This document shows, piece after piece, positions 1-41,781 of a DNA stretch of 41,781 bases (its first letter is position 1; the number at the start of each line of letters is the position of its first letter). The DNA lies in contig JALHUB010000251.1 of NCBI GenBank assembly GCA_022865685.1, forward strand, positions 1 to 41,781, in the 5' to 3' direction. The notes under the pieces were generated by a model. The model did not search any database. It was not told the origin of the DNA and was given only the letters and a program-made list of their open reading frames with translations. A program made the position numbers and the translations under genes. Source of the DNA: Dehalococcoidia bacterium. GTDB lineage: Bacteria > Chloroflexota > Dehalococcoidia > DSTF01 > JALHUB01.

Positions 1-1188
1 GAGCGCCAGGCGCTCGACGTGCGACGCGACGAGCAGGAGACGGCGCTCGCCCGCATCGATGCTCAGGTCGCCCGCAAGCGTGCCCAGCTCGCCGACCTCG
101 AACGGCAGGTGGCAGCGTCGTCGGAGCGCCTGCGTGAGGCAAACGATACCCTCGCGGAGAAGCGCCGTCGCTGGGCGGACCTGGCCGGCGTGCAGCAACC
201 CGGCGAAGAGGAGCTTGCGCAACTGGAATCGCGGGAGAAAGAGCTGCGCCGGGAGCTGGAGATCGCCGTTTCGCGACGGCGCGATGCTGAAATCGGCCTC
301 CTCGAAGCCCAAAACGACGTCAAGCTGAAGACGGACGAGATCGAGGCGCTGCGCGAAGGCATGGAGGCGGAAGGCCTCACGCCCACCGAGACCGGCGACG
401 TTGTGCCTGTGTCCGGCGGGCCATCTCGCGGTCTCCCCGAATGGCTGGCCGGCGAGCCTGCTCCCTTCGACGAGCCGGAGAGCCGCCTGCCGCCCATTCG
501 CGGCGGCTCGAGCGTCGACCCCGTCGCCCTCAAGGAGCAGATCAGCCACCTGCGCGCCCGCATCCGCTCTCTCGGCCCCGTCGACGCCCAGGCGCCGTCC
601 GACTACGCCGAGAGCCGCCAGCGCTACGACTTTCTCAGCAGCCAGGTCGCCGACCTCGGTCAGGCGGAGGCGATGCTCCAGGAGGCCATCGGCGAGCTGG
701 AGGAGAAGATCAAGGAGCGCTTCGCCGGCGCTTTCCAGAAGGTCGACGAGGAGTTCCAGCGCTATTTCAGCACTTTCTTCGGCGGCGGCACCGCGCGCCT
801 GGTGGAGACGCAGGTGAAAGAGGAAGGCGACGAGCCCGGCATCGAAGTAATGGCGCAGCCGCCCGGGATGCGCGTTGCCAGCCTATCGATGCTCTCCGGC
901 GGCGAGCGCGCGCTCACGGCTGTGTCGCTGCTGTTCGCGCTCCTCCAGACGCGTCCCTCGCCCTTCTGTGTTCTCGACGAGGTCGACGCCATGCTCGACG
1001 AGTCGAACGTGGGACGCTTCGCGGAGGCCGTGAAGAAGCTGGGCGACGCGACACAGTTCATCATCATCACCCACAACCGTCGCACCATCGAGATGGCGGA
1101 CCACATCTACGGCGTCGCCATGTCGAAGGACATGACGTCGAACATCCTCTCGCTCCGCCTCAGCGATCTAACATCCGATAAGAGTTGA
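1..1188 (+). CDS. smc: SMC chromosome segregation ATPase, C-terminal part (5' end cut by window edge)
   Basis: Frame 1 is open from base 1. Coiled-coil-like Glu/Arg/Leu-rich segment, then ABC signature LSGGERALTAVSLLFAL, Walker B FCVLDEVDAMLD and IIITHNRRTIEMAD tail typical of the SMC head domain. Followed by ftsY, the common smc-ftsY synteny. Confidence 0.9.
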   Translation, partial: ERQALDVRRDEQETALARIDAQVARKRAQLADLERQVAASSERLREANDTLAEKRRRWADLAGVQQPGEEELAQLESREKELRRELEIAVSRRRDAEIGLLEAQNDVKLKTDEIEALREGMEAEGLTPTETGDVVPVSGGPSRGLPEWLAGEPAPFDEPESRLPPIRGGSSVDPVALKEQISHLRARIRSLGPVDAQAPSDYAESRQRYDFLSSQVADLGQAEAMLQEAIGELEEKIKERFAGAFQKVDEEFQRYFSTFFGGGTARLVETQVKEEGDEPGIEVMAQPPGMRVASLSMLSGGERALTAVSLLFALLQTRPSPFCVLDEVDAMLDESNVGRFAEAVKKLGDATQFIIITHNRRTIEMADHIYGVAMSKDMTSNILSLRLSDLTSDKS

Positions 1189-1206
1189 ACGCTAAAGGGA
1201 GTGAAG

Positions 1207-1249
1207 AGGGGCGAAGCCCCTTTGCCGGGGTTCCAAGGGGTGTCCCCTT
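1207..1249 (+). terminator. Two short GC hairpins after smc stop
   Basis: AGGGGC-gaa-GCCCCT followed by TTT (1207-1223) and AAGGGG-tgt-CCCCTT (1235-1249), read directly from the sequence. Confidence 0.4.
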
Positions 1250-1364
1250 GATCCCGTAGACCAATCTAGGGTGGGTTGGGTGGGAAGAAAGACGCCCATG
1301 TCTCCCTCAGCGGCAGCGGCCGCACCCACAACCCACGCTCCAACCCGTTGACCAGCTTCGCAAG

Positions 1365-1393
1365 TTGATCCCCCGATCCGCCGATGCTATGAT
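1365..1393 (+). promoter_or_regulatory. Sigma70-like promoter upstream of ftsY
   Basis: TTGATC (1365-1370), 17-nt spacer, TATGAT (1388-1393). AAAGGAG Shine-Dalgarno at 1414-1420 precedes the TTG start at 1432. Confidence 0.45.
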
Positions 1394-1431
1394 CTCAGCA
1401 CATCGCGTCAGCGAAAGGAGACAGTCTGTCC

Positions 1432-2394
1432 TTGCGTCTATTCCGCAAACAGAACGGCGAAGAGGAGGACGCCAGGAAGACCGAACAGGCCCTCGAACGC
1501 ACCCGAAAGACCTGGTTCTCCCACCTAACCTCTCTCTTTGAACGCTCCCGCATCGATGACTCCCTCTGGGAAGAGCTGGAAGAGCTGCTGATCGGCGCCG
1601 ACGCCGGCGTCGCGACGGCGCAGAAGGTGCTCGAAGACGTGCAGCGTCGCGTCCAGAAGGAGGGCCTAAAAGACCCCAGCGACGTCCGCGACGCCCTCAA
1701 GGACGAGCTCGTCGCCATCCTCGGCACCGCGCAGCCCAGGGGCAAGCTCTGGCGCAACGGCGAAGGTCCCGAGCCGGTCGCCCGGCCCGCTGTAATCCTC
1801 GTCGTCGGCGTCAACGGCACCGGCAAGACGACGAGCATCGGTAAGCTCGCCTACGCCTACCGGCAGGACGACGCCCAGGTGACCATCGCCGCCGCCGATA
1901 CCTTCCGCGCCGCCGCCATCGAGCAGATGCGCGAATGGGGCGACCTCGCGGGCGCCGAGGTCATCGCTCACAAGCAGGGCGCCGACCCGGGCGCCGTCGT
2001 CTTCGACGCGCTGTCCGCCGCCGAGAGCCGCGGCGCCGACGTCCTCATCATCGACACGGCGGGCCGGCTGCACACCAAGTTCAACCTGATGGAAGAGCTG
2101 CGAAAGATTCTGCGTGTCATCCAGCGCAAGGACCCGACAGCGCCGCATGAGGTGCTGCTCGTCCTCGATGCGACGACCGGACAGAACGCGCTCATCCAGG
2201 CGAAGGCCTTCGCGGAAGCGGTCGACGTCACCGCCATCTGCCTCGCCAAGCTGGACGGGACGTCGAAGGGCGGCATGGTCTTCGCGATCTCCGACCAACT
2301 GGGCGTACCGGTGCGCTTCATCGGTACCGGCGAGCGCCCCGAAGACCTGAGCCCGTTTTCGGCCGAGGAGTTCGTTGAAGCGCTGTTTCAGTAG
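1432..2394 (+). CDS. ftsY: Signal recognition particle receptor FtsY
   Basis: SRP-GTPase motifs GVNGTGKTTSIGKLA (G1), DTAGRLH (G3) and LAKLDGTSKGG (G4 region). N-terminal acidic/helical region. Good SD upstream of the TTG start. Confidence 0.93.
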   Translation: MRLFRKQNGEEEDARKTEQALERTRKTWFSHLTSLFERSRIDDSLWEELEELLIGADAGVATAQKVLEDVQRRVQKEGLKDPSDVRDALKDELVAILGTAQPRGKLWRNGEGPEPVARPAVILVVGVNGTGKTTSIGKLAYAYRQDDAQVTIAAADTFRAAAIEQMREWGDLAGAEVIAHKQGADPGAVVFDALSAAESRGADVLIIDTAGRLHTKFNLMEELRKILRVIQRKDPTAPHEVLLVLDATTGQNALIQAKAFAEAVDVTAICLAKLDGTSKGGMVFAISDQLGVPVRFIGTGERPEDLSPFSAEEFVEALFQ

Positions 2395-2482
2395 CGGACG
2401 CAGCCTGCTAGTCTCCTCACGGATGAGGCCCATATCGGCAAGCTCACTCCGACTCGCGACGAAGCCGTAGGGTCGATGCTCT

Positions 2483-4864
2483 ATGCCTGAGACATTTTTC
2501 TGGTGGCTGGCCGTAGAGGTGATGGGCATTGTCGCCTTCCCTCTCGTCTACGCCTTCTTCCCGCGCCTGCCCGATCGCGGCTACGCCTTCGCCAAGCCGT
2601 TCGGCCTGCTTGTCATCGGCTTCGTCTTCTGGATACTGGGCTCGGCCTGGGTCCTGACGAATAACGCCGGCGGCATCGCCTGGGTCGTGCTCATGGTCGG
2701 TGCCACCTCCGGCTACCTCGCCTGGCAACGCCGCGACGAGATTCTCGCCTTCCTGCGCGAAAAGTGGTCGCTCCTCCTCGTGATCGAAGGTCTTTTTATC
2801 CTGGCCCTCGTCCTAGCAGCCTATCTGCGCTCGTTCACGCCGGAGATCAGCGGCACCGAGAAGCCGATGGACTTCGCCTTCCTGAACGCCTCGACGATTA
2901 GCGAGCACTTCGCGCCGAACGACCCCTGGCTCTCCGGCCACACCATCAGCTACTACTATGGCGGCTACTTCCTCGTCGCCATGACCGGCAAGCTGGCGAG
3001 CGTGCCTGCGAGCACCGGCTTTAACCTTGGCCTGGCGATGATCGCCGCCCTCGCCGTCGTCGGCGCCTTCGGCCTCGTCTATAACCTCGTCACCCTGCAC
3101 GAGGAGCGCGCGAAGAAGAAGGCGAAGCTCCTGGGTCCGCCGCTCGTCTTTGGACTGGTCGCCGCTGTTCTGCTGACCATCATTGGCAACCTGGAGGGCC
3201 TCCTTGAGTTCCTGGCGGCCCACGGTGCCGGCGGCAACGGCTTCTGGAACTGGGTCGACATAAAAGGACTGACCAGCGTCGGCAACAGCACGACGAGCTG
3301 GTACCCGACAGAGCACTGGTGGTGGTGGCGCGCCGCGCGCATTGTCTCGCCCGACGCGCCGGAAACGATCACGGAGTTCCCCTTCTTCAGCTTCCTTCTC
3401 GGCGACCTGCACCCGCATGTCATGGCGATACCCTTCGGCCTGCTCGGCATCGCGGCGGCCATCCGCCTGCTGCAGGAGGACGAGGTGCTCGACCTGTCGT
3501 TCTGGGCCGGACACCAACTGCTGCTCGTGGCCCTGGCGATACTGGTGGGCGGTCTGTCCTTCCTCAACACCTGGGACCTGCCGACGTTCTTCTTCCTGCT
3601 GGTCGTCGCGGCGCTCGTGCGCAACTTCCTCGCCCGAAAGCGATGGGATTGGACGCTTCTGAAGCAGACGCTTGGCTTCGCCGTGCCCCTGGGCATCGCG
3701 TCCGTGCTCGCCTACGTCCCGTATCACAAGGCCTTCATCCCGGCATTCGGCTTCGCCAGCCAGGCGAACGGCATTGCGCCCGTCGAGGGCAACGGCACGC
3801 TGCCCTTCCATGCCCTCGTCTTCTGGGGGCCGATGGCGGTCCTCGTGCTTCCTTTCGCCGCCCAGCGATTCGTGGCATCGCTCAAGGGAAGACCCTGGCG
3901 ACCCAACGAGTGGTGGGCCGCCGCCCCGGGAGGTGCGGTTGTCGGCCTCTGGCTGCTCTGGGTGCTGGCCAGGGGCAACTTGGGCGCGGCCATGCCCGAC
4001 CGCGGCAGCGCCTGGCTTACCGCCCTCATTCTGGTGGCCGTCCTGACGCTGCTGGTGGCGACGCTCCGACGCGAGATCGAAGCCTACGCCGCCGCCGAAG
4101 GCTCGCTGGCCGTGGTTGTCGCGCTGATCGCCGGCTCGCTGGCGACGCTGCTCATCCTCGGCGCAGAGTTCTTCTTCATCAAGGACGTCTTCAGCAACCG
4201 CATGAACACGGTGTTCAAACTCTACTATCAGGCCTGGCTCCTGCTCGCGATAAGCGGCGGTTTTGCCCTCTACTACATGGTCATGCACTGGCTGCCACGA
4301 AGGACGGTCTTCTCGGGCTGGAGATACGCCTGGGGAGGCGCCGCGATCGTCATACTGGCGGCGGGACTCGCCTATCCCCTCGGCGCCACGCTTGCCCGCA
4401 CGGAGGACTTCGGCCTGCCGCGCACCCTCGATGGCCTCGCCTGGACAAAGCAGCAAGGCGACTACATGGCTGCCCAATGGCTGTCGGACAACGCGAAGCC
4501 CACTGACGTAATCGTCGAGACGGTCGGGAGCCAATCCATCGGCTACGAGTGGGGCTCCACCGGCCGCATATCCTCCTGGACCGGGCTTTCGACGGTCTAC
4601 GCCTGGCCCGGCCACGAGGTGCAGTGGCGCGGCGGCGACACGCTCACCGCTGGACGGCTGGAGGACGTGGACACCCTCTACACGACGACGAATACCGCCG
4701 ACGTGCAGCGGATCGTCGCCAAGTACGGCATCAACTACATAGTCGTTGGATCGCTGGAGCGGCAGACCTACTCCCAGGCAGCCCTCGAAAAGTTCGACGG
4801 CATGTACCCGGTGGCCTTCCGGTCCGGCGATGTCGTGGTCTACAAGGTGACGCAACAAAGGTAG
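2483..4864 (+). CDS. DUF2298 / 'chlor_Arch_YYY' family polytopic membrane protein
   Basis: 793 aa with many predicted TM helices. Contains the diagnostic ISYYYGGYF motif and a soluble C-terminal domain. Resembles the TIGR03662 family named for Chloroflexi and Archaea. Confidence 0.8.
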   Translation: MPETFFWWLAVEVMGIVAFPLVYAFFPRLPDRGYAFAKPFGLLVIGFVFWILGSAWVLTNNAGGIAWVVLMVGATSGYLAWQRRDEILAFLREKWSLLLVIEGLFILALVLAAYLRSFTPEISGTEKPMDFAFLNASTISEHFAPNDPWLSGHTISYYYGGYFLVAMTGKLASVPASTGFNLGLAMIAALAVVGAFGLVYNLVTLHEERAKKKAKLLGPPLVFGLVAAVLLTIIGNLEGLLEFLAAHGAGGNGFWNWVDIKGLTSVGNSTTSWYPTEHWWWWRAARIVSPDAPETITEFPFFSFLLGDLHPHVMAIPFGLLGIAAAIRLLQEDEVLDLSFWAGHQLLLVALAILVGGLSFLNTWDLPTFFFLLVVAALVRNFLARKRWDWTLLKQTLGFAVPLGIASVLAYVPYHKAFIPAFGFASQANGIAPVEGNGTLPFHALVFWGPMAVLVLPFAAQRFVASLKGRPWRPNEWWAAAPGGAVVGLWLLWVLARGNLGAAMPDRGSAWLTALILVAVLTLLVATLRREIEAYAAAEGSLAVVVALIAGSLATLLILGAEFFFIKDVFSNRMNTVFKLYYQAWLLLAISGGFALYYMVMHWLPRRTVFSGWRYAWGGAAIVILAAGLAYPLGATLARTEDFGLPRTLDGLAWTKQQGDYMAAQWLSDNAKPTDVIVETVGSQSIGYEWGSTGRISSWTGLSTVYAWPGHEVQWRGGDTLTAGRLEDVDTLYTTTNTADVQRIVAKYGINYIVVGSLERQTYSQAALEKFDGMYPVAFRSGDVVVYKVTQQR

Positions 4865-4914
4865 CTAGGGTGGAGCGGGCCTATCATTTCCCCGTATACT
4901 AATCGTCGAGGAGC

Positions 4915-7900
4915 TTGACCGGACTCATGGCAGTCTCTGACGAGCCGAAGAAACCCGCCGTAAGCGTGCAGATATCGTACGCCGGGGTTGTCGCCTGGCT
5001 GAAGACGAACTGGCCCCGGTATTGGGAGCTGAGCGTCTACGCGCTCATCATCCTGGTTGCCGCCGGCCTGCGCTTCTGGGACCTCGGCTCGCGCGCCATC
5101 GGCCACGACGAGAGTTCGCATGCCCAGTATAGCTGGTACCTCTACAACGGCGGCGGCTACACCCATGACCCGATGATGCACGGGCCGTTCAAGTTCCATG
5201 CTGTTGCCCTTATCTGGAAGGGGCTCTCCTTTCTGAGCTCCGCTCCTTTCCTCAGCAACTTCGCGCACTGGGGTCCCGGCGACTACACGGTGCGCATTCT
5301 TGCCGCGATCTTCGGGACGGCGCTCGTCGCGCTGCCGTACTTCTTCCGGGGTCACATCGGCCGGGTGGGCGCGCTCTTCGCCGCTCTTTTCCTCGCCTTC
5401 TCGCCCGTCCTGCTCTTTTTCAGCCGCTTCATCCGTGACGACGTTATCGTCGCCTTTTATACTCTGGCCGTCGTCATCTGCATCTGGCGGTACCTCGCCG
5501 AGCGGCGCAACCTGTACCTCTATCTGATTGCGGGCCTGCTTGCTCTTGGCTTTACCACCATGGAAGCCACCTTCCTGACCTCGACGTTGTTCCTCATTTA
5601 CCTCGATCTGCTCCTCGCCTGGGAGATCCTGAGTCGCGTGCGAGAGCGCATGGAGGTCAGAACCGACGAATCCCAAAAGGCGCCGGATGCGAAATCATCG
5701 CGCCGCGCCAGGAAAAAGGAGATGCCGCCCCCGGCGCCGCAGCGGCAGCCTCCAATATGGCAGTGGGCCCTCACCTTCATTTGCCTCGTGCCCGTGGCCT
5801 GGCTGATCGCTGCCTCCTGGCCTTTTACCGGCAAGTGGCGCGCTCGCTGGGGTCTTGACGATCTGCCTCTCTCCGGCGACCTCCTCATAATCGTGGGGAC
5901 GTTTGCGGGTGTGCAGTTCGCCGCCGGAGTGCAGTTGCTGCCCTTCATTGGCGACAAGGGCTACTACAAGGATGTCGCGGGCAGCGAGGACACACTGATG
6001 AAGATGACGGTGTTCATGCTCCTCGCCGTCTCTGCCTACATCGGCCTGCTCTGGCGACCGCGAACCTGGCTCATCGCCGCCGGCATTTTCTACGCTATCT
6101 TCGTCCTTCTCTTCACGACCTTTTTCACCAACCTCGGTGGCTTCTGGTCGGGAATCTGGGGTTCCTTGGACTACTGGCTCCAGCAGCAGGCCGTCGGACG
6201 CGGCAACCAGCCCGTCTACTACCCCTTCATGATACTGTCGATGTATGAGTTCCTGCCCCTGGTCGTCGCCTTGGCCGGCGGGTTGTGGTTCCTATTGCGA
6301 CGGCAATTTCTCCTGTCGCTCTCCGCGGTGCTCGCTGTCTGCGCCATGGTGTTTGTCTTCTTCACACTCGGCGCATCGCTGGCAGGGATGGTCGTCGTGC
6401 TCGCGGTCTTCGGGGTGGTGCTCTTTGCCCTCCGGCAGGACCTCTTCACCACGTTCCTCATCTTCTGGGCCGTTGGATCGGCCATCGAATTCGCGACCGC
6501 CAGCGAGAAGATGCCGCAACACACCATCTATATGACCCTACCTATAATGGTTCTCGCCGCCAAGTTCCTCGACGGCCTTTTCGAACGATTCCGCGTCTCA
6601 CTGCCACTTCGCTGGCGCAACCCGGAGATGTTTGTGCTCCTGGCCGCCGCCGCCGGTGCCCTATCGATAATCATTCTTTGGACGAGCGCGTTCTCATCGA
6701 CGGGGGCAGTCCTCGCCCTCATTCTGGGCGTCGCCGCCGCCGGCCTGATCGTGCGGGCCATCACCCTTCACGGCGGGCTCCTCGGCGCCCAGACAGCGGC
6801 GGCGCTCGTCATTCCCGCCCTGTTCATATTCACCGTCCGCGACGGCATCCGCACCAACTTCGACCTCGGCACGTGGCCACGGGAAATACTGTCCTACGCC
6901 GACGCGTCGCCGGGCATTCCCCGGGCCCGTGACCAGTTGGTAGGCCTCGCCAACCAGAGCGGCCTTGGCAGGGACTACCCCATCGTGGTGGACTTAGATC
7001 TCGCCTGGCCGATGTCCTGGTACATGCGCGACTATAAGCCGCAGTGGCCCAGCGGCAGCATGGCGCCGCCGATTGCCGGGAGCCTGGTCATACTCAAGAA
7101 CGAGAACCAGTCCTGGATGGAGCCCTACCTCGACCAGTACTACGCGCCGGTGCCAATTAGACACCTGTGGTGGTTCGGCGACGGCCCGCAGTACTACGAG
7201 GGCATCACCGCCGGCGGCTTCGCGGAGAGCCTCTTCGACAAGAGCGTCTGGAACGTCTGGCGCAACTACTTCGTCTGGCGTGACGTGCCCTGGCAGCCGC
7301 CGCCGGACGACGCGTTGGTGTACATCCCGAAGGAGCTCGCAACCGCCGGTGGGACCGCGCTCACGCCGCCGCCGTCGATCCCGACCGTCATGGTCGCGCC
7401 GGAGAGCCGGACGGTCATCGGCGAGGGGGAGCTCAACTCCCCGACAGACGTGAGCGTCGACGCTTCGGGCAACATCTACGTGTCGGATAGCAAGAACAAC
7501 CGTATCCAGGTGTTCGACGGCTCCGGCAAGCCGCTGCGGACGCTCCAGCCTACCGGCGACGAGGCTTTCGTAGAGCCGTGGTCGGTCGCTGTCGGCGCTG
7601 ACGGCAGCATCTACGTCTCAGATACCTGGCACTATGGGATCACCGGTCGTATCGCTAAGTACGATGCTGACCTCAACCCGCTGTGGGCGACGGAGGAATC
7701 GGGAGGCCCGTATGGCCCGCGCGATGTCCTCCCGTTGCCGGACGGCAGCCTCCTCGTCGCCGACACGGGGAATAAGCGCATCCTGAAGCTCGGGCCGGGC
7801 GGCGACACCATCGCTACCTTCGGCAGCAACGGCTCCGCCCCCGGCCAGTTCAACGAGCCGGTCGGCCTGGCGCTTGGTCCCAACGGCGACATCTACGTCG

Positions 7901-8241
7901 CCGATACCTGGAACGGTCGTGTCCAACACTTCGACTCCAGCTTCAAGTACCTGAGCGAGTTCCCGGTGAAGGGATGGGGTAGCACCGAAGTCACGGCCAA
8001 GCCCTACCTGGTCGTCCTGGCGGATGGCCGCGTGATAATCAGCAACCCCGCGAACGGGCGCATCGAGTTGTATGATCAGCAGGGGCAGCCGGTCGTTGCC
8101 TGGGAGCTGCCGGCGGGCACCAGCGGCGTCACAGGACGGCCCGTAGGCCTGGCGCTCGATGAACAGGGGTTCCTGTACATCGCCGATTGCGCCGCCAACG
8201 TGGTCTACCGCCTGCCCGTCGCCGGCTTGACCGGCCCGTAG
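4915..8241 (+). CDS. TIGR03663-like (GT-C/PMT-like) membrane protein fused to C-terminal NHL-repeat beta-propeller
   Basis: N-terminus LRFWDLGSRAIGHDESSHAQYSW is typical of the TIGR03663 / dolichyl-phosphate-mannose-type glycosyltransferase fold. Many TM helices. The C-terminal ~330 aa carry repeated NHL-type units (SPTDVSVDASGNIYVSDSKNNRIQVFD, GPRDVLPLPDGSLLVADTGNKRILKL, FNEPVGLALGPNGDIYVADTWNGRVQHFD, GRPVGLALDEQGFLYIADCAANVVYRL). Start may be ATG 4927 rather than TTG 4915. Confidence 0.75.
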   Translation: MTGLMAVSDEPKKPAVSVQISYAGVVAWLKTNWPRYWELSVYALIILVAAGLRFWDLGSRAIGHDESSHAQYSWYLYNGGGYTHDPMMHGPFKFHAVALIWKGLSFLSSAPFLSNFAHWGPGDYTVRILAAIFGTALVALPYFFRGHIGRVGALFAALFLAFSPVLLFFSRFIRDDVIVAFYTLAVVICIWRYLAERRNLYLYLIAGLLALGFTTMEATFLTSTLFLIYLDLLLAWEILSRVRERMEVRTDESQKAPDAKSSRRARKKEMPPPAPQRQPPIWQWALTFICLVPVAWLIAASWPFTGKWRARWGLDDLPLSGDLLIIVGTFAGVQFAAGVQLLPFIGDKGYYKDVAGSEDTLMKMTVFMLLAVSAYIGLLWRPRTWLIAAGIFYAIFVLLFTTFFTNLGGFWSGIWGSLDYWLQQQAVGRGNQPVYYPFMILSMYEFLPLVVALAGGLWFLLRRQFLLSLSAVLAVCAMVFVFFTLGASLAGMVVVLAVFGVVLFALRQDLFTTFLIFWAVGSAIEFATASEKMPQHTIYMTLPIMVLAAKFLDGLFERFRVSLPLRWRNPEMFVLLAAAAGALSIIILWTSAFSSTGAVLALILGVAAAGLIVRAITLHGGLLGAQTAAALVIPALFIFTVRDGIRTNFDLGTWPREILSYADASPGIPRARDQLVGLANQSGLGRDYPIVVDLDLAWPMSWYMRDYKPQWPSGSMAPPIAGSLVILKNENQSWMEPYLDQYYAPVPIRHLWWFGDGPQYYEGITAGGFAESLFDKSVWNVWRNYFVWRDVPWQPPPDDALVYIPKELATAGGTALTPPPSIPTVMVAPESRTVIGEGELNSPTDVSVDASGNIYVSDSKNNRIQVFDGSGKPLRTLQPTGDEAFVEPWSVAVGADGSIYVSDTWHYGITGRIAKYDADLNPLWATEESGGPYGPRDVLPLPDGSLLVADTGNKRILKLGPGGDTIATFGSNGSAPGQFNEPVGLALGPNGDIYVADTWNGRVQHFDSSFKYLSEFPVKGWGSTEVTAKPYLVVLADGRVIISNPANGRIELYDQQGQPVVAWELPAGTSGVTGRPVGLALDEQGFLYIADCAANVVYRLPVAGLTGP

Positions 8242-8277
8242 ACGTCCCCTCTACTATTCGGAAGCCGGGGGCATCCC

Positions 8278-8937
8278 TTGGAAGCCTTTCGCCAGATCGC
8301 CGACGCCCTCCTCACCTTCGCCGACCATCACATCTACGGCGCTCTCTTCCTGCTCCTGTTCCTTGAGGAGGGCGGCATACCCCTTCCGGCGCCCGGCGAC
8401 ACGGTCATCCTCCTCGCCGGCGCCCAGATCGACCGGGGCCAGGCCAGCATCCCGATAGTCGTCCTCCTCGTTGTGATGGCGACGCTCCTGGGTTCCTCCG
8501 TGCTCTACTGGATCTCACGACTGGGTGGGATGCCGGTCGTGCTGCGGCTCTGCCAGGTCCTGCACATAAGAGAGGAGCGACTCGACAAGCCCGGCGCCTG
8601 GATCCGCCGCCATCGCGGCATCGCCATCGTCTTCGGGCGCCTGACGCCGGGCCTGCGTACGATCACGACGATAGCGGCGGGCGTCTTCCAGGTGAACTAC
8701 ACGGCCTTTCTCGCCTATACCGCGCTCTCAGCGACAATCTGGGCGTTGCTGTACATCATTCTCGGCGCTTTCGTGCACAGCTTCTACCGCAACGTGGCCC
8801 ACTACCTCTTCCGCCCGAGCGCTCTGGCGCTCTTGTTGCTCGCGTTCGTGATCGCCGCCGCGACGGTCGCCTTCCGTCGCTGGCGCGCCTCCCGCCGTCG
8901 AGAGCGAGAGCGTCTACTGACCGAACAGCCCCTCTGA
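8278..8937 (+). CDS. DedA family membrane protein
   Basis: FLEEGGIPLPAPGDTVILLAG and FGRLTPGLRTITTIAAGV motifs of the DedA/SNARE-associated family, with 4-5 TM helices. Confidence 0.85.
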   Translation: MEAFRQIADALLTFADHHIYGALFLLLFLEEGGIPLPAPGDTVILLAGAQIDRGQASIPIVVLLVVMATLLGSSVLYWISRLGGMPVVLRLCQVLHIREERLDKPGAWIRRHRGIAIVFGRLTPGLRTITTIAAGVFQVNYTAFLAYTALSATIWALLYIILGAFVHSFYRNVAHYLFRPSALALLLLAFVIAAATVAFRRWRASRRRERERLLTEQPL

Positions 8938-8946
8938 CGCCTTTCA

Positions 8947-8976
8947 TTGACCGCCGTTTTCGCGCCTGCCTATAAT
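8947..8976 (+). promoter_or_regulatory. Strong sigma70-like promoter
   Basis: TTGACC (8947-8952), 18-nt spacer, perfect TATAAT (8971-8976), just upstream of the UPF0104 gene. Confidence 0.5.
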
Positions 8977-9019
8977 GTGTCACGTAGCGCGTCCGAACCT
9001 CTAGGTAGACCCGTCATGC

Positions 9020-10114
9020 TTGGACGGACGGCGCCCCTGCCCAAACGGTGGGCAGGACACAGAACCGAGGCCCTTCTTGCTCCGTAGCCCCCGCATCTGG
9101 CTCGGGATAGCCCTGAGCGCCCTGTTTATCGCGATATTCCTCTGGCGCACCGACTTCAGCGAGATCGGCCGCGCCTTCGCTCACGCCAACTACTGGTGGG
9201 CGCTGGCTTCGATACCCGTCTACTTCGTCGCCGCCTACTTCCGCGCCTGGCGCTGGAAGTACCTCCTGCGCCCGCTGGGCGAGATGCGCGTCTCGGCCCT
9301 GTTCCCGATCGTCATCATTGGCTTCATGGCCAACAACCTCATTCCCGCCCGCGCCGGCGAGTTCGTTCGGGCCTACATCGTCGGCGAGCGCGAGAAGGTC
9401 AGCAAGATGGCCGCTTTGGGCACCATCGCTGTCGACCGCGTGTTCGACGGCATCACGCTCCTACCGTTCCTGCTCATCGTCGCTGCTGTCTCCGGCGCGA
9501 ATTTCGATCTTCGTGTGTTTCACTTCAGCGTCGACCTGCGCGCCATCGCCGCCTTGATGGCAATTCTATTTGGCGTCGGACTGGTCCTGCTCGTGGTGCT
9601 CGCCCTCTCGGAAGGCCTTAGTCGTCGCCTCGTCGCCTTCGTGCTGCGATTCGTCCCCGCTCGACTCAAGCCGCAGGTGCAAACGCTGGCGGAATCGTTC
9701 CTGACCGGACTCCACTCCTTCCGCAGCCCGACGGACATGTTCCTCGCCTCCGCGACGTCGGTCGTCTCCTGGCTGCTGGAGGCGACGATGTACTACATGA
9801 TCGGCCTCGTCTTCGGCCTTGACCTCGGCTTCGAGGTCTACCTGCTCATTTGCGCAGGCGCCAACCTTGCGATAGCGGTCATCCCGACGCAGGGGGGTGT
9901 CGGGCCGTTCGAGTTCGTGACGCAGCAGACGGCGATGTACTTCGGCGTCGCGCGCGACCCCGCCTTCGCCTATGCTGTGGCGCTGCACGCCCTGCTGTTG
10001 ATACCGGTAATCGCAGTCGGCCTCTACTTCCTCTGGTCGATCAACCTGTCCCTGGGCGAGGTCCTGCGCGGCCGCGCGAAGGCCGGCGCTACGGAAGCGA
10101 TGGTAGAAGAATGA
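9020..10114 (+). CDS. UPF0104 / lysylphosphatidylglycerol-synthase-TM-region (flippase-like) membrane protein
   Basis: FMANNLIPARAGEFVRAYIVG motif plus ~8 TM helices, typical of the LPG_synthase_TM family. Start is uncertain: TTG 9020, or TTG 9077 which has a GAGG 6 nt upstream. Confidence 0.8.
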   Translation: MDGRRPCPNGGQDTEPRPFLLRSPRIWLGIALSALFIAIFLWRTDFSEIGRAFAHANYWWALASIPVYFVAAYFRAWRWKYLLRPLGEMRVSALFPIVIIGFMANNLIPARAGEFVRAYIVGEREKVSKMAALGTIAVDRVFDGITLLPFLLIVAAVSGANFDLRVFHFSVDLRAIAALMAILFGVGLVLLVVLALSEGLSRRLVAFVLRFVPARLKPQVQTLAESFLTGLHSFRSPTDMFLASATSVVSWLLEATMYYMIGLVFGLDLGFEVYLLICAGANLAIAVIPTQGGVGPFEFVTQQTAMYFGVARDPAFAYAVALHALLLIPVIAVGLYFLWSINLSLGEVLRGRAKAGATEAMVEE

Positions 10115-11412
10115 AGTATGGCATCGTCGGCGGCGGCATCGCGGGCCTGACGGCGGCCTACCGGCTCCAGCAGAGGGGCCACGAGGTGGCGCTCTTCGAG
10201 GCTCGACCGCAGCTCGGCGGGCAGGCTGGCACCTTCGAAGTCGGCGGCAACCGGCTGGAGGTCTTCTACCACCACCTCTTCAGCGGCGACAGCGACGTCA
10301 TCGGCCTCATCGACGAGATGGGCCTCGGCGAGCGCATGAGCTGGCGCGAGTCGAAAGTGGGCTTCTACCATGGCGGCCGCATCGACAACTTTGTCACGCC
10401 CGGCGACCTCCTGCGCTTCGGCGCCGTCTCCCCCATCGACCGCGTCCGCCTGGGCCTGGTCGGCCTCTACTTGCGGCGTCAGAAGGACTGGCGTCGCTAC
10501 GAAGGCCTCACAGCCCAGGAGTGGATCAAGAAGTGGGCCGGCAAGCGCAACTACGACGTCGTCTGGGGGCCGCTGCTGCGCGGCAAGTTCGGCTCGCGCG
10601 CCGGCGACGTGAGCATGGTCTGGTTCTGGGGCAAGATCTTCCTCCGCTTCGCCTCGCGTGGCGGCGGCGTGTCGCAGAAGGAGCGGCTCGGCTACCTCAT
10701 GGGCAGCTTCGGCCTCCTGATCGACGCGCTCGCGGACCGCCTCCGGCAAGCAGGCGCGCGCGTCGAGGCCGGGCGAGCCGTGGAGCGCATAGTCGTCGAA
10801 GAGGGGCGTGCCAGCGGACTCCAGCTTGCCGGAGGCGAGACCGTCCCCTGCGACGCCGTCATCGCGACCGTGCCCAACGCCGCGTTCCTGGAGATAGCGC
10901 CCTTCCTGCCCGACGACTACGCCGGCCTGCTGCGCAAGGTGCAATACCAGTGGGCCAGCGCCCTTGTCCTGGCGCTCAAGCAGTCGCTCTCGCCGATCTA
11001 CTGGCTGAACATCAGCGACCCCGAGATCCCGTTCGTCGGCGCCATCGAGCACACGAACTACATCGAGCCGGCGCAGTACGGCGGCCTCAACATCCTCTAC
11101 CTGTCGAACTACGTCGAGGAGAGCTCGCCGGTCGTGGGCATGAGCATCGACGAGCTCAGCGACTACTACCTGCCGCACCTGACGAAGATCAACCCCGCCT
11201 TCTCGCGCGACTGGATCGTCGACCGCTGGCTGTTCAAGGACCCGGCCGGCCAGCCGGTGATCACGACGAACTACGGCGCTTCGATACCCTCGCACGAGAC
11301 GCCGGTGCCCGGCCTCTACCTGGCGAACACGACGCAGATCTATCCGGAGGATCGCGGCCTCAACTACTCCGTCCGCCTCGGCGACAAGATCGCCTCAATA
11401 GCCGCTGCTTAA
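10111..11412 (+). CDS. NAD(P)/FAD-dependent oxidoreductase (amine-oxidase / phytoene-desaturase-like)
   Basis: MKYGIVGGGIAGLTAAYRLQQRGHEVALFEARPQLGG is a Rossmann GxGxxG-x17-E dinucleotide-binding start. ATG 10111 overlaps the upstream stop (ATGA). The track ORF from 9850 is an out-of-gene 5' extension. Confidence 0.8.
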   Translation: MKYGIVGGGIAGLTAAYRLQQRGHEVALFEARPQLGGQAGTFEVGGNRLEVFYHHLFSGDSDVIGLIDEMGLGERMSWRESKVGFYHGGRIDNFVTPGDLLRFGAVSPIDRVRLGLVGLYLRRQKDWRRYEGLTAQEWIKKWAGKRNYDVVWGPLLRGKFGSRAGDVSMVWFWGKIFLRFASRGGGVSQKERLGYLMGSFGLLIDALADRLRQAGARVEAGRAVERIVVEEGRASGLQLAGGETVPCDAVIATVPNAAFLEIAPFLPDDYAGLLRKVQYQWASALVLALKQSLSPIYWLNISDPEIPFVGAIEHTNYIEPAQYGGLNILYLSNYVEESSPVVGMSIDELSDYYLPHLTKINPAFSRDWIVDRWLFKDPAGQPVITTNYGASIPSHETPVPGLYLANTTQIYPEDRGLNYSVRLGDKIASIAAA

Positions 11413-11462
11413 CCTACTTTCCTGTTGTAGAATAGGCCAGGCAACCCGCATGACCAGGGATC

Positions 11463-11698
11463 GCCGAGGCTGGAAAGCCTCGGCTGCGGGATTCTGGCCA
11501 TGACCGGCCGCCGGTCCTACCGCGTAGGGCGGGCATCCTGCCCGCCTCTCGGGGACGCAGGGGTCGGGGCTCCGACTGTCTGCCAGTGGCGGATACCCGA
11601 CCCGCGGGCATACGCAAAGATGACGCCTCTGAGGGATGAATCCCTCAGCCTTTCATAGAAACGCCGTCTTACTATTGGCTGCGGGTTTCAACCCGCAG
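11463..11698. repeat. Cluster of REP-like GC hairpins in the oxidoreductase-mutS spacer
   Basis: GCCGAGGCT-ggaa-AGCCTCGGC (11463-11484), GGCGGGCA-tcc-TGCCCGCC (11528-11546), CTGAGGGA-tgaa-TCCCTCAG (11629-11648) and CTGCGGGT-ttca-ACCCGCAG (11679-11698). Confidence 0.6.
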
Positions 11699-11704
11699 GA
11701 TCGC

Positions 11705-14332
11705 ATGACCCCAATCCGACGCCAGTATCTCGACATCAAGCGGCGCTACCCCCATGCCATCGTCCTCTTCCGGCTCGGCGACTTCTACGAGACGTTCGAT
11801 GACGACGCCAAGCTCTGCGCCCGCGAGCTCGACCTGACGCTAACGTCGAAGCCCATGGGTAAGAACGTGCGCGTGCCGCTCGCGGGCATCCCGTACCACG
11901 CCCTCGACGGCTACCTGGCGCGCCTCATCGCCAAGGGCTACAAGGTCGCGATCTGCGAGCAGATGGGCGACCCCGCGATGGCGAAGGGACTTGTCGACAG
12001 GCAGGTGGTGCGCGTCGTCACGCCGGGCACGGTCATCGAGGGCCACCTGCTCGACGAGCGGGCCAACAACTACCTCGTCGCCCTTGCCGTCGAGCCGCCC
12101 CCTAAGCGCGGCCGGACGGGCAGCGGCGAGCCGCGGGTAGGGCTGGCCTATGTTGACATAAGTACGGGCGAGTTCGCAGCGACGCAGCTCGACCAGGCGG
12201 CCCTCGCTGCCGAGCTTTCGCGCCTGCATCCGGCGGAGCTGCTGCTCTGCGAAGACACGGAGCCGCCCGCTACCGACGCGCCCGTCACGCGCCTGGAGGC
12301 GTACTGCTTCGAGGCCGAGACGGCGCGCTCCGTCCTTCTCGATCACTTCCGCGTCGTCTCGCTGGCTGCCTTTGGCTGCGACGAGATGCCCCTCGCGACC
12401 TGCGCGGCGGGCGCCGCCATCCACTACCTGCGCGAGAATCAGAAGGCCGCTCTCGGCCACGTCAGCGCTCTCTCCATCTACAATCCAACGCGCTTCATGC
12501 TCCTCGACGCCCAGACGCGGCGCAACCTGGAGCTGTTCGGCGGCGGCCGCGACGGCGATAGGCGCAACTCACTCCTCGGCGTCCTCGACTTGACGCGGAC
12601 GGCACTCGGCGCGCGCCTGCTGCGTCGCTGGCTCGGACAGCCGCTGCTCGACGTCGACGCCATCCGCGAGCGACAGGACGGCGTCGCCTGGTTCCACGAG
12701 AGCGCCGTCCGGCGCGGCGCCGCGGGTGAGGTGCTGGCGAAGATGCCGGACTTCGAGCGACTGCTCAGCCGGATCTCGAGCAATATGGCGCTACCGCGCG
12801 AGGTGGTCGCTCTCAGGCGCGGCCTTGAGCTTGTGCCCGATTTGCGCGCGGTCCTCGACGGGGGGAAGGGCTGCGACACCGTCGCCGCCATGCTGTCCGG
12901 CCTCGACCCTTGCGATGACATCGTCGCGCTCATAGCGCAGGCGCTGGAGGACGAGCCGGCGAATGACCCGCAAGAGGGCGGCGTCGTGCGCAGCGGCTTC
13001 GCGCCGGAGCTCGACGAGCTGCGCAGCGTAACACGAGACGTCCGTCGCTACCTCGCGGAGCTGGAGGCGGCGGAAAGGGCGCGCAGCGGCATCAAGACGC
13101 TGAAGGTCGGCTACAACCGCGTCTTCGGCTACTACATTGAGGTGAGCCGTCCCAACCTCTCCCACGTGCCGGACGACTACCAGCGCCGTCAGACGCTCGT
13201 CGGCGGCGAGCGCTTCGTCACGGAGCAGCTCAAGGAGTACGAAAGCCGCATCCTCAGCGCCCGCGAGCGCATCGGCGAGCTGGAGTCGGGCATCTTCCGG
13301 CTGGTCTGCGCCCAGGTCGCGGCTGACGGCAAGCGACTCCTCGCGCTGGCCGCCGCCGTCGCCGCCGTCGACGTGCGATTGACGCTGGCCGAAGCGGCCT
13401 CGCGCTACGGATACTGCCGGCCCGACCTCCTGGCGGAGGGCGAGATCGTCGTCCGCGACGGCCGGCATCCCATCGTCGAGCGCACGCTCGCTTCCGCCGG
13501 CGCCTTCGTCCCCAACGACGTCCACCTTTCCGCCGTGGACGGCCAGATCATCTTGCTGACGGGCCCGAACATGGCCGGCAAGTCGACCTATCTGCGTCAG
13601 GTGGCGCTTATCGTTCTCATGGCGCAGATAGGTAGCTTCGTGCCCGCTGCCTCCGCCCGAATCGGCGTTGTCGACCGCGTCTTCACGCGCGTGGGCGCTC
13701 AGGAGGACATTGCCTCGGGGCAATCGACGTTCATGGTGGAGATGCTGGAGACCGCCAACATCCTGCACAACGCCACGCCGCGCTCGCTCGTCATCCTCGA
13801 CGAGATCGGCCGCGGCACCAGCACCTACGACGGCATGGCGATCGCCCGCGCGGTTGTCGAGTACCTACACAACCGCAGCGACCGGGCAGCGAAGACGCTC
13901 TTCGCCACCCACTACCATGAGCTCGTGGCGCTGGCGCAAACACTGCCCCATGTGCGGAACTACAACGTCGCCGTGACGGAGGAAGGTGGAAGCATTGTTT
14001 TCCTGCATCGCATCGTCCCCGGCGGCGCCGACAAGAGCTACGGCGTCCACGTCGCCGAACTGGCCGGCCTGCCGAAGCCGGTCGTGCAGCGGGCTCGCGA
14101 CGTCCTGGCGGCGCTCGAATCGCAATCCGACGGACGGCGGGGACCGGATGGGGCGCGTTCCTCTCGACCCCCCGCAGAGCAGTTGCCGCTCCTGGCGCCG
14201 GCGTCGCCGCTCCTGGGCGAGCTGGCGGGACTCGAAGTCGACGCCATGACGCCGCTGGAAGCGATAACGAAGCTCTACGAGCTGCGCGAGAAAGCCCGAG
14301 AAGACGGCGCCATATCGGAGGCTAGTTCCTGA
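11705..14332 (+). CDS. mutS: DNA mismatch repair protein MutS
   Basis: Begins MTPIRRQYLDIKRRYP...FRLGDFYETF (canonical MutS N-terminus with the mismatch-binding Phe). Walker A GPNMAGKST, Walker B LVILDEIGRGTST, and THYHEL. ATG 11705 is preferred over the track start 11636, which lies inside a hairpin repeat. Confidence 0.93.
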   Translation: MTPIRRQYLDIKRRYPHAIVLFRLGDFYETFDDDAKLCARELDLTLTSKPMGKNVRVPLAGIPYHALDGYLARLIAKGYKVAICEQMGDPAMAKGLVDRQVVRVVTPGTVIEGHLLDERANNYLVALAVEPPPKRGRTGSGEPRVGLAYVDISTGEFAATQLDQAALAAELSRLHPAELLLCEDTEPPATDAPVTRLEAYCFEAETARSVLLDHFRVVSLAAFGCDEMPLATCAAGAAIHYLRENQKAALGHVSALSIYNPTRFMLLDAQTRRNLELFGGGRDGDRRNSLLGVLDLTRTALGARLLRRWLGQPLLDVDAIRERQDGVAWFHESAVRRGAAGEVLAKMPDFERLLSRISSNMALPREVVALRRGLELVPDLRAVLDGGKGCDTVAAMLSGLDPCDDIVALIAQALEDEPANDPQEGGVVRSGFAPELDELRSVTRDVRRYLAELEAAERARSGIKTLKVGYNRVFGYYIEVSRPNLSHVPDDYQRRQTLVGGERFVTEQLKEYESRILSARERIGELESGIFRLVCAQVAADGKRLLALAAAVAAVDVRLTLAEAASRYGYCRPDLLAEGEIVVRDGRHPIVERTLASAGAFVPNDVHLSAVDGQIILLTGPNMAGKSTYLRQVALIVLMAQIGSFVPAASARIGVVDRVFTRVGAQEDIASGQSTFMVEMLETANILHNATPRSLVILDEIGRGTSTYDGMAIARAVVEYLHNRSDRAAKTLFATHYHELVALAQTLPHVRNYNVAVTEEGGSIVFLHRIVPGGADKSYGVHVAELAGLPKPVVQRARDVLAALESQSDGRRGPDGARSSRPPAEQLPLLAPASPLLGELAGLEVDAMTPLEAITKLYELREKAREDGAISEASS

Positions 14333-15749
14333 CGATGCCGCTGACGCCCACCTGGTAGGACTTCCCCTCCAGCGCCAGGTCTATCTGGATGCGGCCCGCG
14401 CCGTCCCAGCCGGGGTAGGAACCATCAGGAAGATCGACCGCCGTCGAAGTGAGCCTGCTCTTCACCGCATCCGGCGACATCGGCGGACCCTTGGACAAGA
14501 TCAGGGCCACTGCCCCCGCAACGAGCGGCGCGGAGAATGAAGTGCCGCTGCCCAGTGCGTAGGGCTGGCCGCTGACGCAGTACCATCCCGGCCCGCAGAA
14601 CTTCGTCGGCAGCGTGCTGGTGATGTCGACGCCCGGCGCGGTAACCGTCACCTCCGGCCCCCAGTTGCTGAAAGAGGCCTTGCTGCTGGCGTTCTTATGG
14701 TCCGCGGCCGAGACGGCAATCACCCTCTCGTCGCGCGCCGGGAAAGCGACCACCGCCTCGCCGGAGTTGCCCGTCGCCGCCACGATGACCACGCCGTAAC
14801 GGTCGTGCGCCTCGGCGATGGCCGCGCGCAGCGTCAGCGAGTCCTCATCGGTGCCGAAGCTCATGTTCAGGACCCTGGCGCCGTTCTTGGCCGCGTAGAG
14901 GATGCCCTGTGTCGCAGCCAGGGCAGTGCCCGCGCCCTCACAATCCAGCACCTTCACCGGCATGATCGTGGCATTGGGTGCCATGCCCGTCACGCCGGCG
15001 GCGGTGTTCCCTTTCGCTGCCGCGACGCCCGCGACGAAGCTGCCGTGGCCGTTGTCGTCCGCGATGTCGCTGTTGGGTCCCGCCTGCGCCCCCGTACAAG
15101 CGATACCGCTCTCGGCGAAGTTGCAGCCGTGTACGTCGTCGACGCAGCCGTTGCCATCGTCGTCGATACCGTTGCCCGCGATCTCCGCCGTGTTCGTCCA
15201 GACGTTGTCCTTCAAATCCGGGTGCGTGATGTCCAGCCCGGTATCGAGGATAGCGACGATGATGCCCGCCTTGCCCGTCTCCACGTCCCAGGCCTTGGGC
15301 GCATTAACGAGGTCGTAGTACCATTGCTGCCGGCCGACGTAGAAGGGGTCGTTGGGGACCATCTGCGTTCGGAATATGACGTTCGGCTCCGCGTACTCCA
15401 CCTGCGGCACCAAACCATAGCGGCGCGCCGCTTCCTCCAGCGACAATCCGGGTTCGACAGCGACGCGCGACACCCCGAGATCACCGATCTCGCCCACCTC
15501 CCTGGCGCCGACCACCCCGTTTACGACGCGTCGCCCGATGGGGAACATCGGCTGGCGGTACTTCACGAGGAGCTCGCCCGGCGCGGCGTCCAGCGGATGG
15601 CTGCGACCGGTCGCGACTCTGGTGCCATTGGCCGGGGGGTTGCAGACCGGCGCCAGAGCGAGATATGCGGCCAAGAGGCCCGCGGGAAAGGCGATCAGCA
15701 GGGCCATGCGTGTGCGATAAGTCATCGGAAGGCGCCGCGACTTGACCAT
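14322..15749 (-). CDS. Secreted subtilisin-like serine protease (peptidase S8) with N-terminal propeptide
   Basis: Catalytic triad contexts AILDTGLD (Asp), HGSFVAGVAAA (His) and GTSFSAPLVAG (Ser). N-terminal hydrophobic signal MALLIAFPAGLLAAYLALAPV. Start may be 15725. The 3' end overlaps the mutS 3' end by 11 nt. Confidence 0.9.
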   Translation of the reverse strand: MVKSRRLPMTYRTRMALLIAFPAGLLAAYLALAPVCNPPANGTRVATGRSHPLDAAPGELLVKYRQPMFPIGRRVVNGVVGAREVGEIGDLGVSRVAVEPGLSLEEAARRYGLVPQVEYAEPNVIFRTQMVPNDPFYVGRQQWYYDLVNAPKAWDVETGKAGIIVAILDTGLDITHPDLKDNVWTNTAEIAGNGIDDDGNGCVDDVHGCNFAESGIACTGAQAGPNSDIADDNGHGSFVAGVAAAKGNTAAGVTGMAPNATIMPVKVLDCEGAGTALAATQGILYAAKNGARVLNMSFGTDEDSLTLRAAIAEAHDRYGVVIVAATGNSGEAVVAFPARDERVIAVSAADHKNASSKASFSNWGPEVTVTAPGVDITSTLPTKFCGPGWYCVSGQPYALGSGTSFSAPLVAGAVALILSKGPPMSPDAVKSRLTSTAVDLPDGSYPGWDGAGRIQIDLALEGKSYQVGVSGIVRN

Positions 15750-15817
15750 ATATCTCGGCTCATGTGACGTACCTTACATCGGAGCAGTCGGATGGGCAAG
15801 AGGTTGCCTGTGCTAGA

Positions 15818-17542
15818 ATGGCGTCGATGAACCACCCCAGCGCCATCCAGAAGCTGTCGCCCCAGGTCATCGGCAAGATCGCCGCCGGCGAGGTCATCGA
15901 GCGACCGGCCTCCGTGGTCAAAGAGCTCGTGGAGAACTCGCTCGACGCCGCGGCCCGTCTCATAACCGTCGAGATCGGCAGAGGCGGGCTCGACCTGATC
16001 CGGGTCAGCGACGACGGCGGTGGCATCGCCCCGGACGAGCTGCCGCTGGCCTTCGAGCGCCACGCCACGAGCAAGCTTCTGACCGAGCACGACTTGGAGC
16101 GCGTCGCCACACTGGGCTTTCGCGGCGAGGCCCTCCCTAGCATCGCCGCCGTCGCGGAGATCGAGATCGCGTCGCGCCCGGCGAACGCGGCGTCGGGCGC
16201 CCTGCTGCGACTCAGAGAGGGCGAGGTTGTCGAGCAGGGCGAAAAAGGGATAGCGGCCGGCACCATTATCGCCGTCAGAGGCCTGTTCAGGCGCCAGCCT
16301 GCCCGGCTCAAGTTCCTGCGCTCGCCCGCCGCCGAGGCCGCCCAGATCGCCGGCGTCGTCAGCCATTACGCGCTTGCCTACCCCGAGGTACGCTTCGTGC
16401 TCCTCGTCGACGGGCGTCTCACGCTGCAAACTCCCGGAAACGCCGATCTCCGCGATGCGGCGGCCGGCGTCTACGGACACCAGGTCGCGCAGGCGCTCTT
16501 GGCGCTGCCCGTCGACGCAGGACCGGTCGACCCGCCTGCCGTCATCGGTCTCGTAGGCGAGCCGGGGCTGTCGAGGGCTAACCGCAACTATATAACGCTG
16601 TTCATCAACAGACGCTGGGTGCGCAGCCGCACGCTCACGTATGCCGTCGAAGAAGCGTATCATGGCTTCCTCCTGACCGGCCGCCACCCGCTCGCCATCG
16701 TCGACATCCGCCTGCCCGCCGCCGACGTCGACGTCAACGTTCACCCGTCGAAGCTAGAAGTCAGACTGCGCAACGAGCGCGAGGTGTTCGCTCTCCTCCA
16801 GCGCCAGGTGCGACGCACGCTCACGCAGAGCGCACCTCTGCCCGCCGTCTCCGCGACGACCTGGGCCGGCGGGGCGCGCCGGCATCCGCCCGTTCCGCGC
16901 TTCGAGCCTGCGCCGCTCGCCCTGGAGACGGCGCTACTCGCACCCGCCGCCGAGCAACCACGACTGGCGCCGCCCGCGCCCGTCATGCGGGCGCTTGGTC
17001 AGGTCGGGATGGTTTACATCGTCGCCGAGGGCCCCGAAGGGCTGTACCTCGTCGACCAGCACGCTGCCCACGAGCGTATCCTGTTCGAGCGCTTCCTCGG
17101 GACCGGCGGCGCCGCGGTCGACGCGCAGGGGCTGCTGGAGCCGGTCGCCGTCGAGATCGCGCCGCGTCAGCAGGCGTTGCTGACGGAGATGGCGCAGGAG
17201 CTGTCGGAGCAAGGCTTCTCGCTGGAGCCGTTCGGCGAGGGGACGTACCTCGTGCGGTCCGTTCCCGCCGTGCTCAAGGACAAGGACGTTGCGACGACAC
17301 TCGTCGAGTTCCTGGACGCCCTTGCCCGCGAGGAGGCCGCGGCCGACCGGCGGCAGCGCGTAGCGATGTCGCTCGCCTGCCACGCTGCCATCCGCGCCGG
17401 GCAGTCGCTCAGCCAGGAGGAGATGCGGGAGCTGCTGCGTCAGTTGGAGCAGACGGAGAACCCCCGTCACTGCCCGCACGGTCGGCCAACGATGATCCAC
17501 ATGAGCGCCGACGCGCTCGCCCGCGAGTTCCGCCGTCGCTGA
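15818..17542 (+). CDS. mutL: DNA mismatch repair endonuclease MutL
   Basis: GHKL ATPase N-terminus IAAGEVIERPASVVKELVENSLDA. C-terminal endonuclease motif DQHAAHERILFE (DQHAxxExxxxE) and CPHGRP. Start at ATG 15818 or 15827 rather than the track start 15764. Confidence 0.92.
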   Translation: MASMNHPSAIQKLSPQVIGKIAAGEVIERPASVVKELVENSLDAAARLITVEIGRGGLDLIRVSDDGGGIAPDELPLAFERHATSKLLTEHDLERVATLGFRGEALPSIAAVAEIEIASRPANAASGALLRLREGEVVEQGEKGIAAGTIIAVRGLFRRQPARLKFLRSPAAEAAQIAGVVSHYALAYPEVRFVLLVDGRLTLQTPGNADLRDAAAGVYGHQVAQALLALPVDAGPVDPPAVIGLVGEPGLSRANRNYITLFINRRWVRSRTLTYAVEEAYHGFLLTGRHPLAIVDIRLPAADVDVNVHPSKLEVRLRNEREVFALLQRQVRRTLTQSAPLPAVSATTWAGGARRHPPVPRFEPAPLALETALLAPAAEQPRLAPPAPVMRALGQVGMVYIVAEGPEGLYLVDQHAAHERILFERFLGTGGAAVDAQGLLEPVAVEIAPRQQALLTEMAQELSEQGFSLEPFGEGTYLVRSVPAVLKDKDVATTLVEFLDALAREEAAADRRQRVAMSLACHAAIRAGQSLSQEEMRELLRQLEQTENPRHCPHGRPTMIHMSADALAREFRRR

Positions 17543-17709
17543 TGCTGCACCGGGTCGTCGGTGCTCCCTTGCAGATTGATCGTTTCCCCTCCACCGTGCG
17601 GTGCCAGGCTGCGTTCCTATCGGAGATCCCTCGCGGCCCGACGCCACACTGCTCCAAGCGATTCTAGGTTGCGAGACTGCTATCCTTCGCTCGCATTCCT
17701 AAGGGTTTT

Positions 17710-17746
17710 CCCCTAAAGGATTCCCCTACTGCCGCCGAACATTACT
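17710..17746 (+). promoter_or_regulatory. Conserved 37-nt upstream motif, copy A (before the CAP-domain gene)
   Basis: CCCCTAaAGGaTTCCCCTACTGCCGccgAACattACT. Aligns with copy B at 26258-26294. Lies 60 nt upstream of ATG 17807. Confidence 0.4.
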
Positions 17747-17806
17747 GTGGCAGGCCTTGCGCTTGCCCTGTCAAACACCCTTCAGAAGAAAGGACCCGCG
17801 GCGTAG

Positions 17807-18676
17807 ATGTCCGTGCGACCGAACCGAGCCGTGAGAACAACAGGGACCCGTCCCGGTGGGATGGCCGGATCGCTCCTCATGGGTGCGGGCATCGCCTTCC
17901 TTATCTTCTCGTCGGCGCTGTTCCTGGGCCAGGGCCCGGTCGCGGGCAGCGAGGAACCGCTCGTCCGCTCTTCCGGCACCACGGAGACCGGCGACACCAT
18001 TATCCTGCTGGCAGCGAAGGGCCCCGCCTTCGACACGGCTGACGCGCGTCTCCTGCGGCTGGAGAAGGCGCCCGTTGCCCCTATCGTCGTCGCGCAGCCG
18101 CCGCTGATGCCCGCCGAACAGCCGGCCGCCGAGCCGGTCGTCGCGCCGCCCTCGCCGACGCCGTCTCAGCCGCTTCCTGTCGTCGCTCCCGTGCAGCCGG
18201 CGCCCACGTCGACGCCGTTGCCGCCACCACCGACTGAACCACCACCTCCACCGCCGCCGGCGGTCGAACCGGCGACGCTCACTACCTTCGAGGCGGACAT
18301 CCTGGCGGGCGTGAACAAGGAGCGCGTCGCCGCGGGCCTCGCGCCGCTACAGATCGACGCCGCGCTCGTCGCTGTTGCCCGTGAGCGCTCCGCCGACATG
18401 GTCCAGCAGGGTTACTTCGGTCACGTAAGCCCCAGCGGCGAGACCGCCTTCTTGCTCCTCGACCGCTACGGCATCCCCTACGGCTGGGCCGGCGAAAACC
18501 TCGCGCGCAACAACTACCCTGATGAGGAGTGCGTCTTCGTCGCCGTGCGCGATTGGATGGCCAGCGAGGGCCACCGCGAGAACATCCTGAACGTCCACTA
18601 CACGGCCATAGGCGTAGGCGCGGCCGTCGACTCATCGGGGATGAAGTACTTCACTCTCGTCTTCACCGGCCCCTAA
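17807..18676 (+). CDS. Membrane-anchored CAP/SCP (YkwD-like) domain protein with Pro-rich linker
   Basis: N-terminal TM helix (LLMGAGIAFLIFSSALFL), a Pro/Ala-rich spacer (PPPPTEPPPPPPPA), then a CAP domain: ILAGVNKERVAAGLAPL...GYFGHVSPSGE...HRENILNVHYTAIGVG. Confidence 0.8.
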   Translation: MSVRPNRAVRTTGTRPGGMAGSLLMGAGIAFLIFSSALFLGQGPVAGSEEPLVRSSGTTETGDTIILLAAKGPAFDTADARLLRLEKAPVAPIVVAQPPLMPAEQPAAEPVVAPPSPTPSQPLPVVAPVQPAPTSTPLPPPPTEPPPPPPPAVEPATLTTFEADILAGVNKERVAAGLAPLQIDAALVAVARERSADMVQQGYFGHVSPSGETAFLLLDRYGIPYGWAGENLARNNYPDEECVFVAVRDWMASEGHRENILNVHYTAIGVGAAVDSSGMKYFTLVFTGP

Positions 18677-18790
18677 CGCCCGCGACTCCGGACTCTCTCA
18701 ACGACGTAGCCCAGGCCTGCCTGGCTTTCCAGCCTCGGCGAACCCACGCTCACTTCTTGACGTATTCGAAGGTAATCAGCACAAACGTAG

Positions 18791-18810
18791 GGGAGGACTT
18801 CAGTCCTCCC
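18791..18810. repeat. REP-like hairpin GGGAGGAC-ttca-GTCCTCCC
   Basis: Perfect 8-bp stem with a TTCA loop in the convergent spacer between the CAP gene and the AAA+ gene. Same element with a compensatory stem change at 40149-40168. Confidence 0.55.
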
Positions 18811-18846
18811 GCCGGCGCGAGGATGATGCAAACGGGTGTGGGCCAA

Positions 18847-20193
18847 TCAGAGGTCCACGAAGTAGAAGCTACACGCGATGTCGATGAGCTCCGGTCGCAG
18901 CTCTGGGCGCTCCCCGCGGTAGTTGGTGATAGACTCGATAAGCTCGACGATGTCGCGCGGATGGCAGCCACGCAGGGGCCGGTTCTTCGCGCCGTAGTGC
19001 TTGTCCATGAGGTATCGCAGCGCTTCTTCCGGGCAGGCGATCTCCTTGGACTCGCACACCTGCCGGAAGATGTGCTCGAAGTGGCACTGACTGGGGTCGG
19101 GCATCTCGATCTTGTGCCGAATGCGACGGAAGAAGGCCTCATCCCCAAGCTGCCGCGGCGGGATATTCGTCGAGAATACCAGCAATAGGTCGAACGGCAT
19201 GACGATCGTATCGCCGGTGTGCAGCGTCAGGTGATCGACGCCCTGCTCAAGGGGCACGATCCAGCGGTTCAGCAACTCCTTCGGCTCAATGAGCTGCCGC
19301 CCGAAGTCGTCGATGACGAGTACGCCGCTGTTCGCCTTGACTTGCAGCGGCGCTACGTAGAACTTGGACACGTCCGAGTAGCGAAGCTCCAGGTCCTGCA
19401 GACTGAGCGACCCGCCGGCCATCACCACCGGCCGCAGCGTCCTCACCCAGCGATGGTCGCGCCGCCGCTCGTCGGGCAGGCTCTCCAGAGTGCCGTCGCT
19501 CCGGCGGTCCGGATCCGTCTCATCCGGTATCTCGGCGTGCACGCGCGGGTCAAAGACCTTGATGATATGGCCGTTGTACTCGAACGCGTATGGGATTAGC
19601 ACCTGTCCCGGCAGCATCCGGCCGATGGCGCCGGCCGCGCTGCTCTTACCGTTACCGGAATTCCCATATAGCAGCATCGACCGGCCCGAATTGACGGCTG
19701 CCCCGAGCGCGTAGAGCGTCGTGTCGTCGAGGACGAGGTGCGCCAGCTCCTTCTTCTCGATATCGCTGTCAATGCGCAGGCCGCGCACCGACTGCCGGTG
19801 CTGCACCTCCACGTACTGCTCGAAAGCCACCGGCGCCGGTCCGTTGTACTGGCAGCGGCGCATCACCTCCTCCGCCTTCTCCATTCCCTTGACGGTCAGC
19901 GCATACTTGTACTGCGACTCGCCTGTCCCGCCGCTCCCCACTACCTCCACGTACTGCTCCCGCTTGAGGAAATCGAGAAGCTCCTCTACCACCGGGAAGG
20001 GCAGCATCATGTGGGCGCTGATCTGGCGCGCAACCGGCCTCCCCGCGAAGTAGATGCACTTGATGCACAAGTCGAGGAGGAGACCGGAGTGCAGCCCCGT
20101 CTCTTCGACGCTTTGCGGTTGGGAAATGAAGACGGTCGGCGGCGTGCTGTGGTGGTCTCGCTTAACCTCGATACCGACCTCGACCTGCTCCAT
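18847..20193 (-). CDS. AAA+ family ATPase of unknown function with N-terminal winged-helix-like domain
   Basis: Walker A LLYGNSGNGKSSAAG, Walker B VLVIDDFGRQ, sensor-1-like VFSTN, and Arg-rich FFRRIRHKIEMPDP. The N-terminal ~110 aa look like a wHTH (RQISAHMMLPFPVVEELLDFLKREQYVEVV). ATG 20193 has a GGAAGAGGAG SD, whereas the track start is TTG 20223. Confidence 0.7.
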   Translation of the reverse strand: MEQVEVGIEVKRDHHSTPPTVFISQPQSVEETGLHSGLLLDLCIKCIYFAGRPVARQISAHMMLPFPVVEELLDFLKREQYVEVVGSGGTGESQYKYALTVKGMEKAEEVMRRCQYNGPAPVAFEQYVEVQHRQSVRGLRIDSDIEKKELAHLVLDDTTLYALGAAVNSGRSMLLYGNSGNGKSSAAGAIGRMLPGQVLIPYAFEYNGHIIKVFDPRVHAEIPDETDPDRRSDGTLESLPDERRRDHRWVRTLRPVVMAGGSLSLQDLELRYSDVSKFYVAPLQVKANSGVLVIDDFGRQLIEPKELLNRWIVPLEQGVDHLTLHTGDTIVMPFDLLLVFSTNIPPRQLGDEAFFRRIRHKIEMPDPSQCHFEHIFRQVCESKEIACPEEALRYLMDKHYGAKNRPLRGCHPRDIVELIESITNYRGERPELRPELIDIACSFYFVDL

Positions 20194-20349
20194 CAGCTCC
20201 TCTTCCTGATTCGATCCGCGCAATAGCTAATGCGTAGACGGAGCCCGTCGCCGGGGTTGAGCCCGATGACCGGCAAATTGAGTATCGTATGAAAGCGTCG
20301 GCTTCTGAACAGCAAGGGCTTTCTCATAGCATTCGGCCCGTGGCCGTCG

Positions 20350-20826
20350 CTAGCCGGCGAGCAGGAGCTCACGCGTCAGATCACCCCAACTGAACATGAC
20401 CGTAGAAAGCCAGCGCGACGATTCGAAATACCCCGCGGCCCGCCATTGCTCCATCAGTTGTGTCAGTGTCGCAGGGACCGGCCCATCGGCGTAGAAATCG
20501 CTCGGCCGCAACACACCGAAGCTGTGGCGTACGGTCTCCTCGCTTTCCCCGCCGACGAGGCTGAGGGCCATCGTCACGTAGTCCAGCCCGTATGGGCGGC
20601 GCATCTGCGTCATCGTCGCGCGACACCATTGCAGAACGATGGAGTCGAGCTCGTCGGGTCGAACGGCCGTTGCCGGTTCGCCGCCCAGCTCCCAGCACAT
20701 GTGGTAGACTCCGACGCCCGCCTCAACGGCGTCCCGGACCTTCGACTCCGCCGACCCCTGTCTCAGCCGTCTTATCAGTGAAGCGAGGATCATGTTCCCT
20801 TGAACGGCGGGACCGCCCATGCGCAT
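20350..20826 (-). CDS. Hypothetical protein (158 aa), no recognisable domain
   Basis: Codon usage and third-position GC look coding. Co-directional with and 126 nt upstream of the AAA+ ATPase gene. No motif recognised. Start uncertain (20826 or 20793). Confidence 0.5.
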   Translation of the reverse strand: MRMGGPAVQGNMILASLIRRLRQGSAESKVRDAVEAGVGVYHMCWELGGEPATAVRPDELDSIVLQWCRATMTQMRRPYGLDYVTMALSLVGGESEETVRHSFGVLRPSDFYADGPVPATLTQLMEQWRAAGYFESSRWLSTVMFSWGDLTRELLLAG

Positions 20827-20950
20827 GCCCGCGACCCAACCTGGGCCGGCGCGGCGTCGCGAAAGGGCGTCCGTTTGAATTATCGGCAGAGGCGGGAGGA
20901 CGCTTCAGGTGCGGGCGCGTCGCAAGGCGCGAAGCTGGAGGGGAACAAGA

Positions 20951-20980
20951 GGGAAGGGCCCTATCGCAGAGGCCCTTCCC
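20951..20980 (-). terminator. Hairpin terminator after the small-peptide ORF (minus strand)
   Basis: GGGAAGGGCC-10 nt loop-GGCCCTTCCC, a 10-bp perfect stem. On the minus strand it is followed by TCTTGTT. Confidence 0.5.
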
Positions 20981-21007
20981 GTAGTTGTCTTTCGAAGACG
21001 ACGACAG

Positions 21008-21085
21008 CTAGGCAACAACGGCGACAAGCGCAATGACAGCCAGGGGGACGATACCCCAGGTGCGGAGAAGTGCCGTTCCTTTCAT
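21008..21085 (-). CDS. Possible 25-aa hydrophobic peptide (MKGTALLRTWGIVPLAVIALVAVVA)
   Basis: ATG preceded by GGAGTCAGGG. Single TM-like segment, followed by its own hairpin terminator. Below the ORF-track size cutoff and found by reading the minus strand. Confidence 0.35.
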   Translation of the reverse strand: MKGTALLRTWGIVPLAVIALVAVVA

Positions 21086-21243
21086 CCCTGACTCCTGTTC
21101 ACCCGATTGCCGGCTTCGCTTGATCGCCGTACGGCCGCATTTGAGCGGCCGTCAGCCGGGCCTCATGGCCCTAAGTCCTTGCTCTGTGCCCTACTAGAGC
21201 AGTTATTCGTTTCAGGGTCTTCCGGTTCGGTCGACCTTTCTTG

Positions 21244-22752
21244 TTACTCCGTCCGGCGGCGAGCCAGTCGCAGGCCGCTCAGCAGCAGCACAATGCCGCC
21301 CGCCGACAGGAGCACGCCGAAGATCGTCGGCCCTGACGGGGAGCCACCGCCGCTACCGGTGGGGGGCAGCTTTACGATCTCCAATACCTCAGTCACGGGC
21401 GTCGGCGCAACGAGCGTGGGTGCCGCTGTCGCCGTCGGCGCAGGCGTGCGCGTCTTGGTCGGCGTAGCCGTGTGGTGGTGCTCCTCAGTCGCCGTCGGCG
21501 GATGAGTGGCCGTCGCCGTAGCGGTAGGCGTGTCCGTTGGCAACGGAGTGGACGTCCCTGTCGCCGTTGGGGTGAACGTCTCCGTCGGCGGTGGCGTGAA
21601 GGTACGCGTTGCCGTCGCCGTTGGTGTCGCCGTCGATGTCGATGTTGGCGGTGGCGTGTAGGTACTGGTTGCCGTCGCCGTTGGTGTCGCCGTTGGTGTC
21701 GCCGTCGATGTTGGCGTCGGCGTGAAAGTGCTCGTTGCCGTCGCCGTTGCCGTCGCCGTAGGTGTCGCCGTCGATGTCGCCGTCGGTGTCGGTGTGAACG
21801 TGTTAGTAGGCGTTGCCGTACTGGTGTTGGTCGGCGTTGGCGTGAACGTGCTAGTCGGCGTCGCCGTCGGTGTATCCGTCGGCGTCGGTGTCGGCGTCGG
21901 CTGCACAATGGTGTTGGCCTGCATCTGGTTGTCGCGCTGGCCGATAGACGTGCCATCAAGCTCGACAGTCGCCACGTGGTACGGAGAGCCCGAGATCTCC
22001 GCAGCGCCTTTGCCGGTCCCCCAGTCGGCTTGACTGGCGACGTGGGCTCCCCAGGTAATCAAAACCTCACAGGTCGTCACGCCCTGTTTTGTGACCGGGT
22101 TAGCGCAGGTGAAGGTGTCGACGGTGAACGTCAGTTGAACGGTCGTTTCGCTATCCCCGGCGTAGCTGCCGCTAGCGAGCGTGGGCACGCCCACAACATC
22201 GATTGTCCCGTTGCGGATATAGAAGTGTTGGTCGCCAGCAGCGGTGTCAAACCCGTTGGCGTTCGGATCCGCCGGGATTGGCGGAGACGGGTTGGCAGTT
22301 AGTGTGCTGCAAGAAGCGAGATTGGTGATGGGAGGGTCACAGAAGTCAGCGGCCGTAATCCAGTCTTCCGAAAACAGGGGGTCCGTCAAGAAGTCGTACG
22401 CGTGCTTCCCGCCCTTCGTCGTGCCGTACGAGATGGTGACGGTGTGGGTACCGGTTATCAGTCCGTCGATCGCCAACCGCTGGACTGTCGCCTCCCCCTC
22501 CCTATAGAGGGAGTTGTTGTGCTGCAGGTTGCCATTGATCCAACGACAACCTGTGTCGCCGGTCGTGTAGCCGGTCCCTTGATCGTTCGAGCACTGGGAG
22601 TACAAGTCGATGCCGGCCTCGCCCGCTGCGACTGCCTTGCCGGGTCCGCTCCTACTGAGCGACACGAACAGAGCTAGTGCAGCGGCTGCAACGATACCGA
22701 GCAATAGCATCCAGCCTACACGGGTGCGTCCCATTTGAAATAGATCATTCAT
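21244..22752 (-). CDS. LPXTG-type (LPPTG) sortase-anchored surface protein with Thr/Pro-rich stalk
   Basis: N-terminal signal/TM ([19 protein letters not shown]) and a ~240-aa Cys-containing domain of unknown family. A ~170-aa TPTxT low-complexity stalk follows. The C-terminal sorting signal is LPPTG + [16 protein letters not shown] + [16 protein letters not shown] before ATG 22752. Confidence 0.85.
21397..21903 (-). repeat. Imperfect tandem coding repeats (Thr/Pro/Ala-rich stalk)
   Basis: Reiterated GTCGGCGT/GGTGT-type units on the plus strand encode (T/A)PT(A/S)T repeats. They also generate the Arg-rich shadow ORFs 21393..21959 and 21472..22302. Confidence 0.8.
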
Positions 22753-23202
22753 TGCGCTTGCCTCCTACGGCGAATCGTTCCGCCGACCCCGCGGCGAACA
22801 CGCGACCATTAGCCTATCCATCGCTTGCTGTCTTTCTCTCTCGCGTTGCCGCCGCGCCAATCGCAGACCGCCCATCAGCACGATGTGCCGGTCACTGACG
22901 AGACTGCAATCCCTCCGCGCCTGGGCCAGATCCCAGGACCGTCGGGGGTGATGCCACCTTGTTCGTATCATACCATACCCTGTCGGCATTTGCCGAATGA
23001 AAAACCGCCGCCTTCAGCTCAGAAGACAGCGGCTGAAGCGCTCCGAAAAAACCTCTTCGGCAGCCCGGCCGCCCTAGCCCCCTGTTCCCTGCCGTCGTCC
23101 TTGATAGCTACGCGGAGACCTTAGATCCGTGGCTTTGCGCCGGCCGGTTTCCCAGCCTTTGCCCTTTCGGAGACCGTATGTAGTTTTCACGAAGATAGAA
23201 TA

Positions 23203-23257
23203 GGGGCCGAGGGACACGTGCAGGGCCCCGCCTCCCCTTTCCGGGTCCCTCGGCCCC
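23203..23257. other. Long 13-bp-stem hairpin in the 1-kb non-coding gap
   Basis: GGGGCCGAGGGAC (23203-23215) pairs perfectly with GTCCCTCGGCCCC (23245-23257), with a 29-nt loop. On the minus strand it is followed by TATTCTATCTT. A second GGGGCCGAG copy lies at 23302-23310. Confidence 0.5.
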
Positions 23258-23696
23258 AGAAAAGTCATGCCATGCTTTCGTTCTGGGAGCGTGGGATGGG
23301 AGGGGCCGAGCCATTCGGCCTGCGCCGCCAATCCGGCCACAAGAACCGTGATCGCGGCTCACGCCCCCCGAAAGCAGGGACACAGGCGACCCTATTGCCT
23401 GCTAGCATGGTTGCCCATGCTCACTTCTCGGAGGCTTCTTCTCTTGTCCAGGTGCCTGGCCGGACGCGATCCAAAACGGGGCGCCGCCCATTGCCCTTCC
23501 CGCCTAGAGCGGGTTTCCAGGCTGAGCCCCTACGCCTCCTTGCGAATTACAGGCCAGCAGGAAAAGGGTCGACAATAATGCTGAAAGAGCCTCAAGCTCC
23601 TGACGACTGGCCTCTTCCTTTAGGCCGGAATCAACGCCATGTTGTCACAACAGATGAGAGCTTGTCAAGTGGCCCTTTCTAACCACTCTGTCAGTA

Positions 23697-23726
23697 TTGA
23701 GAACGCTCAGGCTAGGGCTTTATTAC
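23697..23726 (+). promoter_or_regulatory. Candidate sigma70-like promoter for flp1
   Basis: TTGAGA (23697-23702), 18-nt spacer, TATTAC (23721-23726). The predicted 5' UTR starts with the imperfect hairpin GATGGGCC...GGCCCATC (23728-23763). Confidence 0.3.
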
Positions 23727-23786
23727 AGATGGGCCCGCCTCTCGGCTAGAAGCGAGGCCCATCCAAAACAGCAGGAATACGGACGC

Positions 23787-23939
23787 ATGATGAGAATATC
23801 TAGCGACAGAGCACAGACGACCGCCGAATACGGCCTCATCTTTGCCCTCGTCCTAGTCGCAGTCGTCGTAACCTTTGTCGCCGTCGGTGGTGCCGTGCAA
23901 GGTCTCTGGGACTCCTTCATCACCGCCTGGCCTGCATAA
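23787..23939 (+). CDS. flp: Flp-family type IVb prepilin (copy 1, 50 aa)
   Basis: MMRISSDRAQTTAEYGLIFALVLVAVVVTF... carries the Flp xQTxAEYGLI motif followed by a hydrophobic helix. The track ORF from 23697 is a 5' extension. Confidence 0.8.
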   Translation: MMRISSDRAQTTAEYGLIFALVLVAVVVTFVAVGGAVQGLWDSFITAWPA

Positions 23940-24086
23940 AGCACCCGTAGAGAGGCCGCAGCCGGACTCCTCAGCCACACGCGGGCGCTAACGCCTGCAT
24001 TTGGCCTCGGGGGAGCCGCCCCTGCAACTTCGACAGGGGTTAAGACGAACGGCTGATAAGCCGACCTAACTGGTGGGAGACAAATC

Positions 24087-26201
24087 TTGGCGCTCAGAAT
24101 CGCATCGATCGCTGCCGCAGCCGTCGGGATCGCCGCGTTCGCATCCACTCTGACGGCCGGCGCGCAGGAGGCCAACGGCGTTACCGTCGATGTCGCCAGC
24201 GTGGACGGCAGCCGCTTCCCCAGCCTGTCCGCCGTTGTCAACGTCCTCGACGCTAAGGGCCGCCCCGTCGCCGGCCTCGACACCGCAAGCTTCAGCGCCA
24301 CGATAGACGGCCGGCCCGCAATCGTCGAAGGACTCCAGTCCGTCGTCGACTCGCAGGTCAGCCTCTCCGTCGTCCTGGCCGTCGATGCCAGCGGCAGCAT
24401 GGCAGGCACACCGCTGAGCGCCGCACAGTCGGCCGCCGCGGAGTTCGTGAATGGCCTTTCGCCCCAGGACTCCGTCGCCGTCCTCGCGTTCAGCGACACC
24501 GTGACGGCCGTCCAGGAGCCGACGCCGGACAAGGCGACGGCCATCGGCGCCCTTCAAAACCTCACCGCCGCCGGCGATACGGCGCTCTTCGAGGCCACGA
24601 GCCGTGCCGCGGCCAAAGCCCTCGAATCGTCGTCACCGCGGCGCGTCGTCATCCTGCTGAGCGACGGCGTCGACTACGGTGGCAAGAGCAGCGTCACGCG
24701 CGACGACTCCATAGCCCAGGCGCGGGCCACCGGCGTTCCCATATACACCATCGCCCTCGGCGCCGAAGTCGACAAGGCCTACCTCAACGATCTGGCGCAG
24801 GCCACCGGAGCTCGTTTCCTGGAGGCACCCAGCCCGGAGGGTCTGTCGCAGCTCTACGCTGGCATCGCCGCCGTCCTGCGTGGCCAGTATGTCGTCGCGA
24901 TGCAGTCCCCCGCCGTCGACGTCGCGGCTTCACATGAACTCGAGCTGTCTGTCACCGTCGGAGGCACGACAGCCGTTGCCTCGAAAAGCGTCGCGTTTGC
25001 CGCGTCTGGCCAGTCCTCCCAGGTGACGCTCGAGGGGATTCGCTCCGGCGAAGATGTGAAGTCCGCCGTCACCGTCACCGCCCGGGTAAACGGCGGCGCG
25101 CCGACCGAGGTGCGCTTCCTCGTCGACGGAACGGCGGTGGCAACCGCTACGGCTCCTCCATACCAAGCGGCTCTCGATCCTGCCGCGCTGGCGAACGGAA
25201 ATCACACCCTGCGGGTCGAGGCAAGGGACGCGACAGGGATCCTGGGGTCTTCAGAGATCGGCTTCGCGGTCCCAGCCGCCGCGGCAGGCGGGACCAGCAA
25301 AGTGCCGCTGTTCGCGGCGCTTCTTGCGGTCATGGCGGCGACGGTGGTCATCTACGTATTGCGCCGGCGGCGCCCCCGTGTGAAACGACAGGTGGTCGAG
25401 GTGCGCCTGAAACCGTGGTCGAACAACACGCTGGTAGCGGGCAGCGTGTCGCTGGTCGACGAGGAGCCGGTACCCCCGCCGGCGCCCGAGCCCGTTGGGC
25501 GGCCCGGCGGCAAGCTGATCATCGTCGATGGACCTGACGCCGGCCGGGAATACCCCGTCGGCATGAGCCCCCTCAGCATCGGCAGCGCAAGCTGGTGCGA
25601 CATAACGTTCCCCGATCCGGACGAGCGCATAGGACCCGAAGAAGCGCGGGCCTGGGTCCACCAGGACAAGCTGATCTTCCACAAGTTGACGCGGCTCTCG
25701 CTCCTCGCCAGCGATGGGGCGGTCGGCGGCTGGCTCGTCCTGGAAAACGGTGACGAGGTGAACGTCGGCCACTTCCGGCTACGCTTCATCTCGCTGGCGC
25801 ACACGGCGGCGGAGCAAGACGTCCTCAACAGGGCAGTGAACGAAGCCGTGCAGCACCTCGCGGGCCGTGCCTCGGGTGGCGGAGTGGCCTCCCGGCTCTG
25901 GCCCGTTCACGACCTGCCCCCGCAGGCGCCCCAGGCCGAAGAGATGGGCCCGCAACTCGCCCCGTTCGAGATCGTGCCTGTCGACAACCCGCCGGTCGAA
26001 GCGCCCGAATCGAGAGAAGAGAACCCCGAGCCCGCACGTCCCAGGCTGTGGCCCGTCGACGACCCTCCCGTCGATTTGGCGGAGTCGGAAGACGTGGCCA
26101 ATCAACCCGATCCGTTCGAGCTCTGGCCCGTCGACGACTCGTCCGGCGAGCTGCACGGGCGAGAGGAAGATTCCGAACATCCGGCTGCCGCCTCCGTCTG
26201 A
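24087..26201 (+). CDS. Single-pass membrane protein: signal peptide, extracellular vWA + Ig-like domains, TM helix, cytoplasmic FHA domain, acidic repeat tail
   Basis: Signal AAAAVGIAAFASTLTAGAQEA. vWA MIDAS VLAVDASGSMAG...GDTALFEA...VILLSDGVDYGG. TM helix VPLFAALLAVMAATVVIYVL followed by RRRRP. FHA-like segment GKLIIVDGPDAGREYPVGMSPLSIGSASWCDITFPD...NGDEVNVGHFRLRF. Four C-terminal WPVDD-type repeats. Confidence 0.85.
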   Translation: MALRIASIAAAAVGIAAFASTLTAGAQEANGVTVDVASVDGSRFPSLSAVVNVLDAKGRPVAGLDTASFSATIDGRPAIVEGLQSVVDSQVSLSVVLAVDASGSMAGTPLSAAQSAAAEFVNGLSPQDSVAVLAFSDTVTAVQEPTPDKATAIGALQNLTAAGDTALFEATSRAAAKALESSSPRRVVILLSDGVDYGGKSSVTRDDSIAQARATGVPIYTIALGAEVDKAYLNDLAQATGARFLEAPSPEGLSQLYAGIAAVLRGQYVVAMQSPAVDVAASHELELSVTVGGTTAVASKSVAFAASGQSSQVTLEGIRSGEDVKSAVTVTARVNGGAPTEVRFLVDGTAVATATAPPYQAALDPAALANGNHTLRVEARDATGILGSSEIGFAVPAAAAGGTSKVPLFAALLAVMAATVVIYVLRRRRPRVKRQVVEVRLKPWSNNTLVAGSVSLVDEEPVPPPAPEPVGRPGGKLIIVDGPDAGREYPVGMSPLSIGSASWCDITFPDPDERIGPEEARAWVHQDKLIFHKLTRLSLLASDGAVGGWLVLENGDEVNVGHFRLRFISLAHTAAEQDVLNRAVNEAVQHLAGRASGGGVASRLWPVHDLPPQAPQAEEMGPQLAPFEIVPVDNPPVEAPESREENPEPARPRLWPVDDPPVDLAESEDVANQPDPFELWPVDDSSGELHGREEDSEHPAAASV
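25893..26156 (+). repeat. Four ~25-aa acidic repeats within the vWA-FHA protein tail
   Basis: RLWPVHDLPP (aa 603), FEIVPVDNPP (627), RLWPVDDPPV (653) and FELWPVDDSS (677), each followed by a Glu/Asp-rich stretch. The Trp/Val positions are spaced 25 aa apart. Confidence 0.75.
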
Positions 26202-26257
26202 CCCGTAGGACAGCCTCCCTTACTCTCGCAGTATCGCCTCGAATCCCTACGCATAAA

Positions 26258-26294
26258 CCCCTACAGGCTTTCCCCTAGCTGCCGATAACTAACT
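26258..26294 (+). promoter_or_regulatory. Conserved 37-nt upstream motif, copy B (before the ECF sigma gene)
   Basis: CCCCTAcAGGcTTTCCCCTAGCTGCCGatAACtaACT. Aligns with copy A at 17710-17746. Lies ~80 nt upstream of GTG 26374. Confidence 0.4.
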
Positions 26295-26373
26295 TAGGCG
26301 AACCCCCTAAGGGATACCGCCTACGGGGGAAGCACTACAACGTATCGCTACTCCGTCCTGTGGGGTTAATGCG

Positions 26374-26940
26374 GTGCTCAAACTCGACATACCGCCGGTG
26401 ACCGACGAGAGGATGCTCGTGCAGCGGGCGATTCTTCACGACAGTGAAGCCTTCGCCGGGCTCTACGATCGTCACGTCGTCCGCGTCTACCGGCACATCT
26501 ACTACATCATCAATGACCAGAAAGAGGCTGAAGACTTAACCGCCCAGACCTTCCTCCAGGCCTGGGAGGCGATCGGCCGTTTCCAACCTAGGGGTGCTCC
26601 CTTCGCATCGTGGTTGCTGCGCATCGCTCACAACCTGGCGGTCAGTCATCTGCGCGCCCGGAAGGGGGATGCGCAGCTCCACGAGTCACTTATCGACGAC
26701 GGCCTGCCCCGCAATCCCGAAGCAGTGGCCCAACGCCATGCCGAAGAGGAACGGGTCCGTCAGGCCGTCCTGCGCCTCGGCGACGACCAGCGGCAGGTCA
26801 TCATCCTGCGCTTCGTCGAGGAGCTGGACTATAAGGAAGTCGCCGAGATTCTCGGCAAAAGCGTGGCTGCGGTGCGCGTAATCCAGCACCGCGCCCTGTG
26901 CGCCCTGCGCAAGATCATGAAGGTGGAAGAGGTTGCCTAG
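26374..26940 (+). CDS. ECF-type sigma-70 family RNA polymerase sigma factor
   Basis: Region 2 (FAGLYDRHVVRVYRHIYYII...AEDLTAQTFLQAWEAIGRF...SWLLRIAHNLAVSHLR) and region 4 HTH (QRQVIILRFVEELDYKEVAEILGKSVAAVRVIQHRAL). Confidence 0.9.
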   Translation: MLKLDIPPVTDERMLVQRAILHDSEAFAGLYDRHVVRVYRHIYYIINDQKEAEDLTAQTFLQAWEAIGRFQPRGAPFASWLLRIAHNLAVSHLRARKGDAQLHESLIDDGLPRNPEAVAQRHAEEERVRQAVLRLGDDQRQVIILRFVEELDYKEVAEILGKSVAAVRVIQHRALCALRKIMKVEEVA

Positions 26941-27196
26941 CATCATCGAGGCGCTAGCCGATTGCCTGGAAGCCATGCGTGGGGGCGTGGAAATGGAGGT
27001 ATGTTTGGCGATGTACCCGGAGTGTCGCGCCGAACTGAAACCGTTACTGCAAATCGCGAGCCTCCTGCGGCCGCTGCCGCCGGAGATAACACCGTCGTCC
27101 GTCTTCAAAGAACGCACCAGGGTCCAGATCCTGGAGCGCCCCGAGGGACAGGACGGGACGTCGCTCGCGCCGGACCGGCCGTCGGGGAAGTTCTGA
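26933..27196 (+). CDS. Putative short anti-sigma factor (no TM segment)
   Basis: TTG start overlaps the sigma stop by 8 nt, with GGTGGAAGAGG upstream. IIEALADCLEAMRGGVEMEVCLAMYPECRAELKPLLQIA resembles the N-terminal helical domain found after ECF sigmas in Chloroflexi and Firmicutes. Only 87 aa, with no membrane or sensor part. Confidence 0.5.
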   Translation: MPSIIEALADCLEAMRGGVEMEVCLAMYPECRAELKPLLQIASLLRPLPPEITPSSVFKERTRVQILERPEGQDGTSLAPDRPSGKF

Positions 27197-27423
27197 CGGT
27201 GAATTGCGCGGACGGGGGAATAGGGCTCCCACCCGCAGCGAACTGGACTAATTTGGCCAGAGATGGCTTCTAAGCCGGTCACAAAGGAGGTGAGGCCCGC
27301 AAGGACTGACAGATACCCGGAGAACATCCGCCGCTCCCCGCCGGCAGCGGGCATTGGGCCTGACTCGCGGGAAGCGGTGATGAAGAAAACTCGAACAACA
27401 CTCAACATACTAGGAGGAAACAG

Positions 27424-27612
27424 ATGCGTTTCATTAATGACACCCTTCTCCGGCTTTACTGCTGGGCGAAGGACGAGACGGCCCAGACGATGGCCGAGTA
27501 CGGCCTGATCCTGGCCCTGATTTCGGTCGCCGCCATTGCCGCCCTGGTGCTCTTGGGGCCGCAGCTCAGGGCTATCTTCGACAGGATCACGGCAGCGCTA
27601 CAGGTGGCCTAG
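27424..27612 (+). CDS. flp: Flp-family type IVb prepilin (copy 2, 62 aa)
   Basis: AGGAGG SD at 27412-27417. ...KDETAQTMAEYGLILALISVAAIAALVLLG... is the Flp motif plus a hydrophobic helix. Confidence 0.88.
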   Translation: MRFINDTLLRLYCWAKDETAQTMAEYGLILALISVAAIAALVLLGPQLRAIFDRITAALQVA

Positions 27613-27630
27613 GGCGCTTCGCTGCAAACC

Positions 27631-27668
27631 CGAAAGGGGTGGGGAGGACCTCCTCCCCACCCCTTTCG
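27631..27668 (+). terminator. Strong hairpin after flp2
   Basis: CGAAAGGGGTGGGGAGG-acct-CCTCCCCACCCCTTTCG, a 17-bp perfect stem starting 19 nt after the flp2 stop. No U-tract follows. Confidence 0.6.
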
Positions 27669-27803
27669 ATCCCGATCGGGGCAACCACGCCATCGACGGA
27701 TCTGGAACCTGCGACAGGAATCCTTCCATCGGTCGATAATCAAAAGGGTAGCCGAAACCAGGAACCGAGTTGACGGTAGTAAGGCAGCCTATCATGTCGA
27801 AGG

Positions 27804-28053
27804 GCAACGGACTGCTAGATCGGCATGGCGGCGACGCGGTGGACGTCAGCGTGAAATCCTGGTACTACCCCAGCTACCCGGACCCGCCACATCAAGCGTT
27901 GCCGGCGTCGCCTGTGACGCGATCGAGGTTGAAGTAGACTGCGATCACCACTTCATAACGCCGCTGATCTCCAGCATCGTCAGTCACGTTCCTCTGAGCG
28001 AACGGTCTCGTGTCATGAACGAGCCATTTGGCCCCTGTGGCGCGGGTCACTGA
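27804..28053 (+). pseudogene. Possible degraded TadE/TadG-like pseudopilin remnant
   Basis: Frame 1 (no start codon) reads ...ACDAIEVEVDCDHHFITPLISSIVSHVPLSERSRVMNEPFGP*. This resembles the C-terminal beta-strand/FITPL tail of TadE-like proteins. Frame 3 upstream reads GDAVDVSVKSWYYPSYP. No N-terminal TM or prepilin segment is present. Confidence 0.3.
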
Positions 28054-28238
28054 CGGGGCGTCGTGGGAACCTGGGCGCGAATCTTCGGGGGAAGGCGGCG
28101 CATCGTGTTTCGGGGGTCAAGGCTTACCCATTGTGGCCGATACTCTTATAGGTGAGCTTGCCCAGCACTTAACCTGGCATTCGCTCCGACCGCGCTCGTA
28201 GCGGCGGGACGCTGATGCAGCAAACTGGAGGTAGCCCC

Positions 28239-29060
28239 ATGGCTAGAGCAGGAGCCGGCGGGTCGGTAGGTAGAATCAATGGTCGCTTCGCGCTGCTGAC
28301 CATCGTATGCGGGATCCTCAGCGCCGTCCTCGTATACGCCGCCATCGCGCGCAACGGCGGCGCCAAGCAGACCGCGTCCGCGGAGACGACAGCCGCGACC
28401 GTCATCGCGGCTGTGGACATCCCGGCGCGCACCGAGATCACCGCCGAGATGGTCGAGCTGAGAGACGTGCCGGTCAGCGGAAGGGCAGCCATGGCCCTCA
28501 GCAGCATCGACGACGTTGTTGGCAAAGTGACGCGGTACCCCGTTGTCCTCGACGATCAGCTAACTCTGAGCAAGGTTGTCTCGGTGGACGGAAGCGAAAA
28601 CGTCGACTCCCTCGCATTCGTGGTGCCGGATGGAAAGAGAGCCATCTCCATCTCCGCTGACCAGGTGCTCAGCGCCGGCGGCCTGGTATTGCCGGGGGAC
28701 TACGTTGACATAATGGGCGTTCTCTCCGGAACAAAGCCGGATGGCAGTGAAGTCGACAACTACGTCGTCAAGACCATCCTCCAGAACGTGCAGGTGCTTG
28801 CCGTGGCGCAGACCATCGCCGACGCGCCTGCCGGCGGAGAAGCCACAGCGAGCGACGGCCAGAAGGGTAGCAGCTCAGAGTCCAAGCCGAACCCCGAGGC
28901 GACGACGCTGACCATTCTCGTCTCGCCCGAGCAGGCCCAAACGCTGTTCTTGGCTGAATCCAACGGCACTCTGCGAGCAGTCGTTCGCGGCTACGGCGAT
29001 GCGAACGTGACGGAGCTGGCGCCCATCTATCAGAACCAGCTCACGCCGCCAGTGCCTTAA
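28239..29060 (+). CDS. cpaB: Flp pilus assembly protein CpaB/RcpC
   Basis: GGAGG SD before ATG 28239. N-terminal TM anchor (FALLTIVCGILSAVLVYAAI), SAF domain (VIAAVDIPARTEITAEMVELRDVP) and RcpC-type C-terminal domain. Confidence 0.85.
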   Translation: MARAGAGGSVGRINGRFALLTIVCGILSAVLVYAAIARNGGAKQTASAETTAATVIAAVDIPARTEITAEMVELRDVPVSGRAAMALSSIDDVVGKVTRYPVVLDDQLTLSKVVSVDGSENVDSLAFVVPDGKRAISISADQVLSAGGLVLPGDYVDIMGVLSGTKPDGSEVDNYVVKTILQNVQVLAVAQTIADAPAGGEATASDGQKGSSSESKPNPEATTLTILVSPEQAQTLFLAESNGTLRAVVRGYGDANVTELAPIYQNQLTPPVP

Positions 29061-29122
29061 CAGGCTCGGTCTTCGCAGGACAAGCACGAGAACCATTACA
29101 CACTTCGAGAACAGGGAAGTCG

Positions 29123-30310
29123 ATGGCAAGAACTCCGGAAGCCGTAATCATTGACCCAGACCTCGGCACGCGAGCCGACATCAAGCGGGCACTCATGCTG
29201 GCGCATTTCACCGTGTCGGGCGAAGCAGGCTACGGCATCGAAGCCGTCACCGTTGCTAAGGAACAGGTGCCCGATGTCTTCGTCGTGAGCGCTGAAGAAC
29301 CGGTCGCACGCGCCCTCCAGACGATCGAAGCCCTGGGCGACGCCCTGCCCGACACGCCGACCATCGTCTACTCCTCGCTCGCCGACGCTGCCTCCGTCCG
29401 GCGCGCCATGGTCTCGGGCGCTCGCGACTACCTCATCAAGCCTGTCAAGCCCGAGGACCTGACCCGTGCCATCTACGGCGTCATGGGGCAGGAGGAAAGG
29501 CGGCGCATGCGTGCCTCCGGCGAGCGCCAGGAGGCGCCCGCACACGGCACCGTAATCACCGTCTTCGGCGCCAAGGGCGGAATCGGCAAGACGACCATTT
29601 CGACGAATCTCGCTACTGCTCTCGTTCGCGCCACCAGCAGCACCGTTGTTCTCGTCGACATGGACACGCGTTTCGGCGACGTCGCCATCATGATGGATGT
29701 GGCCGTCGAGCAGAGCATCGCCGACCTGGCACGCCGCGTCGGCGAAATGGACCGCGACACGGTGCGCGACTACCTGGTCCGCCACCACAGCGGGGTCATG
29801 ATCCTGCCTGCGCCCCTGCATCCTACGGAGTGGCGCAACGTCACGCCGCAGCAAATCACCAAGATCATCAACCTGCTCGCAGAGTCCTACGACTACGTTA
29901 TCGTTGACACCCCAGGCACGTTCAACGAGATCGTCGCCGTGACGCTGGAGTCGGCTGGCCTCATTCTCCTCGTCACGAGCATGGACATAGCCAGCATCAA
30001 GGACACCGCGCTTGCCCTGGAGATGCTCCAGAGCGCCGACGTCTCCGAAGACAAAGTCAAGCTCATGATCAACCACTCCACGGCGGCCAACACGCTGCGC
30101 GAGGAGGACGTCGAGCGCGTACTGGAGTACAAGGTGTTCTGGCGCATCCCTCACGACCTCAACGTCGCAACCAGCACGCAGCTTGGCCAGCCGGTCGTCA
30201 TTACCAAGCCCTACGCCAGAGTTTCGCGCAGCATCAGCGACCTCGCCGCGGCTCTCAGAGGCACGGTGACGGAGAAGAAGGGCTTCCTGGAGAGGTTCTT
30301 GGGACATTGA
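29123..30310 (+). CDS. cpaE: CpaE/TadZ-like pilus localisation ATPase (atypical receiver + MinD/ParA domain)
   Basis: Receiver-like N-terminus in which Ser replaces the phospho-acceptor Asp (PDVFVVSAEEP). Deviant Walker A FGAKGGIGKTTISTNLA. YVIVDTPG Walker B region. Confidence 0.85.
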   Translation: MARTPEAVIIDPDLGTRADIKRALMLAHFTVSGEAGYGIEAVTVAKEQVPDVFVVSAEEPVARALQTIEALGDALPDTPTIVYSSLADAASVRRAMVSGARDYLIKPVKPEDLTRAIYGVMGQEERRRMRASGERQEAPAHGTVITVFGAKGGIGKTTISTNLATALVRATSSTVVLVDMDTRFGDVAIMMDVAVEQSIADLARRVGEMDRDTVRDYLVRHHSGVMILPAPLHPTEWRNVTPQQITKIINLLAESYDYVIVDTPGTFNEIVAVTLESAGLILLVTSMDIASIKDTALALEMLQSADVSEDKVKLMINHSTAANTLREEDVERVLEYKVFWRIPHDLNVATSTQLGQPVVITKPYARVSRSISDLAAALRGTVTEKKGFLERFLGH

Positions 30311-30351
30311 ACCGATGAGCCGCACGTTCACCAAAAGGAGTTGAACGCACC

Positions 30352-31716
30352 ATGACTCAGTTCCAGTGGCAAGCACGAAAAACAGGCGCCGACGCCGGTG
30401 AGGGCGGCGGCCTTCGACGTCCTACCACCTCTTCCAGCCTTCTACAGACCAGCGAGGCGCTCACCGAACTCAAGTACAAGCTCCACCAGCGCCTCATCGA
30501 AGAGCTGGACCCGGGCAAACTGGACGGCCTGGAGCCCGCGAAGGCGCGCGAAGCCGTCGAGAGTTCCGCCCGTACCCTTATCTCCCAGGAGATGCCGGGA
30601 ATAGTCGGCGTTACCAGGGACGAGCTTGTCTCCGCCGTCGCGGACGAGGTCCTCGGTCTCGGACCTATCGAGCCAATGGTAAGGGACAAATCCATTTCGG
30701 AAATAATGGTCAACGCGCCCGACACCATCTTCTTCGAGAAGGAAGGTCGCATCTTCCTTAGCCCCATCCGGTTCCGCGACTCCAACCATATCCAGCGCAT
30801 CGCGGAGCGCATCATTGCGCCGCTGGGCCGCCGCGTCGACGAGTCATCGCCCATGGTGGACGCGCGCCTGGCCGATGGCTCCCGTGTCAACATCATCATC
30901 CCGCCCGTCGCTCCCAAGAGTCCCACGATCACGATCCGTAAGTTCCGCGAGGACAAGATGACGGCGGAGGACCTTATCAGCACAGGCACTCTTACCCGCG
31001 AGCTCTGTGAGTTCCTGCGCGCCTGTGTCCAGGTGCGGCTGAACATCGTCATCTCCGGCGGCACGGGTACTGGCAAAACGACTCTACTTAACGCCCTCTC
31101 CGCTTTCATTCCAGACACGGAACGAATCATCACAATCGAAGACCCGACCGAGCTTAAGCTTCAGCAGGGTCACGTCGTTAGCCTGGAGGCGAGGCCGGCA
31201 AGCCTGGAAGGAAAGGGTGAGGTCACACAGAGAGACCTCGTTCGCAACTGCCTCCGCATGCGCCCCGACAGGATTCTCGTCGGTGAGGTGCGCGGTCCGG
31301 AAGCCTTCGACATGATGCAGGCCATGAACACAGGCCACGAAGGCTCCATTACCACCGTTCACTCCAACTCCCCGCGCGACGCTCTCGCGCGCATAGAGAA
31401 CATGATACTAATGGCCGGCCTGGAGCTACCCATGCGGGCCATCCGGGAACAGATGGCCTCCGCTGTCCACATGGTCATTCAGATAGCCCGTCTGCCTGAC
31501 GGCACGCGCAAGGTCACGGCCGTCGCCGAGGTCACCGGCATGGAGGGGCAGGTGGTGACCATGCAGGACCTCTTCCGCTTTGATCAAAAGGGCATCGACA
31601 ACGAAGGACACGTAATCGGCGAGTTCCACTTCACCGGCATCCGTCCGCAGTTTGCAGAGAAATTCAAGCTAGCCGGCGTCGAGCTCCCGCAGGACATCTT
31701 CGGTCCGGGGTGGTGA
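30352..31716 (+). CDS. cpaF: CpaF/TadA secretion ATPase
   Basis: Walker [17 protein letters not shown], Asp box [12 protein letters not shown], Walker [13 protein letters not shown] and His box [21 protein letters not shown]. Confidence 0.93.
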
Positions 31717-31720
31717 TAGC

Positions 31721-32716
31721 ATGGATCCCCTGGCATTAGCCGCGGCCCTTTCCGTGATGGTCACGGTCGTCATGGTGTTCGCCGTCTTCTACATGACCTC
31801 GATCGCTGGAAGCAACAAGCGCGTCGTGAACCGGCTCGAACACGTTGTCAATCGTAGTCCGCTAGAAGGGCTCACCACCGTCTCGGCTCTCAAGCAGACC
31901 GGCGGCGGCCTCTTCCCGACGCTCGGCAGTCTGCTGACCGGCAAGGAATGGGCCAACAAGGTCAACATCGATTTGGAGCGCGCGAACCTCAAGCTGCGTG
32001 TCGGTGAGTACCTCGCTCTACGCGTGGCCATCGCTCTGGTGGTCCTCGCGGTCGTGATATTCGTCGCAGGCCGGGGCGGACTGGGGCTCGTCGCGGGCAT
32101 TGCTGCCGCGCTGGTGGGCTACATGCTGCCCAAGATGTACCTTCGCCGTCGCATCAAGGCGCGACTTACCACGTTCGACGAACAGCTTGTGGAGGCGCTC
32201 AGTCTCGTCTCCAACGCCCTGCGCTCCGGATTCGGCTTTCTGCAGAGCATGGACCTTGCGGCCGAGCAACTGAACGACCCCCTGGCCATCGAGTTCAAGC
32301 GCACCATCAACGACATCAACGTCGGCGCCAGCTTCGAGGACGCGCTCCTGGCGCTGAACCAGCGGGTCGAGAGCAAAGACCTGGACATAGTCGTCACCGC
32401 CATCCTGATCCAGCGCACGGTCGGCGGAAACCTCGCGGAGATATTGGAGACCGTCGCCTACACCATGAGAGATCGCTCCCGCATTAAGGGCGAGTTGCGG
32501 ACGCTGACCGCGCAGCAGAAGATGTCCGGGTATATCGTCGGCGGACTGCCTATCTTCATCATCGGCATCCTGCTTCTCATGGGTAAATTGATGGGCGATA
32601 CCTACATGCAGACTCTGTTCACGGAGACCGCCGGCCGGGTGGCCCTGATGGCCGCGGTACTCCTCGAGGGACTTGGGATAATGATTATTCGCAAGATCCT
32701 CGCCATCGAGGTTTAG
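31721..32716 (+). CDS. tadB: TadB (type II secretion system F-domain platform protein)
   Basis: N-terminal TM, a central cytoplasmic T2SSF domain (FDEQLVEALSLVSNALRSGFGFLQSM...) and two C-terminal TM helices. Position immediately after cpaF. Confidence 0.85.
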   Translation: MDPLALAAALSVMVTVVMVFAVFYMTSIAGSNKRVVNRLEHVVNRSPLEGLTTVSALKQTGGGLFPTLGSLLTGKEWANKVNIDLERANLKLRVGEYLALRVAIALVVLAVVIFVAGRGGLGLVAGIAAALVGYMLPKMYLRRRIKARLTTFDEQLVEALSLVSNALRSGFGFLQSMDLAAEQLNDPLAIEFKRTINDINVGASFEDALLALNQRVESKDLDIVVTAILIQRTVGGNLAEILETVAYTMRDRSRIKGELRTLTAQQKMSGYIVGGLPIFIIGILLLMGKLMGDTYMQTLFTETAGRVALMAAVLLEGLGIMIIRKILAIEV

Positions 32717-32727
32717 CGGAGATCGAA

Positions 32728-33633
32728 ATGGCACTACTCGCAGCGGCATCGGTATTTGTCACCGTCGTCATGTTCGCGCTATCCTTGCGCAAGACTGACG
32801 ACAACCCCATCAGAGCCCGCGTCGCCGGCCTTGCGACGTCGCGCATGTTCGAGGGCGGGCAGCCCGCAACATCCTTCGGCGAGCGTATCATCGGACCGCT
32901 GTTCGGAGGCGTCGCGGACAAGGCCGTCGCTATGCTTCCCCAGGGCATGCTCGAGCGGCTGAAGCTCCAGCTTGTGCGGGCCGGTGATCCCATGACACCG
33001 GCGGGGTTCATGATGGTCCGCATGATCGCCGGCGGAGTCCTGGCGGGGCTTGGCCTTTCCGTGGGCGTCGCGATGAGAGGGACGCTGGATGCCAAATCCC
33101 TCGCCCTGGCGGTCGTGCTCGGCGGCGTCGGCGCCTTCCTGCCCTCAATGTGGCTGTCCAGTCGCGTGCGCCAGCGTCAGACCGAGATCATCAAGAGCCT
33201 GCCCGATTCCTTCGATATGATCACTACCTGCGTCGAAGCCGGCCTCGGCCTCGATGCTGCCCTGACGCGAGTCGCCGAGAAGGTGAAGGGCGCCTTCGCC
33301 GAGGACCTTTCCATTACCCTGCGCGAGATAGGGATGGGCCGTAATCGCGTCGAAGCCCTGCAAGACCTGGCCAATCACACCGGCGTCGCGGACCTGACTC
33401 TGTTTGTGAACGCTATAGTACAGGCGGAGCAGCTGGGCACGAGCATTGGCCAGGTGCTGAGGGTGCAGTCGGAGCAGATGCGGATACGCCGCCGTCAGCG
33501 CGCTGAAGAGGCGGCCAACAAGGCGCCCGTGAAGATGATCTTCCCGCTCGTCCTGTGTATCCTTCCTACGTTGTTCATCGTGATCATGGGACCCGCCGCA
33601 ATCCAGCTCTACGAATCGTTCAGCAAGAACTAG
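32728..33633 (+). CDS. tadC: TadC (type II secretion system F-domain platform protein)
   Basis: Same T2SSF architecture (IIKSLPDSFDMITTCVEAGLGLDAAL...QLGTSIGQVLRVQSEQMR). Second paralogue after tadB. Confidence 0.85.
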   Translation: MALLAAASVFVTVVMFALSLRKTDDNPIRARVAGLATSRMFEGGQPATSFGERIIGPLFGGVADKAVAMLPQGMLERLKLQLVRAGDPMTPAGFMMVRMIAGGVLAGLGLSVGVAMRGTLDAKSLALAVVLGGVGAFLPSMWLSSRVRQRQTEIIKSLPDSFDMITTCVEAGLGLDAALTRVAEKVKGAFAEDLSITLREIGMGRNRVEALQDLANHTGVADLTLFVNAIVQAEQLGTSIGQVLRVQSEQMRIRRRQRAEEAANKAPVKMIFPLVLCILPTLFIVIMGPAAIQLYESFSKN

Positions 33634-33640
33634 GTGACGC

Positions 33641-33985
33641 GTGCGAATTGAAAACGCCTCGCGCGGCGCCCAGGTGGCCGACCGCGCGGTCCTTGCTAAC
33701 ACGCCCTTGGCGCGGCTGGTGGGCCTCCTCAACCGCCGTCACCTGGAGCCCGGCGAAGGCCTCGTCCTGGTGCCCGGCGGCGCGATCCACATGTTCTTCA
33801 TGCGCATGGCAATCGACGTCATCTTCGCCGACAAAGAGGGGAACGTCCTGAAGACGGCCGTGAACGTGAAGCCCTGGCGGATGGTGATGGCGCCTCGACA
33901 CACGCGCTATACCATCGAGCTACCTGTCGGCGTCATCGAAGCTTCCGGCACGCAGCCCGGCGACCACCTCGAAATCACCTCATAG
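33641..33985 (+). CDS. DUF192 (COG1430) domain protein
   Basis: ADRAVLANTPLARLVGLLNRRHLEPGEGLVLVPGGAIHMFFMRMAIDVIFADKEGNVLK...YTIELPVG matches the DUF192 pattern. GTG start 8 nt after the tadC stop. Confidence 0.8.
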   Translation: MRIENASRGAQVADRAVLANTPLARLVGLLNRRHLEPGEGLVLVPGGAIHMFFMRMAIDVIFADKEGNVLKTAVNVKPWRMVMAPRHTRYTIELPVGVIEASGTQPGDHLEITS

Positions 33986-34006
33986 CATCGCCGACCGTGA
34001 GATGCG

Positions 34007-34037
34007 GAGACGCCCGCGGGTTGGCCGCAGGCGTCTC
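34007..34037. terminator. Bidirectional hairpin between convergent DUF192 and thiolase genes
   Basis: GAGACGCC (34007-34014) pairs with GGCGTCTC (34030-34037). An inner GCGG...CCGC extension is also present. Confidence 0.5.
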
Positions 34038-34060
34038 GAAGAGCTATCTGTCCGACTGCT

Positions 34061-35227
34061 CTAGTCTTTGCGACCCAGGATCGTCACGGAGCAGACTGAG
34101 CCCGGCCCGCCCAGGTTGTGCGCCAGCCCCAGGCGCGCGTTCTTCACCTGCGCCCCGTCGGCGCGCCCCTGCAACTGCTTCGTGACCTCGTACAGCATCC
34201 GACAGCCCGTCGCGCCGATGGGGTGCCCGAAGCACTTCAGGCCGCCGCTGGCGTTGACCGGCAGGTCACCGTCTACATCGGCGTGCCCCTCGGCCACGAA
34301 CGCGGCGCCGTCCCCCTGCGCGCAGAACCCGAGGTCCTGGTAGTTCAGGATCTCCGTGATGCTGAAGCAGTCATGCACCTCCGCCAGGCTTATCTCCTTC
34401 GCCGGGTCCTTCACGCCCGCCTCCGCGTAAGCCGCCTTGGCCGCGTACCTCGTCGCCGGGAAGCCGAGGAAGTCCGTCGAGTTGGAGAACATCGGCCGGC
34501 CGGTGGCCGTTGCGAGGGCGTTCGCCATTACGAGGACGTAGTCGTCCTTGTGCTTGCTCTTCTCAGCGATCTCCGGTCGCGTGATCACCAGCGCCGCGGA
34601 GCCGTCTGACATGGCGCAACAATCGAAGCGCCCGAGTGGCCAGGCGATCATCGGCGCCGACAGCGCATCCTCCATCGTGATCGGCCGACGGAAGTGGGCC
34701 TTCGGGTGCAGGGCGCCGTTCTTATGGTTCTTCACCGCGACACGCGCCAGGTCCTCCTTTGTCCAGCCGTATTCGTTGAAGCAGCGCGTCGCTGCCAGGG
34801 CAAACAGCCCCGGCGCACTAACGCCGCCGAATACGGGATGGCTGAACCCCTGCATAGGCAGGCCGGCGCTGCCCGTGTCCATAAGCTTCTCTACGCCGCA
34901 GGCCACGACCACGTCGTACACCCCCGACGCCACCGCGTAACAGGCGTTGCGGAACGCGTCCATCCCCGACGCGCAGTAGTTCTCGACGCGCGTCACCGGA
35001 ATGCCGAAGAGCTTCATCGGGTCGGAGAAGGTGTTGCCGCTCAGCCCCGTGAACGGGTAGAGGATGCCGATCCACGCCGCCTGCACGTCGTCGGGCGCTA
35101 CGCCGGCGTCGTCCAGCGCCTCATACGCCGCTTCGACGACGAGGTCCTCCGGGTCCTTCTCCCACAGCTCGCCGAACTTCGTGCAGCCCACGCCGATGAT
35201 CGCTACCTTGTCTTTGATGCTTCCCAT
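34061..35227 (-). CDS. Thiolase (archaeal/SCP-x-type acetyl-CoA C-acyltransferase)
   Basis: Nucleophile context VENYCASGMDAF and C-terminal GHPIGATGCRM. ~390 aa, thiolase-like fold. Confidence 0.88.
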   Translation of the reverse strand: MGSIKDKVAIIGVGCTKFGELWEKDPEDLVVEAAYEALDDAGVAPDDVQAAWIGILYPFTGLSGNTFSDPMKLFGIPVTRVENYCASGMDAFRNACYAVASGVYDVVVACGVEKLMDTGSAGLPMQGFSHPVFGGVSAPGLFALAATRCFNEYGWTKEDLARVAVKNHKNGALHPKAHFRRPITMEDALSAPMIAWPLGRFDCCAMSDGSAALVITRPEIAEKSKHKDDYVLVMANALATATGRPMFSNSTDFLGFPATRYAAKAAYAEAGVKDPAKEISLAEVHDCFSITEILNYQDLGFCAQGDGAAFVAEGHADVDGDLPVNASGGLKCFGHPIGATGCRMLYEVTKQLQGRADGAQVKNARLGLAHNLGGPGSVCSVTILGRKD

Positions 35228-35260
35228 CGCGATTCCCTCCTTACTCGAATGCAGGCGCCA

Positions 35261-36676
35261 CTAGCTCGAAGCCTGGGGTAGGGGGCGGCACTTCCAGTAG
35301 TAGTTGTGGAAGTTCGCGCCCTCGTGCAGCCGCCGGAACAGTATTTCCACCGGCAGGCCAATCTTTACCTCGTTCGGGTCGCCGTCCGTCATCTCCAGGA
35401 AGACGCGGCCGCCACCGTCGAGGTCGATGACCAGTCGCGGGATCGGCACGTTGAGGTACTGACCGCCCGACAGATGGTCCAGCGTGTACGTGTACACTGT
35501 GCCCTTGCGCGGCAGCTTCACGTTCTCGAAGCTGTCCTTCGTACGGCACTCGGCGCAGACGCGCGGCGGCGGATACTGGACGACCCCGCAGCTCTTACAG
35601 CGCGCCCCTAAGAAGTTCAGCTCCTGCGCCGCGTCGCGCCAGTACGTGACCGGCGAACCCGCCGCCGGCGGCTGCTCGCGGTCCGTCAGGTGGCGGAAAT
35701 GGGCGTAGGCCGTGTAGCTGGGCAACTGGCGCTTCTGGAAGAGATGGCCGATGAGGCCTTTTCGACCCGCCGCCTCAGGAATGACATCCGACATCTCGAG
35801 CAACAGCGCGTCGGCGCCGTCGCCGTGATTGAGGAGGAATATGCGCTCGCCCGCCTTCGCCTGCTCCAGCGCGCCGGCCAGCATCATCAGCGCCAGCGCA
35901 GCGCCCGAGCTGCCGACCGACAGAAACAGCGTGTCCTGGAGCTGCGCCGGCTGGAACCCCAGCGCCTTCCCGACGGCTACGTAGCTGCGCGGGTCGGACG
36001 CCGTGATAACGGCCTTCGCGATGCCTTCAGCCGTCACGCCCTGTTTCTCCATCAGCGCCTTGCCGGCCGCCACCGCCGACGTCGCGTAGCCGTACTGCGT
36101 CTCGACCTTCGACTCGAACGACCGCACGTAGCGGTCCTCGGCACGACGCCACGCGCCCACCTGCTCGCCGGCGAGCGAATAAGCGCCCTGGATCGCCACC
36201 GGCCCGTCTTTGCTGACCAGCACCGCGCCGGCGCCGTCGCCTAAGAGTTGTTCAAACATCGACTCCGGCTCGCCAAGGCGACAGTCCGCGGCAACGACGA
36301 GGACGTTCTTCGCTGAGCCGCTGTCGACCGCGTCCATCGCCGCGCGCATTGCCGTCGTGGCGGCGCGCAGCGAGCCCGTGAAGTCGGCGGTATTGATGTC
36401 GCGACGCATGTCGAGGGCCGCAGCTATCACTCCCGCCGACTGCTTCTCGTTGTAGGGGGCCGTCGTCGTGGCGAAGAACAGCCCGTCGATGGTTGACGCG
36501 TCTATTCCCACCAGGCAATCCAGCCCCGCGGCTACCGCCATCGTCAGGCTGTCCTCGTCCGCGTTCGCGACCGCTCGCTCGCCGGGGACGGCAGGAATGC
36601 CCCAGGCGTCGCCGATCTGCTGACGGGACAGGCGGTAGAGGGGTACATACGCTCCGGATGATGCGATCCGCGCCAC
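35261..36676 (-). CDS. HMG-CoA-synthase-like domain fused to DUF35 (zinc-ribbon + OB-fold)
   Basis: The N-terminal ~340 aa resemble archaeal-type HMGCS (GAYVPLYRLS..., ADEDSLTMAVAA). The C-terminus has a rubredoxin-like CKSCGVVQYPPPRVCAECR followed by an OB-fold (GTVYTYTL...LEMTDG). GTG start with AAAGGAG SD. Confidence 0.8.
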   Translation of the reverse strand: MARIASSGAYVPLYRLSRQQIGDAWGIPAVPGERAVANADEDSLTMAVAAGLDCLVGIDASTIDGLFFATTTAPYNEKQSAGVIAAALDMRRDINTADFTGSLRAATTAMRAAMDAVDSGSAKNVLVVAADCRLGEPESMFEQLLGDGAGAVLVSKDGPVAIQGAYSLAGEQVGAWRRAEDRYVRSFESKVETQYGYATSAVAAGKALMEKQGVTAEGIAKAVITASDPRSYVAVGKALGFQPAQLQDTLFLSVGSSGAALALMMLAGALEQAKAGERIFLLNHGDGADALLLEMSDVIPEAAGRKGLIGHLFQKRQLPSYTAYAHFRHLTDREQPPAAGSPVTYWRDAAQELNFLGARCKSCGVVQYPPPRVCAECRTKDSFENVKLPRKGTVYTYTLDHLSGGQYLNVPIPRLVIDLDGGGRVFLEMTDGDPNEVKIGLPVEILFRRLHEGANFHNYYWKCRPLPQASS

Positions 36677-36710
36677 TGAACTCTCCTTTCGTTCGCTGGA
36701 AACGCCGGCC

Positions 36711-36905
36711 TCAGTACCTTATCTGGCAACAGGTCTTCAGTGTGGGGTCGTAATAGGCGGAAAAGGCCTCATCCCAGTAAGGGTCGAAGAGGAAGCCTTG
36801 CCCTCCCTGTGTCTCCGGCTTGGAGCTCGACGCGCTGCGAGGGGGCCGAGCGCGCTTCCGCGCTTGCTGCTCCCGCGTCTTGTCTCGACGTGTCTTCCTG
36901 GCCAT
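36711..36905 (-). CDS. Possible small basic protein (64 aa), unknown
   Basis: ATG with AGGGAG SD. Lys/Arg-rich N-terminus and aromatic C-terminus (FLFDPYWDEAFSAYYDP). No homolog recognised, so it could be non-coding. Confidence 0.25.
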   Translation of the reverse strand: MARKTRRDKTREQQARKRARPPRSASSSKPETQGGQGFLFDPYWDEAFSAYYDPTLKTCCQIRY

Positions 36906-37037
36906 AAGTCTCCCTGCCGCCGATCAGGATGCGGAAGCCTATCGTAACGCTAAGCGTATTCCAGCACAACACCATCGCGCAGCGACGCCGGAGGCAGAAG
37001 TATCGCCGAGATGGGGACGCGCGATGCCGGTCAGCGG

Positions 37038-37463
37038 CTAAGGGATGTCTTGCTGCAGCTTGCGGATCCTGCGGCTCAGCACCGGCAGCATCTGGACCGC
37101 GATGAACGGATTCGAGCGCAGCTCCGCCAGAAAGTCCCAGCGCGAGAGCACCAGGCACTCCGTGTCCTCGACCGCCACGACGCTCGCTGAGCGCGGATAG
37201 GAGTCAAGGATCGCCATCTCACCGAAGAACTCGCCCGGGCCCAGCGTTGCCATCGCGGTCTGGCTCTGGCCCTCGCCGCCGTGCATGACGTTCACGCGCC
37301 CCTTGGTTATGAGATAAAAGGCAACCGCGTCCTCGCCTTCCTTGACGATGCCCTCGCCCTTCTTGTAGGCGCGCGTGATCGTTGCCGAAGCCAGCCGTTT
37401 CAGGTCTCTGCGGCTGAGCTCAGAGAAAAGGGAAGCGCTCGCCAGTACGTCTTCGGGATACAT
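37038..37463 (-). CDS. Stand-alone cyclic-nucleotide-binding (CAP effector) domain protein
   Basis: LFSELSRRDLKRLASA...GEGIVKEGEDAVAFYLITKGRV...GPGEFFGEMAILD..PRSASVVA is the canonical cNMP-binding beta-barrel with an FGE...RSA phosphate-binding cassette. No HTH domain. ATG 37463 has an AAGGAG SD, and the track ORF extending to 37901 is a spurious 5' extension. Confidence 0.8.
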   Translation of the reverse strand: MYPEDVLASASLFSELSRRDLKRLASATITRAYKKGEGIVKEGEDAVAFYLITKGRVNVMHGGEGQSQTAMATLGPGEFFGEMAILDSYPRSASVVAVEDTECLVLSRWDFLAELRSNPFIAVQMLPVLSRRIRKLQQDIP

Positions 37464-37655
37464 CGGCACACTCCTTTGCTTCGACTTGACTGGTTCAATA
37501 TACAACACGTCCGGCGACGCTTCCAGTCGCGTCGAGAAAGCGGAAACGAGGGCAAGCCGCGGCTCGACCCTTAAAACGCGGATCGGTGTACTATGGGGGC
37601 GAGACGGCGGTAGGGGCGGAAGCCGCTTGACATAACTCTGCAAGGAGCATGGTGC

Positions 37656-38834
37656 ATGAAGCCTCGGGCCATCTCGGACAGGGTGCTCGCCGGGGGCGCT
37701 ATCGACTGGGACAGGCGCCTCTTCGATTCCCTGATACCGCTGCCGGACGGCACCAGCTACAACGCCTATCTCGTCCAGGGAAGCGAGAAGTCGGCTCTCC
37801 TCGATACCGTAGACCCAACGAAGAGGGACGAGCTGATGTCGCAACTGGCCGGCATCGAGAGGATCGACTTCGTCATCTCTCACCACGCCGAGCAGGACCA
37901 CTCCGGCGCTATACCGGATGTCCTCGCAAAGTACCCGCAGGCGAAGGTGGTCGCCTCGACGAAGGCGAAGGGCATGCTCCTGGACCTCCTGGAGGGGATA
38001 TCAGAAGACCGCGTCATCACCGTCGAGGACGGCGAAGAGCTGTCGCTGGGCGATAAGACGCTGCGCTTCGTTTACATGCCCTGGGTGCACTGGCCCGAGA
38101 CCATGATCACGTATCTCCTGCAGGACCGCATCCTCTTCACCTGCGACCTCTTCGGCTCGCATCTCGCCACCTCCGACCTCTACGCCGACGAAGCGCGTGT
38201 CTATGAGCCCGCCAAACGCTATTACGCCGAGATCATGATGCCGTTCCGCCGCGCGATCGCCAGGCATTTGGAGAGGGTGCGGCAGATCGCCCCGGCAGTC
38301 ATCGCGCCCAGCCATGGCCCCGTCTACCGGCGCCCGGCGTTCATCATCGACGCCTACGACGAGTGGGTATCCGCGCCGCCGCGGAACAGGGTAATCGTGC
38401 CTTACATAACGATGCACGGCAGCACCGCCCGCATGGTCGAGCATTTCGTGGGGGCGCTGATGGAGCGCGGCGTCGAAGTCGAGCAGTTCAACCTGGCGAG
38501 TGCCGATATCGGCAAGCTCGCCGTATCACTGGTCGACGCTGCAACGATCGCCGTCGGCACGCCAACCGTGCTCGGCGGCCCGCATCCGACCGTGCTGGCG
38601 GCCGCGCAGTTGGCCGCTGTCCTCAATCCAAAGCTCCGCTTCGCCGCAGTCTTCGGCTCTTACGGCTGGGGCGGCAAGGCGGCCGAACAGGTCGCGGCAA
38701 TTGTCGAGCGTGCCGATATCGAGATACTCGCTCCGGTCCTCTGCAAAGGGATCCCCCGCGAGGCCGATTTCGTCGCTTTGGAAAGCCTCGCCGAGACTAT
38801 AGCGGTCAAACACCGAGAGCAGGGCTTCGCCTAG
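37656..38834 (+). CDS. Flavodiiron protein (FprA-type A-type flavoprotein)
   Basis: Metallo-beta-lactamase-like domain with di-iron ligand motif SHHAEQDHSG, plus a C-terminal flavodoxin domain (VIVPYITMHGSTARMVEHF). AAGGAG SD. Confidence 0.88.
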   Translation: MKPRAISDRVLAGGAIDWDRRLFDSLIPLPDGTSYNAYLVQGSEKSALLDTVDPTKRDELMSQLAGIERIDFVISHHAEQDHSGAIPDVLAKYPQAKVVASTKAKGMLLDLLEGISEDRVITVEDGEELSLGDKTLRFVYMPWVHWPETMITYLLQDRILFTCDLFGSHLATSDLYADEARVYEPAKRYYAEIMMPFRRAIARHLERVRQIAPAVIAPSHGPVYRRPAFIIDAYDEWVSAPPRNRVIVPYITMHGSTARMVEHFVGALMERGVEVEQFNLASADIGKLAVSLVDAATIAVGTPTVLGGPHPTVLAAAQLAAVLNPKLRFAAVFGSYGWGGKAAEQVAAIVERADIEILAPVLCKGIPREADFVALESLAETIAVKHREQGFA

Positions 38835-38888
38835 CGTAGCCGGCGCCGGCGGACTGCCGCCCGGCGCTCGAGCGAAAGGAGATCAGGG

Positions 38889-40118
38889 ATGGAAAGTCTA
38901 CTGACGGCAGACCAGCGCAAGTTGCGCGATGAAGTGAGGGCCTTCGTCAAGGACGTGCCGCGACAGCTCCTCTTGGACATGGACGCCGGCACCGCGCCTT
39001 ACCCGCGCTGGTTCCTGGAAGAGGCGGCGCGACGCAACCTCCTCGGGCTGCGCTTCCCGAAGAAATACGGCGGCCGCGGCCTCAAATGGGTCGACGAAAT
39101 CATTGCCCTCGAAGAGATCGGTGTCCTCAGCACCAGCCTGCCCTGTCTGTACAGCCTCGTCAGCATCGTCGGCGAGGCGCTGACCGTCTTCGGCACGCCG
39201 GAGCAGAACGAGCGCTGGCTGAAACCCGCGCTCGCCGGCAAACTCGCCGTTGCGGAGGCGCTGACCGAGCCCCGCGGTGGCTCCGACTTCTTCGGCGCCG
39301 CGACCCGCGCTCGTCGCGAGGGCGACGCCTGGCTCCTCAACGGACAGAAACGTTTCATCGTCGGCGCTGAGGGCGCGGACTACTTCTTCGCCTACGCCCG
39401 CACCAGCGACACCGCTGCGCCGCACGAATCGATCAGCTCCTTCATTGTCGAGCGCGGCCCCGGCGTCGAGGTGCAACACGTCTACGGCCTCATGGGCATG
39501 CGCGGCGGCGGCACCGGTCGCGTCTACTTCCGCGACGCCCGCGTCCCTCTCGACAACCTCGTCGGCCCCGAGAACGGCGGGGGAACCGTCTTCAACCAGA
39601 TGATGATCCCGGAGCGGATGACCAGCGCCGCCGGCGCTATCGGCGGCGGACGGGCCGCCATCGAAATAGCCGCTCGCTACGCCGACCAGCGCAAGGCGTT
39701 CGGACAGAAGATACGCCGCTTCGAGGGCGTGAGCTTCAAGATCGCTGACAGTATAACGAAGCTCGACGCTGCTGGTGCCCTCGTCTACGCCGCGGCCCAC
39801 GCCATCGACAACGGCGACGACCCGGGGCGGGTCCGCCGGCTTGTCTCCGAGGCGAAGAAGTTCTCTACCGAAACCGGCTGGGAAGTGATCAACCACGCCA
39901 TGCAGGTCATGGGCGGCATCGGCTACACCAACGTCTACCCTATCGAGCGGCTGCTGCGCGACTCGCGACTGCTCATGATCTGGACCGGCACGAACGAGAT
40001 CATGAATCTGCTCATCCAGCACGAGTACTACCGCGAGCTGGGGCGTCCCTCGCTTGCCCGCGACGTCGAAGCCGACGCGCCCGGCTGGGATCTCCCCGAC
40101 GAGAAGGTCTACGAGTAG
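38889..40118 (+). CDS. Acyl-CoA dehydrogenase
   Basis: ACAD pattern: [11 protein letters not shown], central beta-domain, and C-terminal [13 protein letters not shown] carrying the catalytic Glu context. Confidence 0.9.
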
Positions 40119-40148
40119 CTGCGCGGAGGCCGGCTTGAGGAAATTGTA

Positions 40149-40199
40149 CGGCAGGACTTCAGTCCTGCCGCTGCGGGCGGTCCGCGGGCAAGACGCCCG
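40149..40199. repeat. REP-like hairpins after the acyl-CoA dehydrogenase gene
   Basis: GGCAGGAC-ttca-GTCCTGCC (40149-40168), then GCGGGC-aagac-GCCCGC (40183-40199). Confidence 0.55.
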
Positions 40200-40230
40200 C
40201 TCTGCGCGTCGGTGCTGAACTCCTTGCCCG

Positions 40231-41097
40231 CTAGCCGGGCTCGGGCGAACAGCCGGGGACGAACCTGGCGCGACGGTGCGCCGCCTCGTTTACCATGTGG
40301 AACAGCAGGCCCAGGCCCGCCAGGGCGATGGCGCCGCTTCCCAGCTCGATCCCGATAGACTCGATTAGCGACGGCCCCGGCTGAATCACCAGTATGTTCC
40401 AGAAAGCGTGGAACAGCACAGCCGTCGTGAACGCCGCCGCCACCGGCACGTTGACCACGCGCCGTCCCAGCTTCTCGCGCTCGCGCCAGAGCACCGCGCA
40501 CACCAGCCCGGTCCAGGCGCCGTGCCCCGCCGGCGACAGGAGTCCTCGCACAATCAAAGTCGTCTCGACCGCGCCGATCCCCTTCGACGATTGCGCGGCC
40601 GCAAAGCCGTAGCCTATCGTCTCCAGCGCCGCGAACCCCATGCCAGCCGCCACGCCGAATATCACGCCGTCCGCCTGCGAGCAGTAGCGCCCGTGGAAGT
40701 ATATCCCCAGTGGAATGATTAGCTTCGCGCTCTCCTCGATCACGCCAACGCCGAACATCTCCGCCGCGCCCAGGCTGCGCAGCGTCGCATATTCCAGCGT
40801 CGCCGCTATGGACACGCCGAGGGCGCCGCCCCATAGAAAGCACAGGACTACCACACCCGCCGGTATGTCGCGGCCGGGCTCGCGCTCGTACACGTACGCG
40901 ACGAAAGCCACCGGCACCACGAACGCGCCCACGATGATGACAATAGGTATGTCCGTCGGATTACCCAGTCCGCGGACCAGCGCCACGAGGAGGAAGAATA
41001 GAACCGTCCCGCCGACGAGCACGCGGGCGGACGTGCGTCGAAAGGGCAGCGCAGGCTTGTTGCGCGCCATCATCCTATCCGCCGCCTTCCCTGGCAC
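40231..41097 (-). CDS. PrsW-family intramembrane metalloprotease
   Basis: Polytopic membrane protein with EESAKL (the PrsW EExxK motif), AAGMGFAALETIGYG and GHGAWTG motifs. Confidence 0.8.
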   Translation of the reverse strand: MPGKAADRMMARNKPALPFRRTSARVLVGGTVLFFLLVALVRGLGNPTDIPIVIIVGAFVVPVAFVAYVYEREPGRDIPAGVVVLCFLWGGALGVSIAATLEYATLRSLGAAEMFGVGVIEESAKLIIPLGIYFHGRYCSQADGVIFGVAAGMGFAALETIGYGFAAAQSSKGIGAVETTLIVRGLLSPAGHGAWTGLVCAVLWREREKLGRRVVNVPVAAAFTTAVLFHAFWNILVIQPGPSLIESIGIELGSGAIALAGLGLLFHMVNEAAHRRARFVPGCSPEPG

Positions 41098-41178
41098 GCT
41101 GCCACCGCGGTCGCTCCCTGGCCGGTATCGTACGTCCGCATGCTATAATCCGGCCATCACCCCAGAGCGCCAGGCGAC

Positions 41179-41781
41179 ATGGAGCTGTTCGACATCTCAG
41201 TGCCCCTACGACCCGGCATGGTCGTCTACCCGGGCGACACGCCGTTCCACGCGGAGCGGCCGCGCGCCATCGCCCGCGGCGACGCCTACAACCTCACCCG
41301 TCTCCAGATCAGCGCTCACTCGGGCACCCATGTCGACGCGCCGCTGCACTTCATCGACGGCGCGCCCGGCGTCACCGACCTGCCGCTGACGGCGCTCATC
41401 GGTCCGGCCTACGTCGTCGACGCCACCGGCATCTCGGCTGACATCGATGCTGCGACCCTTGCGCGGCTGGATTTCCCGTCGGGCGTCAGCCGCATCCTCT
41501 TCAAGACGCCGAACTCCCGTCTCTGGGACCTCGACGACTTCAGCGACAAGTTCTTCGGCGTTACCGCCGATGCCGCGAAAGTCCTCGTGTCCCGCGGCGT
41601 CGAACTCGTCGGCATCGACTACCTTTCGCTGGCGCCGGCATCCGATCCCGCGCCCGCGCACGTCGTTCTCCTCGAAGCCGGCGTCGTCATCCTTGAGGGC
41701 GTCGACCTCCGTGCCATCGAGCCGGGGCCGTACCGGCTTATCTGCCTGCCCCTGCCCATTGAAGGCTGCGACGGCGCGCCC
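41179..41781 (+). CDS. Cyclase-family protein (kynurenine-formamidase-like), 3' end cut by window edge
   Basis: Hand translation of frame 1 from ATG 41179 gives MELFDISVPLRPGMVVYPGDTPF...ISAHSGTHVDAPLHF (HxGTHxDxPxH motif) ...GIDYLS. It stays open to the last base. It is absent from the ORF track because it has no stop codon. Confidence 0.8.
   Translation, partial: MELFDISVPLRPGMVVYPGDTPFHAERPRAIARGDAYNLTRLQISAHSGTHVDAPLHFIDGAPGVTDLPLTALIGPAYVVDATGISADIDAATLARLDFPSGVSRILFKTPNSRLWDLDDFSDKFFGVTADAAKVLVSRGVELVGIDYLSLAPASDPAPAHVVLLEAGVVILEGVDLRAIEPGPYRLICLPLPIEGCDGAP

Follow-up and report, generated by a model that had tools for sequence, protein, structure and literature searches.

A two-block promoter-like motif associated with a BldN-like ECF-type sigma factor gene, a CAP-domain protein gene and a Tad pilus locus in uncultured Chloroflexota

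The hallmarks of ECF sigma factors are a protein built of regions 2 and 4 only, promoters with AAC in the -35 and CGT in the -10 element, a co-transcribed anti-sigma factor and positive autoregulation (PMC8103513). Approximately half of these sigma factors autoregulate, and their promoters have been identified by looking for bipartite elements ahead of the sigma genes themselves (PMC7776599), in effect the approach taken here. Other forms of the -10 element are documented, e.g., the actinobacterial sigmaD promoters read GTAACA/G-N16-CGAT in M. abscessus, as determined by ChIP-seq, and GTAACA/G-N17-18-GAT in C. glutamicum (PMC13537577). In Streptomyces, sigma-BldN drives genes for cell-surface structures within a c-di-GMP-controlled circuit (PMC6101532, PMC7826278). 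Our full-text search of the literature returned no paper tying Tad pili to control by an ECF sigma factor, except one unrelated review. Here, we describe a motif that precedes a BldN-like ECF-type sigma gene, a CAP-domain protein gene and the first gene of a Tad assembly operon in a lineage of uncultured Chloroflexota.

The window, i.e., the whole stretch of 41,781 nucleotides that was analysed, is contig C221 of a draft genome (G000) of 2.06 Mb with 65% G+C, 329 contigs and 92.6% completeness. A sequence-only reading of the window had pointed out a 37-nt motif in two copies, A (17710-17746) and B (26258-26294), upstream of a CAP-domain gene and an ECF sigma gene, respectively. The sequences of both copies were as that reading gave them, and both lie on the coding strand, A ending 61 nt before the CAP start codon (17807) and B ending 80 nt before that of the sigma gene (26374). 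The gene identities also held, with PF00188 matched by the first product and sigma regions 2 and 4 by the second. The pattern CCCCTA-N6-12-CCCCTA occurred twice in the window, where 0.01 occurrences would be expected, and four times in the 2.06-Mb genome, while the triple pattern CCTA-N9-10-CCTA-N9-10-CCTA was confined, genome-wide, to the loci of copies A and B. Local alignment of the two intergenic gaps scored 31, compared with 17.0 ± 2.2 for dinucleotide shuffles, none of which (0/500) reached 31, and the similarity ran ~23 nt farther upstream than first described (17687-17734 vs. 26234-26284).

For comparison, we used a set of ~40 related genomes in five families (f1-f5), all of them uncultured Chloroflexota MAGs from peat and soil that are labelled Dehalococcoidia or Chloroflexia. 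The sigma gene was present in 41 of the 41 relatives searched, as was the CAP gene (41/41), and the two are syntenic across the order at a distance of ~9 kb. Since all 41 relatives carry both the sigma gene and the motif, their co-occurrence is uninformative within the order. Upstream regions of the sigma gene were taken from 38 genomes representing the five families. These genomes are non-independent samples, and the relatives' sites were chosen with the matrix itself, for which same-locus nulls and training without the window's genome provide a partial control. Local triplet shuffles served as the background for matrix scans. On this footing, the analysis established the anatomy, conservation and genome-wide specificity of the motif and its association with one sigma clade.

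Only two blocks were conserved among the ~40 related genomes, namely (cc)CTnAAG and, following 14-15 free bases, GCCGAT(A). Counted in the ECF manner, this is TnAAG-N16/17-CGAT, a -35/-10 layout. Over 81 orthologous sites, information was concentrated in (cc)C-T-n-A-A-G, in (c)T-G-C-C-G-A-T-A-c-T and in a patch rich in G near +15, and the 14-15-nt spacer held ~0 bits of information and no covariation. The GCCGA core was invariant (81/81). The last two positions of the AAG core of the -35-like block were A in 72/81 and G in 77/81 sites; at the sigma gene, the core can also read CAG or TAG. Neither block repeats or complements the other. The motif is strand-specific: its intergenic sites are all on the coding strand, and a start codon follows at a distance of 20-300 nt. 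By gene, all 38 of the sigma-orthologue upstream regions, from five families, carried C-T-n-n-A-G, 14-15 nt and GCCGA[T/A], and the CAP orthologues of f1, f3, f4 and f5 carried CTnAAG-N15-GCCGA[T/A/G].

This anatomy departs from that of the sequence-only reading, which had proposed two direct CCCCTA half-sites. The first CCCCTA[A/C]AG is the -35-like block, and the second CCCCTA belongs to the spacer, where only f1 CAP promoters conserve it and most sigma-gene orthologues lack it. The register of the CTGCCG element that the reading had also singled out was 3 nt off in copy A, where the conserved block, GCCGAA (17734-17739), aligns with GCCGAT (26281-26286) of copy B. A proposed weaker relative upstream of flp1 (23527-23551, CCCCTAC-N12-ATTACA) scored -1.7 bits on the motif matrix and is no instance of the motif. 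The CCCCTAC word also occurs in a REP-like perfect hairpin, GTAGGGGCGCACGGYCGTGCGCCCCTAC, found on at least two contigs of the genome (C66 ~1900-1960 and C276 ~1310-1340) and unrelated to the promoter motif.

To the exclusion of all other positions on both strands of the 2.06-Mb genome, the top three matches to a two-block matrix made from other genomes' sites only were window sites: 17705-17743 (+) at 31.1 bits, 20878-20916 (-) at 28.2 bits and 26253-26290 (+) at 25.7 bits, with the next match at 21.6 bits. Using a four-gene-set matrix, again trained without the window's genome, the window's four sites were the genome's top four (28.7, 27.2, 24.0 and 22.3 bits), and they lie together in a stretch of 10.4 kb. 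Above 20 bits, the genome had seven sites, compared with 0.7 in shuffles. The three that lie outside this group of four are found at a GGDEF gene (conserved), at a solute-binding lipoprotein gene (conserved at the genus level) and facing a convergent gene; the last of these, a 21-bit site on contig C130, faces the 3' end of that gene and was set aside as probably spurious. A further candidate, on contig C116, is at a contig end. The exact IUPAC pattern CTNNAG-N14/15-GCCGAT, searched in five genomes, barely exceeded its control (36 vs. 28 matches in G000) and is therefore uninformative; the weighted matrix alone discriminates. Since the assembly is fragmented and incomplete, the list of targets is a minimum.

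The sigma-gene site (26253-26290, +; 25.7 and 24.0 bits by the two matrices) consists of CTACAG at 26261-26266, a 14-nt spacer and GCCGAT at 26281-26286. The gene that follows (26374-26940, +) encodes a BldN-like, ECF-type sigma factor of 188 aa with Sigma70_r2 and r4 only (PF04542 and PF04545/PF08281; TIGR02937 at 106.7 bits vs. a cutoff of 42.9). Its best family model was TIGR02952, BldN (ECF121), at 139.3 bits, which is under the equivalog cutoff of 206.45, and its best match in the PDB was 6dxo (E = 7.6e-25). The motif was missing (<8 bits) upstream of 23 distant sigma homologues with 41-52% identity from other orders of the class, and the six other sigma-70-family genes of the genome also lacked it, scoring at most 9.9 bits vs. 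24.0. Three of the distant homologues (L134, L145 and L146; 42-50% identity) show an apparent canonical ECF promoter, GTAAC-N16-CGT, upstream, at the place of TnAAG...GCCGAT in this order. This comparison hints that promoter specificity changed at the base of the order. In one relative (G038), only residues 58-183 are matched by the sigma copy that is in synteny with CAP and cpaB, and its open frame has 136 aa (G038:C1:158890-159267); a non-syntenic sigma copy with 57% identity (L080) lacks the motif; the sigma factor may be decaying in this lineage.

Overlapping the stop codon of the sigma gene by 8 nt, an ORF of 87 aa (26933-27196, +) encodes a candidate anti-sigma factor or other partner. 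The ORF is translationally coupled to the sigma gene in f1, where the same 8-nt overlap was present throughout and the ORF measures 81-90 aa, and it was not found outside f1 by the criteria used. Its AlphaFold model is helical, with a pLDDT of 76. Searches of Pfam and NCBIfam returned no match, and a Foldseek search of the PDB returned no fold match (best E = 5.9), so that the anti-sigma role is putative. In G003 (L004/L043), the ORF is shortened to 51 aa by a frame change, which is either an assembly error or a loss of the partner. Downstream of the sigma gene and this ORF, with no terminator between, is a Flp pilin gene (27424-27665; PF04964) that ends in a strong, GC-rich hairpin at ~27630-27665. 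Transcripts that begin at the promoter-like site at 26253-26290 may cover both the sigma gene and the pilin gene. A weaker candidate site follows the flp2 terminator (27704-27741, +; CGACAG-N14-GTCGATAATC; 11.2 and 14.0 bits); a similar sequence, CTGTCGATAATC, occurs in one relative (L008), and the status of this candidate is uncertain.

At the CAP gene, the site (17705-17743, +; 31.1 and 27.2 bits) is formed by CTAAAG at 17713-17718, a 15-nt spacer and GCCGAA at 17734-17739. The target (17807-18676, +) encodes a CAP/YkwD-domain protein that has a membrane or signal segment at its N terminus (PF00188, 6.9e-17; TIGR02909 YkwD, 7.5e-35). A third site, absent from the earlier description, was located on the opposite strand at 20878-20916 (-), with CTGAAG at 20908-20903, a 15-nt spacer and GCCGAT at 20887-20882. 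With 28.2 and 28.7 bits, it is the best or second-best site of the genome, depending on the matrix, and lies 51 nt upstream of the first ORF of a two-gene cassette (18847-20826, -). The cassette encodes a 158-aa protein (20350-20826), for which Pfam and NCBIfam gave no family, and an AAA+ ATPase (18847-20223), for which the only domain match was a weak one to AAA_16. Orthologues in f1 and f5 keep CTGAAG-N15-GCCGATA[A/C]T, and f3 keeps the GCCGATA block. A terminator with an 11-bp stem (20980-20951) directly precedes the third site. No promoter of the sigma70 type (TTGACA-N16-18-TATAAT-like) was predicted in the three gaps tested (0 sites in each), which, along with the terminator ahead of the third site, speaks for the need of a promoter. 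Between this terminator and a 502-aa gene (21244-22752, -), there is a small hydrophobic ORF of 25 aa (MKGTALLRTWGIVPLAVIALVAVVA; 21009-21086, -).

The fourth site (28108-28145, +; GTCAAG at 28116-28121, a 14-nt spacer and GCCGAT at 28136-28141) scored 22.3 bits, fourth in the genome. It is located ~70 nt upstream of cpaB (RcpC/CpaB; 28215-29060, +; PF16976, 5.4e-28), the first gene of the Tad assembly operon. Orthologous cpaB genes were preceded by GGTTCAAG-N14/15-GCCGATACTC in f1 and by CGTAAAG-N14-GCCGATACCT in f4 and f5, at 11-17 bits vs. a null 95th percentile of 7.7. The sequence-only reading had expected the CAP protein and the pilus locus to be linked, and this holds, since cpaB carries a conserved variant of the motif.

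Outside the window, a conserved target is a membrane GGDEF cyclase gene (contig C59 of the same genome, 4797-5891, equivalent to 298-1392 of locus L183; L186-L206 in relatives), with its site at C59 4797-4835 and its start codon at 5052. Each of the 18 f1 loci kept the site, as did f5 (12-24 bits vs. a null maximum of 9.4), and where a relative has both genes on one replicon, 18-26 kb separate the cyclase gene from the sigma gene. Between the site and the start codon, the leader contains an aptamer of the c-di-GMP-I class, which scored 39 bits here, below gathering, and was clear in 14 of 17 relatives (57-88 bits). The layout, with an ECF-type promoter followed by a c-di-GMP riboswitch and a diguanylate cyclase, suggests a feedback loop. 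The site at the solute-binding lipoprotein (SBP) gene, as noted, was conserved within the genus only. The window itself holds another c-di-GMP-I aptamer (RF01051; 23056-23173, -; 64 bits vs. a gathering threshold of 35), ~300 nt upstream of the 502-aa gene, and no motif site was found upstream of this aptamer.

Apart from the two blocks, the hexamers most enriched near these promoters were TAAGGG, CTAAGG, CCTAAG and CCCTAA, with TAAGGG occurring in 33/81 promoter regions vs. 0/81 coding controls. These hexamers are parts of an inverted repeat, CCCT(N1-2)AGGG, whose position varies by gene: -37 at f1 CAP genes, abutting the -35-like block at some cpaB genes, ~+20 at f4 and f5 CAP genes and at both +22 and +38 in f1 sigma leaders; it is absent at the 158-aa gene. 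In the window, it is represented by CCTAAGGG (17698-17705), 4-5 nt upstream of the -35-like block of the CAP gene, where CCCT(T)AAGGG is conserved in f1, and by CCCTAAGGG (26305-26313) and CCTACGGGGG (26320-26329) in the sigma leader, at ~+22 and ~+38 from the -10-like block, a pair conserved in f1. We also considered CCCTAAGGG as a dispersed, genome-wide element and rejected this, since its nine copies fall within the 4-22 of control words and it is enriched only around these promoters. The sigma leader folded no better than shuffles (z = -0.49), and the pair is therefore more likely a DNA-level site than an RNA structure. CCCT(N1-2)AGGG is probably the binding site of a separate regulator; the wHTH-AAA+ protein of 18847-20223 is one candidate among the regulators of the locus. 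The repeat accounts for much of the additional similarity between copies A and B that was first noticed.

In our view, the motif is probably an autoregulated promoter with a non-canonical -35 element that serves a lineage-specific sigma factor of the ECF type, most likely the BldN-like protein of 26374-26940. Promoter function, reading by this sigma factor and the direction of regulation are all inferred here from comparative sequence data. Region 4 of the sigma factor would read the -35 element, (cc)C/G-T-n-A-A-G, and region 2 the -10 element, GCCGAT(A), with transcription predicted to start ~6-10 nt downstream of the latter, near the conserved G-rich patch. Since one copy precedes the sigma gene itself, activation would be self-reinforcing, i.e., subject to positive autoregulation. 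Through the other copies, the sigma factor would at the same time induce a small regulon for surface and adhesion functions, with the secreted CAP/YkwD protein, the cassette of the 158-aa protein and AAA+ ATPase and the cpaB-led Tad operon, along with the membrane GGDEF cyclase with its c-di-GMP riboswitch leader and, in this genus, the solute-binding lipoprotein.

The alternative that survives best, although we judge it unlikely, is that the motif is a promoter read by another sigma factor, either the housekeeping one (acting on a weak -35 and a GATACT -10, perhaps with an activator) or one of the six others encoded in the genome, in which case its position before the sigma gene would reflect a cascade. 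GATACT agrees with TATAAT in four of its six letters, A2 and T6 among them, and its distance from the -35-like hexamer is 17-18 nt; the letters of the motif deviate from the canonical ECF elements (PMC8103513), the -35 being without AAC and the -10 without CGT. However, the TATAAT-type reading leaves unexplained the GCCGA that lies upstream of, and overlaps, the would-be hexamer at every one of the 81 sites. Moreover, ~7 strong sites genome-wide are too few for a housekeeping promoter, and the sigma70 scan found nothing in these gaps. As for the other six sigma factors, none of their genes carries the motif, which tracks one sigma clade and ends where that clade ends.

A promoter also has to be weighed against an operator, in which a regulator, e.g., a response regulator, would bind direct CCCCTA repeats 13-14 nt apart and no core promoter would be involved. 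In this genome, CC(C)CTA is indeed found two or three times in either copy, at 13-14-nt spacing, the spacer CCCCTA is conserved in f1 CAP promoters and CCCT(N)AGGG elements are enriched around these promoters. However, most sigma-gene orthologues lack the second and third CCCCTA units, as do all sites at the 158-aa, cpaB, GGDEF and SBP genes, and what is common to all six gene sets is TnAAG with GCCGAT, which are not mutual repeats. The CCCT(N)AGGG element occurs at variable positions (-37, in the spacer, +20 and +38) and is missing at the 158-aa gene, and is therefore a separate, accessory site. Since the motif comprises two unlike blocks at fixed spacing, is strand-specific and lies in intergenic gaps before start codons, its form is that of a promoter and not of an operator, and we regard the operator as distinctly improbable. 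The sequence-only reading had left a cognate ECF promoter and an operator side by side; the comparative evidence, which is computational support only, favours the former.

That the motif acts solely as transcribed RNA (a leader, riboswitch or sRNA), with no signal in the DNA, seems to us highly improbable. Short complements do follow GCCGA in some CAP orthologues (GCCGA...TCGGC), as do palindromes in some sigma orthologues, but the complements of CAP orthologues (GCC...GGC, beyond the -10) span 3-5 bp and are inconsistent, and several of the palindromes after GCCGAT are loopless and therefore dyads of the DNA type. Rfam 15 gave no match, even at E<=10, for 17540-17830 and chance-level matches only (E >= 1.2) for 26190-26400. 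Furthermore, the two conserved blocks are unable to pair with each other, the spacer that separates them is neither conserved nor covarying and the sigma leader, at z = -0.49, is indistinguishable from shuffles. Lastly, a generic dispersed repeat (REP- or MITE-like), which the sequence-only reading had itself entertained, was excluded, as the full double or triple CCTA pattern is unique to the two loci and six of the seven sites above 20 bits are at conserved promoter positions.

If the promoter is indeed that of the sigma factor at 26374-26940, an uncultured but widespread lineage of soil and peat Chloroflexota gains a regulatory unit of one sigma factor, one promoter code and at least five conserved targets. 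Through it, a secreted CAP-domain protein and an uncharacterised AAA+ cassette would be functionally joined to c-di-GMP signalling and to the assembly of Tad pili. The promoter consensus could then be used to annotate regulons in hundreds of MAGs, and the pairing of a sigma factor with a non-canonical -35 would be directly testable in E. coli reporters. More speculatively, and with considerable doubt, the whole might constitute an order-wide "surface switch" of these uncultured Chloroflexota. A BldN-like ECF sigma factor with a re-tuned code (TnAAG-N16/17-CGAT vs. the GTAAC...CGT of its relatives) would activate itself and co-induce the Tad pilus, the CAP protein, the AAA+ cassette and the riboswitch-gated diguanylate cyclase; c-di-GMP would then feed a second riboswitch within the locus, before a sortase-type surface protein, and a second regulator acting on CCCT(N)AGGG would modulate a subset of the promoters. 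Such a switch would amount to an ECF-driven Tad pilus regulon wired to c-di-GMP, in parallel to the BldD/BldN circuit of Streptomyces but in another phylum.

Among described systems, it is Streptomyces sigma-BldN/RsbN (ECF121) that the sigma factor matches best, both by family model and among solved structures (PMC6101532, PMC7826278), and the surface genes and c-di-GMP circuit of BldN have their parallel here in a putative regulon in which a pilus and a secreted protein stand beside a riboswitch-gated diguanylate cyclase. The case here differs in that the score is under the equivalog cutoff, no N-terminal pro-sequence is evident in the 188 aa and the partner ORF is soluble and, by fold search, unlike RsbN. 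With the autoregulated promoters of ECF (group IV) sigma factors in general, the motif shares a bipartite form with a 16-17-nt gap, near-consensus at every target and placed directly upstream of a sigma gene with regions 2 and 4 only; the regulon is likewise small, and a short ORF is coupled to the sigma gene (PMC8103513, PMC7776599). Here, however, AAG (CAG or TAG at the sigma gene) replaces the canonical AAC and CCGAT replaces CGT, and the anti-sigma factor is a candidate. The sigmaD promoters resemble the motif in geometry and in their CGAT -10, the form here being [C/G]TnAAG-N16/17-CGAT(A), and both are associated with envelope or surface functions. In contrast, their -35 is GTAAC[A/G] as opposed to nTnAAG, they belong to another phylum and have other targets, and by family models the sigma factor described here is not closest to SigD. 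Since CGAT is documented for sigmaD (PMC13537577), a CGAT -10 falls within the known diversity of ECF promoters. With the ECF geometry kept and such a -10 on record, the motif is therefore best placed among ECF promoters, as one with a divergent -35.

Follow-up and report, generated by a model that had tools for sequence, protein, structure and literature searches.

Gene content of the locus

The secretin-less Tad/Flp locus described here occupies positions 23787-33985 of a 41.8-kb window, i.e. the whole stretch of contig DNA that was analysed (41,781 nucleotides). Its genes follow the order flp1, vWA-Ig-TM-FHA, ECF sigma, 87-aa protein, flp2, TadE remnant, cpaB, tadZ, cpaF, tadB, tadC and DUF192. 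Pfam scans and tblastn recovered every gene named in a first-pass annotation of this DNA, in the same places. The host is an uncultured member of the Chloroflexota (Dehalococcoidia) from soil and peat. The features of the locus and of its left flank are as follows.

18847..20826, minus strand: Tad-associated two-gene operon, 158-aa protein (20350-20826) and 458-aa AAA+ ATPase (18847-20223)
20879..20910, minus strand: third copy of the ECF-type promoter-like motif (PWM scan, 18.1 bits), 53 nt upstream of the 158-aa/AAA+ operon
23056..23173, minus strand: c-di-GMP-I riboswitch (Rfam RF01051, 64.1 bits, gathering score 35, E=7e-11)
23787..23939, plus strand: flp1, 50-aa Flp-type pilin (Pfam Class_IIIsignal 7.7e-6, above cutoff; Flp_Fap 0.0098)
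24087..26201, plus strand: 704-aa single-pass membrane protein with signal peptide, vWA (2e-18), Big_7 (1e-9), TM helix and C-terminal FHA-like domain
26259..26289, plus strand: ECF-type promoter-like motif CCCTACAG-N13-TGCCGATAAC, 85 nt before the ECF gene
26374..26940, plus strand: ECF (group 4) sigma factor, 188 aa (Pfam Sigma70_r2 1.5e-17, r4 7e-13)
26933..27196, plus strand: 87-aa soluble protein, putative anti-sigma, translationally coupled to the sigma gene
27424..27612, plus strand: flp2, 62-aa Flp pilin (Pfam Flp_Fap 1.1e-9)
27631..27668, plus strand: 17-bp perfect hairpin directly 3' of flp2 (RNAfold)
27839..28047, plus strand: frameshifted TadE-like C-terminus, remnant of the last minor-pilin gene (tblastn with L002 proteins)
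28114..28144, plus strand: ECF-type promoter-like motif GGGTCAAG-N13-GGCCGATACT, 71 nt before cpaB
28215..29060, plus strand: cpaB/rcpC (Pfam RcpC 5e-28, SAF; TIGR03177 4.7e-44, above cutoff)
29123..30310, plus strand: tadZ/cpaE, ParA/MinD-type ATPase (Pfam Response_reg 1.4e-10, AAA_31, ParA)
30352..31716, plus strand: cpaF/tadA secretion ATPase (T2SSE 1.3e-66)
31721..32716, plus strand: tadB platform protein (T2SSF 4.5e-20)
32728..33633, plus strand: tadC platform protein (T2SSF 8.9e-20)
33641..33985, plus strand: DUF192 protein, conserved final gene of the operon type (PF02643 9e-19)

Pfam scans of the long ORFs of the window gave neither a secretin nor TadD, in agreement with the earlier description of the locus as secretin-less. 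Likewise, an A24 prepilin peptidase was absent from the window (Pfam, the regular expression GxGD[V]K, and tblastn with Chloroflexota A24 peptidases) and, clade-wide, from within 10 kb of the locus; intact TadE/F/G were absent from the window by Pfam scans of long ORFs and by tblastn with orthologous TadE/TadG. The claim that both kinds of component are missing from the window thus held. The N-terminal receiver domain of TadZ is atypical, with Ser at the phospho-acceptor position (read by eye), and an identical CpaF protein occurs on 18 contigs from several samples. The DUF192 gene follows tadC in most Chloroflexota loci.

The two pilins have the predicted processing sites A/QTTAEYGLI (flp1) and A/QTMAEYGLI (flp2), and would form separate transcription units. 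Orthologues of flp1 are found in the same position in L002 and L004. The 227 nt upstream of flp2 show zero polymorphism among conspecific contigs, and the hairpin behind the gene, likely a terminator or mRNA-stabilising element, is kept in a sister species (L091).

The cluster extends leftwards over the motif-bearing AAA+ ATPase operon and the c-di-GMP-I riboswitch. The latter precedes the minus-strand genes and points away from flp1, is followed by a terminator-like hairpin (23034-23003), and is kept in L002, L004 (two copies), L005 and L009. The ATPase family adjoins tad in 12 Chloroflexota loci (54-59% identity) and has relatives inside Acidobacteriota tad operons (34-39%); no relative was found in PDB or NCBIfam. 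It constitutes an uncharacterised, Tad-associated family.

Conservation of the vWA-FHA/ECF block

The first-pass annotation regarded the vWA-FHA and ECF genes as a regulatory insert interrupting the pilus locus. Comparison of tad loci speaks against an insertion, strain-specific or other. Counted at species level, at least 13 Dehalococcoidia genomes carry the block at this position when CpaF is the anchor (L002, L004, L005, L006, L008-L013, L016, L025 and L028); vWA-FHA and then ECF stand directly upstream of cpaB to tadC, and the same order persists at 40% vWA-FHA protein identity (L089). Among metagenome contigs retrieved via the FHA-like domain, the ECF gene came next in ~27 of the 28 with enough downstream sequence, and all long contigs of this set ran on into Tad genes. 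Together, the genes for vWA-FHA, ECF and the small protein belong to the ancestral and conserved gene set of such loci. A chimeric assembly, considered earlier as a possible source of the arrangement, was rejected: an independent conspecific contig (L081) is collinear with window positions 24251-33972 at 98.8% nucleotide identity, and other species show the same gene order.

A promoter-like motif shared by the ECF gene and cpaB

Upstream of the ECF gene, and again upstream of cpaB, stands a conserved bipartite sequence that resembles a promoter (CCCTCAAG, N13-14, TGCCGATAC). The copy at 26259..26289 is a candidate autoregulated promoter of the ECF gene, and the motif also stands before the ECF gene in L004, L005, L006, L008, L015, L025, L028 and L089. 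In the window a simple pattern matched three times where 0.54 matches were expected; two of these matches stand before the ECF gene and cpaB, at a distance of 74-88 nt. The minus-strand copy before the 158-aa/AAA+ operon, located by the PWM scan, had been left out of the matrix-building set. In 766 kb, 17 of the 29 plus-strand matches lay no more than 260 nt upstream of ECF, cpaB or vWA-FHA genes, compared with seven matches on the whole minus strand. The PWM scan placed 25 of 37 matches upstream of cpaB (12), ECF (8), vWA-FHA (3), the 158-aa gene or a CAP gene, including untrained sites (e.g. L003, L012, L014, L015, L028 and the 158-aa gene of the window). Three further untrained sites, upstream of vWA-FHA, ECF and flp, were placed by hand in L089, a locus outside the annotation database.

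The motif upstream of cpaB was present in 10 of 19 loci with an ECF gene and in one of 17 without (Fisher p=0.0034). The remaining nine ECF-carrying loci have no high-scoring motif before cpaB, and in several of these flp directly precedes cpaB. The shared motif and its co-occurrence with the ECF gene provide computational support for the earlier proposal of a sigma-factor-gated pilus. Judged by position, the logic of autoregulation and this co-occurrence, the ECF sigma factor probably recognises the motif.

It is very improbable that vWA-FHA, ECF and the small protein make up a separate cell-envelope signalling module that merely neighbours tad without a regulatory link. ECF sigma factors often govern envelope stress regulons, and flp1, flp2 and the vWA-FHA gene of the window have no upstream motif of 15 bits or more in the PWM scan, as such a module would allow. 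However, the same motif stands before the ECF gene and cpaB, the cpaB motif tracks the presence of the ECF gene, and synteny is strict over wide divergence.

The sigma factor and its putative 87-aa partner

The best NCBIfam match of the ECF sigma factor is the BldN-family model TIGR02952, albeit at 139 bits and hence below the 206-bit cutoff; the protein is 94-96% identical in L001/L002. The start of the 87-aa ORF overlaps the ECF stop codon by 8 nt, and the gene is kept downstream of the ECF gene in most loci, encoding a family of 67-114 aa proteins without a Pfam domain. The AF2 model has three helices in a bundle and a fourth behind a linker, an architecture that agrees with the description of ASDI in PMC7406223. 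Foldseek gave no PDB match, and neither sequence nor fold searches linked the protein significantly to known anti-sigma domains; a weak NCBIfam anti-sigmaE match has E=0.021. The protein is most likely a soluble class-I-like anti-sigma factor, and as a co-translated helical partner it would keep the sigma factor inactive.

The arrangement resembles known pairs of ECF and class I anti-sigma factors (ECF289; BldN/RsbN, ECF121) in its two-domain sigma, co-transcribed small partner and autoregulation-type promoter. It differs in that the partner is soluble, of an undescribed family and devoid of a detectable ASD sequence signature, and in that the predicted target is a pilus assembly operon.

A membrane protein with vWA and FHA-fold domains

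In the 704-aa protein the extracytoplasmic part consists of a vWA domain, whose MIDAS (DxSxS..T..D) is intact, and a Big_7 Ig-like domain. A TM helix (~406-428) with RRRR behind it leads to a degenerate FHA domain on the cytoplasmic side (~475-570), and the chain ends in an acidic tail in which the motif WPV[DH]D occurs three times. The MIDAS residues are nearly invariant across the family. A profile of the FHA-like domain matched the GarA/OdhI FHA among PDB sequences (E=5e-5), and in the AF2 model (pLDDT 85.5) Foldseek aligned FHA domains at TM ~0.7. Still, the phosphothreonine pocket is degenerate: its Arg, Ser, His and Asn have given way to other residues in each of the 150 family representatives examined, and R, W, H and W are invariant instead. 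An FHA-based checkpoint had been suggested earlier; since the fold lacks its phosphothreonine-binding residues, a phospho-dependent checkpoint is unlikely. No Ser/Thr kinase or phosphatase was seen, which fits a non-phospho FHA domain.

The protein could be a sensor rather than a structural machine part. In such trans-envelope signalling, vWA(MIDAS)-Ig would sense a surface ligand or the pilus and signal across the TM helix, and the FHA domain would capture or release the 87-aa protein and thereby free the sigma factor to turn on pilus assembly, the vWA-FHA protein being in effect a split anti-sigma factor. The three genes are almost always adjacent, and the 87-aa protein, with neither a membrane anchor nor a sensor domain, would need an input from elsewhere; the vWA-FHA gene of L011, L016, L028 and L089 has the ECF-type motif upstream, and ECF289 offers a precedent for a vWA-containing anti-sigma (PMC7826278). 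Yet related vWA/FHA genes also lie beside tad loci without an ECF gene (L029, L043, L032-L041), and in tad operons of Actinobacteria the platform protein TadB is itself fused to a related vWA domain. Both observations point to the machine, not the sigma factor, as primary partner, and we regard the sensor reading as tentative and rather unlikely. As a machine-associated accessory, the protein would bind a ligand or pilus component outside through a metal-binding vWA domain and dock a cytoplasmic partner inside through a phosphothreonine-blind FHA fold. It would also be the best candidate for coupling cell-surface events to sigma release.

Loss of the minor pilins

The remnant between flp2 and cpaB, noted as TadE-like before, was confirmed by tblastn: it corresponds to residues 103-172 of a 173-aa orthologue (67% identity) and is frameshifted. 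The closest relatives carry TadE, TadG(vWA) and TadE at this place, intact in L001-L005, and window positions 27533-27901 correspond to 5161-7550 of L002 at the DNA level. A deletion of ~2 kb has thus removed TadE, TadG(vWA) and most of the second TadE. The short gap recurs in four independent conspecific contigs and in L091; the remnant region displays 2.3-3.5% polymorphism and one indel among conspecific contigs. Pseudopilin absence, taken earlier as a design feature of the locus, is accordingly a lineage-specific loss.

TadE/TadF-type minor pilins are essential in studied Tad systems, so that a locus without them may build no pilus unless they are supplied in trans. Decay of the locus in this lineage, with a non-functional pilus and the other genes as relics, would be compatible with the deletion, with a second, strain-specific loss of 1.4 kb after DUF192 that removed a 422-aa lipoprotein gene, with the lack of a peptidase in the window, and with Ala instead of the usual Gly before the predicted cleavage site of both pilins. 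Against this stands the state of the remaining genes. All 11 are intact and under purifying selection: ~80% of the nucleotide changes that separate conspecific contigs are synonymous, with 2-15 nucleotide but 0 amino-acid differences in CpaF and 3 and 0 in the ECF sigma factor. Moreover, the deletion predates the split from the sister species, in which the flanking genes are intact and the cpaB motif is kept, and a sister clade (L006-L016, L025, L028) retains the operon without in-locus minor pilins. Decay is therefore improbable. As the machine is still maintained after the deletion, minor pilins and prepilin peptidase would come from elsewhere in the genome or be dispensable.

Relation to known systems and proposed mechanism

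Secretin-less Tad/Flp loci are known from monoderm Actinobacteria, e.g. the tad locus of Bifidobacterium breve, the tad/competence pili of Micrococcus luteus and the Flp locus of M. tuberculosis, and there the prepilin peptidase is often encoded elsewhere. To our knowledge, none has been described with an in-locus ECF/anti-sigma pair or a vWA-Ig-TM-FHA protein. The present locus shares with them the lack of secretin, TadD and RcpB, the core of Flp, TadZ, TadA, TadB and TadC and, in some, CpaB; it differs by the deletion of the minor pilins. Loci of this type are dealt with in PMC4322843 and PMC9531140. A Nocardioidaceae locus (L087; cpaB-tadZ-tadA-[vWA-TadB]-tadC-flp-flp) likewise pairs a Tad machine that lacks a secretin with a related, extracytoplasmic vWA domain, and is without in-locus TadE/F/G or TadV. 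In contrast, its vWA domain is fused to TadB, whereas here it belongs to a protein of its own, which spans the membrane once and has its FHA-like domain in the cytoplasm, and L087 has no ECF gene.

Pairing of FHA and vWA domains at a type IV filament system recalls ArnA (FHA) and ArnB (vWA) of the Sulfolobus archaellum, and the ArnA FHA domain (5a8i) is among the Foldseek matches at rank 22. ArnA and ArnB, two separate proteins of the cytoplasm, are under the control of Ser/Thr kinases; here, one membrane protein carries vWA outside and a phospho-blind FHA domain inside. The likeness seen is one of domain folds. The T3SS inner-ring protein YscD/PscD is similar as a single-pass membrane protein of a secretion/filament machine with a cytoplasmic FHA-fold docking module that does not bind phosphopeptides, reflected in fold matches to 4a0e and 6uid (Foldseek) and weak Pfam Yop-YscD_cpl matches. 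Unlike YscD/PscD, the ectodomain consists of vWA and Ig; the likeness is limited to the fold, and ring formation is not indicated. FHA-domain proteins are embedded in Tad-type machines of the Myxococcus xanthus Kil and class III CpaF types (PMC8460266, PMC12019362). Those are diderm systems with a secretin, in which FHA is cytoplasmic or fused to the ATPase; the present FHA domain has lost the pThr pocket and shares its chain with a vWA domain outside the cell, and the CpaF of this locus carries no FHA domain.

We consider the locus to be a Tad/Flp (type IVc) pilus cluster of the monoderm kind, without a secretin and controlled by an ECF sigma factor of its own, with a probability of about 0.55. 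The sigma factor would transcribe its own gene and cpaB-tadZ-cpaF-tadB-tadC-DUF192 from the conserved motif, with transcription expected to start ~7-10 nt downstream of GCCGATAC, and in this genome probably also the neighbouring 158-aa/AAA+ ATPase operon. That the missing components are supplied in trans, and that the FHA-like domain has cytoplasmic partners, is what we infer. A secretin-less Tad cluster with a built-in ECF sigma factor and an unusual membrane protein is a layout common to many relatives of this bacterium.

Gene content and Tad core

The window is a chromosome segment (~64% G+C) of an uncultured Chloroflexota bacterium (Dehalococcoidia), and the nearest genome loci belong to Dehalococcoidia MAGs from SPRUCE peat (CpaF identity 89%). 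ORF listing and translation, combined with Pfam and NCBIfam searches, recovered each gene named in the first-pass annotation. Among the remaining long ORFs are housekeeping genes (SMC, FtsY, MutS, MutL and others).

Features of the tad locus (↓, predicted cleavage site)
23787-23939, plus strand: flp1; Class_IIIsignal above cutoff, motif A↓QTTAEYGLI
24087-26201, plus strand: 704-aa protein with signal peptide, vWA domain, Big_7 Ig-like domain, one TM helix and C-terminal FHA-like domain
26374-26940, plus strand: ECF sigma factor; Sigma70_r2 and Sigma70_r4/r4_2
26933-27196, plus strand: 87-aa ORF, overlapping the sigma stop codon
27424-27612, plus strand: flp2; Flp_Fap 1.1e-9, above cutoff, motif A↓QTMAEYGLI
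ending at 33985, plus strand: cpaB, tadZ (atypical receiver + ParA), cpaF, tadB, tadC and DUF192, from Pfam/NCBIfam scans

Both flp1 and flp2 encode Flp-family pilins with a class III leader and the xxxxEY motif. The Tad core is represented by T2SSE (1.3e-66), two T2SSF proteins (~1e-20), a REC + ParA protein and RcpC (5e-28) in the Pfam scans, and CpaB scores above the cutoff of TIGR03177 in NCBIfam. The gap of about 600 bp between flp2 and cpaB holds no intact ORF. As first described, the locus is secretin-less: Pfam scans of the long ORFs of the 41.8-kb window gave no match to a secretin (RcpA/CpaC) or a TPR pilotin (TadD/RcpB), both of which are present in the acidobacterial locus L053. 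The absence of secretin, TadD and RcpB fits a monoderm envelope.

Three side observations concern the pilins and the end of the locus. Alanine precedes the predicted cleavage site in both Flp pilins (RA↓QTTAEY and TA↓QTMAEY), where most orthologues of relatives carry glycine (G↓QTLAEY). In most of the Chloroflexota loci L001-L041, the gene order after tadC ends with a conserved DUF192 gene (COG1430; 33641-33985 in the window); no link between DUF192 and Flp pili was found in the literature. Finally, between DUF192 and a thiolase gene, L002 and six conspecific contigs have a gene for a lipoprotein-like product of 422 aa (FxLYD domain match, no Pfam on record). The 1.4-kb segment containing it is missing from the window (33973-34058, compared with 9723-11126 of the conspecific contig L081); DUF192 of the window diverges by 6% at its 3' end. 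This difference after DUF192 is a strain-level indel or recombination.

Conservation of the vWA-FHA/ECF block

The vWA-FHA and ECF genes had been described as a regulatory insert interrupting the locus, a reading that an accidental insertion or a chimeric assembly would have undone. A genome-collection scan anchored on CpaF yielded 80 loci, with which all window proteins were compared by tblastn. No fewer than 13 Chloroflexota genomes, distinct at species level (L002, L004-L006, L008-L013, L016, L025 and L028), have the vWA-FHA gene followed by the ECF gene directly upstream of cpaB-tadZ-cpaF-tadB-tadC, and in L002 and L004 flp1 lies upstream of the vWA-FHA gene. OZ252017.1 and OZ240228.1, among the closest complete genomes, also have a locus of this type. 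At only 40% identity of the vWA-FHA homologue, the locus L089 reads vWA-FHA, ECF, 84-aa protein, flp, flp, TadE. A metagenome search anchored on the FHA-like domain gave 37 loci; the ECF gene comes next in about 27 of the 28 loci with enough downstream sequence, and all long contigs continue into Tad genes.

The same block order in at least 13 genomes and in ~27/28 metagenome contigs rejects a strain-specific insertion. An assembly chimera is rejected likewise, as L081 is collinear with the window over 24251-33972 (98.8% nucleotide identity) and 18 contigs, drawn from several samples, encode a CpaF identical to that of the window. Peat and soil samples with this population include ENA ERZ272476xx-ERZ272480xx, JGI 3300035701 and SPRUCE. 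An exact-protein look-up with the window vWA-FHA protein returned no match. Both refuting conditions thus fail, because the block is conserved and L081 is collinear, and the notion of an interrupting insert is abandoned in favour of a block shared among the loci of relatives.

ECF sigma factor and a promoter-like motif

The 188-aa ECF sigma factor scores 106.7 bits against TIGR02937 (cutoff 42.9). Its best-scoring model is the BldN family, TIGR02952 (ECF121), at 139.3 bits; this lies under the cutoff of 206.45, and the protein is not assigned to BldN. Inspection of upstream regions revealed a bipartite motif of about CCCTCAAG, 13-14 nt and TGCCGATAC, with the element GCCGATAC found at 26289, 28144 and 20879 (minus strand). 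A simple pattern matches three times in the window against 0.54 expected, and two of these matches are placed 88 nt before the ECF gene (motif at 26259-26289) and 74 nt before cpaB (motif at 28114-28144). Extending the pattern search to the window plus 47 loci (766 kb) placed 17 of 29 plus-strand matches at most 260 nt upstream of ECF (7), cpaB (8) or vWA-FHA (2), while the whole minus strand held only 7.

Scanning with a position-weight matrix, by which many sites absent from the set that built the matrix were recovered, put 25 of 37 matches upstream of cpaB (12), ECF (8), vWA-FHA (3), the 158-aa gene and the CAP gene. In this computational scan, 8 loci have the motif at a distance of 69-115 nt before the ECF gene. 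L089, which was outside the annotation step, shows three further sites, which manual placement puts upstream of vWA-FHA, ECF and flp. Of 19 loci with an ECF gene, 10 have the cpaB motif, versus 1 of the 17 loci without one (Fisher p = 0.0034). A simple sigma-70 plus terminator scan remained at background level.

An autoregulated ECF regulon is classically recognised by a motif that stands before the sigma gene and again before an operon nearby. We infer that the motif is recognised by the locus's own ECF sigma factor. The positions of the motif and the co-occurrence of the cpaB motif with the ECF gene support the early proposal that the pilus would be gated by the sigma factor.

Several further elements were observed in the vicinity. 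A weaker motif copy (17711-17745, plus strand) is located 62 nt upstream of a membrane-anchored CAP/YkwD-family gene (17807-18676), the orthologue of which in L009 has a strong copy at 204-235 (24.4 bits); the CAP/YkwD gene keeps its place close to tad in at least eight Chloroflexota loci. Upstream of flp1, at 23639-23672, a near-perfect inverted repeat ATGTTGTCACAACAG is followed by TTGTCAAG, and both L002 and L004 retain the arrangement. A candidate operator and a candidate -35 element, distinct from the ECF-type motif, may thus lie here. The 227 nt before flp2 (27197-27423) show zero polymorphism among conspecific contigs, compared with 0.3-1.4% in neighbouring genes, and contain, ~150 nt ahead of the start codon, a conserved AGGAGGTGA(A/G)GCC element; directly behind flp2 is a perfect 17-bp hairpin (27631-27668). 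Leader and hairpin may be the regulatory leader and terminator of the major pilin transcript. As a structured RNA the leader had no match in Rfam, and ten aligned leaders were too divergent.

The 87-aa partner

Most loci carry a small ORF behind the ECF gene. In close relatives its start overlaps the sigma stop codon, an arrangement of translational coupling. The family has the conserved core RPLP..V.PS..F....R.RLL and no Pfam domain. All 120 homologues listed, of 168 found, are 67-114 aa long, by which a truncated membrane anti-sigma factor is rejected. An AF2 model (pLDDT 79) places helices at 4-16, 21-27 and 29-44, followed by a linker and a helix at 56-68. Class I anti-sigma domains are defined by a three-helix bundle plus a fourth helix, and about one in three anti-sigma factors of this class is soluble (PMC7406223); the modelled topology is consistent with such a four-helix ASDI-like arrangement. 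Foldseek against the PDB and Pfam searches gave no match for the 87-aa protein, and NCBIfam gave a weak anti-sigmaE match (E = 0.021). Weak T2SSF matches of three homologues (E 0.01-0.13) were treated as non-significant. The 87-aa protein is a putative anti-sigma factor, a role that its context makes likely.

The vWA-Ig-TM-FHA protein

The vWA domain (Pfam VWA, 2e-18) of the ectodomain has a complete MIDAS (DxSxS...T...D), in which D100, S102, T165 and D193 reach a conservation of 90% or more among 76 full-length family members; its presence in these was judged by alignment consensus and a DxSxS check. The cytoplasmic C-terminal domain retains the FHA fold. Its profile matched the GarA/OdhI FHA domain among PDB sequences (E = 4.7e-5), and its AF2 model (pLDDT 85.5) matched many FHA structures in Foldseek (TM ~0.7, probability 1.0), ArnA and YscD/PscD among them. 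An exhaustive profile search returned 1321 representative clusters at E ≤ 0.001 and 316 (50% identity clusters) at ≤ 1e-10, and about half of the top matches are full-length proteins of the same architecture. The same kind of search in a word-indexed database gave short unannotated fragments only.

The first-pass annotation had envisaged an FHA-based checkpoint. The residues for pThr (Arg, Ser, His, Asn) are replaced, with G-[S/T/A] for G-R and (G/A)(P/A)EEA for SxxHA; none of 150 representative proteins has Arg at the G-R position. Instead, R, W, H and W are invariant across the 150 best representatives. A canonical phospho-dependent FHA domain is thus rejected and, with it, a phospho-dependent checkpoint. 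Because the FHA fold is kept, the pThr residues are replaced and other residues are invariant, the domain is predicted to be a conserved docking module that neither binds phosphopeptides nor acts as a kinase-dependent checkpoint.

As to the role of the whole protein, the main rival reading takes it as a sensor for the sigma factor whose gene it adjoins. vWA/FHA genes also accompany Chloroflexota tad loci without an ECF gene. In Actinobacteria, as on the Nocardioidaceae contig L087 (8001-10001), TadB proteins have an N-terminal vWA domain related to that of the window, within an operon cpaB-tadZ-tadA-[vWA-TadB]-tadC-flp-flp devoid of in-locus minor pilins or peptidase. Because of this fusion in Actinobacteria and the ECF-less loci, the vWA-FHA protein is favoured to be an accessory component associated with the machine. 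FHA proteins in Tad-like systems have precedents in the Kil system (PMC8460266) and class III CpaF (PMC12019362). No description of the vWA-Ig-TM-FHA architecture, or of an in-locus ECF sigma factor, was found in the literature.

The acidic, Pro-rich C-terminal tail (25899-26140, residues 605-684) contains the motif WPV[DH]D three times. Among 38 close homologues, 13 have between one and three copies; the 71 distant representatives have none. The motif would be a clade-specific short linear motif; the WPVDD tail as a feature of the family is rejected, being confined to close relatives.

Deletion of minor-pilin genes

In L002, the 2.7 kb between flp2 and cpaB hold three genes, whose products are a TadE-like protein, a TadG-like protein of 422 aa that includes a vWA domain, and a further TadE-like protein of 173 aa. 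L001, L003, L004 and L005 resemble L002 in this region, so that TadE-TadG(vWA)-TadE is intact throughout L001-L005. No intact TadE, TadF or TadG was found in the window. Only a C-terminal remnant is left (27839-28047, plus strand), consisting of the last ~70 codons of the third minor-pilin gene, 67% identical to the orthologue and frameshifted. DNA similarity resumes at window position 27901, equivalent to L002 7550, and ~2.0 kb is missing. The same short gap exists in four independent conspecific contigs and in the sister species L091 (ECF 97% identical), where the flanking genes and the cpaB motif are kept. Because the gap is common to these contigs and L091, the loss is real and older than the split from L091. 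The absence of intact pseudopilins is thereby confirmed; as a design of the locus it does not hold, since it reflects a deletion in the lineage.

Comparison of conspecific contigs shows no part of the operon to be more polymorphic than the remnant (2.3-3.5% plus an indel). Differences in coding genes are mostly synonymous, with 2-15 nucleotide versus 0 amino-acid differences in CpaF and 3 versus 0 in the ECF sigma factor. The machine is thus maintained without in-locus minor pilins. In the neighbouring clade (L006, L008-L016, L025 and L028), TadE/G was not found within 10 kb. Several MAGs harbour a second tad locus with TadE/G (e.g. L013 with L026, and L007 with L024), and it is plausible that minor pilins could be supplied in trans.

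Neither the 41.8-kb window nor the sequence up to 10 kb from cpaF in L001-L028 yielded a prepilin peptidase (A24; TadV/CpaA), in agreement with the original description. In the clade of the window (L001-L028), the peptidase is not part of the tad locus. It is encoded in-locus in more distant Chloroflexota (L029, L035, L038, L040, L041, L043 and L047) and inside acidobacterial tad loci.

Leftward extension of the cluster

The 158-aa gene (20350-20826) has the third copy of the motif (20879-20910, minus strand) 53 nt before it and is followed by the gene of a 458-aa AAA+ ATPase (18847-20223). This ATPase family adjoins tad loci in 12 Chloroflexota loci (54-59% identity) and is found inside more than 20 acidobacterial tad operons (34-39% identity), placed after a TadD-like TPR gene. 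The order in L053 is TadV, CpaB, secretin, TadG, TadE, TadZ, TadA, TadB, TadC, TPR protein, AAA+ ATPase, SLT. No characterised relative of the ATPase was found in PDB or NCBIfam. Upstream of the 158-aa/AAA+ operon, on the same strand and divergent from flp1, the following RNA elements were identified:

23056-23173, minus strand: c-di-GMP-I riboswitch (RF01051), 64.1 bits vs gathering threshold 35, model positions 1-87/87
23034-23003, minus strand: terminator-like hairpin after the riboswitch

The riboswitch is conserved in L002 (834-952), L004 (309-432 and 573-701), L005 (410-523) and L009 (3684-3766), and is absent from seven other loci examined. The 158-aa/AAA+ operon comes directly after it in L009, whereas the gene behind it in the window encodes a Thr/Pro-rich surface protein with an LPxTG-like C-terminus. 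The Tad cluster extends to the left of flp1.

The 502-aa protein encoded at 21244-22752 (minus strand) comprises an N-terminal TM/signal segment, an uncharacterised ~250-aa domain and long Thr/Pro repeats. It ends in LPPTGSGG, a TM segment and RRRTE, a sortase-type sorting signal, and has no Pfam or NCBIfam match. These features would fit a monoderm envelope and a role as adhesin.

Discussion

The locus encodes a Tad system of the monoderm type that includes its own putative ECF regulon and a novel, conserved accessory protein of the vWA-FHA kind; the minor-pilin genes of the locus were deleted in the lineage. A more far-reaching possibility is an undescribed three-part trans-envelope switch for a type IV filament of monoderm bacteria, in which an extracellular MIDAS-vWA/Ig sensor, linked through the TM helix to a pThr-blind FHA domain, would act via a small soluble anti-sigma factor of a new family on the dedicated ECF sigma factor, and thereby on Tad assembly and the AAA+ operon behind the c-di-GMP riboswitch. 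We consider this switch unlikely, at roughly one chance in four; if true, it would mean contact- or ligand-triggered pilus production integrated with c-di-GMP.

Tad pili are major organelles of adhesion, surface sensing and DNA uptake, and to our knowledge the mechanistic understanding of Tad systems stems almost entirely from diderm Proteobacteria. The locus type described here defines a widespread Chloroflexota variant. Its regulation appears hard-wired into the cluster by a dedicated ECF sigma factor and a recognisable promoter, it includes a conserved vWA-Ig-TM-FHA protein without counterpart in model Tad systems, and it ties an uncharacterised AAA+ ATPase to tad operons in two phyla. The minor-pilin deletion, with the rest of the locus under selection, represents a useful natural experiment on the question of an in-trans supply of minor pilins. 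Although the organisms are uncultured, the promoter, the sigma/partner pair and the FHA-like docking domain are testable heterologously.

Follow-up and report, generated by a model that had tools for sequence, protein, structure and literature searches.

What is the function of a membrane protein that combines a vWA domain with an FHA-like domain and is encoded between two pilin genes? The question is raised by one gene in a 41,781-nucleotide stretch of DNA from a Dehalococcoidia bacterium, referred to hereafter as the window. The ORF at 24087..26201 begins with a TTG start in the ORF list of the window and encodes 704 aa. Full-length homologues sharing 98%, 82%, 69% and lower levels of identity exist; hence, the ORF represents a real gene. 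The vWA-FHA family to which the product belongs comprises at least 348 clusters at 50% identity, and its members are annotated merely as 'VWA domain-containing protein'. The carriers are uncultured, monoderm, Dehalococcoidia-like soil Chloroflexota. The full-length AF2 model has a mean pLDDT of 74, with values of 85–95 in the folded parts, and the following segments were distinguished.

24087..26201, + strand: whole gene for a predicted 704-aa type-I membrane protein (ORF, homologues, AF2 model)
24087..24164, + strand: predicted Sec-type signal peptide, residues 1–26, with h-region and AGA|QE (hydropathy, AF2 model, homologues)
24174..24350, + strand: N-terminal beta-sandwich segment, residues 30–88 (AF2 strands, TIGR03436)
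24363..24905, + strand: vWA domain, residues 93–273 (PF00092, MIDAS, Foldseek)
24930..25271, + strand: beta-hairpin, residues 282–303, and Ig-like domain, residues 312–395, a predicted extracellular stalk (PF17957, AF2 strands)
25302..25364, + strand: single transmembrane helix, residues 406–426 (hydropathy, AF2 helix)
25365..25508, + strand: basic stop-transfer patch, VRL(K/R)PWSN motif and Pro-rich linker, residues 427–474 (sequence, conservation, pLDDT)
25509..25793, + strand: degenerate FHA-fold domain, residues 475–569 (AF2, Foldseek, profile against the PDB, residue mapping)
25809..25862, + strand: post-FHA amphipathic helix, residues 575–592 (helix in both AF2 models)
25863..26198, + strand: disordered acidic Pro-rich tail, residues 593–704 (composition, motifs)
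25896–25913, 26046–26063 and 26121–26138, + strand: three LWPV(D/H)D motifs, residues 604–609, 654–659 and 679–684

In the Kyte-Doolittle profile, residues 1–26 form the second most hydrophobic stretch of the protein, and the AF2 model shows a helix at 2–22 followed by a low-pLDDT break; this region is kept in homologues. The predicted N-terminus is a Sec-type signal and not a prepilin leader, and it does not include the G/A-x4-E/F prepilin motif. The beta segment (strands 33–43, 46–54, 69–73 and 76–85, pLDDT 85–93 in the AF2 model) is spanned by the NCBIfam model TIGR03436 at 78 bits. The vWA domain, a metal-dependent adhesion domain, matches PF00092 with E=2e-18 (67.7 bits, cut-off 23.8), and its MIDAS (DxSxS...T...D) is complete, with D100, S102, S104, T165 and D193; in 35 sequences S102, S104, T165 and D193 are invariant and D100 is conserved in at least 90%. 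A Foldseek search with the full-length model matched vWA structures at E about 1e-13, and these were generic vWA proteins alone, giving no ligand-specific clue. The strands of the hairpin and of the Ig-like domain, the latter within residues 312–395, have pLDDT values of 86–93 in the AF2 model, and PF17957 (Big_7) matches residues 322–377 with E=1e-9.

The transmembrane helix coincides with the highest hydropathy window (2.47, Kyte-Doolittle) and is a helix at 406–426 in the AF2 model. RRRRPRVKR stands directly after it, followed by the conserved juxtamembrane motif VRL(K/R)PWSN (R440, P443, W444); the Pro-rich linker at residues 428–474 is disordered, with pLDDT below 50 in the AF2 models. 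From the signal peptide, the single transmembrane helix and the positive-inside rule, the predicted topology is vWA outside and FHA fold inside. Behind the FHA fold, the tail contains 25 D/E as compared with 6 K/R, and 20 Pro, and ends in a conserved D-x-x-PAAAS. Its length ranges from 1 to 582 aa across relatives. Many distant clusters have a related LWP motif behind the helix, whereas a tail-less subgroup of relatives has no such helix. The preliminary description had read from the translation a signal peptide, a beta-rich segment, a vWA domain with a complete MIDAS, an Ig-like segment, one membrane helix followed by RRRRP, a Pro-rich linker and an acidic repeat tail, with the vWA outside and the FHA domain inside, and all of these elements were borne out.

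The same description assigned to the cytoplasmic part an FHA domain that should be detectable by profile and should read phospho-threonine. PF00498 (FHA, clan CL0357) in Pfam did not match the protein, and NCBIfam likewise gave no FHA call; the only match to a Pfam family of the FHA clan was PF16697, with E=0.0064 and 17.2 bits as compared with a cut-off of 33.2. Therefore, the structure of the cytoplasmic part was predicted and searched by fold. The domain was modelled by AF2 at pLDDT 85–96, and each of the top 50 Foldseek matches in the PDB is an FHA domain, with target-normalised TM values of 0.73–0.79. GarA was matched at E=1.6e-6, and the T3SS proteins YscD (4a0e) and PscD (6uid) were also among the matches. 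In sequence-based searches of the PDB, GarA was found at E about 0.03 with the single sequence and at about 1e-4 with the family profile. Thus, detection failed with PF00498 and succeeded with the fold and the family profile, and the FHA assignment is valid at the fold level only.

Canonical FHA domains contact phospho-threonine through Gly-Arg in the beta3-beta4 loop, Ser-x-x-His in the beta4-beta5 loop and Asn in the beta6-beta7 loop. Residues were mapped by alignment to GarA and to the canonical FHA proteins of locus L005 (see below), and of these motifs only the Gly is retained. In the window protein, G499-S500 replaces G-R, and G516-P517-E518-E519-A520 replaces S-R-x-H-A. Among 184 relatives, the Arg of Gly-Arg has become Ser, Thr or Ala. 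The Ser of S-x-x-H, which is Gly in the window, is variable family-wide, and the His is replaced in 184 sequences by an invariant Glu, the resulting x-x-E-E lying inside a new E-E-A-R-x-W signature. In the beta6-beta7 loop, Ser and Asn are replaced by Arg and Ser. The invariant signature of the family includes G499, E518-(E)-A520-R521-x-W523, H532 and W549; R521, W523, H532 and W549, at 99–100% in 184 sequences, are the most conserved residues of the protein.

No Pkinase or PP2C domain was found among the window ORFs scanned, which agrees with the earlier statement that the window encodes no Ser/Thr kinase or phosphatase, and no kinase or PP2C was found in the homologous neighbourhoods examined. 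With the phospho-threonine contacts replaced family-wide and no kinase or phosphatase near any locus examined, the description of the domain as a phospho-threonine reader was not supported. As judged by the alignments, binding of phospho-threonine by this FHA fold is unlikely, and an unusual phospho-ligand would still be compatible. Since the residues for reading phospho-threonine have been lost, a docking function within the pilus machine is more likely for the inner domain than a role as a phospho-signalling receptor.

A precedent for docking is provided by YscD, PrgH and PscD (PF16697), in which an FHA fold without phospho-threonine-binding residues docks cytoplasmic machine parts. Like the vWA-FHA protein, these are bitopic proteins with a cytoplasmic FHA fold, there belonging to a trans-envelope nanomachine. 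However, the FHA domain of YscD is N-terminal inside, whereas that of the vWA-FHA protein is C-terminal inside; YscD carries ring-building motifs outside in place of vWA and Ig; and it serves a T3SS and not a Tad system. Membership of the YscD/PrgH family was rejected given the sub-threshold PF16697 match, the reversed topology and the lack of T3SS genes in the window.

The genes around the vWA-FHA gene are as follows.

23787..23939, + strand: Flp-like pilin gene 1 (PF04021 Class_III signal, E=2e-5; AEYGLI motif)
26374..26940, + strand: ECF sigma factor gene, directly downstream (Sigma70_r2, Sigma70_r4)
26933..27196, + strand: 87-aa ORF overlapping the sigma stop codon (conserved in most loci)
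27424..27612, + strand: Flp pilin gene 2 (PF04964 Flp_Fap, E=1e-9)
28215–29060, + strand: CpaB/RcpC (Pfam RcpC)
29123–30310, + strand: CpaE/TadZ with REC and ParA (Pfam Response_reg and ParA/AAA_31)
30352–31716, + strand: CpaF ATPase (Pfam T2SSE)
31721–32716, + strand: TadB (Pfam T2SSF)
32728–33633, + strand: TadC (Pfam T2SSF)
28215..33633, + strand: Tad core block as a whole (Pfam)

The Class_III signal and Flp_Fap matches confirm on both flanks that the gene sits between two pilin-like genes, as described earlier, and the same interval also holds the ECF sigma gene and the 87-aa ORF. Pilin gene 1 is listed as an ORF at 23697–23939, with Met at 23787 being the probable start, and a small gene occupies this position in homologous loci too. 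The sigma factor scores 139 bits, below the cut-off, with the BldN-like NCBIfam model TIGR02952. The 87-aa product has no Pfam match and a faint NCBIfam 'anti-sigmaE' match (E=0.02), and is tentatively listed as a candidate small anti-sigma factor. Adjacent to the region lies a gene for a surface protein under the control of a c-di-GMP riboswitch.

Synteny with tad genes in other genomes had been set beforehand as a test of the association, and the association withstood it. In 12 species-level genomes and further metagenome contigs, the vWA-FHA gene was always followed by flp/tad genes, and it heads the flp/tad cluster in 20/20 contexts with enough flank. The linkage also holds for members sharing less than 50% identity and where the flanking genes differ. 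An ECF sigma gene comes next in the window, as it does in 17 of the 19 related contexts that have sufficient flank, and its product is 71–94% identical in the 15 contexts compared by tblastn. In the two lineages without the downstream sigma gene, two-component regulators take its place, and the vWA-FHA gene directly heads flp-tadE-...-cpaB-E-F-tadB-C. A single clade contributes much of this synteny, and there the collinearity extends to the wider surroundings, from MutL to a thiolase gene; hence, part of the tad linkage is simply vertical inheritance. The vWA-FHA protein has diverged faster (41–61% identity) than CpaE and CpaF (75–90%), a pattern that a peripheral or sensory role would explain no less well than a core structural role.

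At every locus, a conserved promoter-like element, CCCTAC-N17-CCGATA, stands upstream of the sigma gene. Its -10 motif has a similar counterpart upstream of cpaB and, in other genomes, upstream of flp, which suggests a shared regulon, although the motif could be that of the ECF sigma factor itself or a -10 box of general use. When the promoter was described by a full position-weight matrix, the spacer was over-fitted, and a leaner matrix and plain GCCGATAMT were used instead; these gave sites upstream of cpaB and of the hyp158 operon, a weak excess of 2 matches as compared with 0.5 expected. A structured RNA between the vWA-FHA gene and the sigma gene was considered and rejected, as there was no Rfam match and RNAalifold gave three invariant pairs and no covariation. 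The conserved block is read as a putative promoter plus leader.

No vWA-TM-FHA component of a Tad system and no vWA-TadB fusion was found described in the literature searched, in line with the earlier remark that no such protein was a described Tad component. Current Tad models, among them the in situ structure from Caulobacter of 2026, comprise CpaB, TadB/C, CpaE and CpaF and have no bitopic link between the outside and the cytoplasm (PMC13170226). TadG/CpaL is likewise a vWA protein with a MIDAS encoded in the tad locus, and a role in adhesion or mechanosensing has been proposed for it (PMC12607857). However, TadG/CpaL has a pilin-like N-terminal module cleaved by prepilin peptidase and a position at the pilus tip, whereas the vWA-FHA protein has a predicted Sec-type signal peptide, a C-terminal transmembrane anchor and a cytoplasmic domain. 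Identity with TadG/CpaL was rejected, there being no PF13400 or PF07811 match and no prepilin motif; a separate TadG-like PF13400 protein is encoded in most related loci, and thus the two co-exist.

A further parallel within Tad systems is with actinobacterial proteins P0040–P0045, annotated 'Flp pilus assembly protein TadB'. These share the signal peptide, N-terminal beta motif, MIDAS vWA, single transmembrane helix and basic patch, with 34% identity to window residues 63–291 (230 residues), but the basic patch is followed by TadB (T2SSF) instead of the FHA fold, helix and tail. Outside Tad systems, FHA and vWA are paired in Sulfolobus ArnA (FHA) and ArnB (vWA), which control a type IV filament, the archaellum (PMC4858521), and both the ArnA FHA and ArnB-type vWA structures were among the structural matches. 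However, the two Arn proteins are separate, soluble and cytoplasmic, their interaction depends on phosphorylation, and they are encoded outside the filament locus; in the vWA-FHA protein, one chain would place the two domains across the membrane from each other, and its FHA domain is degenerate.

Taken with an estimated probability of about 0.5, the preferred reading makes the protein an accessory part of the Tad system, specific to this lineage, in which a phospho-independent FHA adaptor tethers the extracellular vWA to the platform or motor. The cytoplasmic FHA fold would be a phosphorylation-independent docking module, like the FHA domains of T3SS YscD/PrgH, and docking would hold the extracellular vWA module at TadB/TadC, CpaE or CpaF. 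Such a non-covalent adaptor would bring about what, in Actinobacteria, results from direct fusion of this ectodomain to TadB. Near the point where the pilus emerges, the vWA would engage an acidic residue on a pilus subunit or on a surface ligand, and the helix with the LWP-motif tail would be an accessory element that may link the protein to the neighbouring ECF sigma module. The protein belongs to the Tad system by gene context, being encoded within the tad locus and conserved with it, and a physical part in the Tad machine would be supported indirectly, by analogy with the TadB fusions.

That an ECF sigma gene adjoins in nearly every context speaks for a regulatory role. The protein might be an outside-in receptor whose vWA senses a ligand, for instance surface contact, a pilus or a metal, and whose cytoplasmic part, from the FHA fold to the tail, binds the sigma factor or the 87-aa partner and sets it free, making it an unconventional non-ASD anti-sigma or co-anti-sigma factor controlling flp/tad transcription. 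Besides the gene order and the -10 motifs described above, this would agree with the occurrence of vWA-containing anti-sigma factors in ECF group 289 (PMC7826278) and with the absence of the post-FHA helix and tail from both sigma-less lineages. However, the latter correlation comes from just those two loci, in which the tad link persists with two-component regulators instead; no anti-sigma domain (ASD of zf-HC2 or RskA type) was found in the protein with Pfam or NCBIfam, though the ECF sigma gene adjoins; a small partner gene of its own usually lies downstream of the sigma gene; and the same ectodomain is fused in Actinobacteria to TadB, a structural protein. A receptor for the sigma factor is therefore possible but unlikely. 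More doubtful still is a combination in which a phosphorylation-independent pseudo-FHA reads out engagement of the MIDAS vWA by the pilus or surface and gates both the CpaE/CpaF ring and, via the helix and tail, the ECF sigma factor. If true, this would represent a new kind of trans-membrane coupling device, an FHA-fold anti-sigma factor or an assembly checkpoint without a kinase.

A genuine phospho-threonine reader, as was first proposed, through which a kinase or phosphatase encoded elsewhere would control Tad assembly, would resemble the phospho-control of type VI secretion system assembly by PpkA/PppA/Fha. The FHA fold is real, and a distant relative, P0038 (locus L005), has the same vWA-Ig-TM-FHA layout, with a 33% identical ectodomain. 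Unlike the window protein, P0038 has a canonical PF00498 FHA domain (GR...SRQHA...SPTN), being the only relative that does, and its neighbours are two FHA proteins and a Ser/Thr kinase; the 5.9-kb contig carries no tad genes. Because of this canonical FHA in a kinase cluster, the ancestral architecture was probably phospho-dependent. The Tad-like Kil system of Myxococcus is also rich in FHA proteins, which, like T6SS Fha/TagH, occur in a Tad-like or secretion locus and are proposed to be assembly gates; however, Ser/Thr phosphorylation is proposed there (and shown for T6SS), and none is described with an extracellular vWA (PMC8460266). Against a reader in the present family stand the replacement of all phosphate- and peptide-contact residues, with the invariant Glu at the His position, the failure of PF00498 and the fact that neither the window nor any of the 20-kb neighbourhoods examined around homologues shows a kinase or PP2C, and we consider it improbable. 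Little credence is also given to a plain membrane-anchored adhesin co-expressed with pili, in which the cytoplasmic part would serve localisation or turnover and make no contact with Tad components. The complete MIDAS and Ig stalk, with Foldseek similarity to LapA vWFA, S. sanguinis PilB and ANTXR2, would suit an adhesin, as would divergence faster than that of core Tad genes and the adjoining riboswitch-controlled surface protein, which would make the region an adhesion island. The near-complete conservation of R521, W523, H532 and W549 in the FHA fold is, however, unexpected for a passive anchor, and the TadB fusions speak for a physical link with the platform.

The family is a clear case of an FHA fold re-purposed after loss of phospho-threonine recognition, for which a canonical, kinase-linked relative is available for comparison. 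As the organisms are uncultured, only limited practical impact can be expected before a tractable relative becomes available. The Tad pili of monoderms are still poorly understood, and the vWA-FHA family is a candidate for the link from the outside to the cytoplasm in the Tad pili of Chloroflexota; the actinobacterial vWA-TadB fusions suggest that the same solution is used in another monoderm phylum.

The ORF at 24087-26201 on the forward strand (TTG start, 704 aa) is a true gene, since the protein database search gave full-length relatives of its product at 98%, 82%, 69% and lower identity. Public annotations of this family are limited to 'VWA domain-containing protein', 'VWFA-related protein' or 'YegL'. 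The gene, here termed the vWA-FHA gene, is located between two pilin genes, as the preliminary description stated, in the following order:

23697-23939, forward strand: Flp-like pilin gene (flp1)
24087-26201, forward strand: vWA-FHA gene
26374-26940, forward strand: ECF sigma factor gene
26933-27196, forward strand: 87-aa ORF overlapping the sigma stop codon
then, in order: genes for a second Flp pilin (flp2), CpaB/RcpC, CpaE/TadZ (receiver and ParA), CpaF, TadB, TadC and a DUF192 protein

The product of flp1 includes an AEYGLI motif, yet its Pfam match is PF04021, the Class_III signal-peptide model of archaea, and not Flp_Fap. The real start of this gene is probably the Met at 23787, which gives ~50 aa as in homologous loci. 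No prepilin peptidase was found among the window ORFs scanned. Between flp2 and cpaB (27612-28215), TadE and TadG-like minor pilin genes are absent from the window and from one related locus (L001); most relatives (L002, L004, L008, L010 and L016 were compared) carry genes for TadE (PF07811) and a TadG-like protein of 385-448 aa (PF13400) at this position. Divergent from flp1 and the vWA-FHA gene is a minus-strand gene (21244-22752) for a 502-aa Thr/Pro-rich protein ending in LPPTG, a TM segment and RRR, an arrangement resembling that of sortase-type surface proteins. Upstream of it lies a c-di-GMP-I riboswitch (23056-23173, minus strand; Rfam RF01051, E=2e-10, scoring 64 bits where the gathering score is 35), followed by a terminator-like hairpin (23034-23003, minus strand) and a T-run.

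Domain searches, hydropathy and a full-length AlphaFold2 model built from the family alignment recovered all the parts of the protein that had been listed from its translation:

residues 1-26: signal-peptide-like segment ending AGA|QE (hydropathy)
residues 33-85: beta-sandwich (model)
residues 93-273: vWA (model); Pfam VWA at 95-256 (PF00092, E=2e-18)
residues 282-395: beta-hairpin and Ig-like domain (model); Pfam bacterial Ig domain at 322-377 (Big_7, E=1e-9)
residues 406-426: single membrane helix (hydropathy and model), then RRRRPRVKR
residues 428-469: disordered linker (model)
residues 475-569: C-terminal beta-sandwich (model)
residues 575-592: helix after the FHA fold (model)
residues 593-704: disordered tail (model)

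The MIDAS of the vWA domain is complete: S102, S104, T165 and D193 do not vary among 35 aligned family members, and conservation of D100 is 90% or higher. The N-terminal segment and the membrane helix are the two hydrophobic stretches of the protein. Given the RRRRPRVKR sequence after the helix and the positive-inside rule, the C-terminal third is predicted from hydropathy, charge and the model to be cytoplasmic. The orientation proposed earlier, with vWA outside and FHA inside, is thus borne out. Acidic residues outnumber basic ones 25 to 6 in the tail, which also has 20 prolines and in which LWPV(D/H)D occurs three times.

The FHA assignment was retained by fold and not by Pfam's own model. 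No match to PF00498 was found in the protein, and its sole FHA-clan Pfam match was to Yop-YscD_cpl (17 bits against a cut-off of 33 bits). In a model of the cytoplasmic part, pLDDT was 85-96 over residues 475-569, and the best 50 Foldseek PDB matches were without exception FHA domains, including GarA, OdhI, FhaA, DgcB, MDC1, Ki67, ArnA and the T3SS proteins YscD and PscD (best E = 1.6e-6; target-normalised TM-scores up to 0.73-0.79). The family profile likewise found GarA in the PDB (E ~1e-4), spanning the whole domain.

Alignment of residues 475-569 with GarA and two canonical FHA proteins from a related contig showed that the residues that bind phospho-threonine are replaced. The canonical Gly-Arg of the β3-β4 loop is Gly-Ser, Ser-Arg-x-His-Ala of the β4-β5 loop is Gly-Pro-Glu-Glu-Ala, and Ser-x-Asn of the β6-β7 loop is Arg-Leu-Ser. 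The family profile, searched against 1.84 billion representative proteins, gave 348 clusters at E<=1e-10. Across 184 sequences from these clusters, replacement of the Gly-Arg arginine by Ser, Thr or Ala is fixed, the His position is Glu in 90%, and a new surface signature (G499, R521, W523, H532 and W549) is 98-100% conserved. The fixed replacements and the new signature indicate that the phosphopeptide-binding loops of this pseudo-FHA domain are strongly selected, though for another purpose. Neither a protein kinase nor a PP2C phosphatase is encoded among the window ORFs scanned, as was noted earlier, or in any 20-kb neighbourhood of the relatives examined.

One distant relative, P0038 (vWA, Ig repeats, TM and FHA), keeps a canonical FHA domain (GR...SRQHA...SPTN; PF00498) and is flanked in its locus, L005, by two small FHA proteins and a Ser/Thr kinase. 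No tad genes were found on its 5.9-kb contig. P0038 probably represents the ancestral, phospho-dependent form of the architecture.

The genome collection includes 12 relatives at species level, each of them a soil or peat MAG of an uncultured member of Dehalococcoidia or 'Chloroflexia'. By tblastn with the window's proteins, gene order was identical in all fetched loci, though much of this synteny comes from a single clade that is also collinear across the wider stretch between MutL and a thiolase gene; hence distant members were examined. P0131, P0076, P0124 and P0092, which form separate clusters at 50% identity, are encoded upstream of an ECF sigma gene and then flp and/or cpaB-E-F-tadB-C; the flanks differ for some of them. 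In a tail-less subgroup (P0158 in L023 and P0174 in L025) the protein ends with the FHA fold, without the helix and tail, and no ECF sigma gene follows. These genes, preceded by OmpR-type response regulators and a histidine kinase or GAF protein, directly head a flp-tadE-...-cpaB-cpaE-cpaF-tadB-tadC cluster. L023 also encodes a DnaJ and FHA (weak) protein after tadC. Synteny with tad genes thus clearly extends to other genomes, distant members included. As the linkage persists in the sigma-less loci, the Tad system is the invariant partner of the vWA-FHA gene, and the ECF sigma gene is a frequent but dispensable neighbour.

Further evidence came from actinobacterial proteins in the first homology search (P0040-P0045, e.g. 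from uncultured Nocardioidaceae), which are annotated TadB and combine an N-terminal vWA with a C-terminal T2SSF (TadB) domain in Pfam. They include a signal peptide, the N-terminal beta motif (ITGVDTSDHPEV...) common to the vWA-FHA protein, a MIDAS vWA, one TM segment, a basic patch and, last, the membrane and cytoplasmic module of TadB. Their vWA part shares 34% identity with residues 63-291 of the vWA-FHA protein. From this layout and identity, one ectodomain is fused either to the platform protein TadB (Actinobacteria) or to an FHA fold (Chloroflexota). The fusions argue most strongly that the FHA fold in the cytoplasm would bring the ectodomain to the platform or motor. No description of a vWA-TadB fusion was found in the papers searched.

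The family model nearest to the ECF sigma factor is that of BldN (TIGR02952), with 139 bits against a cut-off of 206. The 87-aa ORF gave a faint 'anti-sigmaE' match (E=0.02) and has no TM segment. The region following the FHA fold varies from 1 to 582 residues across the family, with an LWP-related motif after the helix in many distant clusters. As the helix and LWP-motif tail are present wherever the sigma gene follows and absent from the two sigma-less loci, they may couple the protein to this regulator. Between the vWA-FHA stop and the sigma start, a block at 26254-26330 (forward strand) is kept in 15/15 loci, distant ones included. It consists of AACCCCTACAG-N13-CTGCCGATA(A/C), with an invariant TGCCGAT core, and a GC-rich hairpin (CCCCCTAAGG...CCTAcGGGGG). 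Having no Rfam match and no covariation, the block reads as a putative sigma-gene promoter (-35 CCCTAC, N17, -10 CCGATA) and leader. The -10-like motif GCCGATA(A/C)T recurs at 28136-28144 (forward strand), ~70 nt upstream of cpaB, and at 20879-20887 (minus strand), ahead of hyp158/AAA_16, a conserved divergent pair on the minus strand (20350-20826 and 18847-20223). In L008, L015, L019, L006, L017 and L018, cpaB or flp has a related site upstream. These sites may mark a shared regulon, a weak signal with 2 matches against 0.5 expected. A PrsW-family intramembrane protease (PF13367, E=8e-31) is encoded at 40231-41097 (minus strand), 13 kb from the sigma gene. In Bacillus, PrsW is a site-1 protease for an ECF anti-sigma factor.

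The main alternative makes the protein a non-classical anti-sigma that serves as receptor for the ECF sigma factor. This role is favoured by the adjoining sigma gene and by the vWA anti-sigma factors already known from ECF group 289 (PMC7826278); however, no anti-sigma domain was detected in the protein, sigma-less loci exist and the TadB fusions point elsewhere, so that it is considered unlikely. Phospho-threonine reading, as put forward in the preliminary description, would call for a distant kinase and runs counter to all the residue evidence; it is improbable. A plain adhesin with a passive anchor, which leaves unexplained why the most conserved residues are in the cytoplasmic domain, is rated equally low.

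All component domains and the Tad system are already known; novelty lies in how the domains are arranged, in the degenerate FHA and in the position kept within the locus. In agreement with the earlier remark that such a protein is not known to be a described Tad component, no vWA-TM-FHA Tad protein was found in the papers searched. [quoted passage not shown] ArnA (FHA) and ArnB (vWA), which regulate the archaellum (PMC4858521), also pair these domains but are two separate soluble proteins that depend on phosphorylation and whose genes lie outside the filament locus. The Kil Tad-like system includes many FHA proteins with no role assigned (PMC8460266). The nearest functional parallel is with YscD/PrgH of the T3SS, a bitopic protein that docks the sorting platform through its FHA fold in the cytoplasm. 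That FHA fold, too, is not known to bind phospho-ligands.

The vWA-FHA protein would thus be a peripheral, lineage-specific Tad component. Its pseudo-FHA domain may dock without phosphorylation onto TadB/TadC, CpaE or CpaF; in the Caulobacter in situ model, a CpaE ring surrounds CpaF beneath the platform (PMC13170226). The stalk-borne vWA would then sit beside the pilus emergence site and could bind an acidic residue of a pilin, minor pilin or surface ligand. On the most parsimonious view of its history, the Tad locus of this lineage recruited a kinase-linked vWA-TM-FHA receptor, which lost phospho-recognition afterwards.
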